A stretch of DNA of 64,000 nucleotides from Takakia lepidozioides (Eukaryota; Plantae; Bryophyta). The stretch is from positions 70,928,001 to 70,992,000 of the forward strand of contig CM060733.1 in assembly GCA_030704615.1 (NCBI GenBank). The letters are read 5' to 3'. This document shows, one piece after another, positions 1 through 64,000 of the stretch. Positions within the stretch are counted from its first letter, which is position 1, and the number at the start of each line of letters is the position of its first letter. The notes under the pieces were generated by a model. It was not told the DNA's origin, did no database searches, and worked only from the letters and a program-made list of their open reading frames with translations. The position numbers and the translations under genes are program-made.

Positions 1-1026
1 TGGTATGGAATTCTGGACAAGGAGCTCAAGAGAAGGGTGCGAGATGCAACCTTGTTACAAGCAGCCCAACCCACATTAGCAGATGTGTTTCTGCTGGCTG
101 AGCGGATTGAGCTCAACATGGTGGAGGAGCGAGTTGTCACCATTGGATTTGGCAAGGACATGCCTGCACGAGGCGCAGCTGCCAGCCCACAGGCACAAGG
201 TACTACCCAGCAGCGTGGTCAGGGGGGCAAGGTTTCCCAACCCAAGTTCCATGGAGCTTACAGGGGACCTCAGGTGCAGAGGCCCGTGGCATCTTTTGCA
301 GGCCAACAACAACCAGGGGTGATATGTTGGACATGTGGAGGACCCCATGTCAAGAGAGATTGCCCAGAGAGTGGCAGAAGGCCGGCACAAGCACAGCCTG
401 CACAGTTGCAGTGTGGGCATTGTGGCAAGTATGGGCATGGAGATGCCCAGTGTTATGACTTGCATCCTGAGTTGCGCCCAAGCCAGTTCCAAGGGAACAA
501 TGGTGGCCGGGGGCAAGGTGGACCAGCCCAGAGAGGACGAGTTGGTCGGGCACAAGGTGCAGGCCAAGGGCAAGCTCAACATAGCCAAGGACGCGGAGGT
601 CAGGGTGTTGATCAAGGCATGACCAACCGGCTTCAGCAGCTAGAGCAGAGGCTCGCTGCCATGGCTATAGCTCAGGCGGTACCGGCTCCCAGGCGGGATG
701 GTCCACCTCCTGCTCCTGAGGGAGGAGATATGGGAGGCATGGGATTTATGTGCGGAGCAGCACTACCACTAGAGCAGGTGGAGTCTGCTGCAGCCGTGAC
801 TCGAGGAGCAGCACGAGTTCCTGAGCCACGAGGTGCAGAGGTGGAATTGGATCCACAGCGTGGGAGGCAAGCCGTCAGGCAAGGCTTCCTCAGTCATTCA
901 CATTGGCGGAGACTGTATCGACGCCATCCATGGCACCTAGTTCTCGCCCGACTATTACCGAGCGGAGGTTACTATGCCATTGGGGAGAGCTACACGTGCA
1001 GCATTGACTCCTGCTGCCAAGGCTAG
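1..1026 (+). pseudogene. gag C-terminal part with two CCHC zinc knuckles; probable frameshift near 862
   Basis: CWTCGGPHVKRDC and CGHCGKYGHGDAQC plus a G/Q/R-rich nucleocapsid-like region. The N-terminal peptide closely matches the gag copy at 19070-19230. Confidence 0.8.
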
Positions 1027-1756
1027 TGCGGCCGGTGTGTTATTGGGGGCAGCCACCTCTGTATGTCAGGCCCCACTGTTCTCGGCAACAATGATTGCGA
1101 CGCCGGGGGTAAGGCCAGCTGCAGTGTTCAGACTAGCAGCAACACTCTGTGAGAGTGGGGAGGTCATTTCATCTTCTGCGGAGTTAGTGGAAGGTGTAGT
1201 GGCAGAGGGATCCTCGGATTTGAGGGTCAAGACTGCCACGGCTGCGCCCTGGCAAGCTGCAGCTGCCAGGTTGACGGAGCTGCCAGCTAGGCCAGCCTTT
1301 GAGCGCGCCATGGTGACACTTGGAGTTGTCTTGTTAGACAACCAGGGAGGCATTTTCACTTTGAGTGGACCGGTAGGCAAGAAGTACCGGCCACTGCGGG
1401 TCTTGTTGGACTCGGGAGCTCAGCCACTGATGTTGGGCAGAGCTGCTATTGCAGGTTTGGGCCTCATGGAGGCGGATATGGAGCCTTGCCTTTTCCAGAT
1501 ACAGACATCTCTGGGAGGATCAGAACAGGCTCGGGGCATGACAGGGCATCAGTTGGCCATTAGACTGTAGCCGGATCACCCTATCGATGGCTCAGTAATG
1601 CGAGCCAAGGCCATTGTGACAGACGCAATCTCTTACGATGTCCTCGTTGGTGGGGCAGTGTTATACCCCATGGGCTTCACCCTGGACTTTTGGGAGGAGT
1701 CAACATCCTACAGGCCTGGATAGCAGTCAGGCGATGGTCGCCGTGCACAGCTCCCT
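974..1756 (+). pseudogene. retropepsin-like aspartic protease domain
   Basis: RVLLDSGAQP active site and YDVLVGG C-terminal motif. In-frame TAG stops at 1568-1570 and 1721-1723. Same frame as the downstream MTase ORF. Confidence 0.8.
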
Positions 1757-2908
1757 GTGACATTTATTGGGGGTATAGCGGCTGCCCAGCGGGGCAAGAT
1801 GCCAACACTAGCCGCCTTTACAGCTGCAGTTAGTTGGCCTGGAGAGTTGCTGGAAGGCAATGCCCATGCAGAGGATGTGCCACCTCCAGCAGAGCAGGAT
1901 GACATGCATGGTATGGCGGAGTTGCCTGCCATGGTTGCTCACACTCCATTGTGGGGTACGAGCAAGGATTTGCAGCAGGTTGCTGATCGACGGGTACAAC
2001 AAGCCTGGGTAGAGGCTTTTGTTCCGTCAGGAGAGGAGGAGAGTGCGGGTATTGCACCAGGACCACCTCAGTTGTCGCCATTGGACACCACACCTCTTGT
2101 GTGGCAGCGGCCGGATGAAGGCATATGCCTTCTGGACTTGTTTGGCGGGATCAACACTGGATTGGCTGCAGTGCTGCAGGCAGGTGTACGAGTTCGACGT
2201 TACCTGTATGTGGAGAGGGATGAGACTGCACGACGCGTCTCACTGCGCCATGTTGCTCAGATGGTGCAGCAGTACCCTGAGTTGTTGCCGGTGTCTGCAG
2301 TTCGTGGATATCAGCAGGCCTTGCCAGCAGACATTGCGTTGCTGGGGGCGCAGGATTTGGAGCGGGTTGGCTCCATTGATCTGGTAGTGGCAGGTTGGCC
2401 CTGCCAAGGGCATTCATCAGCCGGGCATGGCAATGGATTGCGAGACTCGAGGACGGGTCTGTTTTGGGAGATGGTGCGGATTTTGCGCCACTTGCAGCTT
2501 CATCAGGCTGTATCTCCGGCATACATCTTGGAGAATGTGCCACTGATGGGTGATTCTCGGGCCAGGGTGATGGCCAGTGTGCATCAAGTCCGGTCGTGGC
2601 TTGGGTCAGCAGTGTTGCTGGATGCAGCTGCAGTGGGGTCACGGGCTCATCGTCCACGGCTTTGGTGGACTAATTTGATGCCACCCGCACTGCTCAAGCA
2701 TGCATTTGATGGGGTGCAGCGCCCAGTACACCTCACTGTGGATGGCATTTTGGACACAGGGAGGCAGTCTCAACGTGTGAGACATAATGACCGTTCGCCG
2801 TTGGCAGTGGTCAACAGGATGGGTCACCCACGAGCAGCATTACCTACATTGCTCAGCTTCCCAGGCTCCCATGGCTTTCGAGAACCTTGCCATCGCACAA
2901 CACCGTGA
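1757..2908 (+). CDS. C5 cytosine DNA methyltransferase domain of the retrotransposon polyprotein (motifs I-VIII; C-terminally truncated)
   Basis: Motif I LLDLFGGI (~2129), II YVERD, IV DLVVAGWPCQG with catalytic PC (~2399-2404), V DSRTGLF, VI ILENV (~2531), VII LDAA, VIII AHRPRLWW (~2648). Frame is open throughout. Confidence 0.88.
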   Translation: MTFIGGIAAAQRGKMPTLAAFTAAVSWPGELLEGNAHAEDVPPPAEQDDMHGMAELPAMVAHTPLWGTSKDLQQVADRRVQQAWVEAFVPSGEEESAGIAPGPPQLSPLDTTPLVWQRPDEGICLLDLFGGINTGLAAVLQAGVRVRRYLYVERDETARRVSLRHVAQMVQQYPELLPVSAVRGYQQALPADIALLGAQDLERVGSIDLVVAGWPCQGHSSAGHGNGLRDSRTGLFWEMVRILRHLQLHQAVSPAYILENVPLMGDSRARVMASVHQVRSWLGSAVLLDAAAVGSRAHRPRLWWTNLMPPALLKHAFDGVQRPVHLTVDGILDTGRQSQRVRHNDRSPLAVVNRMGHPRAALPTLLSFPGSHGFREPCHRTTP

Positions 2909-3394
2909 TACGTTGAGGTATGCTACCATACGTGGTGGGGGCTACCGTCCTGGGGTTCGGAGATTCAACCCTGGTGACTATGTCTATTTGCAACAGACTG
3001 CTCCTACGACCTTGGATGTGACTGCAGGACGTGTTATTTTGAGGGTTCGAGAGGTCTTGCCCTCAGGCGTCTTGGTCTTGGAGGGTCGGAATGGCATAAC
3101 ATGGAAGGACCATGTGCGTAATTGTGCGCCATGTCACCTTCCGAATGTCGATGGCAGGATTGACCCAAACCTGGCAGTGGTATCTGCAGGTTGAGGTGCA
3201 TGTTGTGTGGGTCTGCTAGAGGGGCAGCCACCATGCTGGTGTGTGATCGGTGCTCTAGAGGTTGGCATATGGGATGCTTGACGCCACCTCTTGAGAGGGT
3301 TCCGGATGGGGATTGGTTATGTCCACATTGCATGGATAGTGGGAGTGGATACAACCATGCAAGGCTAACAAGAAACGCAAGGCCCAGCTACTAG
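2880..3394 (+). pseudogene. integrase C-terminal (SH3-like) tail followed by a PHD finger; 1-nt frameshift at ~3191
   Basis: ENLAIAQHRD..RY...RRFNPGDYVYL resembles a Gypsy IN tail. CMLC..MLVCDRC.RGWHMGCL.PPL..VPDGDWLCPHC is a canonical C4HC3 PHD. Confidence 0.85.
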
Positions 3395-3597
3395 GAGACC
3401 TGGAACACACGAGATCTTGGCTCAGGTTCACAGATTGCAAGACGGCGACTAACGATGGGGCTATTCTTGTACCCGGCCTCTTGGTCTATAGAGTTTTGAG
3501 TGCCATAGGGACAGTGATAGAGGACTTAGTACGCTGTGGCTATTACATCTTGTAGCTATCTGGAGGAGAGGACCTATCCACCAGCTAGGGGGGTGAT

Positions 3598-4032
3598 TGT
3601 GGTAGACTACTTTATTGTGCATATATGTGTGGTGTGGTTTGGACAGCGATGTAGTTGTGTAGCGATACGTATGCGCACGACAGCTGTCAAGTTAAATAAG
3701 CACAGTGTGAAACTAACTAGAATAAAACTAGTTATTGTATTAACACTTGGATTTGGTTCAAGTGTTAAGTCAGGTGTCAAGTTTGAGCTTGACACCTGAA
3801 CTATCTTATCTTCACGAGAGCGGCAGTCGCGCAGCTCATCTCTCTCGAGTTGAGCCTGCGCGACCGAGCTCCTGCATCGTTTAGGATTGAGAGTGCTTAT
3901 GATGGGAGTGTAGGTTGTTGTGGGGTGGAGTCCCCATAGCTTGGGGTGGCGGTAGACTACTTTATTGTGCATATATGTGTGGTGTGGTTTGGACAGCGAT
4001 GTAGTTGTGTAGCGATACGTATGCGCACGACA
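3598..4032 (+). repeat. 3' LTR-like region with an 82-bp exact direct repeat (3601-3682 = 3951-4032)
   Basis: Starts TG just after the PPT; both repeat copies end in GCACGACA; a diverged third copy of this end lies at ~4964-5009. Confidence 0.65.
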
Positions 4033-4503
4033 CCTGGTCTTCTCAGCTTCTTGTGAGCTGGTGATTTAGGGTAGGTTTGGATGGGGTGCTCCTCGGCCCT
4101 CGCCCAGCGCAGATTCTGGATTCGCAGCTCGTGCCTATTCAAGTTTTTTGTTGAGACACTAGCAGATGTAGCCCAATCCCCCTTGTCAACATTGCTCATT
4201 ATAGGGCTTCATTTACTTGGTTTTTGACCGCTCCCTTGCAATCTCTTCAGTTTGATCCCGCCGAATGGAATTGGATGTCGAAAGATCACCACCCTTTCTT
4301 CGGAGAGAGATGACTCCAGCCGAGGCCGGCGTAACTGAGAGCCACTTCGCCTTGCGGCTACTGCCCCCTTTCGGGGGTGGCCCCTATAAATGCTAGTTGG
4401 TTCCCGGAGGGCACGCCACGGTCCAGGGGTGGGTGAGTTTTGAGGGGAACCCCAGGGGTATATGTGGTATCACAAGAGCTCTTTCCGTTAGGAGAGGAAG
4501 GTG

Positions 4504-4537
<34 letters not shown>

Positions 4538-5215
4538 AAAGTTCCGGCCTAAGACTTTAATTTGCTAGACGATAGAGGAACCAGGGAACCACATGGCATC
4601 ATTAAACCAAGCAGAAGCAAGGAGGACCTGGTTGGCCACCAAGGCCCTTCCCACAATTGAAATGTGAGCTCCAATACTTGAATCTGGCCTTGAGTTTGTT
4701 AATGACAACACCACGCCGTTGTTGATCAGTAAGATCCAAACCTATGAGGTGACCAAGCAAGGTATGGGCCTGGCTAGGTTGAAGCTACCGGAACCCAAAG
4801 TCGTGTCCCAAGGGGGCAGTATGCGACGAGGAGGCTTGCGGGGAGAGCTTCGAAAGAAGGGCCACCGACTTTGGCCAGTTGATTTTGATATGCTCCACCC
4901 TCGATGAAAATGCCATACTCGGACTCGGAAAAAAGTCCAAAACATGAGACCCGCCCAACACTATTTTGGACACTGATATAGTTGTATAGCAATAGGTATG
5001 CGCACGACATCTTTTATGGCCTAACATAAGTATAAATTCTGATGAAAAAGTACATGTCTGTTTAGCTTATTTCATGACCTACAATATTGAATAGTACTGT
5101 GTTTTTGCTTATCTGTTGCGTAGTTGTGTAGTGAAAGTCAATGTATGTGCTTTTGCAAAGCAGTCAATGGGAAGGCCTATACCAGCCTCTGCACATGAAA
5201 TAAGCTAAAAGTAAA

Positions 5216-5390
5216 AGGTGGACGCGTTGCCGAAGCAAGCGCAACTTATGGTGTCACTTGACCCCATAGGGCTACTGCCTTCCGGTGGGAAGGTGGACAC
5301 CGTAATGACTTCCAACAGGTGGATTGAACCCACTACCACTCGTGAGAGGGTATGTGCCCTTACCACTGGGCTACATGCTGGTTGTCGTTG
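5216..5390 (-). mobile_element. tRNA-derived SINE
   Basis: Minus-strand A box TAGCCCAGTGG and B box GGTTCAATCC. Flanked by the 10-bp direct repeat TAAAAGTAAA (5206-5215, 5391-5400). Confidence 0.75.
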
Positions 5391-7272
5391 TAAAAGTAAA
5401 TTCATGGCGGTTTCAACCTCCAAGTGTTGATCATTTAATGAGAATGAAAGCAAGATTTGATTCTCTCTCTCTCTCATTTCTATGATAGGAAAGATGTTAT
5501 CAATTGTATCACATGGAATATGAAAAGTATGCTCTAGTTTATGAAATTGTTATGATGTTATAATAAAAGTGGTGTTATGTGGGTTGATGGATTGCAAAGA
5601 TACACAATAAGGATTCAGGAAGGTGGTATAGTAGAGTGAACACTAGGAGTAATGTAAGAACTTAATGCACATGTGCAATCTCTCACAAGATGGTATGCTG
5701 GTTTCTGGCATGTCAAATCTTCCCCACCCCCTCTTGAGAGTGACATGGAACTGAAGGAAGTGTAGCAGTAGGAGTGACGCTGGATTACGGGGAGGGATGT
5801 CAACTCCACTTGGGATTACACCGGGTTACACAGAAGGGACTGGAACTCTATTCGGGGTTACACCGATTTACACAAAAGGAAGTGTATCCCACACTTGGTC
5901 TCAAAATTTGGCCAAGTACAAATTTGGCTAAATATAAAGTGTACTAAGAGGAGTTACACAAGATACATGGTGACACTACCAAGGGTTGAACCCGCCTTGG
6001 AAGGAGAGGCGAGGCCTTGCAATTACACATGTTTAGATTTTGAGGAGCCATTTTTTGATCCAGCTAGATGAGTGACACCTTTAAGTATGAGAGAATGAAT
6101 GCTTCATGTCTTTGCGTTTGTAAGCCTTCACAGCCATTTTGTCTGATCACACCCCTGTGCCTTTTTATCAAAAAAGAAAAGAATGAATTCAAAATGTAAT
6201 CCAAGTTTGTAAGCAATTTTCATCTCAGTTTCCAGATTTGGTTCTGCAAGAAACAACTCTTGTCTCAAGTTCGCCAGGAGTCCATCATTTGCACACACCG
6301 GGCCTATTGCCTGATAGATTTTTTGCAGTGTATTCTTATGCTTAGAATTGACGGCTCCACATCTCACAAACAAACACTGATTCAATTCATGTGAACGTTC
6401 AGTGGCTTGGGGGATGTCTGTACAGCAGCCTGTCTCAGTCACTGTGCAAAACTAGAGTGACTCTTTTCAAAGATGACCAAATAATGTCTGCTGATCATTT
6501 GTTTAGAGACCATGATCAAAATATGTTTACTTCTCGTTCTTGACATTCCTTCAATGGGCCAAGAATGTCTGATGGCTTACCCAGACACCCTCTGATCACT
6601 CAATATTAGGAGCAGGAGACAAACCCTTGAATTTTGCACCATTGCATTCGACCTTAGAAGCTGGAGAGAGAAGTTGTGGCCTTCCACTGCTCTTCATTAA
6701 GGGGTACATACATGCATCAAGTGTGGAAAGGCTTTCTAATCTGGAAAATCCAGAGTCAAATTCATTTTTACAAGGTGGGTCACACCACTACGTGCTGCTA
6801 GTGGCTGACCTGTCCTACAGTCTCCTTACCTGTTCTGATACATTTGGACCAAGTGGTTCTAAGGCCACAAGGGTGCCACAAAGTAAAGTTGACTGACTGC
6901 ATCGGACTGCAGCAATAACACTCTAGACAACTCAAAGTAGAGTAAATCATGACATATTACCACGCTTGGTACCTGTGAGAATACCCTATAGGTACTATTC
7001 CAATGTAAATATCATGGCTTTACATAACGAAATTTTTGCCTTCTAATATAACAACCCTGGTAAAATGCAACTTATCAGGCTACATAAAGATAAAACATAC
7101 CCACACCACGTCAAATCACAGGGCATGGGCGGTCTGCAGATGGAAGCCAGCCGCCTGACAATCGCAAACATGGCGACTACCATATATCCAAGGTTAACTG
7201 GTGGTGCTAGACATGGGGTGACGTGGCATTTGTTGATCCTCCCACAAACAACTAGTTAGCTTCACTGAACAC

Positions 7273-13814
<6,542 letters not shown>

Positions 13815-14501
13815 TGCGCCCCCTGAACTGCTGATTGCACGATACTCGAAACCCAGGCTACTGTAACAATACCTTACAGTGTCTGAGCATGGTGCCTGAT
13901 TGCAACAGCTAAATGTAGCCCAACTTGGCAAAACCACAATCGAAGTCACCTCCAATTACGAGGCAACTTGAAATCTAGGCAGACCCACAAATAAAGTATG
14001 CACTCTGTCTTCCAGCAAATACTTCAAAATCACTTACCCAAAAGAAGGATCACAAATCCCAGGAGACTCTGATGAGCCTCTTAGGGCACACAGAGAGACA
14101 AACGACACAATAGCAAGACGAGAAGAACGTCAGAGGGGCTTATGAAGAATCCGCGTTTTGAAAAACCAAGTGGTCGTGTGTGACTCGGAGACCCAATTGA
14201 TAAGACACACCAAATTCACGACTCAACTTCCAGAAGGAATGGGTTGAATGAGGAGATTGAGGAAAGGAGCCTCTTTCCTGGAGAGGGTGCAAGGCTGTGG
14301 TAAGTAGACCCAGTTTCGCCGAAAAGGGCGATTGATTCTTTCAGAATACTGCAATTTTAGGGCTTCTACCTAGTCCGGGGTTCACAGTTCTTTTCGAGAT
14401 GCAGAACACGGAACCAGGGCTGTTTCAGAGTTAAATTCATCCAGGCTGTTATCTGTACTCACTTCACCTTCACTACTTACTTTCATTGCTCTGTAAATTC
14501 A

Positions 14502-14679
14502 CGTGAGCAAGTAGCCGGGTGGCTGGGTGTTTGTGCCTTGCCTGTGCGTAACCTAGGTGATACTGGGTTCAATCCTTCAACATGTGCCTTCAGACCGTCC
14601 ATTGGGCCCTCGATGGCCTGCGTGTTGAGCAGTAGGCTCTCTAAATTCACTGGAGTTAAAGAAACTTTATCTTATCTTA
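14502..14679 (+). mobile_element. tRNA-derived SINE upstream of VPS4
   Basis: A box TAGCCGGGTGG, B box GGTTCAATCC, (TCTTA)n tail, 12-bp TSD TCTGTAAATTCA (14490-14501, 14680-14691). Confidence 0.7.
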
Positions 14680-14761
14680 TCTGTAAATTCATTGGACGTT
14701 AAAGAAACTTTATCTTATCTTATTGTTGTTTATAGTACATAAACTTACTTGTAGTGTAAGG

Positions 14762-15270
14762 TGTGAAGGCCCATTTCCTCCTGGTGACTTATTTTCCTAT
14801 TTCATCCATCCATCTATACTCATTCATCTAGTGTATTTTTTTCGCTTAACCATTAAACCGTTACACTCATAGTTAAGTTAGGGGTTAGTTTATATGCTAG
14901 CTTCGTTTTTGCCGTCCAATCAATCTATGGCCGGAAAGAGGCGCCTCGGGCTCAACCTATTGCGCCTCACCACGTGGCATGCAGCAGGCACCTAGGGTTA
15001 GTGTATAAAGCGGCGGCCTGACTTGTGTCAAACGACCTGGTGTACTCTGGTGAAACGTATGTGTAAAGGTGTGAGAGCTTCATTCGTGTTAAGGAATCCT
15101 GTCAGTTGTAGTGTGAAGCTGCAATATAGTTTTAATTTTACTTGTTGCGGGGATGAAGTGTACACTTGCCCTCTTGTTGGTTTTCTGTTTTCATCGTGGA
15201 GTGCATACTGTCTTTGGAGACAAATACATCTGGTTGTGCGGAAGGACATGGCAGCAGAGGGGATTCGACC
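14762..15270 (+). mobile_element. diverged LTR (14762-15248) plus PBS-like site, related to the LTRs of the dUTPase-bearing Gypsy element
   Basis: Starts TGTGA. Shares CTAGGGTT..GTATAAAG.GGCGGCCTGAC.TTGTGTCA and TGTACTCTGGTG with the reverse complement of 62066-62523. Ends CA, followed by tRNA-complementary-looking TGGCAGCAGAGGGGATTCGA. Confidence 0.6.
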
Positions 15271-15383
15271 GCATCTGTGGCCTATCCTTGTGCAAGGCAG
15301 ACACACGGGCAAACCAAGGACGTACTGCCTCAAGCCTCCTATGTTTTTATTGCAGATGTGATGTATATGTTTTTGCGGAGACT

Positions 15384-18089
15384 GGAGGAGCCAAGCACAC
15401 CGCGGCACTCCTGAAGAATTTCTGGCCCAAACTGAGGGAGGAGGCCGAGGAGTATGTCAAGACATGCACCACATGCCAACAAAACCGGAGCGAGTACAAA
15501 AAGCAAGCGGGGCTGTTACAACCCTTGTCGATTCCAGAGGGGTCTTGGGAAAGTGTCTCGATGGACTTCATGACTGCTATGCCGCTGTCAAAAGGATTCG
15601 ACGCAATCATAGTGGTGGTGGATAGATTTACTAAAATGGGTCATTTCATCCCCACCATGGAGACGGCAACGGCGCAGGAGACGGGGCGACCTTATTTCGC
15701 TCACGTCTTCAAGCATCATGGACTCCCGAAGGATATTGTCTCGGACCGCGATCCAAAGTTTATTAGTAAATTTTAGAGGGTACTTTAGAAGAAAATGGGG
15801 ACGAGGCTCAAAATGAGCACCGCCTTCCGACCTACGACGGACGGCCAAACGGAAAAGGTGAATTCCGTGGTGAAGCAGATCTTGCGGAATTACGTGTCGG
15901 CAGACCAATCGGACTGGGTGGAGTACTTGGATGCGACAAAGTTCTGTTAGAATAACACAAAACATTCCGCAACATGAGTTTCCCCTTTCGTATTGGTCTA
16001 TGGAAAAACACCTTTGGTGCCGACAAGTTGGGCCGCCCAAAACGTTGAGGAACCAGCAGCAGCGGCAGTGCTGGAAGAACGCGAGCGTTTGTTGAAGCTC
16101 ACAAAGTACAACATTGTCAAAGCTAGGAAACGGTATGAACGGCAGGCGAATCGGAAGCGGAGGGAGCTTAAGTTTGAGGTAGGCACAGAGGTCTGGTTGA
16201 ATATCAAAAAAATTCGACTACCTTCGGAAGTGAGTCCGAAGTTTGTACCTCCGTATGCTGGACCCTTTCGCATCCGAAAGGTTATGAATGAGGATGTGTA
16301 TGAATTGGAGCTGCCGGCAAACAGCAAGGTGCATCCGGTATTCCACGTCTCCTTTTTGAAGCCTTACTTCAAAGATGAAGCGCGTCCGAATCGGCCTCAA
16401 GAGTTGCATCCGCCACCTGTGCTGTTGGATCATGAAAAAAAACCTGAGTACGAGGTGGAGGCAGTGCTTAAGTCGAGGAGGTTCAAGAATCGAGAAACGG
16501 AGTATCTCGTGAAATGGAAGGGCTATCATCATGTGGAGGCATCTTGGGTGCGTGCCTCAGAAATGAGAAACGCATCCGAGGCGGTTGCAGCTTTCGAAGG
16601 GCGACCTCAAAAGCGGAAGAAGCGTAGATGGGGACATCAACCTTAGAGCATGAGGGAGGAAATGCATGCTTAGCCCGGCTTAGCTAGCTCAGGAATCCAA
16701 TTGCAAAAACTTGTATTGTACAAATTTTGTTATAAAAGTAATGGTTTCCAAATGTTGTGCGTCCTATTTTGTTTGGAATGGTGATGCATGGTATGGTTAG
16801 CTAGTGTGTAGAATGCATGCTAAGCTTACAAAGTGGGAGAGGTAAATTGGATTAATCGTGTGTTTGTGTAGTGCCGAAATCGGGTGACTCCCACCCAAGG
16901 GGCAAAGAAACTTGCACCTTCGTTGGGAGTTCACGTGCTAGTGCGCATCTGGCGCGTGCGCGCACTATAACTGCGCTACCGAGGGGATTGCCTTGTAGTG
17001 CCGGCTAACGCAGAAGCTACGTGCTTCCGTCACGTACTATAATCGTGTAGCCTCGGGACGAAGTCGTAGTGCGGCTTCGGCGTGTTCCCGTACTTCAGGC
17101 TAGCATTCCAAAGCGGACCCAATTGTAGTGATTGAGGCGCACGGTTGGTTCAAGGTTATCTTCCTAGTCAAAAAAAAGGTTCGAGGTGAACCCTTGCTCA
17201 AGGTGATGCCAAAAACGACATCGCGAGCGGTCGCAAGCAAATGTTGTTGCAGTAAGGCGATTCGATCCTCGGGGAGGATCATTCCTTGGCCCTGAAGTGG
17301 GTCAAGAAGAGTGCACTGGGAGGAGCTTGAGAGGCTCCACCCTTTGCCGGGACTTGAAGGAAGTCGGCCGAACTAGCTAGTGGAGAGAAGAGTCAAGTGG
17401 GGGTTTGGTTCTTAGCCATGGGACGCCATGGTGCGGAAACAAACTCCTTGATGTGGGACGCCACAACTTGGATGTTCATTTCTACAAAATGGACAAGTCG
17501 ATGAGGACATCGACTCCCTGTTGGTAGGGATGTGTGTCGCGGCCCTTTGCCTTGAGGGCAGGGAGTTGGGACGCAGAGGGGTTGCCCCTGTGGTGGGGGC
17601 GGTGACGGCAATAGGTACGGGGGGCTAAAACAACCTCGAGTGCCCAAGGCACTCGAGGAGGCGGACCGTGGTGGGTGGGCCAAGACTCACCGCGACTCAT
17701 CACCGGGAATTGAGGGTTTTCGTGGTGGTTCGCCATAAAATGGTGGTGTTGTTTGTGAAACCCCCGCGGACAGTCACAGGAGTATATATAGGGAGTAGTA
17801 ACCCCGAGAACGGTGCAAGCCCGTTGGTGTCCAAAAACTAGTGAGGAAGCGTGCGAGCCGGAAAGCGACCAAGGTGTGGGGAGCTATGCCGGACTGCCAT
17901 CGACCAAAGGGAATTTCCACTAGGCCCGAATTGGGAGAGGGTCTTGTGGAGGAGTTAAGGGGGACCGTTATGCCCCGGTGAGCAGCCGAAGCTCCGAGTT
18001 GGCCCGGCGGCCAGTTTGGGAGTTAGGCGCACGCATCAAGCGAGTAACTATGACTTGAAGGGGAACTTACCGAAGTGAGGTGCGCGACA
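15384..18089 (+). mobile_element. 5'-truncated chromovirus (Ty3/Gypsy): integrase + chromodomain, long 3' UTR, 3' LTR 17535-18089
   Basis: IN motifs CTTCQQN, SMDF, SDRDPKF, DGQTE with several stops; GPF motif; chromodomain YEVEAVL..EYLVKWKGY..ASW. LTR TGTCGC...GCGACA, same family as 46746-53245, with an internal deletion. Confidence 0.92.
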
Positions 18090-18359
18090 CTATTGCTCCA
18101 GCAAGAGAGTATGAAGATAGGGTAGTGGGATGAGACCATAGGAGTGCTTGCGGTGGATGCATGTGCAGGTACAAGTTTACGTTAGAAACCTAGTATTCTA
18201 AACCGTAAGCTGCAACAGATTCTCTACCCGGTTACCTTGTGGAAATGGGGATTAGAGACAGGTTTACAACCGGCGTGGTTGTGAGTTTTCATCACGGATG
18301 TGCCACCAGTTGCTGAGGGGAGTGCCGGTACGAGCACCAACGATACTAATGGGTACACA

Positions 18360-19458
18360 TGACGAGGTGTGCGGTTTAGGCCACCTTCACCTTCGGTGTC
18401 TTCTGAGGAAAGTTCAGACTTGGAGTCAGGAGGATTCTCGTCGAGGGTGCAATTCATTTCCGTACCATTGTTGTGGGACATGATGGAGGAGATGTATAGA
18501 GATACCAAGGGGCCACGTAGGTACTCTGGAGCTGTGGGCACCATCGAGCTTTATGACTTCATACAAGAGTTTGACAGTTGGTGTGATTTGCAGCAGATAC
18601 GCAATCCACAACTATTTACGCCCTTTGTGGCGTGGAATGGGCTATTACAGCACCTTGAGGGGCCGCCTATGGATGATCACCATGAATTTAGGCGGGGACA
18701 TGTGGTGGAGATTGAGGAGTGGCGACAGTATTGGCCACCTAATTACATCTCCATCACTAGAGGCACAATGGCAGCGAACAGCTACACCGTTAGCTTCTGC
18801 AAGCAGCAGTGGGACGAGCGGTATAGGATCAGCTGGGACTTCCACCTAAGCCCCTGCTGCACCAACACTAGCACCCGTGCCTGCCTTTAACCCAGTTGTG
18901 GAGTTCTTCGAGGAATTGAGGAGGAACTACCAATGAGTGAAGACAGAGAAGTTGCAGAGCTTGCAAGAGTTCCAACGCAACCTACTGAGAGTTTGAGGGA
19001 GGCTTACACTCGCATAAGGCGCTTGATAAGTGTAACCCAAGGGGTTACGGAAGCTCAGGCAGTCCAATTCTGGTATGGGATATAGGATAAGGAGCTGAGG
19101 AGAAGGGCGCGGGATGCAACTCTCCCACAAGTTGCCCAACCCACCCTAGCAAATGTGTTTTTGCTAGCAGAATAGATAGAGCTCAACATGGTGGAGGAGC
19201 GAGTGGTTATAGTGGGATTTGGCAAGGAGACACAACAAAATGGGGCTCCTAGCCAACAACAACCAACTCCCAACGTGTTCAAGGCAACAAAAGGGTTCAG
19301 ACAAAACCCAGGGAAGGTCAGAGAGGATCTCAGATGCAGAGGTCTCTTCCTTTATTCTCAGGCCATGAACAACAGATGAGTGTGTCATGTTGGGATTGTG
19401 GAGGACCACATGTGAAGAAGAATTGCCCAGAGAGAGGCAAAGGGTCGGCACAGACACA
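18360..19458 (+). pseudogene. degenerate gag of the same family as the DNMT/PHD retrotransposon
   Basis: WYGI.DKELRRR.RDATL...QPTLA.VFLLAE.IELNMVEERVV..GFGK and the CWDCGGPHVKKNCPE knuckle match 1-370. Several stops and frameshifts; cut by a CACTA end at 19459. Confidence 0.85.
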
Positions 19459-20190
19459 CACTACAGGAAAAGGGGGGGGGGTTAGTGACGCTGCGGCAAC
19501 AGTGCGGCCATGCCGCGGCGTCACTAAACGCCACTTGTTGGGCAAGGGCGGGGGGGCCTTTTTGCGATGCTCGGGTGTGGCACAACTGTCCCCAGGGCCT
19601 CACTAGTATAACGTCGCATAAATGCGACGGATGGGGGTTGCAAGCCGTTGCCCCCCTCCAGTGACGCCCCGACGTGGCATCTTGGCGATCCAGGGTGCTG
19701 GCAGGGGCTTCCTTCTATCCACGCTCGGCAGTCGCTACCCTCCCGGCGACGGCGTTGGCTAGGGCGACTGCTCGGCGTCGCACCACATTTTTTTCTCTCC
19801 ATGCCCGGGCGTCGCATACTAAAAAAACACCACGTGGTGGAGGGGGGGTGTTAGGCTCAGCCACGTGGTGGCGTCGCGGCTAGCCACCCCCGGGTGTCGC
19901 AAGGGGAAACCCCATCGTAGCTGAAGAGTCACCCACTGCGACGCCGGGGCGTGGGTACTTGCGACGCCCGGGGGTGGCTAGGTGTTTTTTTTTACAAAAA
20001 ACACTGGGAAGGTGTTGCTACTGCGTTGGTGCTAGTGATGCCCGGCCATCGCTGGTTGCGACCCCCACCCGCGGCAAGCCAAAAAAAACCCGTCGCAAGG
20101 GCGCTGGTCCAGGCGACGCCCTGCTGTGGCATTCTGGGTGGGGGCGGGGGGGGGGGGGGGTTGGGGGTTCATTTTGGGGGGTGAATTGGG
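19459..20190. mobile_element. CACTA (En/Spm) terminus with subterminal repeats
   Basis: Begins CACTACAGGAAAA exactly where gag homology stops; dense GCGACG/CGTCGC repeats in both orientations; no partner end found. Confidence 0.7.
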
Positions 20191-23100
20191 GGTGTTGTGT
20201 ATACCGTTGTGTGTATGACCCATGAGGGCAATGTCCCTGTTGAAATTGCCTGCTAGAATATAGTGCTGGGAGTGGATGGAGGATTGGGTTAGTGTGTTAG
20301 AGATCGTGAGTAGAATATCAGGGATCAGGGGGAGATCTTTGGCATGTGAGGGCATGTACAAGTGTATAAGGATAATGGGGGGGAGCACGGGGAGGTGTAG
20401 TTTGATGATTTGAAGGTGTGATCGGAGGGGGAGAGCGACAAGAATTTTGACCGTGGTGCTAGGGGAGTGATATGTGCGGAGGATACCAAAAGCCACCCCG
20501 CCCCGGGTAGGATGGTATGGCGCGGAGCGTCTAGTTAGGCACTGTGCGGCTGTGAATGAGTTACCATACAGCATATAGTAAGGCTGGAAGGAGTTTGTTG
20601 ATATGGGAACTATTGGGGTTGTGTGTGTTGAGTTTAGTTTCTTGTAATAGGATGATATGCGGGGGTGTAGAATCCGTGAGATGGATAAGGCTTTGAATGC
20701 TGGTGGCAAGTGATCCTACATTCCTGCAAATAAGTATATTGAGTGCGTGTGCTTGCTGGGAGGAGGAGGTGTGTGGGGAACTGTGGGATCTAGGGGTTGT
20801 TGGAGGTGGGTCATTGGTGGAGCTGGGCATGCATGATGGGGTGGTGGATGGCGGTGTCATGGACGGGGGTTGACATCCAGGGATGCCAGTCTTGGCATGA
20901 AGGGTTGCAATGAGAATTTTTTTGGAGAGGAATGGGAATTTGTTGGCGATAGTATTTAGCTCGTGTATGGTTGTAGTTGGGTGTGCCAGGTGTTCGTCGA
21001 GAATCCTATGGATTTCTCCGGGCTTGGATTGTAGTAGACCGAGAGATTCGTGGAGGTTGTGTAGGTAGTGTGGGGGTGCTAGATATCTATGAGGTAGTGT
21101 GGGTAAATCATGCAGTTGTTGTAGTAGTGAACAAATGTGTGTGTCTGGTTGGGTTCGAAAGTAGTCGTTGCATATGGAGGGTATTGGGGAGATGATGGTG
21201 ATTAGTGAGAAAATGAGGTGTTGTATGGGGTATGTGCTAAGTTTATGGGTGGCACTGACTAGGGATGGGTGTTGGCACGCAGGGAGCCCAAAGGTGGCAA
21301 TTGGGTGTGTAGGTTTGCAGTTATTGGTGGAAGGGTTGGGGAGAAAGGGAGAGAAGTGGCCACTAAGGTGTTGATATGCAGGTACTAGTGAGACAGTGTC
21401 TGTTTGGAAATATAGTGCAGATCTGTCTTTATGGTCTTTTGAAAGCTTGTTGATGATGCTAGTGATGGTAGAGGGGCCTGGGTTTGGGTGGATGTCGCCG
21501 CAGCGTAGTAGTATAAGCGTTTCACAGGCAAGTTTATAGGACTTAAAGTAGGACGGTGGATGGTGAGAGGAATGTTTAGATGCGAGAGGTTTCTGGTGAT
21601 ATCTCCCATGTGGGCAGTGGGTTATAAGTTGGATTTTGAGGGAACGGGGGGTAGGGGTGCGTGGGGGATAGCTGTTAAAAAGGTGTATGAGGGGAATGGA
21701 TTTGGTGGTAGCGTAGTGGGTACGAGTGGAGCTGGTTGCTTGTGTGTGCGTGGGGGTTGTATATTGAGCGTGGGTATTCGTAGGTTTAAACGTAGGCCAT
21801 AGTTGTAGGGTAGGTATATTGATATAGGCATACCATGTTTTTTAGTGTAAAGGAGTGTTGAATTGGGATGTGGGTGCCAATAGGGGGTGGAGGGATTTGT
21901 GTTGGTGCTGGTAGCATGGGATGTATAGATGGTGTTGTTCTATTTACGCATGGTCTATAGTGAAATGAAATTTGTGGGGTGTGTCGAATGGAACATGGAT
22001 GATATGTTACCGCAATGCAATGAATAATTGACTGACAATGGTAGTAATCATTGAGTAAAATCATGGAGTAATAGTCACTGAGTAAAATCATGGAGTAGAA
22101 GTGGATCATTGCATGAGAACAGAGCGTAAAGATCATGGTGTAAAATTGTTTTGAGTGAGAACAGATCATGGGGTAAAATCATGGTGTAAAATTGTGTAGT
22201 TGTGTAAAAGTGTGTGGGGAGAGTAACAAGTGTGGAAAGTTGATTGAAAAAGATAGAGCCAGTATGTCCAAGTAGCTTGTATAGAGGAGGATGGGAGCGC
22301 TGGGTGCTCCTCGCTTGGAAGAGAGCCTGTAAGAAATAGATGCGGGTTAGAGCAATGAACAGATAGTGTGGAGTGTATACTTGGGGTTACACCATATGAT
22401 GAGGTCATGTCATACAAATGAAAGGAGGGGGACATACTGAGCAGATCGTGTCTAGCGCTGAAATAGCATTGGAAACTAGTTTGAGAGCAGATAGTGGAAT
22501 TGTGGGAAGGCCGAGTATAATAATGCAGAGGTGGGTAAGATCTGCTAGAACCATGAGACCATTTACATTGGGTGATGTGGAAAGCAGAAAACTTGGTAGG
22601 TAGCAGATGTGTGTTGAAATCAGGAGCCCATAGACTTGAAAGGGGATCATGCAGAATAGAGGGAAGTGGTGCGAGTAAGGGAGATGTGGATGAGACGAGG
22701 TGGTTACCTGTGTTGAATTTGTGCTTCAGATGGTAGAAATTGAGAGGACTTGTACCTGAAAGAGTAGGGCAGGGTACCATGGATGGTGGCTGGCAACGGG
22801 CAGGTGGTCGAGAGTGCTGGACTTGGGCAGCGAAGCGCTTTAGGTGTATGCGTGGCTGATCCAACTCGGTAGTGAGGTGCCACTTAAGATCGGGGATCCA
22901 TCTGTGGCATAGTAACTGTGCATCAGAATATGATGAAACTTCATTGTAAGTAGAGCCGAATCTATTAAACAATGAGAAGGAAGAGAAAAACCAAGATTGG
23001 GGGGAAGGGTGAGTGTGCTCCCAAAGAATAAGAAGATAGTGATCTGATTGAGGACGGAGATTGAGCCACCACTGTTGCCATTGCCATGGCACCTGAGTGG

Positions 23101-23430
23101 AAATGTTGGCAGCAGTGTTACGGGGCATGAAGTCACCGCCACGGTTGTGGAATCAGCTGAGAAGGGTTGGCCAGTCCAGCAACCTTAGCCAGTCCATCAT
23201 AATTCTCATTTCCTTGACGTTGTGGTGCGCACACCACTGCGGTGCAGGGATGGTGGCCGGGATCTTCTGATTGCGTGTTGGCATGTAGGGGGGGAGAAGC
23301 CTTTGGGGGCAGTATAAGCGCAGCTCCATGTCACAAAGTAGAGGCAGATATATGGTCTTACCCGTCATGAGCAGGGTATGTCCGAACTTGTTGAGCGTAG
23401 AGGGCCTCAGCCCTATGGGTGCCGCTGCTT
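20190..23430 (-). mobile_element. LINE fragment: degenerate ORF1-like region and APE endonuclease; RT missing
   Basis: ILICRNVGSL, IILLQETKL, GGVAFGI, HLYMP and ILAGNFN motifs at ~20240-20740; A/C-rich coding strand. The upstream boundary is approximate. Confidence 0.7.
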
Positions 23431-24265
23431 CCCCCATCATTTGATCATAGGTCTCCAAGGCCTCCATACCATGTCCCTGCCATGCAAAACCTGCAAGCAT
23501 CGCATTCCACGACACCACATCTCGTTCAGCCATAGTGTCGAACACTCATTTTGCATCCTCGATAAACCCACATTTTGCATACATGTCCACTAGGGTATTG
23601 TTCAGAATGACAATTGGTACAATTCCAGCTCTGAAGATGTCGCCATGGATCTCTTTGCCCTTTTCTAGAGCTGCCAGGGCCGTCTGCAGAATGACATTTG
23701 GTACAACTCCAGCTTTAATGATGTCATCATGCACATATTTGCGCTTTTCTAGGGCTGCCAGGCTTGCACAAGAAACGCAAACAAATGTGATCCGATCTGG
23801 CTTCAACCCTTCCTGCAGCACTTGCTCATAGGTCTCCAAAGCCTCCAGCCCACACCCATGCTGGTCTACACTCCCACATTTGTCATACATGTCAACAACG
23901 GCAGACTTCAGAATAATATCCGCCACAATTCCAGCTTGAATGATGATGTCAGCATGGACCTCTTTGCCCTTCACCAGGGCTGCCAGACTGGCATATGCAT
24001 TGGAATGCAAAGGAAGGTAGCCTTGTCAGGAATCACCCCTTGTCAGATCATCTGCTCATCGATGTTCAGATCAGCCCCCCTCCCAAAGCCATGCTGTTCC
24101 TTAACGTTGTAAACCTTAGTCACATTCTTGATTTCATCAAACACTTGACAAGCATCCTTAAGGCTCCCACAGTTGGAGTACATGTCGGCAGGGGCTGTCT
24201 CCAGCATGATGTCGGCCACAATTTCAGCTCTGATGATGTCAAGATGGACCTGAGTTGCTGCGTGC
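23430..24265 (-). pseudogene. PLS-class pentatricopeptide repeat gene fragment
   Basis: Repeated motifs LVDMYAKCG, RDVVSWNAML, EALETY, GLKPDRITFV, GKEIH; stops and internal deletions. Confidence 0.85.
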
Positions 24266-24929
24266 CTTTGAGGTATGTTTGGCAGGTTCTGCTTAACAGA
24301 GAAGATCAACACGAATTCATGGAGCCATCTGTGGCATAGCAGCTGGGAATCGAAGAATAATGATAGAGCCTTATATGCAATGTGGAATCTATGTAACACG
24401 GGAAGAGAGGGGGGTGTCCGAGGATGGGGAGAGGGGGGAGTGTGCTCCCTAATGCCTGCCCCATAGGTTGCTGTTTCTTCAATTGTCATTGGGATGTCCC
24501 TCTGCAGCTCCCACTTATTGACGAGAGACATACCGAGATGCTGCAATTTGCCCTGCCAGCCAGCATTAAGAAATTTTCCCTGGCAGATTGAGAAGTAGGC
24601 TTTGAAGGTCTCCTGCCACCTATTTGCCTCGCTACGGTAGTCTTCAGCTTCTGCCAGTTGTGGGAAACCACATATGTCTTGAGATAGATGACCAGCTTGC
24701 AAAGTAGGGTAGCTGGAAAATGAATCTCTCATTGACGAATTTGGTTCTGGGAGCAGATTGTAAAGCATAATGGGCTTGGAATACATTGACTGGAGCATCC
24801 TTGAGCTGTGGGATGTTGAACGAGTCAGGTCCAATCAAAATGCTCGTCCATCAGCTGCAGTACGTAGGAGGGTTCCTTGCTGCGAATTGTCGTAAGCAAG
24901 CCCTGCTTCAACGAGGCGATCTCCCTTCA

Positions 24930-25100
24930 TCTCGACCGTAGCACTCCATGAGATCACATTTGTGTGAGCCATATTATCAGACCCTTGATGTGCAGCCTTC
25001 ATACTTCCACACTTTACATACATGTCAGCAAGGGCGGTCTCGAGAATGACATCTTGAGCGATTCCAGCTTTCAGGATGCAGGCATGGACCCCGCTGTTCA
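24930..25100 (-). pseudogene. second PLS-PPR fragment
   Basis: VHACILKAGIAQDVILETALADMYVKCGSMKAA..NVISWSA. Confidence 0.75.
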
Positions 25101-25439
25101 TTGCATTACCACGTCGTACAACCTTGTACCAGGAGCCACCCTCTCCAGTAGTGCACAAGTGCAAGGCAGCCCTTTGAGATGCGGGATGAGAGGTCCCAGC
25201 CATGATCGTGGACTTAGAAGAGATTGGGGGGGGCACTCTCGTTATGAGCACGAGTAACTAGAGTGCTTATAACGCACTTGCAAGCCTTAGCTGTTACCAT
25301 ATGAGAAGACACAGTGTGGGGGTTGAAAGGGGGATTGTTACCGGGGGTAGCAGGGTTGAGGTCATGATCACGAGAGGCAGAGTTGGTGGCGGGTTGCCGT
25401 TGGGGGTATTGAAGTAGTAGCACCATCCCGTTGCAGCCA

Positions 25440-26733
25440 TGAGACAGATTGGCAATACTTGGTGTCCAAGGAAGGCCCCGGGATCAACATGCCCTACTAC
25501 ACCCTGTGCACAGCGGAAAAATCTTTTATCCAGGGATGTACCTCAGATCTCTCTCCTCGTGGCTGATCTTCTTCCTGTACCAATTCCCTTAATCTTTCTT
25601 GTAAAGAATAAGGAGTGGCATCCAACTCTAGTTCTTCCGGTATGGGTGATGTACTCTCTGATCTTAATGGTGTGAGAGGTCCAGATGATTCCCCTATGTC
25701 TATTCCTCTCTCCCAAAGATATGGATAATTAGCTTCCAGATAACTTTCTCTTTTTGCTGAATATCTCTGGAGTCTAGCTTCTCTTTCATCACTCATGTCC
25801 TATGTCTTTCATATCTTTAATGAGGCAATAACCAAAACTCTCTCCTGTAGTATCTCTCGTATATGCCCGGATTTCTTTCAAGCTTCAATGCACCCTTGGC
25901 TATACTAGAGGTCTCTGTTACCATATATCCATATGGCAAGCACGTCTGAAAAGCTGTTTCTAGGTGTCAGTTTGATCCACAGGATATCCTTAGGAATCCA
26001 ATTCTTTACCAGTACAAGCTCTTCATGCATATGAGTGCAAACATTCACTTTCCTTTCCTCCCAGCCTTCAAACTCTACTCGCTTAATGGATAGCAATGCT
26101 ATCACATAAACCAGTGTAGGTAACCAACGTGCTCTCCCTCTATAGGCCACCCGATAAATCTTTATCACTCCTTTCTCCAAACCCCACTCAGGGTCAACAT
26201 CAAGCACTCTCTTAAGAATGTTTTCTTTACAACCGTCTAGCAATTCCAAGAACCTCTGAAAGAATTGTTTGGACAATCTTTCCTTCTCCGTTCGACAGGG
26301 AATTTGATTCACATCAAATTCTTTAATTCTCCAACCACCATGATCCCACCAGATGTCTGTCACATCTGGTTGTTCATGACCCAGTTCCCCAATATGGTCG
26401 CCAAATGTCGAGCGGCTTTTACTCACCCATCCCTTCGCTATCCGAGGTGGAAACTCCAAGATAGAAGAGTTGGAAATCTCTAAGCACTCAGCCCGCTCAG
26501 AACAATCAGTTATGACCTACAGTTAGTGAATCATGGTTGTTCTTCCTATTTGTATTTCTTCTTGCCTTCATGTTATCAATTTACCTTACTGTGTATACTG
26601 AAGCATCAGATTGCTTCAGTATCTATCAAGTTACATTTACTTTTCGATTCATTCCACAGCTTCACTCATGTCTCTTTACACAGTATGTTTGTATCGAATA
26701 AGTATCAGATTATGATTTATCAGGTATCAGGCC
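25440..26733 (-). mobile_element. 5' fragment of an LTR retrotransposon: LTR 3' part (26406-26733), PBS and unrecognised ORF(s)
   Basis: 26406-26733 is a reverse-complement homologue of 32068-32392. LTR end ...CGACA is followed by TT-TGGCGACCATATT. ORFs 25905-26400 and 25497-25796 follow. Confidence 0.7.
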
Positions 26734-26756
26734 AAAGACCCTCCATAGCTTCTCGT

Positions 26757-29700
26757 ATGGACGTATTCGACATTTTCGACGATGAAGATGAGTGCATTGA
26801 GGTCCCCATGTCCTCCACACGGTCGTTCAAATCCGACATGGACGTCTCTGCAGGTGCTATGCATGTACTCTCGAGCATAACTCCAACCCGGTCCATTGTG
26901 CAGCTCCTACGACAACATCACCTCGATGGTTCTCGCTCCGAGCTGGCTGCTCTCGACTATGCCAAATTTCCGGTCAGGAAGGTAACGTATCTGCCTCCCG
27001 AAGTCGATGGCAATGTCATCTTCGAGTTTCCACCTGTCACTTCCTCAAACAAAGCCTCAGGGATGTTAACAGACATGGATCGAAAGCATGACAGACACCC
27101 CTGGTGTGTGACGAAGACCAGTAGCACGAAAATTGCTGATGGTGTTCGTGTACGATACGTCCTCTGTGCGGGGAAGCTGAGGTGCCTGAATCCCGCCTGC
27201 TTCCACTTTCTTTCCAAAGGAGGGCGGAGAAACGAGACGGATTGGACTGGCACAACGCATCATCCATTCATTGTCTCCAGCCAAGCTCCTGCGGGTACTT
27301 TCAAGTGCGCACATTGCAAAGAACCACCGACGTGCATGTCCATGTGCAGAGCCAAGCAATATTACGTTATCCATTTGCTCCCGGACTTGACTAGAGCTTG
27401 CATACACGTTGGGGTCCACTGCCACCCCTTGGCGAGAGGCAACATACGTGAGGCTGTGCAGGAAGCACACGACATCATAAAAGAGGAGGTGAAATTGAGC
27501 CCCGGAGCCAGACCAAAGCAGATTCAGCTGAAGGCAGCCCATAAGATTGCTCTTGGAAAAATCATGTCTAAAGATGGTTCAGACCGAGTACCCTTGAACG
27601 AAGAGGAGATGCTTGACCTGTTGGAATCCGTCTCGCACGTTTGTAGTCCGAATGTGCGGAATCACATCGTATCTTGCAAGCAGGAGTTCGGCCGAGGGTC
27701 GGACATGCACTCAATCCTGGAGGTGAAACGAATGACTAGATATGACTACATCCAAGGTAGCAGGTTTCCAGGGCAAGGCAGCGAATCCGATCGTTGTTAC
27801 ATTTTTAAAATGTCGACGTGTGGGTCTGGGAGTGGAGTCGACTTGGTCACTCGCATGACAACTGGAAACCTGTCGAATGTTTGGGTGATGTTTGATCACA
27901 TCGAGCGAATTACAAACCATAAGTGGGTGACTATGGGTGCGCATGTTTATGACTATCACTCCAAGATGCTCATGACGATTGCAATCTGCGAGATGAAAGG
28001 GGAGGACACATAGTTGGAGATGCATCTGTGGGAGGGCATAAACGAGCAGATGGCAAGGGCGGGATTGCCAGAGCCCAATTTCAGGGGATTCATGGCAGAC
28101 AACGCTCAGGCCAACTGGGCAGCGGTGCGGCGTGTGTACGGTGAGGACCCCAATGTGCCAATGGAGGGGAAAGAGAGATCCTGTGGATTCCATTGGATGC
28201 AGAGTCTATCCCACTACACTACCAAATTTGTTGCTAGCTCATTCCAGGCTGAACACCGTGTCCTTTGTACGGCGTGGAAGGATGCACCCACATTTGATGA
28301 CGCAGGTTAAGTTTGCTATCATCGAGGCTTGGTGGAACACGTCAGGTGCAGTGGAGACAACCAATCTGGGAGCCTTGCACAGCTGGTTGGGGTGGTGGCA
28401 TTTCCGGTATCGACAGTTCGGACAGTACATGCGGGAGGTATGATGCTGTCATTTTCGTGCAATTGTCTTTCTATTACGGACCTTTCCATTGGTTCCTCAC
28501 CATTGTCTGTGTCCTTGTAGGAGCGGTGCTTGGATTCCGACACGGACATGCCGAACACGAATATGGCAGAATCAGTGCACTCCTCCTGGCGAGCGTCTTC
28601 TGCCGCACATCTGGTGGACGTAGTGACGGCCACAACAAAGGACATCGACAGAGCAATCATGCAGCAAGCCACGTACTACAAGTTTCCGAGCGGGAAACAA
28701 TGGGGCTTTGGGCCGGACAGGGAGGAATTGTTGGTGCGAACAGCTTTGAGGTCGAAGAATCCACTGAAATGGGCGACAGCATTGCGAGAGAAGATCAAAG
28801 GGACGCCTCTGCACCGCAGAGGTGAGCACCTAGAGGGGGACGTCCGTACTCGCTCTGTGAGGCGGAGGATTAAAGAGGAACCCAGGTGCAAAGAGGCATT
28901 CCTGGAGATCCGACAGGAACATTCGGACAGCACCTCAAGGGCCCGTCATGTTGCCGCACAATGTGTCTTCCAGCAGTGGAAGCCCAAGAAATTCCAAATC
29001 GCCATCGCCTTCAAGCGGGGATTCCGTGCGAGAAATTCCCACCGCTCGCTTGCCCCAGATTCCGCCCCCTGTTATGCAGTATGGCCAAGCCATTGTGGAG
29101 ACGACTGTGTCTGCGTCACAGTGGAGAATTGCTCGCACAAAGCCGTCGTTTCGAGGCAGGTGTTCCTCAATTCGAGTGGATACACGACAACGTTGTTTAG
29201 AGATGATAAGGAGGAATCCAGATGGTGTTGTCCCTGCTCCTACTTTTACAGGAAGATTTGTCCATGCAAAGTTTGCGGAGGCGACAACCACCCAGTTCTG
29301 GTTCTGCAGGCACGACATTATGACTCGCGTGTATGGAAAGCCCAAGTACGGCATACAAACAATGCCAGAGGCTCCCCCGGTGTGGCCGGTGGAACCAGGC
29401 TGCGATCTGAGTCAGGTTGAGGCCGACGCCCTTACCGCCGCAGGATTTCGGATGGTGCAGCGCACTGACGTCCCCAGACAACCATTTTCGCTTCCACAGC
29501 CTCCACCACCGACCCCTGTGAGAGCAAGAACAATGGGACCTGACAGCTCTAAGCATCCTACACACCGTTGGGGGAAACCGAAGAGGCGGCGACCTCCCTC
29601 AAAAGTGAACGAGACAAGGATAGGGAATGCACTTCGGATGAACTGTACAATCCAGAGCTCGACAGAAGTGCCCCCACCAGGCTTCGGGCGTGTGTATCAG

Positions 29701-29952
29701 ATGGCCACGGCAGGCTCAGCTGTTTGCAATGAGGTGTACACCATCACCATTTCAGAATTACCCACCTGCAATTGCACCGACTTTCAGATCATGACGAACA
29801 AGGGGGCATCATACTGCCCTTGCAAGCATCTGTACTACGTGTACCTAAAGAGACTCCGGTGTAATTCCACAACTCATCACTTCATACATGCACCAGGGTT
29901 GAGCCCCCAAGAGGTGCACACTCTTCTGAATATGGATCCAGGGGACCAGTGA
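26757..29952 (+). pseudogene. Mutator-like (MULE) DDE transposase with N-terminal GCM-like zinc domain and C-terminal SWIM finger, about 1030 aa when reconstructed
   Basis: MFDH (~27894), FMADNAQA (~28098), CGFHW (~28182), TNMAESVH (~28569), SWIM CNC..CKH (~29767-29830). Phase-0 GT-AG intron 28438-28520. Lesions: TAG at 28011, frameshifts at ~28305 and ~28880. Confidence 0.8.
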
Positions 29953-30199
29953 CCTTGGCTTGCGGTCCCAACACAATGGTATGCCCATCCTTTTCGGATA
30001 GTAGAACTGTACTGCTGCAAGTAGCTCTGACTCTGGCCACAGAAAGGTCCGACTTATGTCTTGCCTACCAGTAACCTGTTTTGCTCGAACGTCGATAACA
30101 CTATGTCATTCACTCGTGTTTCCACGTGCATGTATTTTTGTGTGTTGGAGGGTTCCTGTTTTTCTGCTCTCCCAAACTTTGCTTTCCTCATTCGACCCC

Positions 30200-30745
30200 C
30201 GGCAAGGAAATGCGGCGCCGCAGTTCCAAGTAACGTCGTAGGTACTGGTAGATGTGGCAGTCAGCAACACCAAACCGCCCAGAAATTTCGCACGTGCGAA
30301 CCCTAATGCGGCACCGCATTTCCTAGTTCACTTGCAAAACTTTCCCGCCGAATACTGGAAGATGACAGAATTGTGCAGACTCTATTGGTTCAGTCGCGGC
30401 AAAATGGTCAGCTTCATTCCAATATTAAGGCATGTAAAACCGCGGAATACTCTATACAGGCCAATATGCGACGTCCTTTTGCCGTGGTATACTGGATTTC
30501 TCGTTGCACGGTCACTCATTTCCATGAGCGGATCTAAAAAACCATGAGCGGAGTTGTTACTGACGACATATCTTTGCCGCATTACAGGATCCGTAACTTC
30601 CAAAAATGACAAGGTCAAATATAAAACTATTATTTTAATACTTGTTTAATCTGCCGCATTTCCAAATTTGGAGGAGTCCGCTCATGAAATCCGCGTGTCT
30701 TAGACTTCGGCTCACCGCTCATGCGGCTCATGGCTCATGGCTCAT
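30200..30745. repeat. probable terminal/subterminal repeat region of the MULE-like element
   Basis: Recurring CCGC/GCGG motifs and tandem GGCTCAT units at ~30709-30748, just before an abrupt switch to gag sequence. Confidence 0.4.
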
Positions 30746-31145
30746 GGTTTCTGCTCATGAAATAGTAAACCTCGTTCCTCACCATTGGGTCCTCGCCCTT
30801 GGTCTATTCTGGGATTATTTCTATAATCCTGATTCCCTGGCTGGTAATTCCCCCTTGGATTACCCTGATAGTTGCCTCTGGAATTGCCTTGGTAATTCCC
30901 TCTTGGATTACTTCTTCCTGCCATGCCATTATTAAATCCACCAGGCCTACCATAGTGGTCCTGATCATTGTTTCTTCTTGGCTGGGGTTGCACTTGATGT
31001 TCTCTTGCAGCTGTCCTTCTGTTGTAATAACAATTCTCAGTATAATGGTTATCCATTTTACAGATAGTACGGTGTTTCTCCTTCATGTGGCATTCAGCTG
31101 TGGTATGACCTTCATTCTGGCATTTTGCACATCTTCAGCGGATTC
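30745..31145 (-). pseudogene. retrotransposon gag C-terminal fragment
   Basis: Degenerate knuckle (R)TICKMDNHYTENC followed by tandem 24-nt (N[P/S]RGNYQG)-type repeats. Confidence 0.6.
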
Positions 31146-31149
31146 TTTT

Positions 31150-32392
31150 GACATGGGAGAAGACTATGCATTACAGATGGCAGAGAAGAAGCGACGGGGG
31201 TCTCCTATGCCTGAAAGGTTACCTCGATATCAGCCTCCAGAGGGCCTCACTTATCCGGGTACTGTTCAAACATCTCCGTCAACCAGTGACAGACCTCGGG
31301 CTCGTACACACAGTCCGCCACGAAACTTTCAACGTCAGAAAGGTGCTCACTCACAAAGGTTTGCTAATCGCAATCAGTAAACCGTGAGGACACGGCTTTT
31401 TGAGAGGGGAAGGGGTAATGTTAGAGGACTGTCTGGGACTTAGACACTTATACGGGATCTGTAGGGTACCCTTAATTTTTGCACAGACTGAGATCAACAG
31501 GAGCCTTAGGGGTGACAGCAGCACACTGTAAAAGGGGGTTACACAGTCCATCACAGCCAACACAGCCCGTCACAGTCGTCACAGCCGACACAGCCATCAC
31601 AACCAACACAGCCCGTCACAACCGACACAGCCACACAGCCGGTCATAGCCCGACACAGCCAAACACAGTCGTACAGCCAGTCACAGCCCGTCACAGTTTC
31701 ACACAGCCAGTCACAGCTTGACACAGCTGTCACGACCATAGGGAACGGAGAGCAGGACATGGAACGACTGTGGGGAACAACACCTGCAAATGGAACATGT
31801 TAGTTCACGAACGACGGTTAGTGAGGGAAACGGTTAGAGCCACGGGTAGGAAGATAAAGGGAGAAGCAAGGACTGAGAAGGGGGGATTATTCTTGGAAGC
31901 ACGTCAGGGGGAGGACTTCTTGGTCAGGGAAGAGAGGGGATCGGGCGGAGAGCAAGAACGGAAGCAAGCATGGAGAGCACAGTGAAGGAGGAGAGATGAT
32001 TAGCAGATGCTTGTTATATGCAAAACTGTAGTGATATTGTAAAGCAGATTAGAGACACAATGGCTTCGGCCTGATACCTGATAAATCATAATCTGATACT
32101 TATACGATACAATCACACTGTGTAGAGAGATCTGAGTGAAGCTGTGGAATGAATGGATGAGTTGAAGGAATCCGATAGATTGATGAAGCAAACTGATACT
32201 TAATTATCAATGGTAAGGTAGCTAACATGAATGTGGAAAGGGAAACAAATAGGAAACACCCCCATGATACACTAGCTGTAGGTCATGACTGATTGTTCTG
32301 AGCGGGCTGAGTACTTAGAGATTTCCAACTCTTCTATCTTGGAGTTTCCGCCTCAGATAGCGAAGGGATGGGTGAGTAAAAGCCGCGCGACA
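31150..32392 (+). mobile_element. 3' end of an LTR retrotransposon: ORF tail, PPT and a complete 974-bp LTR (31419-32392)
   Basis: PPT GAGAGGGGAAGGGG, then TGTTAG...GCGACA. Internal CACAGCC-type tandem repeats 31540-31735. Homologous to 39722-40177 and 26406-26733. Confidence 0.8.
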
Positions 32393-32875
32393 CCAATCAT
32401 CTGCACTTCCCTGCACCTCCACTGCAAATGGACTCGCATCAGGTAGTTGGTCGTCTACTCCTGTGGTGGGCTGTCCTGTTGATAGACGTGACAAGTGATC
32501 TGCCACAAGATGCAAACGGCCAGGCTTGTAAACAACTTTGAACTCAAACTCGTGCAAGATTATTAACCACCTTGCTATCCTTCCACTTATCAAAGGCTTA
32601 TTCACCAGATAAATCAGAGCCTAGAACATAAACTTCCTTCCCAATAAGTAATGCGTGAATTTCTTGACTGCATAAATCATTGCCAATGCTTCTCTTTCAG
32701 TTGTGCTATAGATCCTCTCAGCACTGTTCATCAACCTGCTAGCATAATACACAGGTGAATCTATGTTTCCTGTAACATTTTGGGCTAATACTGCTCCCAA
32801 TGCTTCTCCTGAGGCATCACAATTAACATGAAACACTACATGCCAGTGGGGGTTAATCAGCACAGGTGTAGTTGT
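32393..32875 (-). pseudogene. Gypsy RNase H fragment interrupted by the LTR above
   Basis: CDASGEALGAVL, YYASR, YSTTEREALA, GRIARW, ADHLSR. Confidence 0.85.
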
Positions 32876-32884
32876 TACTGATAG

Positions 32885-34420
32885 TGTAAGTTCCTAATTT
32901 GAGTATCTGGGCCATTTGATATACCCTAGAGGATTGGGTGTTCAACAGACCAATGTGGAGGCCATTGCATGCATTCCACGTCCCATGGATGTAAGCAGAG
33001 TTCGTGTTTTCATGGGATTGACAAACTACTACCGACGGTTTGTCAAGGGATTTAGCAGCATAGCAAAGGCTCTTATCAAGTTGACCAAGGTGGGTAAGGA
33101 GTGACAGTGGGAAGAGGAGCAGGAGCAAGCCTTTGAGGAACTCAAGGCTCGATTGACTTCTGCGCCTATTCTAAGGCACCTATTCGGGGGCGGCCTTTCT
33201 AGCTACGTCATATGGATTGGAGTATGCTGGGGATTGGAGCAGTGCTCAAGCATGTGGATGATGAGGGAAGAGAGTTTGTAGTGGCATATGCCAGCCACTC
33301 GAACAATGATGCTGAGGCAAAATATAGCTCATATGAAGGAGAGTATCTAGCTGTAGTATGGGCAGTGACACATTTCATATGCTACCTCTATGACGATCTT
33401 TTCACCCTTCTCACGGATCACCAACCATTGAAGTGGTTGATAGAGTCAGACAAGCTTTACAGGGAAGCTTGCATAGTGGGCACTTATGCTTCAAGAGTAC
33501 GACTTCCAGGTGGTGGATCAAGCCGGTATAGTCAATCGGGATGCAGATGGGTTGAGTTGTAATCCATGCACAAGCAAGCATGATGATACTGGAGCTCGGT
33601 GGCAGGGTGAGACGGATGAGGAGATGGTGCCAGAATGACATGCATCTGCCTTTTTGTGCATTTTAGCAATGAGAGCTCAAGCTGGTCCACCCCATGGGAT
33701 TGGTCATGTAGATAGTGTGCATGACAATCCAGAAGCTTGGTGGTGCTAAGGATGTGCATGAAGATGCAGCAGTGTTGACCTACTTTCGTACCGGAGAGAC
33801 AACAGCCAATGTGACTCATGTTAAGGAGAGAGATCGAATCCTACAACGAGCCAAGAGGTTCAAATGAGAGGGGACTCACCAACTCCGAGTGTGGGAGGAT
33901 GGACGAATGAAGATTGTGCCTCATCCAACACAACGAACGCGATTGGTATGCCATGCCCATGAAGAGTTGGGACATTTGGGGTGCGACGCACTCATAGTTT
34001 GCTGTAAGGACAGTACTGGTGGCTAGGCATGCACACGGATACAGTTAGTGGCAAGGTGTATGGTGTGTGATACGGTACGTACTTCCTTCAATGCACCTAC
34101 TCCACAATTACATCCTTTACCGATTATAGGTTTGGGCTATCGTTGGAATCTTGACTTTGCAGGCCCATTGCCACTAACGATTCGCCATAATAAGTATGTG
34201 CTGGATGATGGTGGAACACTTTTCCAAATGGATTGAATTGGTAGCGTTGCCTGACAAGGCTAGTGAGGGGGCTACGTATGCATTTTTGGATTGTGTTCTT
34301 AGCCGATTTGGTGCTCCAGCCAAGGTACTCACGGACTAGGGGAGAGAGTTCTTGGGAGAGTTTCAGGCTTTGTGTGAGCAAGCCTTGATAGATCACCGCA
34401 CTACTTCTCGAAATCACCGT
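32885..34420 (+). pseudogene. degenerate Gypsy RT(C-terminal)-RNase H-integrase fragment
   Basis: EYLGH, NYYRRFV, DWS..GIGAVL, YSSYEGE, TDHQPL, IN H..LGHF/C..C, LDFAGPLP, TD.G.EF; many stops and frameshifts. Confidence 0.85.
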
Positions 34421-34509
34421 AATCACTCATATGGTCTGCTGGTCATCAACCCCGCCTCACCATAAGAGAAACACTGGTGGTCTGCTGGTCATCACCCCAG
34501 CCTCACCAC

Positions 34510-35336
34510 CATTACAACAGATCGCGGTATTTATCACTGTCAACCCCCGGCGGTCATGGTTTTCCTGATTTTGGCCATGACTGCATCATGCTTTTATATG
34601 AAATTGACCTCCCGCATTCGTTTATATAAGTATAGTAGTTGTCTGTCTGACTACATGGCTCCGGAATGGACGGAAAGCTGATAAACGACAATTGACCAGA
34701 TATGACTCACCACTCGTAATCATTTCCATGACTACAATGTACATGGATGAGGTTACATAATCATAAGGACTACTTGGGATTTTGTCATTTGGTGTGTATA
34801 ATATATTGTTATATACAATAAAAATACTATATGGTCACATGAGTGAGTAATGGGTGTATTGGTTAACAAGTAGTGAGCTATAAGTTTTATAGCAAAGAGG
34901 TTGCGGGTTTGAACTCCTCCAAGTACAATCAAATGGATAGGATGGCCCTAGGGTTAGTAAACGAGCTAGGGATAGCACATGACACCTTAGATGGGCTGCC
35001 ACGTGGTTTTTTTTTTTAATACTATAAAAAATATCATGCCACGTGGCGCAATGCGGCGTCTATTTTTAAAATATATATATATTTATATTATTTAAAAGTA
35101 GTTGCGCCTCGCCATGTGGCGCGACAGACTTACGAGAGAAAGATAAGTATCTGATTGCAGTATGGTATATATGAATGCAGTGAGAGATATCACTTGGTTC
35201 ACCTAACTGTAGTCATCATGATTGAACCATCATATAGTCATTCTATTCATGCGGTTTGCACGACTTACAGTCGTGGTAGTCATATGTACCGTTTCTGACT
35301 GCGGGGCAGTCATAAATACCGTGATATGTTGTAGTG
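34510..35336. mobile_element. non-autonomous CACTA element (827 bp)
   Basis: TIRs CATTACAACAGATCGCGGTATTTAT and reverse complement CACTACAACATATCACGGTATTTAT (22/25 match); 3-bp flanks CAC/CAT; GTCAT/ATGAC subterminal repeats. Confidence 0.8.
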
Positions 35337-36824
35337 CATCGACAACATGCTATAGGATTGGCCGGTGATCAGATCCGGATCAACCTCTTATGAAAATAAG
35401 TGTCCACACAAAACTGACATGGCGCACAATCAAGCATGCATGTGCGGGTGGATCCAAACACAAGGAAATCAAACAACAACTCCCCCACACCAAAAACCAC
35501 TCCACAGTGTCGCTCCTACACGACACCCCAGCCCAAACCTGGACTGACCTTGCCTCCACCTACGGGAAAGCTTTGGCCTACAACTAGTATAGAAGACTAT
35601 AAGAAAGAAGAACTAAATAAAAGCACTAATCCCAGTGCTCTCATCTCACTATTCTTCCTTTATCTCTACACACTTTTGCTTGACCGATGGACAAGACTAC
35701 CTTTCCATTCTCAAATACCTCTCCAAGAGCCCTCAACTTGCTTTGCTCACTATTGGAGAACTCTCTATGAAGAGTGCATGAAGTAGAAGACAAATCAAGT
35801 TTGGCGTACAAATCAGGGAAGAAACTGTGGTTTTGGGTCCTAAGGACTTTTGTTCGCTATGAAATTTGGTACGCACGTTGCATATGCCGTTACTAGACAT
35901 ATGGCTAAAAAATGGAATGAAAAAAAAAATCATGTGCACCCGAAACGCCATCCAACGGGTCGCAGAGTAATAGCACATCAAACGGAATTCGTCCAACGGT
36001 TGAACGGATGGTTGCCCATCCAAATCATTTCTGTTTGCTTTCAAACTTTGCCAGTACGTTTGGTACACCCTCTCATAGGTCCCGGACTAACTCATTTTAT
36101 GATAATAGCGACCTTATGGCGCACGCGCGAGCTGACCGATGGGCCCCGCGCACGGACGCCCGCCCCCTCCCCCGCCCCCCGCCATCGCTGCGCGCGGTCG
36201 CCCAACCGCGCCCGCGGCAGCTCCGCCCACGCTAGGCCGCGTCCCCAGTCTGCCCGCTAGTCCGTTGGCCAGTCCGCTGTTGTGCTAGTCTGCCCGCCAA
36301 TCCGCTGCCCACTGACGACGCCGCATCTGGACCGTCCGTTCCTAAATCCCATCTGAGCCCTCCATTTTTAGGGCATGAATTCAAACCTTATCCCTGTCGC
36401 CTACAACTTGCCAGCAGCCACGAAGTGCGCACTGTTGCTCCTTGCACGTTGTCCATCGTAAAACGGAAAGCCCGCTTATACGGCCTCTTCGACAATGTTT
36501 GCAAATACCAAAACCAGGACCCTTCAATTTGAAGGACCTCCATTGGAAGAGAGAGACGCAAAATGGGTATATGGGTGTGCGAGTGAATATTCGCAAGTAC
36601 TGTACTTATTGCAACTTTTGTAACTTTTTGTAACTTTTTGAACTGTTTATATTTGTCCGCAGGACCATTCACTATTTAATAGAAATGTCAATAACGCCGG
36701 GCCGTGCTTGTGCGGGGCGCATAATGAGTGGGCAATTCTCGCCAGTTTGACTTTGTAAAGAGACCATTAAGGTCTGTAGCCTCTGATTGGCTCCAGGGGC
36801 GCATAATCTGCCCCCAAATGATAT

Positions 36825-36915
36825 GGAATGGGCAAGCCGCTGGCGACTCTGCGGGTGCGCCGCTCGGGTCGCCTGGCAGCTTACCCTGCAGAGTTGCCAG
36901 CGGCTTGCCCATTCC
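36825..36915. repeat. 28-bp inverted repeat forming a 91-nt hairpin
   Basis: GGAATGGGCAAGCCGCTGGCGACTCTGC (36825-36852) versus GCAGAGTTGCCAGCGGCTTGCCCATTCC (36888-36915); 27/28 complementary. Confidence 0.85.
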
Positions 36916-37877
36916 CTAATACGAACAGGAAACAAGCCACCTTATTATGTCCACCACTCCTGGTTACGTTCATCTTTATGTTTCCTATGCAAGGTGCACA
37001 ACCAGCCAGAGAGCATTGATATGAGGCATTCTCTGACAGAGAGGGATACATAGAACTTCACAGTCGATGATACATACATGCCACACAAGTACAATAAGTC
37101 GCATGGGAATCAAGAAGGTTGGAATGGTCAGAAGGAAGAATCAACCAAAAAAATGATGTTGATATCAGAAGCAACAATGCTTAGGATAGGGCAGCTGATG
37201 ACCTTGTTTATAGCACTAGCCCCTAGGATAACCCTTCATATCTTCTGTTAGGCCTTGTAGCAGCAGTATACTGGGTATATATGCATACACCTTCACAAAG
37301 AAACAAGCCTACCCAGGTTTGCAACTTGGCCTTCCTCTTTACCAAGGAGAGAGCGACAAAGAATAGCACAGTGGTGAGGGCACAGTCTCCACCCTCTCAA
37401 GAGCTCGGGTATAATTTAGCTAAGCCTCTATTTGAGGGTGACTGACAAGGGTTTTTCTAAGAAAGGTATGAATATCTTCAGCGTGCTCTCAATGCATGGT
37501 GGGATTCTGGCAGACCTAATATACAGTACAATTCTACTACCTTGCACTCTCTCATTCGAAAACTCACAGCTAATGACTACCAAAGTGTAGCACCTGTATC
37601 AACTGCAGAAGAATCTGGCCATTCTCGTGAGTTCTCAATTCTGCTACATTGTCGAAACAATTAGCGAGGGCCCTGCAAAAGATTTCAAACTGTGAATAAT
37701 TATGGTGCTCATTGTTATCCACTGAGGCATAGGTTGGGGATGTGAAGCCTCTTGAAGTCTTGCCTGAGATCACTGCAGTCCTCATTGAGCTCGTCGAGGA
37801 GGTACATATCAATGAGGGGCAGAATTGAATGCACTGCCGCATAGACACTTTGTCTGCGCCCATCCGTTGATCGGGCA

Positions 37878-39428
37878 ATGTATGCAAAGACCATGGTGAG
37901 CAAGCTTGGGCTTGCTTATGAGAATATCGATGTTTGCCCAAAGGGGTGTGTGTTGTTTAGAGGGAACTTGCAAGGTTCAGAGAGGTGCCTCAAATGTGAA
38001 AGCGCCCGATTCAAAAATGTGGGGAGATCCAAGATATCTGTTAAGGTGCTTCGACATTTTCCATTGATACTGGACGCCTTTTGCGTATGTATAGATGCTC
38101 TTCTATTGCACAATTAATGACCTGGCACAGTCGGTATGCAAGCAACAATGGCCTAGTGCGCCATGCAACTGATTCAAAGGCTTGGAAACACATTGATGCT
38201 ATTTGAAACACATTGATGCTACTTGGCCCGACTTTGCAGCAGAGCCTCGCAATGTAAGGCTTGATTTTTCCTTCGATGGAGTCAACCCGTTTGGTGATAA
38301 GAACAATTGTTGGTCAAGATGGCTAGTGTTGACGCTGGTATACAACCTACCTCCGTGGCTCACTACAAAGAAGTTCTTTGTCATGCTTACTCTCTTGATT
38401 CTAGGAAAGCAGTCAGTTACAAGTGATCACATAGATGTGTACTTAACACCACTGATGGAGGAGTTACTTGTTTTGTGGAGGGGGCTTCGGGCATATGACA
38501 TATGCAAACCTATTGGTGAGAGAACCTTCATACTATGCGCCATACTATTGTGGAGCATCCATGATCTTCCTACTTATGGCCTACTTGTAGGATGTGTCAC
38601 AAAAGGCTACAAAGGGTGTCCAGTATGCGGTCCTCATGTAGATGCAAGACACTCTAAAGCTCTGCGCAAAACTATCTATCTGGGTCACCGCAGGCTCCTC
38701 CCCCAGGCCCATCCATACCGCAGGAACCGCATACACTTCAATGGACAGGTGGAGATGCATGCAAAGCCACCTCCGTTCACACCGGTTGAACAATTGGCCG
38801 CTGCTGTTGAGGCTAGAGGTTATGACCTTGACCCCAGTGCTTTTCCTGATGCTGAAGTTCATCCAACCAAGGTTCATGGTATCAAACGGCAAAGCTGTCT
38901 ATGGGATTTACCATACTGGAAGGTACCCCCCTGCACTTGTACTTGTTTGAGTTCACTGTTCTTTGTAAATGGAAAAGGTAGTGCCCATGTAGTGGTTACT
39001 TCCTACCAAGTGGTAAAATAGCAGTGCATGTAATTTGGACTTCACATTAATAACTGGTGGAGTGGTAAGAGGTAGTATCCATGATGCTTAGAAAGTTGTT
39101 GACATCACTTGAGAGGTTAATAATGCACTAAATGAGTTGTTTGAACCACTGAGGAGGGACTCTCATGCATCACAGCCACTTTAGACATGGATGTATATAA
39201 TGCTCATAAAATAATCTAATTTATATCGGACTGCAATATGTCGGAATGTTCCTGAAATGGTGTCACCAATTGCAATATCTGCTGCAACGCTACTTACTGC
39301 ATCCCATGCATTGCGAAAAGAATTTTTGTGAAAACTTATTGAAGACGATTTTCGGACTGAAGGACACGGTGAAGGTGAAGAACGACATGGAGGTAGTCGA
39401 CATCAGACGTCACTTGTATGTGGAGTAG
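37878..39428 (+). pseudogene. CACTA/En-Spm transposase (TnpD/Tnp2-type) fragment
   Basis: IDVCPKGC..C..C, EPRNVRL...DGVNPF, YNLPPW, DVYL.PL.EEL, WSIHDLP, GCPVC, WDLPYW, MHCEKN. A 20-bp tandem duplication at ~38186-38225 shifts the frame. Confidence 0.92.
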
Positions 39429-39429
39429 C

Positions 39430-39721
39430 AAGTGGTTTCAACCACTTCCCATCACTGAGGTGTCTATAATCACTCACAATCTACCACTGCACCCGTCCAC
39501 GTGGAATATTATATTTATTAATTAAAATATATTACCAAATAAAAATAAAGTATTACACGTGGACTACTGAGTGGTTGAAACCACTTCCAACCACTATCTG
39601 TGATGCCACCGTGGCATTTCATCGGGGTTAACCACTGCAAGTGGTTCCTAGTGGTTTATAGAGTGGGAAAAGACAGTAGTGGTTAAAGGGCCGGTGGTTA
39701 TTGCGCGTTTTCCTTCTTGTG
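39430..39721. mobile_element. CACTA-type right terminus with AACCACT/AGTGGTT subterminal repeats
   Basis: Multiple AACCACT motifs in both orientations; ends TTCCTTCTTGTG (a CACTA variant). Confidence 0.55.
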
Positions 39722-40177
39722 TACCCCGTACCTGCCATAGCCCGTGCGGACCTGTGTCTCTCCTGCCCTAAGGCCTGTGCGAGTCTGTGACTGCCGCACA
39801 GTAAGACCTGTGTGGGCCTGTGTCTGCCACACCTTAAGGCCTGTGTGGGCCCGTGTTGACTCATGGCGGCAGAGCCATGTCTGCGCAAAATTAAGGGTAC
39901 CCCACAGAACCCGTAAATCGTCTAAGTCCCATACAGCCCTGTAACATTATCCCCCCCTCAAAAAAGCCGTGCCCTCACGGTTTACTGCTTGGGGCCAACA
40001 AACCTCTGAAATTGGGCACATGTATGCTAATGAGAGTCTTTATGAGGGCTCTATGTATGAGCCTGAGCCTTGTCTTTGGCTGGTTGGGATGGCTGTTGAC
40101 TTGCTGGAGCAGATTGTCCCGTCTTGGGTTGATATGGTGGCAGTTTCTCAGGCATAGGAGATCCTCGTCGCCTCTGT
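39722..40177 (-). mobile_element. 3' fragment (ORF tail, PPT, LTR start at 39946) of the 31150-32392 LTR family
   Basis: Minus strand AAACCGTGAGGGCACGGCTTTTTTGAGGGGGGGATAA-TGTTAC; shared peptide RRGSPMPE.LP.YQP. Confidence 0.75.
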
Positions 40178-41277
40178 TAGGTCCGTAATTCTGAAGTTGA
40201 TTTTGCAGACTGTTCGCTCAGCTAGCACCAGCCTACTCTTGAACCCTGGAAGGATTTAACAATCTTTAAAGCTTGAAACCATCTCTAAGACAAACAAGGA
40301 CTGCATGGACCCCTATTCAAACCAAAGAAAGGAGAGATCAACATACAGAAGAGAACAGCACCAAAGAGAGGGTAGCACAACTGGAGGGTGGATGAAGACT
40401 AGGCCTGTAAGCCAATTGTTTGATTGGGCAACAAGCACAAGAAATGACCGAGCTATTGCCTGCTGACATACAGAGACATCATAGAGGTAACCACCTTATT
40501 TGCACCAATCAGGTGCTTTTACCCCTCACTAACACAGCAGAGACTTCCTCATATTACCTTACCATATGTACATTGATCCGCCAGGGCTTGGTGCTTTGTC
40601 AGGTCCATCTCAGATTTCATGTCCATCATCAATACACAAACGGAATGTATGGAGTAAAGCCACGCACACCGGGATCTAATATCTTGCTCTGCTTCTCATG
40701 TCTCCTCCGAGCAAGAGTCACATGACTAATCTTGGATAAAGTGTGTGCAGGAAGTGTTTTCAACACACACGGACCCACGCACAATATAGATAGTGCAACT
40801 AAGATGAGAACAGTTGTTTGTGACAGAATGAGGTTTAAGTTTATGGGACAGTAACCTATAAAACACACAGACAGAGAGCCCACAATGAAACTCATAGAAT
40901 CTGAAGGCAGTAAGAAAAACAAGACAAGGCCACACAGAAACCTACGGAGTCTGAAAGGTCAAACACAGAGGATGTGAAAGGACACAAAGAGTGCCCTCTC
41001 GCTATCTCTTAATAATGTGCCTTTTTGCCTACTCATTCATCATACACTTTGAATCCAAGATGGTACTTCACACAACATACAATTGTCCACGTACTTCATT
41101 ATGGCATCAGTCAGGCCACAAAAATTGGTTGGAAGGCCACGAGAATTACTCCCTTAGAGTTTAGGTCCTATCCACAAAACACCCACAAGACTGGTACTTC
41201 AGAGCTCAACAGCTTCTTGGTAGAGAAGTAAGAAATTAACCTCTGGCCTTGAGGTATGTTAATGAACTGCAACCCAG

Positions 41278-44200
41278 CTATCTTTTGATTGACTGGTCCT
41301 TGGACTTCTTTAGTACTCTTTGCTGAGCAGCTAAAAACTCCTCTTCTGACGGCTCCTCCATTCTCTTCCTTTGGCATCCCCTTCCTGTTTCTTCTTTCCT
41401 TCCATATTTTGCTTCTAATGTTGCAGCCAAAGATTCCATTTGATGCTGACCACGGTTGCTGATTGCAGCTACGAGGTCTGAGCTAGACTCTCCTTGTTTC
41501 TTCCTCCTGCAGCGATGAGATTGAAGACAAGTTTTACACCCCGATCGAAGCAACAAAATAGGCTTCCAGCACTAAAATCTCATTAGTCTATAATCAAACA
41601 CAGAAAGAGAGCTTACTTTTGTGGAGCAAGGGGATTTGGATGAGCTGGCATCTTAGCAACCTCAGAAGCCCATTTGCGATATGCCCTCCACTCTTTCAGT
41701 TCCCCTGTTCACAAAAAAGAATCCCAGATTACCTCTCCTAATTTTAATTTCCCAATACAAGCAAAAACAACTTCAGAAGACCTGAAGGAAGCTGCCCCAG
41801 TCAGACAGCCATCTGCCATCAACTCTACAGCCCCTCAAGAGCTCAACTGCAGGTGCCAGGGTTAAAGATATTCAGTCAGGAAAAGACAGGAACTTTATGA
41901 TTCCACAAGAGAGATACATTCTCTGTGTGCTTTTATTCCATTCTATAGTGACTTCACATCGGAGCACTTTTTTTATTTTCTTTCGGTCTTGATGGCTTTT
42001 ACAGAAGCTCTATGGTACATGGACAGCCAGATGTTAGCTATTGATGCAAACGGGCAGTCAACTTGGCGCTAATCAAGACATGTCTGTATCCCCTGCTCTT
42101 GCTTTTCCACAATATTACACAAATTTCATTTCATTTAATCAGTGTTATTGCCTCCCAGCATGCCAAGGCCTTAATTGCTAGTTGAAAGTTTGTCATGGGT
42201 GACTACACTCCAAAAGAAACACGCACACACAGAGAAGAGGCCCTTCCTCTCAAAAGAGAGTACATATGCAATAAATGCTTTAGTCAGGCAGCATACATGA
42301 CATGGGGCTACAAGGTTTCATTTGAAAAGGAACAAACCATTGGATATAGCAGAGTCAATGATGTCCATAAAGCGATGAGTATCAAGCCTTGGTTCTGAAC
42401 AGATCATCTGACTGAACAAGCTGCATGCAACCTTCTACAAGTCAAAGTGGGATAGATGGCAACCAAGTGCCTGCTTAAAGCAGTAGTCAGCCCTAAGATC
42501 TTCTGAGAACATCAGGTCAACTTTGATCCCTCACATGTTTAGAGCAGAATACGAAGCTTGATGTCATAACAATGAGCTTGCACACGAGGAAGATAGAAAA
42601 ATAGACCAACAAATAAATGATTCTGTGCATTGAATGCTTCCTATGGAGCTAGCTCAATGTCCATATTACATAGCACCTATCTCATATCACAGGTAATACA
42701 AATGCTGACACATTTGTCAGATTTTACCACATAAGATAAACAGAAAATCCTCCAATAGCTGGAAGGGCACAAAGAGAGCAACCAACCGCTTCATGTCACC
42801 CTTGCATTTGATGTATAGATCTTTCAAATCCTTGGCCTCCTCCTTGGAACCCCGATATGAAGCTGCAAATTGGTCAATATCCTCCTCTGCGACCTGCAAG
42901 GCAAACCTTACAACACAGAATCAGCATTCCATTCTCTCTCCTTTCTATTCCTAATATAAGTTCCTGAAAAGTATTGCTGGCTTCGTCCCCTGCCTTAGTC
43001 CTGAGAACCTTGTGGCACTCCCGCACCGGGGCTGATACAATGCCTTGATTGACACAAGCTTGTTAATTCAAAGGAGCTCCACAATTCAAGTGGATACAGC
43101 TGGAAAATCCAGAAACTCATTCAACTGTATACAAAACATGAGAATATTGAGCCTCTGCCTGTAAACAGACCTTTTTGTACAGTGTCCGCAAAAATTTGTA
43201 CAAGCTCTGAACAATATCGCCTGAGAGGTCCTGCCAAGTGTTTCAAACCCCGCCAGCAGAATATGTCAGCCTAGGCGACAGATGTGTATATCCACTCAAG
43301 GTGTTTCAATGCCACAGTGATTCTCTGATCTGATAAAAAGCTGTGCAGCCAATACCTCTTAATCACTTGTGGTGCTACGTAGTTGCTACGTAGCCAATTC
43401 CATAATACAAATGAAGTGATGCATTGCATGTTCTCCAATTAGGACTAACTAATCACTTTAAAACCCCAAGAAAAGCAAGAGCACTTGCCACATCATCAAC
43501 AGAGCCAGTTTGGTCATAGACTTCACGCTTTTCTGGATCCCCCAAAATGGCGATCACATTTTGCAGCGACTGAAACTTCTCCTTTGCAGTCTGCACCACT
43601 CCACTACCTGCCATCATCACTTTTTCTTACACAGTCGAGTAGTGTCCACTCACCCAATTGCACCCTAACATATTTTTGGAATGTGCCCCAATTTCCTTTT
43701 CCCCTTTTCTCCCCTTTGTCTCCGTCCAACTATCCATGTATGGATATCAAGAAAAACCTACGGTGCATCCTAAGAGAAAAATAGAGAGCATAAACCAAAG
43801 GTCGCCATCCTCAAGATCGGTCCTCCGTAGGAGCTGTTCGAGAGAAGAAACGGGGAGGAGCTTCACCTCATCTCCAGGATTCTTATCCGGATGGAGACGC
43901 AGCGCAAGTTTGTGATATGCCTTGCGAATCTCATCATGTGTAGCACTCCGATCGACACCCAGCACCTGTGCAGTACCATTCAAGGACACAACCGACGACA
44001 ACATCAAATTATTATTGCATTTGAGCCAAGATATTGTAGATGTTCAAAGGGAGCTAATAAATGTGCGCATACACTCATAATCAAAGATTGGTAATCCTGA
44101 AGGGGAAAATTCCCCTTTCAAATCGGTGGCGTCCAGCGAATGTTGCATCCGCAGCCGTCTGCTGGTGGCGCCACAAGTCCCGGCAGGAAGTCGTGGGAAT

Positions 44201-44413
44201 GAAGCAAAACATCTCACCAGGAAACTTCCATCGGAAACATTTTGGGCCCTAGTTCAAGACGATTTGTTACAAAGACTACAAGTTTCTGACCGAGAGGAAC
44301 CGTATACCGAGACTACTTTCAGGAAGGAAACGGGAAACCTGGTACAGGTTATCGTCAGGACTCTTGAAATGTGGATCTTCGATCTCTTCATCCTGTTTCT
44401 TTCTCCGCACCAT
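41278..44413 (-). CDS. DNAJC9: DnaJ-domain chaperone, DNAJC9 / Arabidopsis ATJ6-like, 8 exons, about 280 aa
   Basis: Exons 44339-44413, 43867-43965, 43489-43590, 43171-43230, 42787-42893, 42338-42420, 41617-41704, 41278-41506 (843 nt, in frame). J domain with HPD, YRGS.EE..DL, LEAKYG and EPSEEEF motifs. Confidence 0.92.
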
Positions 44414-44876
44414 GGGGGGAATCCCGGAGCAGCAGCAAAAAATCGACGCAGAAACGCCAGAAAGCTCAAAACCACTTTCAGGACCAATTAATCTCAAACA
44501 AAAGACATACAATTCAGGAGGCCAAACTCCCAACACATCTCTGAGAGAGACGAACAGCAGAACAGCGTGTAGTGCTCCAAGATGGAGGAATGTAGAGGCA
44601 GACAACCATCTCGAGATCAGACAGAGAGGAAGGATAATTGCAAGCAAGCCAAGCGCGCAGTGTCTTTATGAAAACTAGTCTTGAGGTTTGCCGGTTTGCA
44701 TCCCTCCCGTCCAAGGGAAACAGCCGGTCGCCCGCCCCTTATGACCGGTAACAGCCAGTCCATTTCCCGCCAAACTTGGAAACCAACATCCAACCCAGAA
44801 TTGTAGTACTTTTTTCTCTCTCTTTTTTTTTTTTTTTTTTTTTTTCTTTCAAGGCCCTAGGTGCACTGTGAAGCCT

Positions 44877-45289
44877 TAAAAGAAGCAGGATGAGTATCTG
44901 CCTATCCTCTCAAATGCTCTTCAAAACAAGGGGGGGTCAACAAGCGAACTGACCGAAAATCATACACATGTATCGCATTCAGACAGCTTTCCACATCTAC
45001 ATACACCATCAGTTGCCTGACACAAGGTCAGGCCGCCACTTTATACAAACCCTAGCTGCATGCCTTCTTGACGCGTGGCGAGGCGTGTCAAGCTGAGCCC
45101 ACGGCGCCACATCAAAACCCTAGATCTATTGAACGGCCATGATGCAGCCACCAGCCATAACTAACCCTGGCTATGATATCTTTGTAACAGTTCAACGGTA
45201 TTTTAAGCCAAAAATTTATACTACGAATGAGTGTCGCCGCTTTGGATGAATAAGGTGAATCTGTGATGAGGAAAGTTTGGGGCATCACA
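44877..45289 (-). repeat. 3' LTR of the dUTPase-bearing element
   Basis: Direct repeat of 62066-62523 with indels; starts TGTGATGCC on the minus strand. Confidence 0.85.
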
Positions 45290-45733
45290 TCTGTGAAGCC
45301 TACCCCCCACGAAAAATCCTGAGCTCCGCGAAGTACAATATAAGAAATAATAAATAAATGTTTGGGAGAAATCATCCACTGCTGGGTGAAAAACCTACCA
45401 AAGGAAAACCTGGCACCTGCAAATTGGGCCGAGGACAAAACTTTTGGCTAGGAAAACCGTGCAGGGAGTACACGTGGTGACATATCATAGGTCTACAAAT
45501 GTATCAAGAGCTAGAACAAAAGGCCAGAAAAGCCGTAAAGTGCCAAATCCGCAAGCTAACACTAATCCGCCGAAGAAGCCAAGCTGAAGAAGATCAAGAC
45601 ATCATCCCACCGTACGTCCCTCCACATTGATGCACGTAAGATCAAAGACCAGCTCGGAATGCACCAGATCCGTGAGAGAAACAGGTTTATTATGCGTGTG
45701 GACATTAAACCCATGTGGAAGAAGGAGAGCACG

Positions 45734-46745
45734 TCACCCACGTAAAAGCTCATAGATCAAGTATGGACCGTCGATCTTAAGCTTAGATTTGCATGCATGC
45801 TTACCATGCTGCAGCTGAATGCACACGGTTTGTCCCACTTGAAAAAGGTTAGAATACTTGACACGCTTGTTAAAATTACGGGCTTGGGTGGGCTGAGCCT
45901 TACCAATGTTTGTCTTGGCATCATGGATGGACACCGCATGCCGAGCATAAAGATCCTCAACAAAGGTCTCAAGATCAACTAGCTCAGCTACAGTAGAAAT
46001 AAGAGGGGTAGAATGCAAAGGAGAAACATACTTGTGACCATACAACAACTCAAAAGGAGTCTTCTTAGTGCTAGCATGCACGGCGGTGCGATAAGCAAAG
46101 AGAATAGGGGGAAGAAAGGTATCCCACTCCCTGGTAAGTGTGCCATTCTTCTCCAACATGCGGCAAAGAGTTTGGTTGAAGCGTTCCGTAAGGCCATTGG
46201 TCTGGGGATGGTATGGGGCTGTGGTGGAATGCTTGACACCAAAGTTGAAGCACACCACCGTGAGGAGCTGGTTACAAAACTCCTTGCCCTGATCCATTAG
46301 TATCTCCCGAGGACACCCATGACGCATAAGGATCTCATTGAAGAAGAACTGAGCTATAACATCACTAGTCTTGGTACGCAAAGGCCTGACTTCTACCCAC
46401 TTAGTCAAGTAGTCGGTAACTACACAAAGATAGCTTCGACCCTTTGATATGAGTGCGAGGGGTCCTACCAAATCAATGCCAACACGAGCAAAAGCATGTG
46501 TAATGGGCAAAGGCTGTAGCTCATACAAGATCCGGGCCCTAGGGAGAGCAATGTTAGCACGACAACCTTCACACTTAGAGATGAACTCCGTGACATCTCG
46601 GTGAATTCCCAGCCAATAGTAAACCTCTTGGATGCGGGCCACGGTCTTCTTGATACCAAGGTGACCTGTATACAAGGAACAATGAAAACGCTCCAATAAA
46701 GCATTCAGCTGGCTCCGTGGTGGCGCCTCCAAATAGCATGGTACT
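45734..46745 (-). pseudogene. integrase of the dUTPase-bearing element
   Basis: H..GHLG..C..C zinc finger, IDLVGPL, MDQGKEF, HPQTNGLTERFN, TPFELLYG, DGPY. Confidence 0.92.
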
Positions 46746-48380
46746 TGTCGCGCACCTCACTTCAGTAAGCTCCCCTTCAAGTCATAGTTACTCGCTTTGA
46801 TGCGCGCGCCTGACTCCCAACCTGGCCGCCGGGCCAACTTGGAGCTTCGGCTGCTCACCGGGGCATAACGGTCCCCCCTTTGTTCTCCCAAAGAACCCTC
46901 CACCGATTTGGAACCAGCGGGAATTCCCTTTGGTAGTTGGCAGTCCGGAACAGCTCCCCACTCTTTGGTCGCTTTCCGGCTCGCTCGCTTACTCACTAGT
47001 TTTTGGTCAGCAACGGGCTTGCACCGTTCTCGGGGTCACTACTCCCCTTATATATACTTCTGTAGCTGTCCGCGGGGGTTTCACAACCAGCCATGCCATT
47101 TTATGGCGAACCACCACGAAAACCCTCGACTCCCGGTGATGAGTCGCGGTGAGTCTTGGCCCACTCACCACGGCCCCTATGGACCGTGATGAGTCCCAAG
47201 ACTCCCCACGACTCCCACCACGAGGTCTCCGCCCCCATGGTGAGTCCTATGCCACCCCACTAAGTCCCGCTAAGCTACCACCACCCCTTGTGGAGTCACC
47301 CCCACCGCAACCCGGTGTGCGGGGCTCCACCTAGTGAGCGCCTCCGCCTCCTTGAGTGCCTTGGGCACTCAAGGGTGCTTCAGCCCCCGTACCTATCGCT
47401 GCTACTGCCCCCACCACAGGGGCAGCCCCTCTTGTGTCCCGACCCCCCCTGCCCTCAAGGCAAAGGGCCGCGACACACACCCCTACCAACAGGGAGTCGA
47501 TGTCCTCATCGACTTGTCCATTTTGTAGAAACAAACATCCAAGTTGTGGTGTCCCACATCAAGGAGTTTGTTTCCGTACCATGGCGTCCCATGGCAAAGA
47601 ACCAAACCCCACACTTGACTCTACTCTCCACTAGCTAGTTCGGCCGACTTCCTCCAAGTCCCGGCCAAGGGTGGAGCCTCTCCAGCTCCTCCCAGTGCAC
47701 TCTTCTTGGCCTACTTCAAGGCCAAGGAACAATCCTCCCTGAGGATCGAATCGCCTTACTGCAACAACATTGCTTGCGATCGCTCATGATGCCGCTTTTG
47801 GCATCACCTTGAGCAAGGGTTCCCTGGAACCCTCTTTGACTAGGAAGATAACCTTGAACCAACCGTACGCCCCAATCACTACAATTGGGTCCGCCTTGGA
47901 ATGCTGGCCTGAGGTACGGGAACACGTCGAAGCCGCACTACGACTTCGTCCCGAGGCTACACGATTATAGTACGTGAACGGAAGCACGTAGCTTCCGCGT
48001 TAGCCCGCACTACAAGGCAACCCCCTCGGTAGCGCAGTTATAGTACGCGCACGCGCCAGGTGCGCACTAGCACGTGAACTCCCAAAGAAGTCGCAAGTTT
48101 CCTTGCCCCTTGGATGGGGGTCACCCGATTTCGGCACTACGCAAACACACGATTAACCCAATTTACCTCTCCCACTTTTATAAGCTAGCATGCATTCTAC
48201 ACACTAGCCAACCATACCATGCATCACCATTCCAAACAAAATAGGACGCACAACATTTGGAACCCATTTCCTTTATAACAAATTTTTGTACAATACAAGT
48301 TTTTGTAATCGGATTCCTAAGCTAGCTAAGCCGGGCTAAGCATGCATTTCCTCCCCTACGCTCCAAGGTTGATGTCCCCA

Positions 48381-49110
48381 TCAACGTTTCTTCCGCTTTT
48401 GAGGTCGCCCTTCAAAAGCTGCAACCGCCTCGGATGCGTTTCCCATTTCTGAGGCACGCACCCAAGATGCCTCCACATGATGATAGCCCTTCCATTTGAC
48501 GAGATACTCCGTTTCTCGGTTCTTGAACCTCCTCGACTTAAGTATTGCCTCCACCTCGTACTCAGGTTCATTTTCATGATCCAACAGCATAGGTGGCGGA
48601 CGCAATACTTGATGCCGATTCGGACGCGCTTCATCTTTGAAGTAAGGCTTCAAAAGGGAGACATGGAATATTGGGTGCACCTTGCTGTTTGCCGGCAGTC
48701 GTAGGTCGGAAGGCGGTGCTCATCTTCAGCCTCGTCCCCATCTTCTTCCAAAGTGCTCTCCAGAATTTACTCGTAAACTTTGGATCGCGGTCCGAGACAA
48801 TATCCTTCGGGACTCCATGATGCTTTAAGACGTGGGCGAAGTAAAGTCGCCCTGTCTCATGCGCCGTTGTCGTCTCCTTGGTGGGGATGAAATGGCCCAT
48901 TTTACTGAACCTATCTACCACCACCATGATTGCATCGAATCCTTTTGACAGCGGCATAGCAGTCATGAAATCCATCGAGACGCTTTCCCAAGTCCCCTCT
49001 GGAATCGGCAAGGGTTGTAACAGCCCCGCTTGCTTTTTGTACTCGCTCCGGTTTTGTTGGCATGTGGTGCATGTCTTGACATACTCCTCTGCCTCCTCCC
49101 TCAGTTTGGG
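48381..49110 (-). pseudogene. chromovirus integrase (internally deleted) and chromodomain
   Basis: SMDF and SDRDPKF are present, but ~473 bp equivalent to 15839-16311 is missing at ~48700. Chromodomain YEVEAIL..EYLVKWKGY is intact. Confidence 0.9.
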
Positions 49111-50997
49111 CTAGAAATACTCTTTCTTCAAGAGTGCCGCAGTGCGCTTGGCTCCGCCGTGGCCCGCAAGCAGGCTATCATGGCATTCTCTCAAGAGGCT
49201 ATCTCTGATCCCTCCCTTCGGCACGTAGAGATGTTTTTTATTATACCGGAGCAGTCCATTTTGCAAGTGGAACTGCGATTTAACCCCCATCCTCAAGTCC
49301 TGCATCACGGACTTCGTCAGCTCATCCTTCCGGCAAGCCTTCCGGATCTTCCTTTGGAGCGTCGTCTCGCCCTTGTACACCAACAAGAGCTGCTGCTTTC
49401 TACTTAAAGCATCGGCCACCACGTTGTCTCGTCCCGGTTTGTACTGGATATCCACGTCGAACACCGCCAAAGTATCTTGCCACCTAAGTTGTTTTGGGGA
49501 CAACTTGGGCTGCGTGGCAAAATACTTCACCGTGACATTGTCCGTGAACACCTTCACTGGGTTGGAACCAACATAGTGGCGCCAAAGCTCAAGACAGTGC
49601 ACCACCGCCTTCATCTCTTTCTCGTGCGTCGGCCACCGTCGCTCCACTTCATTCAGTTTCTTACTTTCGTAAGCCACTGGACGTCCATCTTGCATCAGTA
49701 CACCCCCAATCGCGAAGTCCGACGCATCTGTGTGTATCTCGAACGGACGATCGAACTCCGGGATTTTCAAGACTGGAGCTTCCGCCATCCGCTGCTTCAA
49801 TTCAGCAAAAGCTTGGCCACAAAAGGTGTTCCATGCCCAGACTTTAGATTTACACAGAAGGTCTGATAGCGGCCCCGCAATCTTGGCGAAATTTCTCACA
49901 TACTTTCGGTAATAGGAGGCGAGTCCTAGGAAGGATCGCACTCCCGGGACCAAAGTCGGAGGCTCCCAGTCCAAGATCGCCCTCACCTTTCTGTCATCCA
50001 TTTTGATCCCATCCTGTGTAATCACATGCCCCAAGAACTCCACTTTTGTGACCCCGAATTCGCACTTTGAAGCTTTGGCATACAGCTTCCCTTCCCGCAA
50101 TTTTTGGAACACCCTTTTCAGGTGCTCCAGGTGCTCCTCCTTTGTTTTCGAGTACACCAAGATGTCGTCGATGTACACGATCACAAAGTCATCTAACCAC
50201 TGCTGGAAAAGGCTGTTCATCAGCGTGCTAAATGTCGCCGGTGCATTGGTGAGCCCAAAAGGCATCACCAAGAACTCATATGAACCATACCTTGTCCTGC
50301 ACGCGGTCTTCTCCTCATCTCCTTCCGCCACCCGAATTTGGTGGTAGCCGGAGCACAAGTCGATCCGGCTAAAATACTTTGCTCCTGCCAACCGATCGAA
50401 GAGGTCGTCGATCCTTGGCAAATGGTACCGGTTTTTGATAGTCACCTTATTCAGAGCCCTGTAATCGACACACATCTGCAGCGTCCCATCCTTCTTGTCT
50501 GCAAATAGCACCGGGGCTCCATAAGGTGACTTACTCGGCCGGATGTACCCCTTTGACATTAGATCCTTGAGCTGAGTCTTCAGCTCGACCAACTCCCTGT
50601 GGCTCAACCGGTAGGGTGCCTTGGCAGGCGGTTCCGATCCCGGTATCACCTCAATCTTGTGGTCAACTCCTCTTCGCGGTGGCAAGCCGCTTGGTAAATC
50701 CTCCGGCATCACATCCTGGTATTTCTCCAAGATCCCCTTGATCCAATCTGGGCTCGGCTCCCCATTGCCTTCTCCCTTCACTTCTCTAATGTAAAGCAAA
50801 AACTGGGGCTCGTGTGCCTCCTCCACGGCCCACTCCTTTGCTGACAGAAGGTTTATTCGCCCTCCCACAGATTTGGGCGTTTCCGACACTCTTAAAACCT
50901 CGCCACCATTCCCACATGGCAGCGTGACCACTCTCTTGCGGCCATCTATGACCGCTCCGGATTTGCTCAAAAAGGTCATCCCCAAAATGAGATCCAC
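49111..50997 (-). CDS. chromovirus pol: reverse transcriptase, RNase H, start of integrase
   Basis: [42 protein letters not shown]; ends at a premature TAG. Confidence 0.93.
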
Positions 50998-52394
50998 TCC
51001 ATCAATCTCGCAGATGGTGAAGTTCTCACGTCCCTCCCAACTCCCAGTTGAAGAGGAACATCAAACGCCAACCTTGTCGCCAACTGTGGTTCTCCTTTGG
51101 CAGAACACACCTCAATAGAGGCCCCCACGTCACTTGTCGGGAGTCCCAACTTTCGCGTCGCCGCCGGCGTCATGAAGGAGTGCGACGCTCCTGTGTCCAC
51201 CAACAACGACACGTTAGTTCCGGATATTATCCCATCCACGAACAATAACTGACTCCCTTTACGCAGGGCGCCAGTTTCCTGATACAACTCACAAGAATAG
51301 TTGCCTACCTTGCAAGTCCTGGCGACCACCGCTTCCACCAAGCGACTGATGGTATCTTCCGACAGCTCCGTGGTTGCCCGAGTCATGTTCAATTGTCGAG
51401 GTTTTGTGCACTTCTTGGCCATGTGCCCGGGCTCCCCGCAATTGAAACACACTCCATCAAAGGTCGCCTTCTGTCCGCCATAAGCCGCTCCACCCGCTTT
51501 TCCTTTCGAAGCACCGGGTGCCGCCTTGACGTGTGAAGGCCCTCCCTTCGATTTCCACGTGCCATTGTCGCCGCGTGGCCTATCCCACTTCTTTTCCGGT
51601 CGGAAGGAGTCACCTTCCCGCCGGGTCTTCTTGTGGTTCAGCTCCGTATGGCCTTGTCTCTCACCCCTAGGGACATCCGAGAAACATTCAGCCCTCTCAA
51701 TTGCCTCGTTCAAAGTCTTGGGTGGCTTCTCCTCCAACTTCCGCCTGGCCCATGGGGCCAACCCCACCACAAAGTTGAAGACCATTTCTGGTTCTGCCAT
51801 GTCCGCGACTTCGAGCAACAGCACATTGAAAGCTTGGACATACCCCCGAATGTCATCTGTTTGCTTCAAATTCCTCATCTTGTCCCGGGCAAGCCAAGAT
51901 GCGTTGAGGGGCACAAACTGTCTCTTCATCAATTCCTTGAACCCACTCCAGTTCAAGGTTTCCGGGCTTGGGCCTCGGTTGTGAAGGCGTTTCTGCCACC
52001 ATTGTTGAGCATAGCCCCTCAAATAGGTGGGAGCCACTTCCACCCGATCCTCGTCACTCAACTTGGCCGCCCGGAAGTACTGCTCTAGCTCCAGGAGCCA
52101 GGTGTTGAGTGCCTTCCGATTTCGGACGCCCTCAAAGGTGTCGGGTTCCTTAGGCTTCACCTTAAACTTTGCCTTAGTGGAAGTGGCATTAGCCGCCTTC
52201 AACACGTCTTTCAACGTCCCGCCAAACTGCGCCAACAACCCTTCCCAAAAGGCTGCCGGCATGGGAGGCATCTCTTGGTTTGTCGGAACTCTCAAGGATT
52301 CCTCGGGCTCCAACTCCTCGGACTCCTCCCGCTCTTGAGCGGCCTCGTTTTCGGAAACATGCATCGCTTCCTCAAACGGCCGCCTCGGTGACAC
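50976..52394 (-). CDS. chromovirus gag-protease
   Basis: Retrotransposon capsid region, [14 protein letters not shown] knuckle, LVDTGASH protease; frameshift to pol near 51040. Confidence 0.92.
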
Positions 52395-53679
52395 GTCGCC
52401 CCCATCCGGCTCACCAGGATCATCGTCTTTTGGGCCGTTCCGCTTTCGCCCGACCCCATTATGAGGCCAATCCCAAGGACGATCGCGTACTGAACTCTAA
52501 GCTCTGATACCAAGTGTCGCGCACCTCACTTCGGTAAGCTCCCCTTCAAGTCATAGTTACTCGCTTTGATGCGCGCGCCTGACTCCCAACCTGGCCGCCG
52601 GGCCAACTTGGAGCTTCGGCTGCTCACCGGGGCATAACGGTCCCCCCTTTGTTCTCCCAAAGAACCCTCCACCGATTTGGAACCAGCGGGAATTCCCTTT
52701 GGTAGTTGGCAGTCCGGAACAGCTCCCCACTCTTTGGTCGCTTTCCGGCTCGCTCGCTTACTCACTAGTTTTTGGTCAGCAACGGGCTTGCACCGTTCTC
52801 GGGGTCACTACTCCCCTTATATATACTTCTGTAGCTGTCCGCGGGGGTTTCACAACCAGCCATGCCATTTTATGGCGAACCACCACGAAAACCCTCGACT
52901 CCCGGTGATGAGTCGCGGTGAGTCTTGGCCCACTCACCACGGCCCCTATGGACCGTGATGAGTCCCAAGACTCCCCACGACTCCCACCACGAGGTCTCCG
53001 CCCCCATGGTGAGTCCTATGCCACCCCCACTAAGTCCCGCTAAGCTACCATCACCCCTTGTGGAGCCACCCCCACCGCAACCCGGTGTGCGGGGCTCCAC
53101 CTAGTGAGCGCCTCCGCCTCCTTGAGTGCCTTGGGCACTCAAGGGTGCTTCAGCCCCCGTACCTATCGCTGCTACTGCCCCCACCACAGGGGCAGCCCCT
53201 CTTGTGTCCCGACCCCCCCTGCCCTCAAGGCAAAGGGCCGCGACAGTACTCCCCCTCTAGTGAGCTCCTTGAAAAGCTTATCACCCATGAAGCGGTGAGT
53301 AGACACATGATAAAGAATTTGCTTGCGCAAGGACTCGGAAAGGCCAGCTGGCGAACGCCCTGATTGGCATCGCTGGAGTAGCGCAGCATGTAGCTGATCA
53401 TCCATGACTGCACTGCACATAAGAGGTAGACAATGGGCTTTAAAGAAGGTGGTCTGGAGTGCCTGCACCTATGATCTCCAGCCAGGGATATCTTCACCTC
53501 ATTTGTTACTACTCATGGAGCCAAATCGGGCCTTGAAGTTCAAGCCAATAGTCACACCGGAGTGCAGCAGCCGAATCACAACAAACTCGGGGCCAAGGAA
53601 AAAGAAGAGCTGGAACAAAACGAGGAACTTCCACCAAACCATCCAAATTCTCCCTAAGCGATAAAATCCACCACACATG

Positions 53680-55410
53680 CTAACACATGAATATATCAAC
53701 CAGGATCATCAAGAAGGCTAGACCAGCCCCAAGCAGCCAATATGCCATCTGAATCCAAGTCAAGGGGTGCTGATCTGCACAAAGGAGGTTGAGAAGCGGA
53801 GGAGGGGCTGCATCAGCAGCAGCAAGGTCATCCAAGGTAAGCATAGGCCTGCTGACATGACGATCTAGGCGGTGAGATGCATAAGCTATCACATGCTCTT
53901 TACTTTCTACTACTTGACATAAGATTGCAGAAATAGCAACATCGAATGCATCAGTCTGAAGCAGAAAAGGGAATTCAAAGTTGGGAAACATCAGGATGGG
54001 AGCTGAACATAAGGCTTTGCGAAGAGTGTCAAAGGTTGTTTGCTGGGAGAAGCTCCATTCAAACCTGGCATCCTTGCACAATACCTTGGTCAGAGGGTGA
54101 GCAAGTTGGGCAAAGTTCTTTATGAAGCGCCTGTAATAGGAGGCCAGACCAAGGAAGGACTTAATGCAGTGTTTGTCCCTGGGAATAGGAAAGCCCCAAA
54201 CAGACTCAAGCTTGGCAGGATCAGGAAGCAAACCATCCTTGGACAGAATATGCCCAAGAAAGTGTAACTCAGGCATAAACAGCTCACACTTTTTGGGTTT
54301 AACCTTGAGTCTTGCAGTTCGTAATTTGCTGAAAACACGCTGCAGATCAGTCAAGTGGACATCAAAGTTGGTTGAGTATACATTGATATCATCAACATAA
54401 ATCAAGGCACATTCCCAGCGAAGATTACCTAAGACAATGTCCATGAGGCGTTGGAAAGTAGAGGTAGCATTGCACAAGCCAAAGGGCATGGTTTCGTATT
54501 GGTACTTGCCCATGCGACACACAAATGAAGTCTTTTCCTTGGCTGCTTCAGTAAGAGGAACTTGCCAAAAACCAAATGCAAGATCAAGAGAGGAGAAAAT
54601 GGTAGCACCATGCAGTTGATCTAAGGTTTCATTGATCCTGGGTAGAGGGTAGGCATCCTTCTTAGTGATGTCATTCAATTTCCTGAAGTCAACACAAAAG
54701 CGAGTAGTGCTATCTTTCTTATCAACCAGGACAATGGGACTGGCCCAATGAGAGATTGATGGCTTAATTACACCAGCATCTAGCATCTTCTGGACTTCTT
54801 CCTGGACTATGGCACGTTCTTTAATACATTCTCGGTATGCAAATTGTTTAATAGGAGGTCCCTCAGTGACAATGTCATGTTGAAGGATGGGAGTACGCCC
54901 CAGATCAGTAGATCCCAGGCTGAAAATATCGAGATTTTTTGCAACAAGCATTTCTACTCTTTTCTTTTGGCCAGGGGAGAGGGTACTTCCTAATGTAAGT
55001 TCATACAACACTTTGGTAAGAGCCTTCTTACCTTCAGGACTGAGATCAGGGAGAGGTGGTGGTGCTAGAGCAGCAAAGGCAACGACAGCATCCACAGGGC
55101 CGTGTTGAATGCCAATGGCCTCCAGCCCAAAGCCAACTTGCACTTCTTGTATTTCAGCAATGGGCAGGGCAGTGATACGAGCCAGGACCTGCCCTTTCTT
55201 AATGGTCACAGGAAAGTGCTCCGGATTAGCAATCAACACTTTGACCTCCTGCCTATATCCTCTATCTATAACCCCAGTAGCCACCAAGCAATGCTCGAGA
55301 GCAGTGAGTCTCCGCCAACCTTCTACTTCCAGGAAATGAGCAGTTGGGCATAAAAAAGCCAGACCAGACTTGATCACTTTCTGGGTCATAGCAGGGATGG
55401 TGACATTCAT
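53680..55410 (-). pseudogene. pol of the host element: dUTPase-like domain, RT, partial RNase H
   Basis: TIPA..QKVIKSGL..GVIDRGYRQEVKV..N..VTIKKGQVLA (55410-55150); FCVDFRKLN, MPFGL, YVDD; TDA.D, IAYAS; remainder of RNase H lost. Confidence 0.88.
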
Positions 55411-55551
55411 GGGTGCACGAATCAGAGTAGAATTTTTGGGGACAGCTATCCCTGTTCTACCATCAGCACTAGGAACATGCCATTGATATAAGAGTTGCAG
55501 ATCAGGCTGAAGTTTGTAAAAATCATTCCAATTGAGACTGGAGTGAGAGTT

Positions 55552-58110
55552 CTATTGTACCTCTTTCACCATTGCCTGAACTCTGGATAGATTGGCTGTG
55601 GCAAATCCAGCTCTAAGTTTCACAGCCTTCAATGGAACAACGACCTCATGACCCTCACCATTGTTAAATCGGAGGGAGTAATTGGCCAGACTGATGGTTG
55701 CACCAGCTCCAGTCATCCAATCAAGGCCTAGCAAGAATTGATCGCCTATAGTGACTATACATGTAACCACGACCTCCTTCTTGTGAATCCTGATAGGCAC
55801 AGTGACCAAACCTAGAGGCTCATATCTGGACCCATCCGCAATTAGTACTTCAACACCAGAGGCAGGGCATAACTTAAGACCAAGAATTCTCACAATATTA
55901 GAGGCATAGCAGATATGGTGCAACCCGTGTCGATTAGACAAGGGAAACTCAACTCGTGAATATGGCATTGGGCCATAAGAGGGCTGATCTGTTGTCCTGA
56001 GGTCTGCCTGCTTAGAGGACAATGCAAAGCTTTGAAATTAGTAGACAACACAGCTTGCAAAGGAATGAGAGAGGAAGGGTTGGTGAATGGTGGACCTCTT
56101 GCCCCCTTCCCAAGAGGTCTGTCTAGTTTAAAGGAGGGTTGGAACCACTGGCAGCCTTTTTGTTTTTAAGCAGCTCTGGTAGGCCTGCTCTATCAGGACA
56201 ATGCTTGGTCCAATGTTCAGAAGACCCACATATGTAGCATGCGGCTCGGTTGCCTTCATAGGCCTGACCAGTTTGGGTACGACCTCTGTTGCTACCACTT
56301 GTCTGTGCTTGTGGCTGTCTAAGCTGCCACCGTTGCTGATGAGCTTGCATGGTAGCGAACTGAGTGGCAATTGACTCACTTAGACTACCACTGTGTTGGC
56401 CAGCCCTTGAAGAGTGAAATTAACTGACTTATATTGCATAGCAGGCGGGACATAAGGTGAAGATGTTGCAGCCATGCCAAGCTCGGAGCCCACTAGAGCT
56501 TGAAACTTGGCACGAGTTTGCATTGATTTGCTGTCAGGTAAGTCTGCCATCTTAAGATTAATTTCAGCTAGCATAATTTTGTCATTGACAAAATGACGAC
56601 GTTGGGCCCAATTTTGAATACCATGGGGCAAGCCAAGGAGAAAGTAGGTCTTCACCATACGATCACGTTCTGCTAGATCAAATGATATTTTCTGCAGCAG
56701 CAAATTTTAGATCCATGTAATACTTCCACAAGGACTCTCCTGGCTGGTAAGTCCTGGAGCTCAAGTTGGTGAAGCAGTCCAAGGGTCTTTCAGGTGGTTT
56801 GAATAGGGTTTTAGCCCATTCCACAAGCCCAAGTGAGATGGGGGTCATCCATGACAGCTGCATGCAACAAGTCACGGGCTGGTCCCTTCATGCTCATTCT
56901 AAAAATTGCCATTTTAAATTCTTAGGCACACCATTCACATTAGCAATCACTTCAAACATCTGAAGATATCTATCAAAGTCTTCTCCCATTGTGTATTCTG
57001 GATAGGGCTGGGTAGTGAGCTGAGGAAGCAAATGACAGGGCAGACTATGATTCAGGTGACCAGGCTGAGCATATCCATGGGCCGGGCAGCAATGAGCAAT
57101 AGCCTGAGTCTGATTGGTGGTTGTATTCATAGCATGGACCCCACTAGTAACCGGGACATAGTTGTTACTCATGACATTAGAGGGACCTTGGCTAGGCGGT
57201 AATGTTGTCACGCCCACCTGGGGTGCATGAAACACAGGCCTTGACTGACCATGGCTGCTTGGTTTGGAGCCACTCCACTCATGGTGGGAATGGGTGGCCT
57301 TCCCAATTGTTGTTGGACTGACTGACCGCCTACACTAGAGCTAGAACAAGTAGTATTCATGCCAACAGACAATCCAGAAGTCACAGACACACCAATTCCT
57401 CCCCCAAGAGCGGGATTAGAAACATGCACCATAGAATCAGGCAAACCAGCATTAGTTGCTACGTTGACACGAGCATTTGACGGGGCTGGCATACCACTCA
57501 CATGAGCCCTTCCCACTGGGACTTGCACATTTGCATTGCATACACCACTAGCAATCGGGTCTAAAGAAGGGGGATGGATGGCATGCCTGGAAATACCACC
57601 CAAAGGACTGGCTCCTGTAACTTGAGACAGGCCAGGCATCATGGCCATATGTCGAGTAGAGGCTAGCTGATCAGCAGCTGCGGATAGGCCCTCGTTAGTG
57701 ACAAAATTACCAGTACTAGCTACACTTGGCACCACAGGCCCATTGCCAGGCAACATAGTGACCCCTGGAACTTCAAATTGCACTATCTTTGTGAGACCAG
57801 CGGGCGTCACCTGAACATCATCTAATTCTTGGGAAACAATACCATCTTCACAAGATAAATCAGTATAGAGACTGGCCTCTGGTAGAGGCGATCCCTCATC
57901 TAGACTTACCATCCCATGTTGCATTCGCGGATTGTCACTCAAATTATCTGTAGGTGATGGAAGACCCGGCTCTCTGACCTCGATAGGGGCTGATTCCGTT
58001 GTGGCCAGATCGGGAGCATCCATTGCAACACGTTGCCTCCCATACCTCAGCCAAGTATTAATAGTGTTTCTTACCATACAACATGAAGCAACGAGTCCAA
58101 ACACGAACAA
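55552..58110 (-). pseudogene. degenerate gag-protease of the host element
   Basis: FDRYLQMFE, QPGESL, FLLGLP, CYICGSSEHWTKHC knuckle, LIDTG protease, LLGLDWM; stops and frameshifts. Confidence 0.8.
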
Positions 58111-58560
58111 GAAAATATTTTGTTCTGATTAAACTATGTCAAGATATAGGAATAGTAGAGAGATAACCTAGAAGCAACGAATACCAACAAGAGTTCTGAT
58201 TAAGCCAAAGTCGGCGAGCAGGGATGGGTAGCAATCCGCTACAGCAGCCCGCAACACCACGATCGTCCTTAATTCAAGGCCAGGTCGAACAGGAGATCAC
58301 CTTGGTGATGTCGTGCATGGAGAGCGCCCACCATTTCCACGTGCTCGTGGTCTTAACCCAAAAGGACACACAGGTAGAGTTCTCCTTCTCCCAAATGCGA
58401 GATAGCACTGAATCAACAGGAAAGCGATCAAGATTTTCAAGCATCTCAGGTCTGACAAGCCGTTGATCGTCAAATAAAGTCCTTGGCAAAATGACAATGT
58501 CGGAAGCTTGGCCAAACAGACTATCCGACGACAGTCCTTGAAGCAGGTCGATCGACGGTG

Positions 58561-61040
58561 CACTAGAAGAGAAACCGGCTTTTTCCACGGCTCTTTTCAC
58601 ACTTTTTGCCGTGGAATCCGCCCCAGTCCACACCTGCCGTGGGTGTAAGAAACGACTAGTGCTTTCGGACACCCCGTGGACGGCCTAGCTCTCGGGTGGC
58701 CCTGTGGAAAAGTCCACGGGTGGTTGAATCCACGGGTGGCCTTTTTCACGGGGTTCATGGCTTTTTCCACGGGCGACGTGTGCTTTGGCAAACACCGCAA
58801 CGTGGATCCTAAATGTACAAAGGGTGTGGACTTGTCCACACCTACGGAAAAATGATGCGACACCCTGTCACCTGGGCTTGACGACATGTGGGCAACGGTA
58901 TGGGCAACACGTGTATTTTGGAGAGGACGGCACGTGGCGTAATCTGTACGGAGTGGGTCTGTAGTATTTTACTGCCTATACTGTAGGTCATTCCACATAG
59001 CTGTGGAGCATACCATAGTGGGTGTGAAATATTCTACTGCTGATGTTGTAGGTCATTCCACAAAAATGTGGAGGATGCCACACGCAAGCTGCGGTTGATT
59101 TCACATATTTGTGAACATGGTGTGCACAATTAATCCACATGCATCATGATCATATCACAAATCGTGATACTGTCCACACTGTCAGTTTCACAGTCCATGT
59201 GAAATATGACTCATATACATAAACACAATTCCAAAGCACCACGGCTTGCTCATGACATGTACAATTGACTAAGCATGGCCAGAACAACAGAAAGAATGAC
59301 CAGATGCAAGGGTGCTTCAAAGTTGGGTACACCCTTCATTGCCCAAATACAATTTAGTCTGAACATGCAAGTATTGTAGAGTCTGCACTGCTGATCACAA
59401 CCCCACAATGTACCCAAATCCTACATTGATGCGCAAAATCACGAAGAAAAGGTGAAATCGATATGAAGTGGCGTTCAGTCAAAATTGCCTTCAAACTGAG
59501 GATCCCCTACAACCTCATGTTCGGGTAACTTGGCAGACCACAGGGCCATGCTGCCTATAGTGTCACTGAGCATCACAACGGGAGGCCTAACATCATTGTT
59601 GGGGTATGGTAGAGCAACATCCGCCCCATGTACTGCTTCAACCGAGACAACATGATAATCGGCATGAACGACATAAGCCTGCCAGTCGGTCGACATGCCC
59701 AACATATGGCCCATGCCTGCCTTCCGTTTGGGTGCATTGGGGTCAAACATTGTGACCTTGTCACCAACCTGAAACTAGAACAGCCAACACCACCAATGTG
59801 TGCCCTTGTCATTTGTTATGCACATGAAACAGTTATGGACAGGGAAAACGCGAGATGTCATCATATAGCCCTGCAAACAAAATACGGATATACTTCCACG
59901 AAGGGAAACTTACAACAGGAGCCGGCGCTTTGAAGCTTCCCATACGGCTCCCATCAACGTTGCTGGCAGCAAGTCTTGCGGACTTCTTGGTCATCTTCAC
60001 CGCAACAATTTCCTTTGGTGGCTTCTGAATCAATAGAAACCCACACATGTACACAGAATTCATGAACGGCCTGCAGGTATTGCATAATCGACTTGGAACA
60101 GCACAAGAATATAGGAACACGAGTACTTACCTTCCGAACAATGGCCAATTTTGTTGTTGAATCAATGTTCTTCCCTGCCCCAACAATAACCACTCCTGTG
60201 CCCTTAGCCCCTGCCCCTATGTCTTGGGCACTCTGTCTAAGTTCACTGCCGGTGTGATCCTCCACTACAGGCACTCCCTTCTCAATAAGGGGGGATAGGT
60301 CATCATTGGCACCATAATTAAGGCAAGGATCGTCACATGCCATGTTCTGAACTTTGTCCTCACCTGTGGCATCTTCTTCCACAATACTGCCCCCTTTCTT
60401 TTGTCCACTGCCTCCACTGCTAGGAGGCTGCTCACCTGTACTTGTCATTTCCACAGTAGCCGCAAGTGGGACAACACCATGAACAGGGGGCGACAATTCA
60501 CACACAATGTTTGATGCTAATGGAGATTCATCCCTCGGCAGGTCCAAACCGAGCTTCGCTGCCAATGCCATGTTGAACTTCTCTGTCTTAGATACTGCAG
60601 CGGCAAACATGGATTTCACTACCTGCAATTCCAATTTGTGCTCCATTGAGCTGGCCTCCATTGTATGTTTCCATCCTTCCAAGCCATCAAGCCGAGAAGC
60701 CAATGCTCCAAGGCCCTGCCACAAATAGAGTGGAAATACGATTCAATACATCGATCGCACTAGCCATGCGAGGTAATTTATTGGCATATGTACAAGAAGG
60801 CAAAACCATAAATAATTGACAAGCACATCATTGCAACAAATGCAGGTGGGTTAGTTACTTACAGAACGGGTGGCCCCTGCTGAATCGGAACCATACCCCT
60901 TGTTGCTATTCTTGCTCCCCGAAATTTCGGATAGAAGTGGAGGACGACCACTTGTCTTAGCCTACACATGGACAGGATATGGGAATATTAGTGCCATCCT
61001 CTAAGAGTAAGATACAAATGACAAGACACCTCGCTACCTG
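58561..61040 (-). mobile_element. truncated CACTA element: terminus at 58561 and a spliced ORF2 (TnpA-like) remnant
   Basis: CACTAGAAGAGAAA terminus with CCACGG/CCGTGG subterminal repeats. Minus-strand GT-AG exons at ~60863-60960, 60131-60716, 59911-60026 and 59475-59768; last exon V.V..V...DVALPYP...LSDTIGS..LW resembles En/Spm ORF2 domains. Right boundary approximate. Confidence 0.7.
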
Positions 61041-61055
61041 AATATATTGGCAATG

Positions 61056-61826
61056 TCATGAGACAGGCAGATTTACCAGACCTTTGTTGGGCTCGTGATG
61101 AAAACGAAGAAGACGTAGAATGAGAGAGCCCGTACCTCGGAGAGCTAACGACAGCCAAGATGGCTCGACAAAGGAGGAAACCAGCCAATCACGGTGAACA
61201 CGTTCAATAGATAAAGGAAGATGAAGCCCCTGTTCTTTCCACGACAGAGCCTGATGATTCAAGAAACGGGACTTGACCACATCACGAGACAGACGAGCAG
61301 CGTTCCTCGAAGCCACAACTTGCCTTGTCACAGAGAGAGAGTCCGCAGCGATCACCGTTGGGTCAAAGTCAGGTCGTCTGGGCGCCGAAACTCGACCCTC
61401 AGTGAAGTAGGATATGTCCCGTTGCACTGCAATCTCTATCTTGTCAAACCAGAATTGATCAACATAAAGTAAGTTACACACTGTAGCATCATACTCATGT
61501 GAATGAGCTATGTCCCTCTCAAATTCTCGCTCCTGCTCTCTGGGACAGACGTAATCGGGCCCTGGATCATGATAGTTGTCAAAATTGTAATACTCTGGAT
61601 CACAGCTATCCAATGAACCGGACCTCGCAGTGCTTGGCGACCAAGCCTCGGCTGCAGCTAGATTAGCTTCTTCACTAGGACTAGGTGAATTCAAGCGGAC
61701 AACAAGACCTGAATCAACAGCATTATCTCCACGCACCGGCAACACCGGCAAGGCAAAGAGTGCCAGGCGGCGTGCTGGAAGAAGGAGGGTTAGCAGATGA
61801 AGCAGAAAGTGAAACGACCAGATCAA
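61056..61826 (-). CDS. extra ORF of unknown function between PBS and gag
   Basis: 256-codon open frame on the element strand; preceded in frame by ATG-TAG; no recognisable domain. Confidence 0.4.
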   Translation of the reverse strand: MIWSFHFLLHLLTLLLPARRLALFALPVLPVRGDNAVDSGLVVRLNSPSPSEEANLAAAEAWSPSTARSGSLDSCDPEYYNFDNYHDPGPDYVCPREQEREFERDIAHSHEYDATVCNLLYVDQFWFDKIEIAVQRDISYFTEGRVSAPRRPDFDPTVIAADSLSVTRQVVASRNAARLSRDVVKSRFLNHQALSWKEQGLHLPLSIERVHRDWLVSSFVEPSWLSLALRGTGSLILRLLRFHHEPNKGLVNLPVS

Positions 61827-62065
61827 GCTCTACATGCAAGCGCTCGCCTTCACGATTAACAACACTTCTAGTAATCAACACATGAGACGCCATAGTCTGA
61901 AACATAAGCAAGTTTAACGAGCAAGCATGGAGAGAATTCAACACTAAGCAAATACACTGCAGGGTGGTGGGCTGCCGCCATCCTTATAAGACACCGAGGA
62001 GCTCTTAATCTTAACCTAAGCACGCCGTTTAATGATCAAGCAAAACACCCGGCGCGCCTCCACCA

Positions 62066-62523
62066 TGAAAGAAGCAGGACGAGTATCTGCCTATCCTCTC
62101 AAGTGCTCTTCAAAACAACGCGGGGAGAACAATAGGAGCGTGCATGCACGCGAGAGGAGGATCTCAATGAGCAAACTGATAGAAAATCATACACACGTAT
62201 CGCATTCAGACAGCTTTCCACATCTACATACACCAGAGTACATCAGCTGCCTGACACAAGGTCAGGCCGCCACTTTATACAAACCCTAGTCGCATGCCTT
62301 CTTGACGCGTGGCGAGGCGTGTCAGGCTGAGCCCGCGGCGCCACATCAAAACCCTAGATCTATTGAACGGCCATGATGCAGCCACCAGCCATAACTAACC
62401 CTGGCTATGATATCTTTGTAATGGTTCAACGGTATTTTAAGCCAAAAAATTATACTACGAATGAGTATCGCCGCTTTGGATGAATAAGGTGAATCTGTGA
62501 TGAGGAAAGTTTGGGGCATCACA
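62066..62523 (-). repeat. 5' LTR of the dUTPase-bearing element
   Basis: TGTGATGCC...TTTCA on the minus strand, followed directly by PBS-like TGGTGGAGG. Confidence 0.88.
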
Positions 62524-62550
62524 ACACTGGTGGCTAACTAAGGTAGAAAC

Positions 62551-63200
62551 CAGTGTTGGACTGGAATGTCCATTTTTTAATACCAGACTGGTCCTGGTAT
62601 GAAGGGTCCCACCCCTTTTTCATACCAGGCTGGTATAGGTATCTATACAGGTATGAGCAACTTGGGTATGAATCTGGTATGAGTAGTTGTACTTTGGGCT
62701 GTATATGAGTATGGTACTGGTATTGCCCTTTCTCTGTAGTGATACTGGGGGGGTATGAGCACTGGTATGGTATTTCTACAGCTCACCATACATAGAAATA
62801 AATGTCATTTAGCACATAGCTAATTTTAATCCAAGCCGTGAAACACTAGGCAAAGGTAACCCAAAGTAGCACGAAACAACAAATGAAGTCTAAATTGCAA
62901 CATGGAGCCTTGAATTAACCAAATTGTAGTACAGGGTATAACTAGCTGCACTAACATATACTCATATCTACCTCCATTCGCCATGAACTCACCGCAATAC
63001 TGATATCGGAACCATGCTATTCTTCCATATACCCAGACTGGTATGGTATGTGTGCGGGGAATCCTAAAGCCATACTCCCCCAGTACATGTATCACATGGG
63101 TACACTGGTTCTTTCATACCCGACTGGTATGTTCTTCAATATATATATTCATATATGTATTCCATACCTAGATTAAACCAGGTATACCAGTCCAACACTG
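62551..63200. mobile_element. non-autonomous hAT element / MITE (650 bp)
   Basis: Perfect 14-bp TIRs CAGTGTTGGACTGG / CCAGTCCAACACTG; perfect 8-bp TSD GTAGAAAC (62543-62550, 63201-63208); GGTATG/CATACC subterminal repeats. Confidence 0.93.
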
Positions 63201-63378
63201 GTAGAAACACCTAAAATGGACCATTTAAAGAAATGTGTGTCGTTTCAGGTGTGCAGTGTCGTCATAAATATATTTATGATGTGGGCACAGAGAAATGAGA
63301 TTAATGCAAAAAATAAAAAATAATAATCCGAATTATTTTAAAATATTGGTGAATATCCAATGTGAAATCGTAGAATAA

Positions 63379-64000
63379 TGTCGCGGTGAGTCTTGGCCCA
63401 CCCACCACGGCCTCAATGGACCATGGTGAGTCCCAAGACTCCCCACGACTCCCACCACAAGGCCTCAACCTCATGGTGAGTCCTATGCCACCCCCACTAC
63501 GACTCCTTACGCTACCACCACCCCTCGTGGAGTCCCCCCACCGCAACCCAGTTTGCGGGGCTCCACCTAGTGAGCACCTCCGCCTCCCTGAGTGCCTTCG
63601 GCACTCAAGGGTGCTTCAGCCCCCTTTCATATTCGCTGCCGTTGCCCCCACCACAGGGACAGCCCCTCTTGTGTCCCGACCCCCCACCCTCAAGGCAAAG
63701 GCCCCCGACACACACCCCAACGAGGAGTCAATGTCCTCATCAACTTGTCCCTTTTTGTGGAAACTAACATCCAAGTTGTGGCGTCCCACATCAAGGAGTT
63801 TGTTTCCGTACCATGGCATCCCATAGCAAAGAACTAAACCCCCACTTGACTTTATTCCCCACTAGCTAGTTTGGCCGACTTCCTCCAAGTCACGGCCAAG
63901 GGTGGAGCTTCCCAAGCTCCACCCAGTGCACTCTTCTTGGCCTTCTTCATGCCCAAGGAACGGTTCTCTTCGAGGAGCAACATTGCTTGCGACCGCTCGT
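63379..64000 (-). mobile_element. third chromovirus-family copy: short 3' LTR (63379-63710) and 3' UTR, continuing beyond the window
   Basis: Collinear homology with ~47142-47790. Confidence 0.88.

Follow-up and report, generated by a model that had tools for sequence, protein, structure and literature searches.

Layout of the window copy

Positions 1-4032 of the window (the 64,000-nucleotide stretch of Takakia lepidozioides DNA that was analysed) hold a copy of an abundant Gypsy-type retrotransposon that is dead and has suffered an internal deletion (Table 1); the element's 5' end lies before the window start. The copy carries two stop codons, three frameshifts and a deletion; it is an ordinary relic, for which a function is not supported.

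Table 1 Features of the retrotransposon copy and of related fragments in the window
Feature	Position	Strand	Remarks
gag, 3' part	1-860	+	Two zinc knuckles: CX2CX3HX4C at 325-363, CX2CX4HX4C at 412-453
Two frameshift lesions	861-965	+	Near 861 and 961; Marchantia P0003 has gag and PR-DNMT in one ORF
Retropepsin region	1298-1768	+	LDSG at 1403-1423; stops at 1568 and 1721
DNMT3-type cytosine methyltransferase	2117-2885	+	Keeps motifs I-VIII and some of the target-recognition region; IX-X lost. Motif I 2135-2152; IV with catalytic Cys 2393-2410; ENV 2531-2539; VIII 2648-2668
Deletion joint	2868-2885	+	About 17 nt compatible with either side; about 3.1 kb missing
Integrase C-terminal tail	2868-3191	+	61% to Klebsormidium P0035; 68-73% to L032 and L029
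PHD finger, integrase end	3197-3331	+	PF00628, E 1.5e-12; frameshift near 3190
Polypurine tract (PPT)	3587-3593	+	From sequence; equivalent position before B in L007, L015, L016, L023, L029
Terminal repeat B1 (TGTGG...GACA)	3598-3682	+	Resembles B of L007, L029, L018
Palindromic B/A site GACA-GC-TGTC	3679-3688		Putative integrase cut site
Repeat A2, starts TGTC	3685-3948	+	Putative promoter, R and U5, by analogy with L007 and L029
Terminal repeat B2 (...GACA), right end of element	3949-4032	+	83/85 identical to B1
Older decayed gag fragment, same family	18483-19458	+	52% to P0003 residues 1-249; 71% DNA identity to 1-395
Older decayed RNase H-integrase fragment, same lineage	32901-34417	+	70% DNA identity to L004 and L007

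The two-knuckle gag of the first-pass annotation was found as described. It is 46% identical to that of P0003 and had no Pfam match at E 0.1; Retrotrans_gag was matched in 7 of 25 relatives' proteins, and the predicted fold of the relatives' gag weakly resembles that of PNMA2 and of the HIV capsid (best E 0.014). Gag does precede the protease and methyltransferase (DNMT), as annotated, but is split from them here by frameshifts, at both of which the length varies in contigs of other copies. The protease match is weak in the window (PF13650, E 0.037, under cut-off) and an aspartyl protease family was matched in 13 of the 25 relatives. The annotation had placed the DNMT in frame with the retropepsin; the frame is indeed shared, but it is interrupted by both stops, each a TAG at which more than 97% of the summed depth (run X1 contigs) has a different base.

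By comparison with L029, the deletion removed the end of the DNMT, a stop, RT, RNase H and the integrase core. Other copies diverge from the window sequence on either side of the joint in all four runs, and among the contigs listed none bridged it, as a sister copy of the deleted form would. The closest solved structures to the PHD finger were those of CHD4, KDM5B, PHF21A, ATXR5 and KDM5A. Of the downstream features annotated earlier, the integrase tail and PPT were present, but the "LTR" proved to be a B1-A2-B2 arrangement at 3598-4032, past the annotated end at 3394. A contig without differences spans the element end and flank (4006-4348, runs X1 and X3). An Rfam search of 3300-6000 returned nothing.

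The methyltransferase domain

The C5-methyltransferase motifs I, IV, VI and VIII, with the catalytic Cys, all lie where they had been annotated, and PF00145 matched the window domain significantly (E 3.4e-13; 50 bits, cut-off 22). A profile of the family matched DNMT3A best (E 5e-27), followed by DRM2 (7e-13) and HhaI (2e-9). When a whole DNMT from a relative was modelled (pLDDT 92), the top Foldseek matches were all DNMT3. The order of motifs in the element DNMTs is without the DRM rearrangement and the key residues are retained, which for the window copy refers to motifs I-VIII only. Judged by sequence and predicted fold, the element DNMT is a genuine DNMT3-type domain.

A host plant DNMT3, which is multi-exon with DUF3444, was considered and rejected: the element domain is intronless, is flanked by gag, PR and IN, and gave no Pfam match to DUF3444. 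This also separates it from the non-flowering plant enzymes PpDNMT3a/b, which have an unrearranged DNMT3-type domain together with DUF3444 (available text of PMC6453930). Domain searches of the element DNMT detected neither PWWP nor ADD nor any other targeting domain.

The dN/dS of the DNMT was 0.11 for L032 against L033 (dS 0.25) and 0.12 for L032/L033 against L036; for the window copy against the moss family it was 0.12 at a dS of 2.1, near saturation. Between lineages with estimable dS, mostly near saturation, the range was 0.11-0.27, which points to purifying selection at that level. Within the decayed moss subfamily the value was 0.53 (RT 0.52), and singletons gave 1.06.

It is distinctly improbable that the domain is no longer a DNA methylase and serves instead as a nucleic-acid binder, an RNA methylase or a structural particle spacer. 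Motif IV is variable among element DNMTs (PC, EC, DC), the motif X Asn is mostly substituted, and the high copy number expected of a Gag-level product (see below) would fit a structural role. The related enzyme of Klebsormidium, KnitGypsy-Dnmt3, gave no DNA methylation in yeast, a result which its authors deem inconclusive, but human DNMT3B likewise failed in that test (PMC5890265, available text). Moreover, all 62 of 62 element DNMTs retain the catalytic Cys and the ENV Glu, the Arg residues of motif VIII are present in 60 and 61 of the 62, a full DNMT3 fold is predicted, and tRNA methyltransferases scored far lower against the family profile (E 5e-5).

Distribution and host

Relatives were found in Marchantia, Calypogeia, Sphagnum, Closterium, Klebsormidium and Mesostigma; in a sister group that includes Scenedesmus the DNMT is placed between RNase H and integrase. 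Among 116 long proteins it follows PR in 41 and RT or RH in 56. No named vascular plant was among 138 matches (about 8,000 candidates scored per protein search), and viral contigs yielded only phage methyltransferases (26-46% identity), used as an outgroup.

The family is very abundant in the host of the window: summed contig depth reached 0.46-1.19 million across the coding part, compared with 48 at the unique end contig. This quantity is not copy number and, with 41,108 contigs, is taken only to indicate that the family is very large.

That the contig is algal, or that the DNMT was captured just once, by the window copy only, is barely credible. The kind was first described from an alga, and the host assignment comes from one gene, VPS4, whose exon tree does not place the lineage. 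This eight-exon gene is, however, adjacent to the element, and its exon 1 shares 93% identity with a hornwort protein and 82-90% with 15 other land plants. In addition, the family is contained in chromosome-level liverwort and moss assemblies, the DNMT is carried by other copies and by relatives at many loci, and contig coverage extends to gag, PR, DNMT, IN tail and repeats alike. A DNMT-carrying Gypsy-type lineage inhabits embryophytes, as the first-pass annotation had proposed.

Polyprotein order and the stop before RT

In the relatives the order is gag-PR-DNMT-stop-RT-RH-IN-PHD in one frame, seen in full in five loci (L007, L016, L029, L032 and L036). Of 53 element loci, some of which are one insertion assembled twice, 35 have RT downstream of the DNMT. 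PR, RT, RH and a DDE integrase (PF00665, rve) are intronless and in Gypsy order; the window copy retains PR and the IN tail.

A stop occupies the equivalent position between DNMT and RT in all 33 loci with a detected RT leader; the evidence is from the relatives, this region being deleted in the window copy. The stop is followed by CAA or CAG in 31 of the 33 loci. CAR-YYA, a readthrough-type stop context, was found in 7; in the 25 loci of one moss subfamily the stop is followed instead by CAA-CCC, or a sequence close to it, and then ATG. After decay stops, used as a control, CAR occurred in 3 of 71 cases and CAR-YYA in none. Stems downstream of the DNMT/RT stop were weak (z -0.6 to -3.4, not clearly more stable than shuffles). 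Twenty proteins of the land-plant clade terminate 68-154 residues past motif X and two more at 177 and 192; Klebsormidium-type and Closterium proteins continue into RT without a stop.

The annotation of the DNMT as lying inside pol thus fails for the land-plant relatives, where the conserved stop separates it from RT. As this stop is in frame and has a readthrough-type context, the DNMT is likely to be made at the Gag level. RT-RH-IN-PHD would then need stop readthrough, so that each particle should hold far more DNMT than RT, a concrete prediction about enzyme dose.

Terminal repeats and priming

The full end layout, A1...B1-A2-B2, was seen in L029. As the left end of the window element is outside the window, the end duplications were analysed in L029 and L018, the two insertions showing both ends. 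Each has TGTC...GACA ends and a 4-bp target duplication (AAGG in L029, CACA in L018); in the family a PPT precedes B. By analogy with L007 and L029, which have A at both ends, a partner A1 of the window element would precede the window. L032 and L036 are each likely to be a collapsed assembly.

These ends were compared with those of two known groups. Canonical Ty3/Gypsy elements share the TG...CA ends, the 4-6 bp duplication and the PPT, but like LTRs at each end were not found, since B preceded A in 0 of 8 distinct 5' ends. DIRS, Ngaro and PAT elements have split direct repeats A...B-A-B, a circular intermediate and a tyrosine recombinase, and are not known to make target duplications; the DDE integrase and 4-bp duplications place the window family outside that order.

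The site at the B/A boundary, GACA-GC-TGTC, is identical in L007, L029 and L036 and has one change in L032. The A/B joints vary: that of L029 measures 2 nt, that of L018/L019 measures 17 nt and includes a PBS remnant, and that of the window element is shorter. In L029 B1 and B2 are 94% identical and A1 and A2 92%; as the two pairs have diverged alike, both were apparently renewed at insertion. The A...B-A-B ends, the 4-bp target duplication and the palindromic B/A site together suggest circle-based integration. The mirror form A-B-A...B, expected since a two-LTR circle has two B/A sites, was never seen (0 of 8). This would fit a route in which an extra template switch, as proposed for DIRS-type elements, gives linear A...B-A-B with ordinary ends and no circle, as would the TGTC...GACA ends with 4-bp duplications, which are the product of a DDE integrase acting on linear DNA. 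Such a route is a serious but rather unlikely alternative: the joints differ between insertions, one of them retaining a PBS remnant, both repeat pairs seem to have been renewed, and the constant palindrome would be left without explanation. If the circle-based route is correct, a DDE integrase would be following an unusual path in producing split ends together with a target duplication.

Repeat A holds a 16-nt stretch, about 20-30 nt downstream of a TATA-like box, that is complementary to the bases just past A. This evidence of self-priming comes from two related families, the 5' end of the window element being missing. The corresponding stem in L029 had a z of -4.4; L032 has a different primer and PBS pair. 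Self-priming is a property of the Tf1/Sushi and Tcn1 chromoviruses.

Relation to known systems

The first-pass annotation had put the element forward as an undescribed system. The kind has in fact been described in Klebsormidium: the family is a variant of KnitGypsy-Dnmt3 (de Mendoza 2018, PMC5890265, available text), which has an intronless, unrearranged DNMT3-type domain in a Gypsy polyprotein, DIRS-like repeats and purifying selection. The DNMTs are 45% identical, and the two fall on a common branch in both the RT and DNMT trees (moderate support, 81 and 86; a quick method with few outgroups and without host DNMT3). Split repeats are common to both, the Klebsormidium layout being known from a figure legend. 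The window family differs by its land-plant hosts, very large size and DNMT/RT stop, and is classed as a variant rather than a plain member because of the stop in 33 of 33 loci. The PHD finger, self-priming, 4-bp duplication and palindrome are absent from the available text of PMC5890265.

SymbioDIRS-Dnmt3, SymbioLINE-Dnmt and EpiLTRs (bioRxiv 10.64898/2026.05.21.726589) are likewise retrotransposons bearing a C5 methyltransferase. Methylation in CG by SymbioDIRS-Dnmt3 has been observed in yeast, and cDNA methylation has been proposed for that element (PMC5890265, available text). As far as the available texts go, all are separate DNMT captures. They differ from the window family in using the machinery of tyrosine recombinase elements or of LINEs, or in an enzyme that is DNMT4-related and combined with DAM and a chromodomain.

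Tf1/Sushi and plant Tcn1 chromoviruses also carry a chromatin reader at the integrase end, but have plain LTRs and no DNMT (PMC6317226, available text); membership of this group was rejected, as the chromodomain is replaced by a PHD finger. A chromovirus elsewhere in the window fell outside the DNMT-element group in the RT tree, where it was set as outgroup. Troyka, an atypical Gypsy-like group, was also rejected: it is described in the available text of PMC12440569 as confined to animals, with CG...CG ends, a 3-bp duplication and no methyltransferase.

The literature searched, which includes mentions by one group of "streptophytes" only, gave no land-plant account, although subscription papers or Repbase may contain one. 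Neither the DNMT/RT stop, nor the A...B-A-B ends with 4-bp duplication and palindrome, nor self-priming of such elements appeared in it.

Proposed mechanism and significance

On balance we favour a mechanism in which the DNMT of intact relatives, of which the window copy is a dead Gypsy-type relative, is made at the Gag level, packed into particles and used to methylate new cDNA before integration. Element RNA would prime its own reverse transcription via the stretch in repeat A, and the protease would release the DNMT to methylate the cDNA, probably at CG. Methylation in CG by SymbioDIRS-Dnmt3 has been observed in yeast, and cDNA methylation has been proposed for that element (PMC5890265, available text). 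The linear cDNA (BA...BA) would be circularised and the circle opened by integrase at the B/A site, with the PHD finger likely to direct integration to nucleosomes with unmodified H3 tails. As their cDNA would have been methylated beforehand, new copies would arrive marked for maintenance by the host.

The enzyme could instead act in the nucleus on chromatin, at the insertion site, older copies or rival elements. Plenty of free enzyme would be expected there from Gag-level expression and protease cleavage, and the PHD finger is similar to chromatin readers. The window copy also has an excess of deamination-type changes (77 of 181 places differing from the family majority, against 37 in the opposite direction), but these are equally explained by host methylation. 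The element's CpG depletion (0.48) lies between those of the neighbouring chromovirus (0.83) and host gene (0.32) and does not discriminate. The lack of any detected targeting domain and the location of the DNMT within the particle polyprotein, in two different positions, make nuclear action improbable, and methylation of particle cDNA is preferred.

More tentatively, a green clade from chlorophytes to bryophytes might combine a particle-filling Gag-level DNMT3 expressed via a leaky stop, self-cDNA methylation and a DDE-integrase circle opened at a palindrome, although taken together this is doubtful. If true, de novo methylation in a host with thousands of copies would have a second, selfish source.

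Since 2018, when Symbiodinium and Klebsormidium were the hosts, it has been asked why a transposon should profit from carrying an enzyme that silences it, and the question stayed open because these organisms are hard to work with. It becomes testable with the finding that chromosomes of the genetic model Marchantia polymorpha carry the family. Tools needing paired LTRs would be likely to overlook or misplace these elements; in Marchantia, pieces of them are annotated as hypothetical host genes and can distort methyltransferase counts.

Results and discussion

The DNA methyltransferase (DNMT) motifs, re-read in the window sequence, lie where the first-pass annotation had placed them, and the ORF at 1724-2905 matches PF00145 (E 3.4e-13). 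Protease (PR) and DNMT had been described as sharing one frame; the frame is common to both but contains two stops. Both stops are absent from most other copies in contigs of the same organism, among which the length at the frameshift sites, near 861 and near 961, also varies. In the Marchantia protein P0003 a single ORF spans gag, protease and DNMT, and the shifts in frame at both sites are therefore lesions of the window copy. Other copies depart from the window sequence on each side of the deletion joint in 4/4 runs, and about 3.1 kb is absent relative to L029, a metagenome locus of a related element. As judged from its sequence, this is a dead copy, with a whole DNMT and reverse transcriptase (RT) both beyond its coding capacity. 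In a moss copy (L015, 10966-11114) a similar deletion spans the segment between the DNMT end and the integrase (IN) tail.

Features of the window
Feature	Position	Strand	Remarks
Deletion joint	2868-2885		DNMT fused to integrase tail; about 17 nt fit either side
PHD finger	3197-3331		After DNMT ORF; Pfam match
Element right end			PPT-B1-A2-B2
VPS4/SKD1 host gene	7276-13814	minus	Eight exons; nearest to Nothoceros aenigmaticus
Pieces related to young Gypsy	15384-18091, 63143-63976		First has chromodomain-like end, by eye
LINE fragment-like ORF	20035-21841	minus	By eye
Decayed PPR gene pieces	23156-25257	minus	PPR_2 E 2.5e-6 in one of four pieces scanned
SWIM-finger DNA transposon-like ORF	26484-29949		By eye
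EnSpm transposase-like ORF	38197-39018		By eye
Young Gypsy element	46746-53245	minus	731-bp LTRs, 99.5% identical
Second Gypsy pol + integrase	53683-56037, 45737-46756	minus	Flank young Gypsy

The land-plant origin of the window is firm, and a hornwort is the likely host. Exon 1 of the VPS4 gene is 93% identical to the protein of the hornwort Nothoceros and 82-90% identical to those of 15 other land plants; Nothoceros is also nearest in the exon tree, but without support. In two runs, both from one sample, a difference-free contig bridges the element end and the adjoining flank.

The family is very large: 41,108 contigs of run X1, a figure distinct from a measured copy number, map to the stretch analysed and cover all parts alike. 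Marchantia accounts for 15 of the 38 long hits (56-75% identity), with Calypogeia, Closterium and Klebsormidium also named; the 100 shorter hits include Marchantia (5), Calypogeia (4) and Sphagnum (2), and further named relatives come from Scenedesmus, Closterium and Mesostigma. In a 50%-cluster library, 171 clusters reached an E value of 1e-30 or lower. Among 53 metagenome element loci, several of which are one insertion assembled twice, RT follows DNMT in 35 and the full order gag-PR-DNMT-RT-RH-IN-PHD (RH, RNase H) is found in five. Support for gag comes from Pfam matches and a capsid-like fold, both of them weak. P0224, an element DNMT from a 2.4-kb contig, bears the name of a bacterial MAG protein; the bin is likely to contain DNA of a plant or alga.

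The first-pass annotation was right that a DNMT retrotransposon exists in land plants, but the kind had already been described, as KnitGypsy-Dnmt3 of Klebsormidium (de Mendoza et al. 2018, PMC5890265). The land-plant form lacks the single open frame with RT and is therefore classed as a variant of it, a real and abundant bryophyte variant with testable new features. Troyka (PMC12440569), chromoviruses (PMC6317226) and host DNMT3 (PMC6453930), as far as the available parts of these papers describe them, failed the feature tests as identities, as did DIRS. A literature search of incomplete coverage found no paper on this family in land plants; two later papers of one group name only 'streptophytes'.

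An in-frame stop (25 TAG, 8 TAA) lies 17-24 codons ahead of the RT leader in all 33 loci where a script found the leader, and is directly followed by CAA or CAG in 31. CAR-YYA, a readthrough context, follows it in 7 loci of four lineages; in 25 moss loci CAA-CCC or a near variant is followed by ATG. Among 71 decay stops taken as comparison, CAR came next in three and CAR-YYA in none. Twenty land-plant-clade proteins terminate 68-154 residues past motif X; Klebsormidium-type proteins and one Closterium protein continue into RT. These relatives, the only source for a region deleted in the window copy, suggest that translation gives mostly Gag-PR-DNMT and that readthrough would yield RT-RH-IN-PHD.

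Behind the integrase tail the polypurine tract (PPT) reported earlier is present, but the supposed LTR consists of split repeats, B1-A2-B2. The complete layout in L029 is A1 (the 5' partner of A2), genes, PPT, B1, A2, B2, with AAGG on either flank; L018 is flanked by CACA. None of eight distinct 5' ends has B ahead of A. At the B-to-A site the window, L007, L029 and L036 all carry the palindrome GACA-GC-TGTC, from which L032 departs at a single base, and the A-to-B joint varies among the three insertions showing it, one of which retains 9 nt of the primer-binding site. The simplest reading is that an ordinary BA...BA cDNA was circularised and then opened by integrase at the B-to-A site. A direct linear route to the split ends is the alternative, and the circle has against it that no mirror form of the repeat layout was seen. 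The 16 bases behind A are complementary to a stretch within A downstream of a TATA-like box, in sequences that differ between two families. This is consistent with self-priming, a mode known for Tf1/Sushi and Tcn1 (PMC6317226).

B1 (3598-3682) and B2 (3948-4032) are identical at 83/85 positions, though 181 differences separate the copy from the family majority. Either the copy was remobilised recently, when it was already dead, or gene conversion would account for this. L015 and L016 terminate after one B. An older B end at 4965-5009 (87% over 45 nt), 930 bases right of the element, is probably the remnant of another copy.

DNMT3 ranks first in sequence, profile and fold searches alike, followed in the two sequence-based searches by DRM and bacterial enzymes. 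Every one of the 62 element DNMTs keeps both the catalytic Cys and the Glu of ENV. dN/dS is 0.11 in the sole unsaturated pair, 0.09-0.27 in near-saturated pairs and, like that of RT, 0.53 within a decayed moss subfamily. DNMT identity is 56-75% across the window (likely hornwort), liverworts and a moss (P0003, P0006, P0209), high for such old lineages; slow change or transfer among bryophytes may account for it.

The RT and DNMT trees, made by a quick method with few outgroups and without host DNMT3, so that the DNMT donor is outside their scope, agree in outline. They set PR-DNMT-RT elements (named hosts streptophytes) apart from RH-DNMT-IN elements (Scenedesmus the only host named), and a starred branch unites the window with copies from liverworts and mosses. 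In the DNMT tree, named Sphagnum proteins group with the largest subfamily. The RH-DNMT-IN elements are a sister group with the order RT-RH-DNMT-IN-PHD (P0045, P0050, P0073, P0154 and others) and a separate branch in both trees; the DNMT therefore either changed its place in the polyprotein or entered it through two captures. It lies behind RT or RH in 56 of 116 long proteins.

On the observed anatomy, conservation, stop, ends and complementarity, a cycle may be proposed in which DNMT would be packaged in the particle and methylate the cDNA there. This is the most likely role, held with somewhat better than even confidence, because DNMT is kept within the particle polyprotein at both of its positions and has no targeting domain. 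Element CpG content gave no support for or against cDNA methylation. The nearest relatives of the element PHD are the CHD4, KDM5, PHF21A and ATXR5 fingers, which read unmodified H3 tails, and the finger might target integration. De Mendoza et al. (PMC5890265) proposed cDNA methylation for DIRS elements and observed no activity of the Klebsormidium enzyme in yeast.

Elsewhere in the window, the second Gypsy is probably the copy into which the young one inserted. The PPR motifs resemble those of the PLS class. A separate repetitive stretch (4313-4466) without an Rfam match has high contig depth, highest in run X7.

Follow-up and report, generated by a model that had tools for sequence, protein, structure and literature searches.

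A PHD finger at the integrase terminus of a green-plant Gypsy-DNMT3 retrotransposon lineage, a candidate tether to the histone H3 tip, seen in a dead copy from Takakia lepidozioides

The window analysed here, a stretch of 64,000 nucleotides from Takakia lepidozioides (contig CM060733.1), opens within a copy of a green-plant Gypsy-DNMT3 retrotransposon that is dead and has undergone an internal deletion; all its features lie on the forward strand. The 3' part of gag (1–1026), open at the window start and harbouring two CCHC knuckles, was recognised from the open reading frames and by tblastn to residues 197–490 of the Marchantia Gag-PR-DNMT protein P0123. It is frameshifted near 860–1050 relative to the following aspartic protease (PR) region (1052–1726), which carries D-S-G at 1409–1417, shares about 50% identity with the PR region of relatives and is interrupted by premature stops at 1568 and 1721. 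A DNMT3-like C5 cytosine methyltransferase (2117–2884; PF00145, 50.2 bits) displays motifs I, IV (PCQ), VI (ENV) and VIII, ends before motifs IX–X, and is fused at 2868–2884 to the C-terminal tail of an integrase (IN). This internal deletion joint was delimited with the full-length DNMT-RT-RH-IN-PHD protein P0076, residues 1–250 of which correspond to 2123–2884 and residues 1360–1467 to 2868–3191, and with sister copies; missing at this point are about 1,100 codons, covering DNMT motifs IX–X, reverse transcriptase (RT), RNase H (RH) and the integrase core. As the two sides of the joint overlap by about 13–16 bases, the deletion was likely microhomology-mediated.

The integrase tail (2868–3191), composed of a long helix and an SH3-like strand domain equivalent to the GPY/F module, was identified by means of relatives, hhalign and a structural model. 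It aligns with the integrase tails of full-length relatives, its nearest named proteins being those of the liverworts Marchantia and Calypogeia (83–85% over the tail), and in the model of the Marchantia homologue P0001 strands are located at 100–150. A stop at 3192 ends the tail frame, and a C4HC3 PHD finger follows in a different frame at 3197–3331, as seen in a three-frame reading of 2700–3480. Its ligands are spaced C3197-x2-C3206-x11-C3242-x2-C3251-x4-H3266-x2-C3275-x14-C3320-x2-C3329, the core Trp is present, and the window contains a single match to this pattern, compared with none in 20 shuffled windows. The Pfam profile PF00628 matches at 46.6 bits (E 3.5e-12, against a cut-off of 24), so that both the description of a canonical C4HC3 finger in the first-pass annotation and the profile check proposed there are borne out; PDB matches and model superposition, given below, agree with this assignment.

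Owing to the frameshift between tail and PHD (3188–3194) and to the internal deletion, the window copy cannot make an integrase-PHD protein. In four public runs from two samples of the same organism, sister copies carry DNMT sequence onwards behind 2873/2880 and integrase sequence ahead of 2868, and none of the 25 sister-copy pieces among the matches listed bridges the deletion joint; the length of the tail-PHD joint differs in sister copies in 20, 27, 5 and 3 contigs of the four runs. Both breaks therefore belong to the window copy or to a minority of copies. An assembly error is a possible source of the breaks, against which stands the unbroken state present in sister copies. Family read depth drops to the level of the flank past about 4047, and contig depth added up across the family exceeds that of the flank by about four orders, a figure that does not equal copy number. 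Two further fragments of the lineage are present in the window at 18088–19465 and 32900–34417 (5' gag, and the end of RT with RH and the integrase core, without tail).

The remainder of the window harbours other mobile elements. A chromodomain Gypsy element is present in two copies about 92% alike, at 15117–18091 on the forward and 46746–53245 on the reverse strand, the latter being very young given LTR blocks 99–100% identical. A dUTPase-encoding Gypsy element spans 44874–62536, with dUTPase-RT-RH at 53680–55551, integrase at 45734–46756 and LTR-like repeats 89–95% alike, and the chromovirus is nested between its RH and IN. Elsewhere lie a VPS4-like MIT/AAA gene (11000–14000, reverse strand) and PPR-like repeats (23400–25100, reverse strand), recognised by eye, a SWIM-like transposase remnant, also seen by eye and without a Pfam match (26400–30000), and a CACTA Transposase_21 piece (38197–39021).

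The integrase of the window chromovirus ends with SH3_Tf2-1 followed by Chromo (47.9 bits, Pfam), which makes the position of the PHD equivalent to that of the chromodomain; the match between its helix and SH3 tail and the tail studied here is weak (hhalign probability 71.5, E 3.6e-5, 107 columns). The initial proposal of a PHD finger following the integrase tail in the chromodomain slot thus stands with regard to the slot; it did not mention that the finger is out of frame in this copy.

Downstream of the finger, a polypurine tract (3587–3593), matched by the same G-run ahead of B1 in 14 listed relatives, directly precedes repeat B1 (3596–3682), which ends in GACA and forms with B2 (3946–4032) an 86-bp direct repeat (D10, 99%). 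Repeat A2 (3685–3945) begins with TGTC; its twin A1 would lie before the window start, as judged from relatives in which A1 and A2 are 87–92% identical. The window therefore holds B-A-B at 3596–4032, the GACA at 4032 marking the element end in agreement with read depth. B1 and A2 meet at a palindromic joint, GACA-GC-TGTC (3679–3688), which probably represents joined integrase attachment sites and has a 2-nt spacer in relatives too. A third repeat-B piece (4965–5012, 85% identical, ending in GACA) is perhaps the end of another copy.

Self-comparison of relatives revealed an A-body-B-A-B arrangement in eight loci and A-body-B in others, with TGTC...GACA ends. Exact 4-bp target duplications flank 9 of 13 elements, one more has a single mismatch and three are without, and no target-site motif was found in 32 3'-end flanks. 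These exact duplications indicate that a DDE integrase inserts the elements of the lineage. DIRS/Ngaro elements integrate by means of a recombinase, with neither a DDE integrase nor a 4-bp duplication, and an assignment to a tyrosine-recombinase element of this kind does not fit the rve core and the same nine duplications.

Together with the permuted repeats, the 4-bp duplications suggest integration from circles, which are regarded as dead ends in retroviruses. The reverse-transcribed repeat would correspond to B+A, and the linear ends, joined anew, would form a circle; integrase may then open a 2-LTR or 1-LTR circle at the internal palindrome GACA-nn-TGTC, yielding A-body-B-A-B or A-body-B with 4-bp duplications. 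Retroviral integrases are able to cut such palindromes, according to sections of PMC2884000. The A-body-B copies L001, L004 and L072, with exact 4-bp duplications, may derive from 1-LTR circles or from B-B recombination, and copies of this type can indeed be products of recombination rather than of circles. No locus had the mirror arrangement A-B-A-body-B, a form that circles would also permit; the 5' end of L073 bears a remnant resembling B|A, with no upstream B. The B|A joint has a 2-nt spacer in all 14 loci shown of one subfamily (family C), and also in family A. The A|B joint is variable, with four types in 15 family-C loci (7, 6, 1 and 1), which are not clustered on a star-like tree of low power (298 and 500 of 500 shuffles as low). 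A constant B|A and a variable A|B joint fit the circle model.

The occurrence of the PHD in the lineage was surveyed with a tail-only query, which matched 269 proteins. Among the best 120, PF00628 was present in 100 and the full strict pattern in 78; of the 20 others, 14 have a PHD begun and then broken, 6 end or shift frame before it, and none has another domain in its place. The first-pass annotation had named absence of the finger, or a shift out of frame, in family members as evidence against its reading; at the best 80 of 557 metagenome loci, the finger was reached in 76 and is in the frame of the tail in 74 of these 76, in a set that includes several duplicates and is biased towards the PHD because the scan patterns included its motif. 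Agreement of frame was used as criterion since old copies carry scattered stops, a strict no-stop rule leaving 9 of the 80 loci. A library-wide query extending from RT to the tail, without the PHD, listed 150 representatives, 68 of which have the lineage tail; the PHD comes next in 63 of the 68, with a DNMT in the same protein in 48 of the 63. Named hosts are Marchantia, Calypogeia, Sphagnum, Klebsormidium, Coleochaete (a transcriptome-derived protein), Closterium, Volvox, Pleodorina and Chromochloris, and the IN-PHD fusion thus spans liverworts, mosses, charophytes and chlorophytes. Two members, P0144 and P0324, are deposited under cyanobacterial MAG names and are probably mis-binned.

Between subfamilies, dN/dS amounts to 0.21–0.39 for the PHD where not saturated, compared with 0.19–0.20 for the tail. 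Within families, values are 1.04, 0.51 and 0.33 for the PHD and 0.96, 0.49 and 0.34 for the tail, the ratios near 1 (1.04 and 0.96) being those of family A, which we read as post-insertion decay. The PHD is the normal integrase end of this lineage and is under purifying selection. Pfam Chromo was detected in none of the 33 relatives scanned, with the window chromovirus scoring as a positive control; a single-seed chromodomain profile gave no match either, but it had no positive control, and the absence rests on the Pfam scans. A scan of viral contigs returned only one weak, unrelated PHD-only locus.

In an RT-RH tree of 62 rows (quick LG+G4 search, one chromovirus row, two of 20 chosen other-Gypsy rows dropped as they gave no long RT match), all 39 IN-PHD rows fall on one side of a branch with SH-aLRT 94, whatever the position of their DNMT. 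On its other side stand the window chromovirus and the dUTPase Gypsy, along with 18 further Gypsy rows and three proteins whose PHD sits between RH and IN. A reading of the element as a chromovirus with a swapped reader is therefore weakened, at the resolution of a tree with a single chromovirus. Outside the IN-PHD clade, P0293 is a Gypsy polyprotein with Dam, RT, RH, PHD and IN.

The methyltransferase is of the DNMT3 type, the 29 best PDB matches of the intact domain of relative L019 being DNMT3A/B/C. It occurs in two domain orders, namely, Gag-PR-DNMT-RT-RH-IN-PHD and RT-RH-DNMT-IN-PHD, the latter forming an RT subclade (SH-aLRT 100). Algal-type polyproteins have the DNMT next to IN and PHD within a single chain, an arrangement that leaves coupling possible there. 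Families A and B and L019 share a conserved in-frame stop 62–73 codons before RT, mostly TAG followed by CAA/CAG, at which many DNMT proteins end; it is borne by L004, L005, L010, L013, L019, L021, L025, L035 and L045, and is absent in family C. In several land-plant subfamilies, Gag-PR-DNMT is in this way divided from RT-RH-IN-PHD. UAG-CAR is a readthrough motif, and the context of the stop points to programmed readthrough. As the DNMT varies in position and is separated by the stop, while the PHD always ends IN, the finger travels with the integrase and not with the DNMT. A complex prediction for the DNMT domain and the PHD scored 0.25 against a mark of 0.34, a value that speaks neither for nor against their contact. 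In P0085, P0091–P0093 and related long-tailed algal-type proteins, a Tudor-like stretch noticed by eye, with matches to a purpose-built profile, follows the PHD, and the end of P0085 resembles an adenine methyltransferase (motifs by eye, no Pfam match); a toolkit of DNMT, PHD, Tudor and methyltransferase is possible in this algal type.

The best PDB matches of the finger, among the 60 listed, are readers of the H3 N-terminus, including CHD4, PHF21A, PHF12, KDM5B-PHD1, ATXR5, DPF, ORC1B, BAZ2 and UHRF1, and the ADD domains of DNMT3 or ATRX are not among these 60. The P0001 model has a pLDDT of about 80–87 over the finger, with an overall pTM of only 0.35; its PHD superposes on solved PHDs at 0.7–1.9 Å, and on the ATXR5-PHD-H3 complex at 1.2 Å over 50 columns. 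In PHDs of the BPTF/ING type, which read H3K4me3, a Trp of the aromatic cage precedes the His by two residues. At this site, placed by alignment from the BPTF/ING spacing, Gly is found in 74 of 76 short-tailed and 14 of 19 long-tailed PHDs, and Trp in none.

In KDM5B-PHD1, as reported in passages of PMC4225485, H3A1 is held by L325, P347, G349 and W351, R2 by D328, K4 by D308 and T3 by E321, and losses at D308 and E321 lower the affinity about 6- and 12-fold, respectively. The UHRF1-PHD, as described in parts of PMC3214078, depends on R2 and tolerates K4 methylation. Of the 76 short-tailed PHDs, 74 have Asp at the D328 site, all have L/I/V at the L325 site, 71 have Pro at the P347 site and 63 have Gly at the G349 site; the residue at the W351 site was preset in the search pattern. 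Asp/Glu occupies the D308 site in 5 and an acidic residue the E321 site in 1 of the 76, and the window copy is without the K4me0-binding Asp before Cys1. Since these acids, costly to lose in KDM5B, are mostly gone, the affinity for H3 may be low. The 19 long-tailed algal-type PHDs are more acidic, with D/E before Cys1 in 15 and two to four loop acids in all 19. Judged by its residues, the finger keeps the H3 A1/R2 pocket and would bind the H3 tip with weak discrimination at H3K4. With KDM5B-PHD1, UHRF1-PHD and ATXR5-PHD it has in common an A1 pocket and an R2-binding Asp with no aromatic cage; it differs in having neither the Asp with which KDM5B/BHC80 bind K4 nor the additional zinc finger and second Asp of UHRF1, as far as these are described in the consulted sections of PMC4225485 and PMC3214078.

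We can propose, with a probability of roughly 0.6, that the PHD of working copies tethers integrase to nucleosomes through the H3 tip (Ala1-Arg2) at insertion. By binding the free tip, the finger would hold integrase on nucleosomes as new copies insert, and its weak H3K4 discrimination would make for chromatin tethering with, at most, a mild bias away from K4me3- or R2-methylated promoters. The earlier idea that the PHD targets integration is thus strengthened as a prediction by the shared frame, the conservation and the constant integrase-terminal position of a finger that keeps its H3 A1/R2 residues. In the subfamilies with the internal stop, DNMT would be made with Gag-PR, and RT-RH-IN-PHD through occasional readthrough; as the stop places the DNMT with Gag-PR there, it likely acts independently of the PHD, most probably methylating the element's own cDNA in the particle.

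The second role suggested at the outset, a coupling of integration with methylation, loses ground, as the finger is an ordinary C4HC3 with the K4me0 Asp mostly lost and the DNMT is mobile or separated by a stop. The PHD would here act like the ADD of DNMT3, reading unmethylated H3K4 and guiding or activating the element's DNMT at the insertion site. The ADD domain of DNMT3 and ATRX consists of a GATA-like finger and an all-Cys PHD-like finger adjoining the catalytic domain, whereas the present finger has a His ligand, none of the 60 PDB matches listed is an ADD, and the PHD never moves with the DNMT, lies far from it and is divided from it by the conserved stop in families A and B and L019. 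The yeast assay summarised in PMC5890265, in which the KnitGypsy DNMT gave no methylation, points the same way, although its authors deem it inconclusive. Even with both domains together in 48 of the 63 PHD-tailed representatives, with RH-DNMT-IN-PHD in one chain in the subclade with SH-aLRT 100, and with the acidic residues kept by the long-tailed algal-type PHDs (15/19 and 19/19), we consider this coupling quite improbable.

A role outside histone binding, be it nuclear retention of the preintegration complex, contact with a host remodeller or handling of the circular palindromic donor, appears unlikely, if less so than the ADD-like one. It would account for the loss of K4-reading residues in the subfamily of the window copy, and the PHD and permuted A-B-A-B ends occur together in the three of three subfamilies with ends read, an association that is not independent evidence because these belong to one clade with shared ancestry; the conserved surface, however, is the H3 A1/R2 pocket and not another face. 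That the finger is a passive hitch-hiker or a chance fusion without function would agree with a dead window copy and a dN/dS of about 1 within family A. This view is largely refuted by the retention of the PHD from chlorophytes to liverworts and mosses, by near-invariant ligands and by dN/dS well below 1 between subfamilies, and hardly any weight is left to it. Returning to the H3-tip tether, its combination with the other results depicts an unnamed Gypsy clade spread across green plants, with an IN-terminal PHD docking on H3 tips, its own DNMT3 carried into land plants and integration from circles; as a joint reading, this is tentative, at somewhat less than even odds.

Of the targeting modules that plant LTR elements encode themselves, the chromodomain is the best known. 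If true, a PHD fixed in its place in chlorophytes, charophytes and bryophytes alike would be a second, independent targeting solution, and the circles, likewise if true, a natural integration substrate. In Marchantia, copies of the lineage are annotated as genes, and the targeting idea is testable there. Some bryophyte 'DNMT' and 'PHD' gene models are likely transposon parts, and the same holds for P0144 and P0324. DNMT-encoding retrotransposons persist in land plants, here in bryophytes; a review describes them, in the section concerned, as absent from 'land plants, such as tracheophytes' (PMC6338049).

With regard to known systems, both the occurrence of PHDs in Gypsy elements and the idea of targeting have been published, and the family is partly, if thinly, described. 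According to passages of PMC6673714, PHDs with a possible part in directing integration are encoded by many retrotransposons, and the novelty claimed at first is overrated, as a PHD has already been reported in the polyprotein of an intergenically biased Gypsy element. This element, Gypsy-7a_cRei of Chlamydomonas, shows a 2.6-fold intergenic excess for which targeting was proposed; its legend lists RT, RH, PHD and INT, and it differs from the window lineage by the lack of a DNMT and by ordinary LTRs (sections of 10.1101/2022.06.16.496473). PHD, Marchantia and Klebsormidium do not occur in the REXdb survey, and in the literature searched, where most subscription papers, Repbase and theses were beyond reach and several sources were partial texts, no description was found of an integrase-terminal PHD in Gypsy-DNMT3, or of the family in bryophytes.

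The closest counterpart is KnitGypsy-Dnmt3 (de Mendoza et al. 2018, PMC5890265), whose polyprotein joins a DNMT3-like domain to those of Gypsy and whose repeats are of the DIRS-like A-body-B-A-B type. The lineage matches it by this domain and these repeats, the comparison being made by description and by a partial K. nitens IN-PHD protein (KFL_005000010, P0109; 56% identical over the tail). In the text and three supplementary files of PMC5890265 the word PHD is absent, but Fig. 4c may draw one. In the accessible text K. nitens is the only host reported, whereas the lineage extends here to liverworts, Sphagnum, Coleochaete, Closterium and chlorophytes. That text also makes no mention of target duplications, of the stop between DNMT and RT or of a second domain order, all three of which are found here.

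Ginger1 transposases share an integrase of Gypsy type bearing GPY/F, to which one family adds a PHD at the C-terminus, but they belong to DNA transposons with TIRs found in animals, and their PHD stands alongside Ulp1 (parts of PMC2836005). EpiLTRs likewise unite a reader and a DNA methyltransferase in one LTR element, in their case a chromodomain with DAM and a DNMT4-like enzyme, and are set apart from Gypsy-DNMT3 by their authors (sections of 10.64898/2026.05.21.726589). Among chromoviruses, targeting by the chromodomain is documented for MAGGY (as cited in passages of PMC3350952 and PMC6673714). Chromoviruses and the window lineage both carry a chromatin reader about 20–30 residues past the integrase SH3-like module; the window lineage differs in having a PHD instead of a chromodomain, an RT branch separate from the one chromovirus compared, and permuted repeats.

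Follow-up and report, generated by a model that had tools for sequence, protein, structure and literature searches.

Does the pol gene of a plant Ty3/Gypsy retrotransposon carry a dUTPase between its protease and reverse transcriptase (RT), and if so, is the domain still an enzyme? The question is raised by a locus in the bryophyte Takakia lepidozioides, found in a 64,000-nucleotide stretch of contig CM060733.1 that is called the window here. A sequence-only reading had proposed that a dUTPase-like domain precedes RT in the same frame, with motif III kept and the other motifs degenerate, and had taken it for a second nucleotide-level cargo in the window that either limits uracil in cDNA or is a repurposed pseudo-enzyme.

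Phanerochaete elements and Tuber Tmt1 are reportedly among the fungal Ty3/Gypsy elements with a dUTPase. Such domains in LTR retrotransposons have been described as rare acquisitions and assumed to exclude uracil from cDNA. PosPlaTy3-5 of Postia placenta belongs to a fungal Ty3/Gypsy set in which dUTPase occupies three positions, the one between protease and RT included (PMC2864245), and fungal chromoviruses carry dUTPase (PMC2774666). The bdelloid rotifer elements Juno, Vesta and TelKA also have one, the domain being "rarely found in retrotransposons" (PMC5408684), and a dUTPase or dUTPase-like domain is reported for the giant Burro elements of planarians (PMC6431247) and for the vertebrate metavirus ancestral to PNMA genes (PMC11011659). 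The distribution given in the sequence-only reading, a few fungal Ty3/Gypsy elements beside retroviruses, is thus right as to the fungi and too narrow, since rotifer, planarian and vertebrate elements must be added. Its statement that dUTPases are not standard in plant lineages agrees with the REXdb paper, the accessible text of which has no mention of dUTPase and lists none among the extra domains of plant Ty3/Gypsy lineages (PMC6317226).

The region of interest is a minus-strand open reading frame (ORF) of 623 codons, positions 53,680-55,551, that holds the domain and RT in one frame. All three peptides singled out beforehand (TIPA..KVIKSGL, GVIDRGYRQEVKV and N..VTIKKGQVLA) are present in it, in frame with RT, the second of them being motif III. 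Searched in isolation, the stretch 55,102-55,500 matched Pfam model PF00692 as anticipated, its 40.5 bits exceeding the cut-off of 22 (E 2.8e-10). The best PDB sequence match was yeast dUTPase 3p48 (E 4.3e-08); Arabidopsis dUTPase 4oop was far weaker, E 0.078, and recent capture of a host plant dUTPase is accordingly unsupported. An AlphaFold2 model of the domain shows the dUTPase beta-barrel, with a mean pLDDT of 81.9; it is not fully independent evidence, because its 13-row input alignment included intact dUTPases. Foldseek placed yeast dUT1p 3hhq first for this model (E 1.1e-07, probability 1.00, TM about 0.68), with a dUTPase-family entry in every row among the matches listed, and ESM Atlas returned dUTPase clusters with a score of 0.96, PF00692 being annotated on 37% of the members of the first cluster. 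Profile and structural matches to trimeric dUTPases are therefore both in hand, and the proposed identification stands. Searching with the related protein P0003 by tblastn gave a single frame from 55,896 to 53,866 at 47.6% identity, with the protease part adjoining upstream and its first portion in another frame; this places the domain where it had been expected. Positions 55,147-55,422 thus encode a trimeric-dUTPase-fold domain. The element to which it belongs is a dead Ty3/Gypsy of non-chromoviral type, in which the domain sits after the protease and before RT; its parts are listed in Table 1.

Table 1. The dUTPase-fold element and its two insertions, in element order (the element reads on the minus strand).
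Feature	Position	Strand	Basis or remark
5' LTR, TG...CA	62066..62523	-	self-comparison; contig bridging LTR and internal region at 61,798-62,095
PBS starting TGG, directly after 5' LTR	62048..62065	-	sequence
Second insertion, starts CACTA	58561..61076		contigs of other copies skip it; joint 58,560-61,077
gag region, interrupted by stop codons and frameshifts	56190..57109	-	six-frame view; tblastn
Aspartic protease region	55552..56048	-	match to P0003
dUTPase-fold domain of pol (likely pseudo-dUTPase)	55111..55434	-	Pfam, alignments, model
PF00692 envelope of the domain	55147..55422	-	ORF residues 44-135; Pfam E 5.8e-09
Motif I site	55414..55434	-	alignment
Motif II site	55303..55320	-	alignment
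Motif III	55246..55275	-	GVIDRGYRQEVKV
Motif IV site	55171..55191	-	alignment
Motif V			none
Reverse transcriptase	54244..54918	-	RVT_1 E 1.3e-32 at 54,244-54,723; ORF residues 277-436
RNase H, first half	53851..54057	-	Pfam; ORF residues 499-567
Nested young chromovirus within pol	46746..53245	-	LTRs, TSD GTACT (5 bp), Met-type PBS, chromodomain
Integrase, H2C2 and rve	45734..46756	-	Pfam; the nested element lies between it and the other pol domains
Likely 3' LTR	44877..45289	-	about 95% identical to 5' LTR, 395/416 aligned columns

From 5' to 3' the element consists of LTR, PBS, a long 5' region, gag, protease, dUTPase-fold domain, RT, RNase H, integrase and LTR, about 8.6 kb once the two insertions are taken out. 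The LTRs, the PBS, gag and the PR-RT-RH-INT order make it a Ty3/Gypsy element. We take the PBS to match the 3' end of tRNA-Ala. A CCHC zinc knuckle lies near 56,200-56,245 in gag, and residues 6-143 of P0041 match gag at 56,696-57,109 (E 2.8e-06). The catalytic DTG of the protease is in a different frame from the remainder; Pfam gave no match on the window protease fragment, and the P0003 protease matches PF13975 at E 5e-4, below the cut-off of that model. A purine tract at 45,299-45,308 adjoins the likely 3' LTR, whose assignment is less sure because an 11-base repeat flanks it and no target-site duplication brackets the element (the sequences flanking the two LTRs differ). This copy may be rearranged. 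It is dead in any case, through the protease frameshift, a stop codon between protease and dUTPase-fold domain, the broken gag, an RNase H reduced to half (relatives' homology ends near 53,850, and the second half is absent) and the two nested insertions. The family is multi-copy: a 701-base stretch was matched, at 80-100% likeness, by 198, 219 and 283 contig records in three runs of one sample and by seven further records from a plant-metagenome run of a different study. No RNA run is among those listed with matches, which has no bearing on expression.

Relatives of the element were placed in an RT tree of 44 rows, made up of chosen rows plus 20 drawn at random from 121 proteins with the cryptic form of the domain described below, with a chromovirus pair as outgroup. 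The window sequence groups with P0003, P0008 and P0010 (support 100/96), and P0156, which also has a half-eroded domain, is sister to this clade (98/94). The RT of the chromovirus nested in the window pairs with one from Tanacetum, separate from the rest at 100/100. The dUTPase-fold element is not a chromovirus by either mark used: its RT lies outside this pair, and Pfam finds no chromodomain after its integrase. Several searches for further members of the clade came back empty. With just the domain region as query, a word-based search yielded no member among 279 candidates, although relatives exist by other searches; the 16 matches from a profile search in longer proteins added no clade member; scanning metagenomes with the clade alignment brought up no relatives among 232 pattern matches; and a scan with P0010 returned 28 metagenome loci, none with a clade-type domain.

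The motifs were compared in the window sequence and five relatives whose domain is of this type (P0003, P0008, P0173, P0231 and P0232), the RTs of P0003 and P0008 being about 70% identical to that of the window. For motifs I, II, IV and V we use the labels AGYDL-type, PRSG, GDRIAQL and RGxxGFGSTG, respectively. The motif I Asp is replaced by Leu in all four clade members that cover the site. In motif II, Arg has become Trp in six of six and Ser has become Arg, Lys or Gln, again in all six. Motif III reads GVIDRGY in the window; its catalytic Asp is kept there, as the sequence-only reading had it, and in five of the six sequences clade-wide, P0003 having Asn. The Tyr and Gly of this motif are conserved in all six, the second Asp in two, the final Gly in three; G76, R80, Y82 and R83 are invariant throughout. 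The motif IV Arg is Val in every member and its Gln survives in P0231 only, not in the window. Motif V is missing from all six, and is present in P0019, P0194, P0244 and P0291 within the same alignment. A GFG at ORF residues 140-142 was considered as a motif V and rejected: it comes too early in the sequence, and relatives have GADLG there.

Alignment with a solved dUTPase and with relatives thus bears out the degeneracy of motifs I, II, IV and V, and extends it to a family consensus in which I, II, V and most of IV are gone across the close clade. Active dUTPases possess all five motifs, the motif 3 Asp positioning the attacking water (Hizi and Herzig, PMC4531489). Motif III builds a hairpin that binds uracil and deoxyribose, and removal of the P-loop-like C-terminal motif V from EIAV dUTPase abolishes catalysis and hardly changes binding (PMC4531489). 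Given the clade-wide motif loss and the five-motif requirement, the family is, to judge from its residues, very likely inactive, and the loss is older than the decay of the window copy. Because close relatives share the same losses, the domain is likely a pseudo-enzyme at the level of the family, rather than one decayed in this copy alone. Of the two functions offered at the outset, the pseudo-enzyme gains support and the uracil-limiting enzyme does not.

Copies of the family were compared for signs of constraint. The comparison used the 40 best-supported of 217 differences, all from contigs of a single sample; 23 of the 40 lie in the region of the domain, and 16 of these 23 are synonymous. 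The expected synonymous share is 25% counting all changes, or 35% counting transitions only (binomial p 7e-6 and 6e-4, respectively), and the rough dN/dS of the domain, resting on those 23 differences among the best 40 of 217, is 0.14-0.23. None of the 23 listed differences alters a residue of motifs I-IV. The window and P0003 are 47% identical over the domain, 36% over the protease part, 48% over the connection/RNase H region and 71% over RT. This purifying selection could reflect merely the need for a well-folded polyprotein spacer.

A homotrimer of the domain is predicted by ESMFold2, with a median score of 0.45 (runs of 0.47, 0.45 and 0.33, the last below the mark of 0.42), the best of three controls scoring 0.00; contact agreement between runs was at least 77% and the pLDDT of the partner 66 or more. 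In the calibration, made on two-copy jobs, from which a trimer job differs, 20/30 solved pairs and 1/23 single chains reached the mark, and among eukaryotes 17/29 and 0/30. Because solved dUTPase trimers exist, the score may stem from the model's memory of them. In the predicted trimer the C-terminal strand would be swapped onto a neighbour, residues 112-122 touching the neighbour's residues 46-52, and Trp62 would contact the motif III hairpin of the neighbouring subunit.

Alignments to many RT relatives span 80-90% of the query, yet Pfam finds no dUTPase in these proteins, and the spacers between protease and RT were therefore examined. A profile of nine intact dUTPases was run on 147 non-redundant spacers: 50 matched at E<1, and 13 passed E<1e-3 (seven of the 13 have a recognisable dUTPase, and four come from proteins in the profile itself), against 2/147 and 0/147 for reversed spacers. 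The eight spacers from proteins with a recognisable dUTPase were then removed, leaving 139. A profile grown from the P0022 spacer, with no dUTPase as input, gathers 110 of these 139, which is not a superfamily-wide rate because the sample is biased to RTs resembling the query. Compared by HHalign with the intact dUTPase profile, it gives 96.9% and E 2e-10 over 79 columns (0.3% for the reversed control), and its top score is the window domain (E 4e-12).

The fold of this cryptic domain was modelled on P0124, a protein with no Pfam match, from a 72-row alignment chosen to leave out proteins with a recognisable dUTPase. The model has a pLDDT of 89-98 by block. Foldseek ranks dUTPases first (probability 1.00, E 3.8e-05), and VIA-align places Streptococcus mutans dUTPase first, with Z 10.0 and rmsd 3.0 over 98 aligned residues. 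The top 22 rows of the VIA-align results (Z 5.9-10.0) are dUTPases, dCTP deaminases and two herpesviral proteins, ORF10 and pp71 (7byf, Z 8.2; 8qdo, Z 7.7); the next row is at 4.8. In this widespread cryptic form motif III is entirely lost. Sorting a redundant set of 190 RT-bearing proteins gave 118 with a cryptic domain, 4 semi-eroded, 2 intact, 36 without the domain and 30 too short. The cryptic domain was also found in 12 of the 28 metagenome loci from the P0010 scan and in 4 of 17 named proteins (two from fish, one from a pseudoscorpion and one labelled MAG). In P0305 a cryptic domain precedes RT (E 4.5e-10) and an intact dUTPase follows RNase H, and P0291 likely combines an intact and a cryptic domain in tandem (second domain E 1.1e-4), so that the dead fold is kept even beside an intact-looking enzyme.

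The window domain is likely a less worn member of this cryptic dUTPase-fold domain at the same position in Pol. That a more worn fold occupies so many related spacers, together with the non-fungal published cases, weakens the notion of a rare captured cargo. In an unrooted domain tree of 44 rows and 92 columns, semi-eroded and intact domains, the window's included, are split from cryptic ones by a branch with 98/95 support. The tree does not give the order of events, because the classes were defined by similarity, which is partly circular, and because there is no root; the split is compatible with activity having been lost later and independently in the window lineage, a loss that may have started from an inherited intact domain or followed a re-acquisition.

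The reading that we prefer, and hold to be probable, is that Pol in this multi-copy non-chromoviral Ty3/Gypsy family includes a dUTPase-fold domain in which motifs I, II and V and most of IV are gone. On this reading the domain is likely dead as an enzyme and likely retained for a non-enzymatic role, as a module for which a homotrimer is predicted. Made as a portion of Gag-Pol, such a module would, by three-fold assembly and the usual swap of the C-terminal arm, cluster Pol precursors, or the protease and RT products, within the particle; clustering is the role that we infer for it there. The hairpin of motif III, whose Tyr is invariant and flanked by two Arg, would likely be structural, or might bind a nucleotide without hydrolysing it, and the phosphate site would be blocked by the invariant Trp that has replaced the motif II Arg. 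The main rival gives that hairpin a larger part: the trimer, no longer catalytic, would bind dUTP, dUMP or uracil-containing nucleic acid through it and act as a sensor or sink near RT. We think this unlikely, even though the uracil-binding hairpin is the only motif kept (PMC4531489), its G76, R80, Y82 and R83 do not vary in the six sequences, and binding by EIAV dUTPase is largely intact without the C-terminal arm. The cryptic form persists with motif III wholly lost, and in the model the invariant Trp that stands for the motif II Arg would lie against the next subunit's hairpin. Real catalysis, an active or weakly active dUTPase limiting uracil in element cDNA as in lentiviruses and betaretroviruses, is very unlikely. 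The motif III Asp (5/6) and Tyr (6/6), a fold and trimer that are predicted intact, and five-motif intact domains at the same position in the related P0019, P0244 and P0291 would suit it; against it stand the loss of motifs I, II and V in every clade member covering them, the loss of the motif IV Gln in 5/6, the Asn at the catalytic Asp of P0003, and the finding that motif V is indispensable for catalysis by EIAV dUTPase (PMC4531489).

Next in line after the nucleotide binder is a vestigial folded spacer of no specific function, the protease-RT junction needing just some folded linker, which would leave the low dN/dS to constraint at the level of the fold alone and would fit the failure to detect the domain in 36/190 related Pol proteins and in the window's chromovirus. 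We regard it as distinctly improbable: the domain is conserved as much as connection/RNase H and more than the protease, it is retained in most sampled lineages, even alongside an intact dUTPase, and frequent deletion would be expected of a dispensable domain of 100 residues. Neutral decay, in which an intact dUTPase wore away in the window copy alone, would account for a copy with a stop, frameshifts, a truncated RNase H and two nested insertions; its probability is practically nil, since relatives with RTs about 70% identical have identical replacements and the 23 listed differences between copies leave the motif I-IV residues untouched. A dead dUTPase repurposed to bind host proteins would have to work from within Pol, in which the domain is embedded, and Pol is usually produced in small amounts. 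No host-binding motif was seen in the domain, and the fold persists in very different hosts. Precedents for such an effector exist in adenovirus E4-ORF1, which is dUTPase-like, inactive and acts on host signalling (PMC5622948), and herpesviral ORF10 and pp71 turn up in the structural comparison with the cryptic domain; the chance that the window domain is of this kind is nonetheless slight.

If the domain is kept as a non-enzymatic module, as we prefer, it has partial parallels. PosPlaTy3-5 and its fungal kin resemble the window element in having a dUTPase within pol between protease and RT; they bear chromodomains, whereas the window element is non-chromoviral, comes from a plant and has lost four of the five motifs family-wide (PMC2864245). 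Juno, Vesta, TelKA, Burro and the PNMA-ancestor metavirus share the protease-RT position in non-fungal Gypsy elements and are described as rare acquisitions, with no discussion of catalytic state or of a hidden form in the accessible text of those papers. The dUTPase-related peptide of BIV and JDV is, like the window domain, an inactive relic conserved in pol, and its mutation in BIV blocks progeny production (PMC4531489). That lentiviral peptide is truncated to about 74 residues and lies between RT and integrase, in contrast to the full-size fold between protease and RT in the window. E4-ORF1 (PMC5622948), ORF10 and pp71 likewise repurpose a dUTPase fold without activity, as free-standing viral effectors on the host and not as part of Pol.

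Among seedless plants, REXdb distinguishes Selgy and Phygy as non-chromoviral, non-OTA-type Ty3/Gypsy lineages; Selgy has a tRNA-Ala PBS in 90% of elements and a length of 4.4-6.7 kb, Phygy a mean length of 8,628 bp and mostly a tRNA-Trp PBS (PMC6317226). By description, Selgy would share the Ala-type PBS that we presume for the window element and differs in length, and Phygy is close to its roughly 8.6 kb and differs in PBS; no extra domain is listed for either in the accessible text of that paper. dUTP is unmentioned in the accessible text of PMC13524379, and what could be consulted of PMC12083454 and of 10.1101/2022.09.06.506765 deals with host dUTPase only. Among the matches listed from open PMC and bioRxiv, none describes a plant Gypsy dUTPase or a cryptic spacer fold (subscription papers, Repbase and GyDB notes could hold either). 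A dUTPase between protease and RT is therefore known from fungal, rotifer, planarian and vertebrate elements, and the plant case and the hidden fold are apparently undescribed, no paper on them having been found.

Within the family, a fold has been retained after its chemistry was lost, in a plant lineage outside the REXdb domain catalogue. We give about even chances to a wider proposal, that the protease-RT "spacer" in much of non-chromoviral Ty3/Gypsy (animal, fungal and seedless-plant) is a dead dUTPase-fold module that trimerises Pol, the published captures being its visible tip and the window lineage a half-eroded one and the first case in a plant Gypsy element. Were this general, an unannotated domain would join the standard PR-RT-RH-INT picture, scattered captures would be recast as retention, erosion and re-acquisition, and about 100 residues would offer a testable target for the role of dead dUTPases in retroelements, a question that BIV also raises. 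The number of PF00692 matches counted in plant proteomes may be inflated by domains of this type as well (compare 10.1101/2022.09.06.506765); in Entomophthora, PF00692 is enriched together with transposable-element domains (10.1101/2023.09.13.557621).

Elsewhere in the window, a CACTA transposase was detected, as were weak PPR-like fragments below the Pfam cut-off, and no tRNA or Rfam match was found. The transposase and the PPR-like fragments, taken with the plant-metagenome records and the chromodomain of the nested chromovirus, point to a land plant, likely a seedless one. The chromovirus nested in pol has LTRs with 727 matches and 3 mismatches over 730 aligned bases and no detectable dUTPase-fold domain between protease and RT; the label "Tcn1-like", considered for it, is ruled out by its Met-type PBS. 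Its chromodomain shows, by eye, the aromatic residues Y-W-Y, a cage reported as confined to non-seed plants (PMC6317226).

Two Gypsy Pol proteins related to the Gypsy element (the dead Ty3/Gypsy copy carrying a dUTPase-fold domain between protease and RT) have, the second of them likely, more than one such domain. One, P0305, has both a cryptic dUTPase fold, that is, a worn fold in the protease-RT spacer that Pfam does not see, and an intact dUTPase, the latter placed after RNase H. The other, P0291, likely has a cryptic fold and an intact dUTPase in tandem, before RT. The sequence-only reading had called the dUTPase-like domain a second nucleotide-level cargo in the window; the other cargo is probably the C-5 cytosine DNA methylase domain of the Table. 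Upstream of the methylase domain are ORFs resembling gag and protease, which belong to a different retroelement. Retrotransposons with a methyltransferase are known.

Features of the window, in window coordinates
Feature	Position	Strand	Details
C-5 cytosine DNA methylase domain	1,724-2,905	+	PF00145, E 3.4e-13
Exon of host MIT-domain protein	13,257-13,955	-	PF04212, E 1e-21
Inverted, diverged copy of the Gypsy element's LTR	14,816-15,072		about 71% likeness
Long ORFs with SWIM-like zinc finger	26,484-29,949	+	E 0.04
Chromovirus nested in the Gypsy element	46,746-53,245	-	3 LTR mismatches, Met-type PBS, chromodomain
Stretch between RNase H half and nested insertion	53,246-53,850
Two ORFs in the long 5' region of the Gypsy element	61,056-61,829; 57,208-58,128	-	257 and 306 aa
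2.5-kb insertion	58,561-61,076		begins CACTA

Within the Gypsy element, the two ORFs of the 5' region lie upstream of the recognisable gag and have no Pfam match; they are possibly an extra 5' ORF, or else a long Gag N-terminus split by the 2.5-kb insertion. The 2.5-kb insertion has no end matching its CACTA start, and contains 65-base repeats and a 262-aa ORF without a Pfam match. The stretch following the RNase H half shows no likeness to any RNase H tested, despite being covered by contigs from all three sequencing runs compared.

Comparison of the LTR flanks found no matching TSD around the whole element. An 11-base direct repeat brackets the likely 3' LTR (44,866-44,876 and 45,291-45,301), separating it from a purine tract 9 bases away, and may mark a rearrangement. 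The inverted LTR copy is likely an old solo LTR.

The nested chromovirus is very young, as seen from its few LTR mismatches, yet has separate frames for gag-protease, pol and integrase. Chromovirus-related pieces occur elsewhere in the window, at 15.4-18.1 kb and 63.4-64.0 kb. Inverted repeats (26,406-26,737 and 32,064-32,392) enclose the ORFs with the SWIM-like zinc finger, an arrangement that suggests a DNA transposon. The MIT-domain protein is presumably VPS4/SKD1-like.
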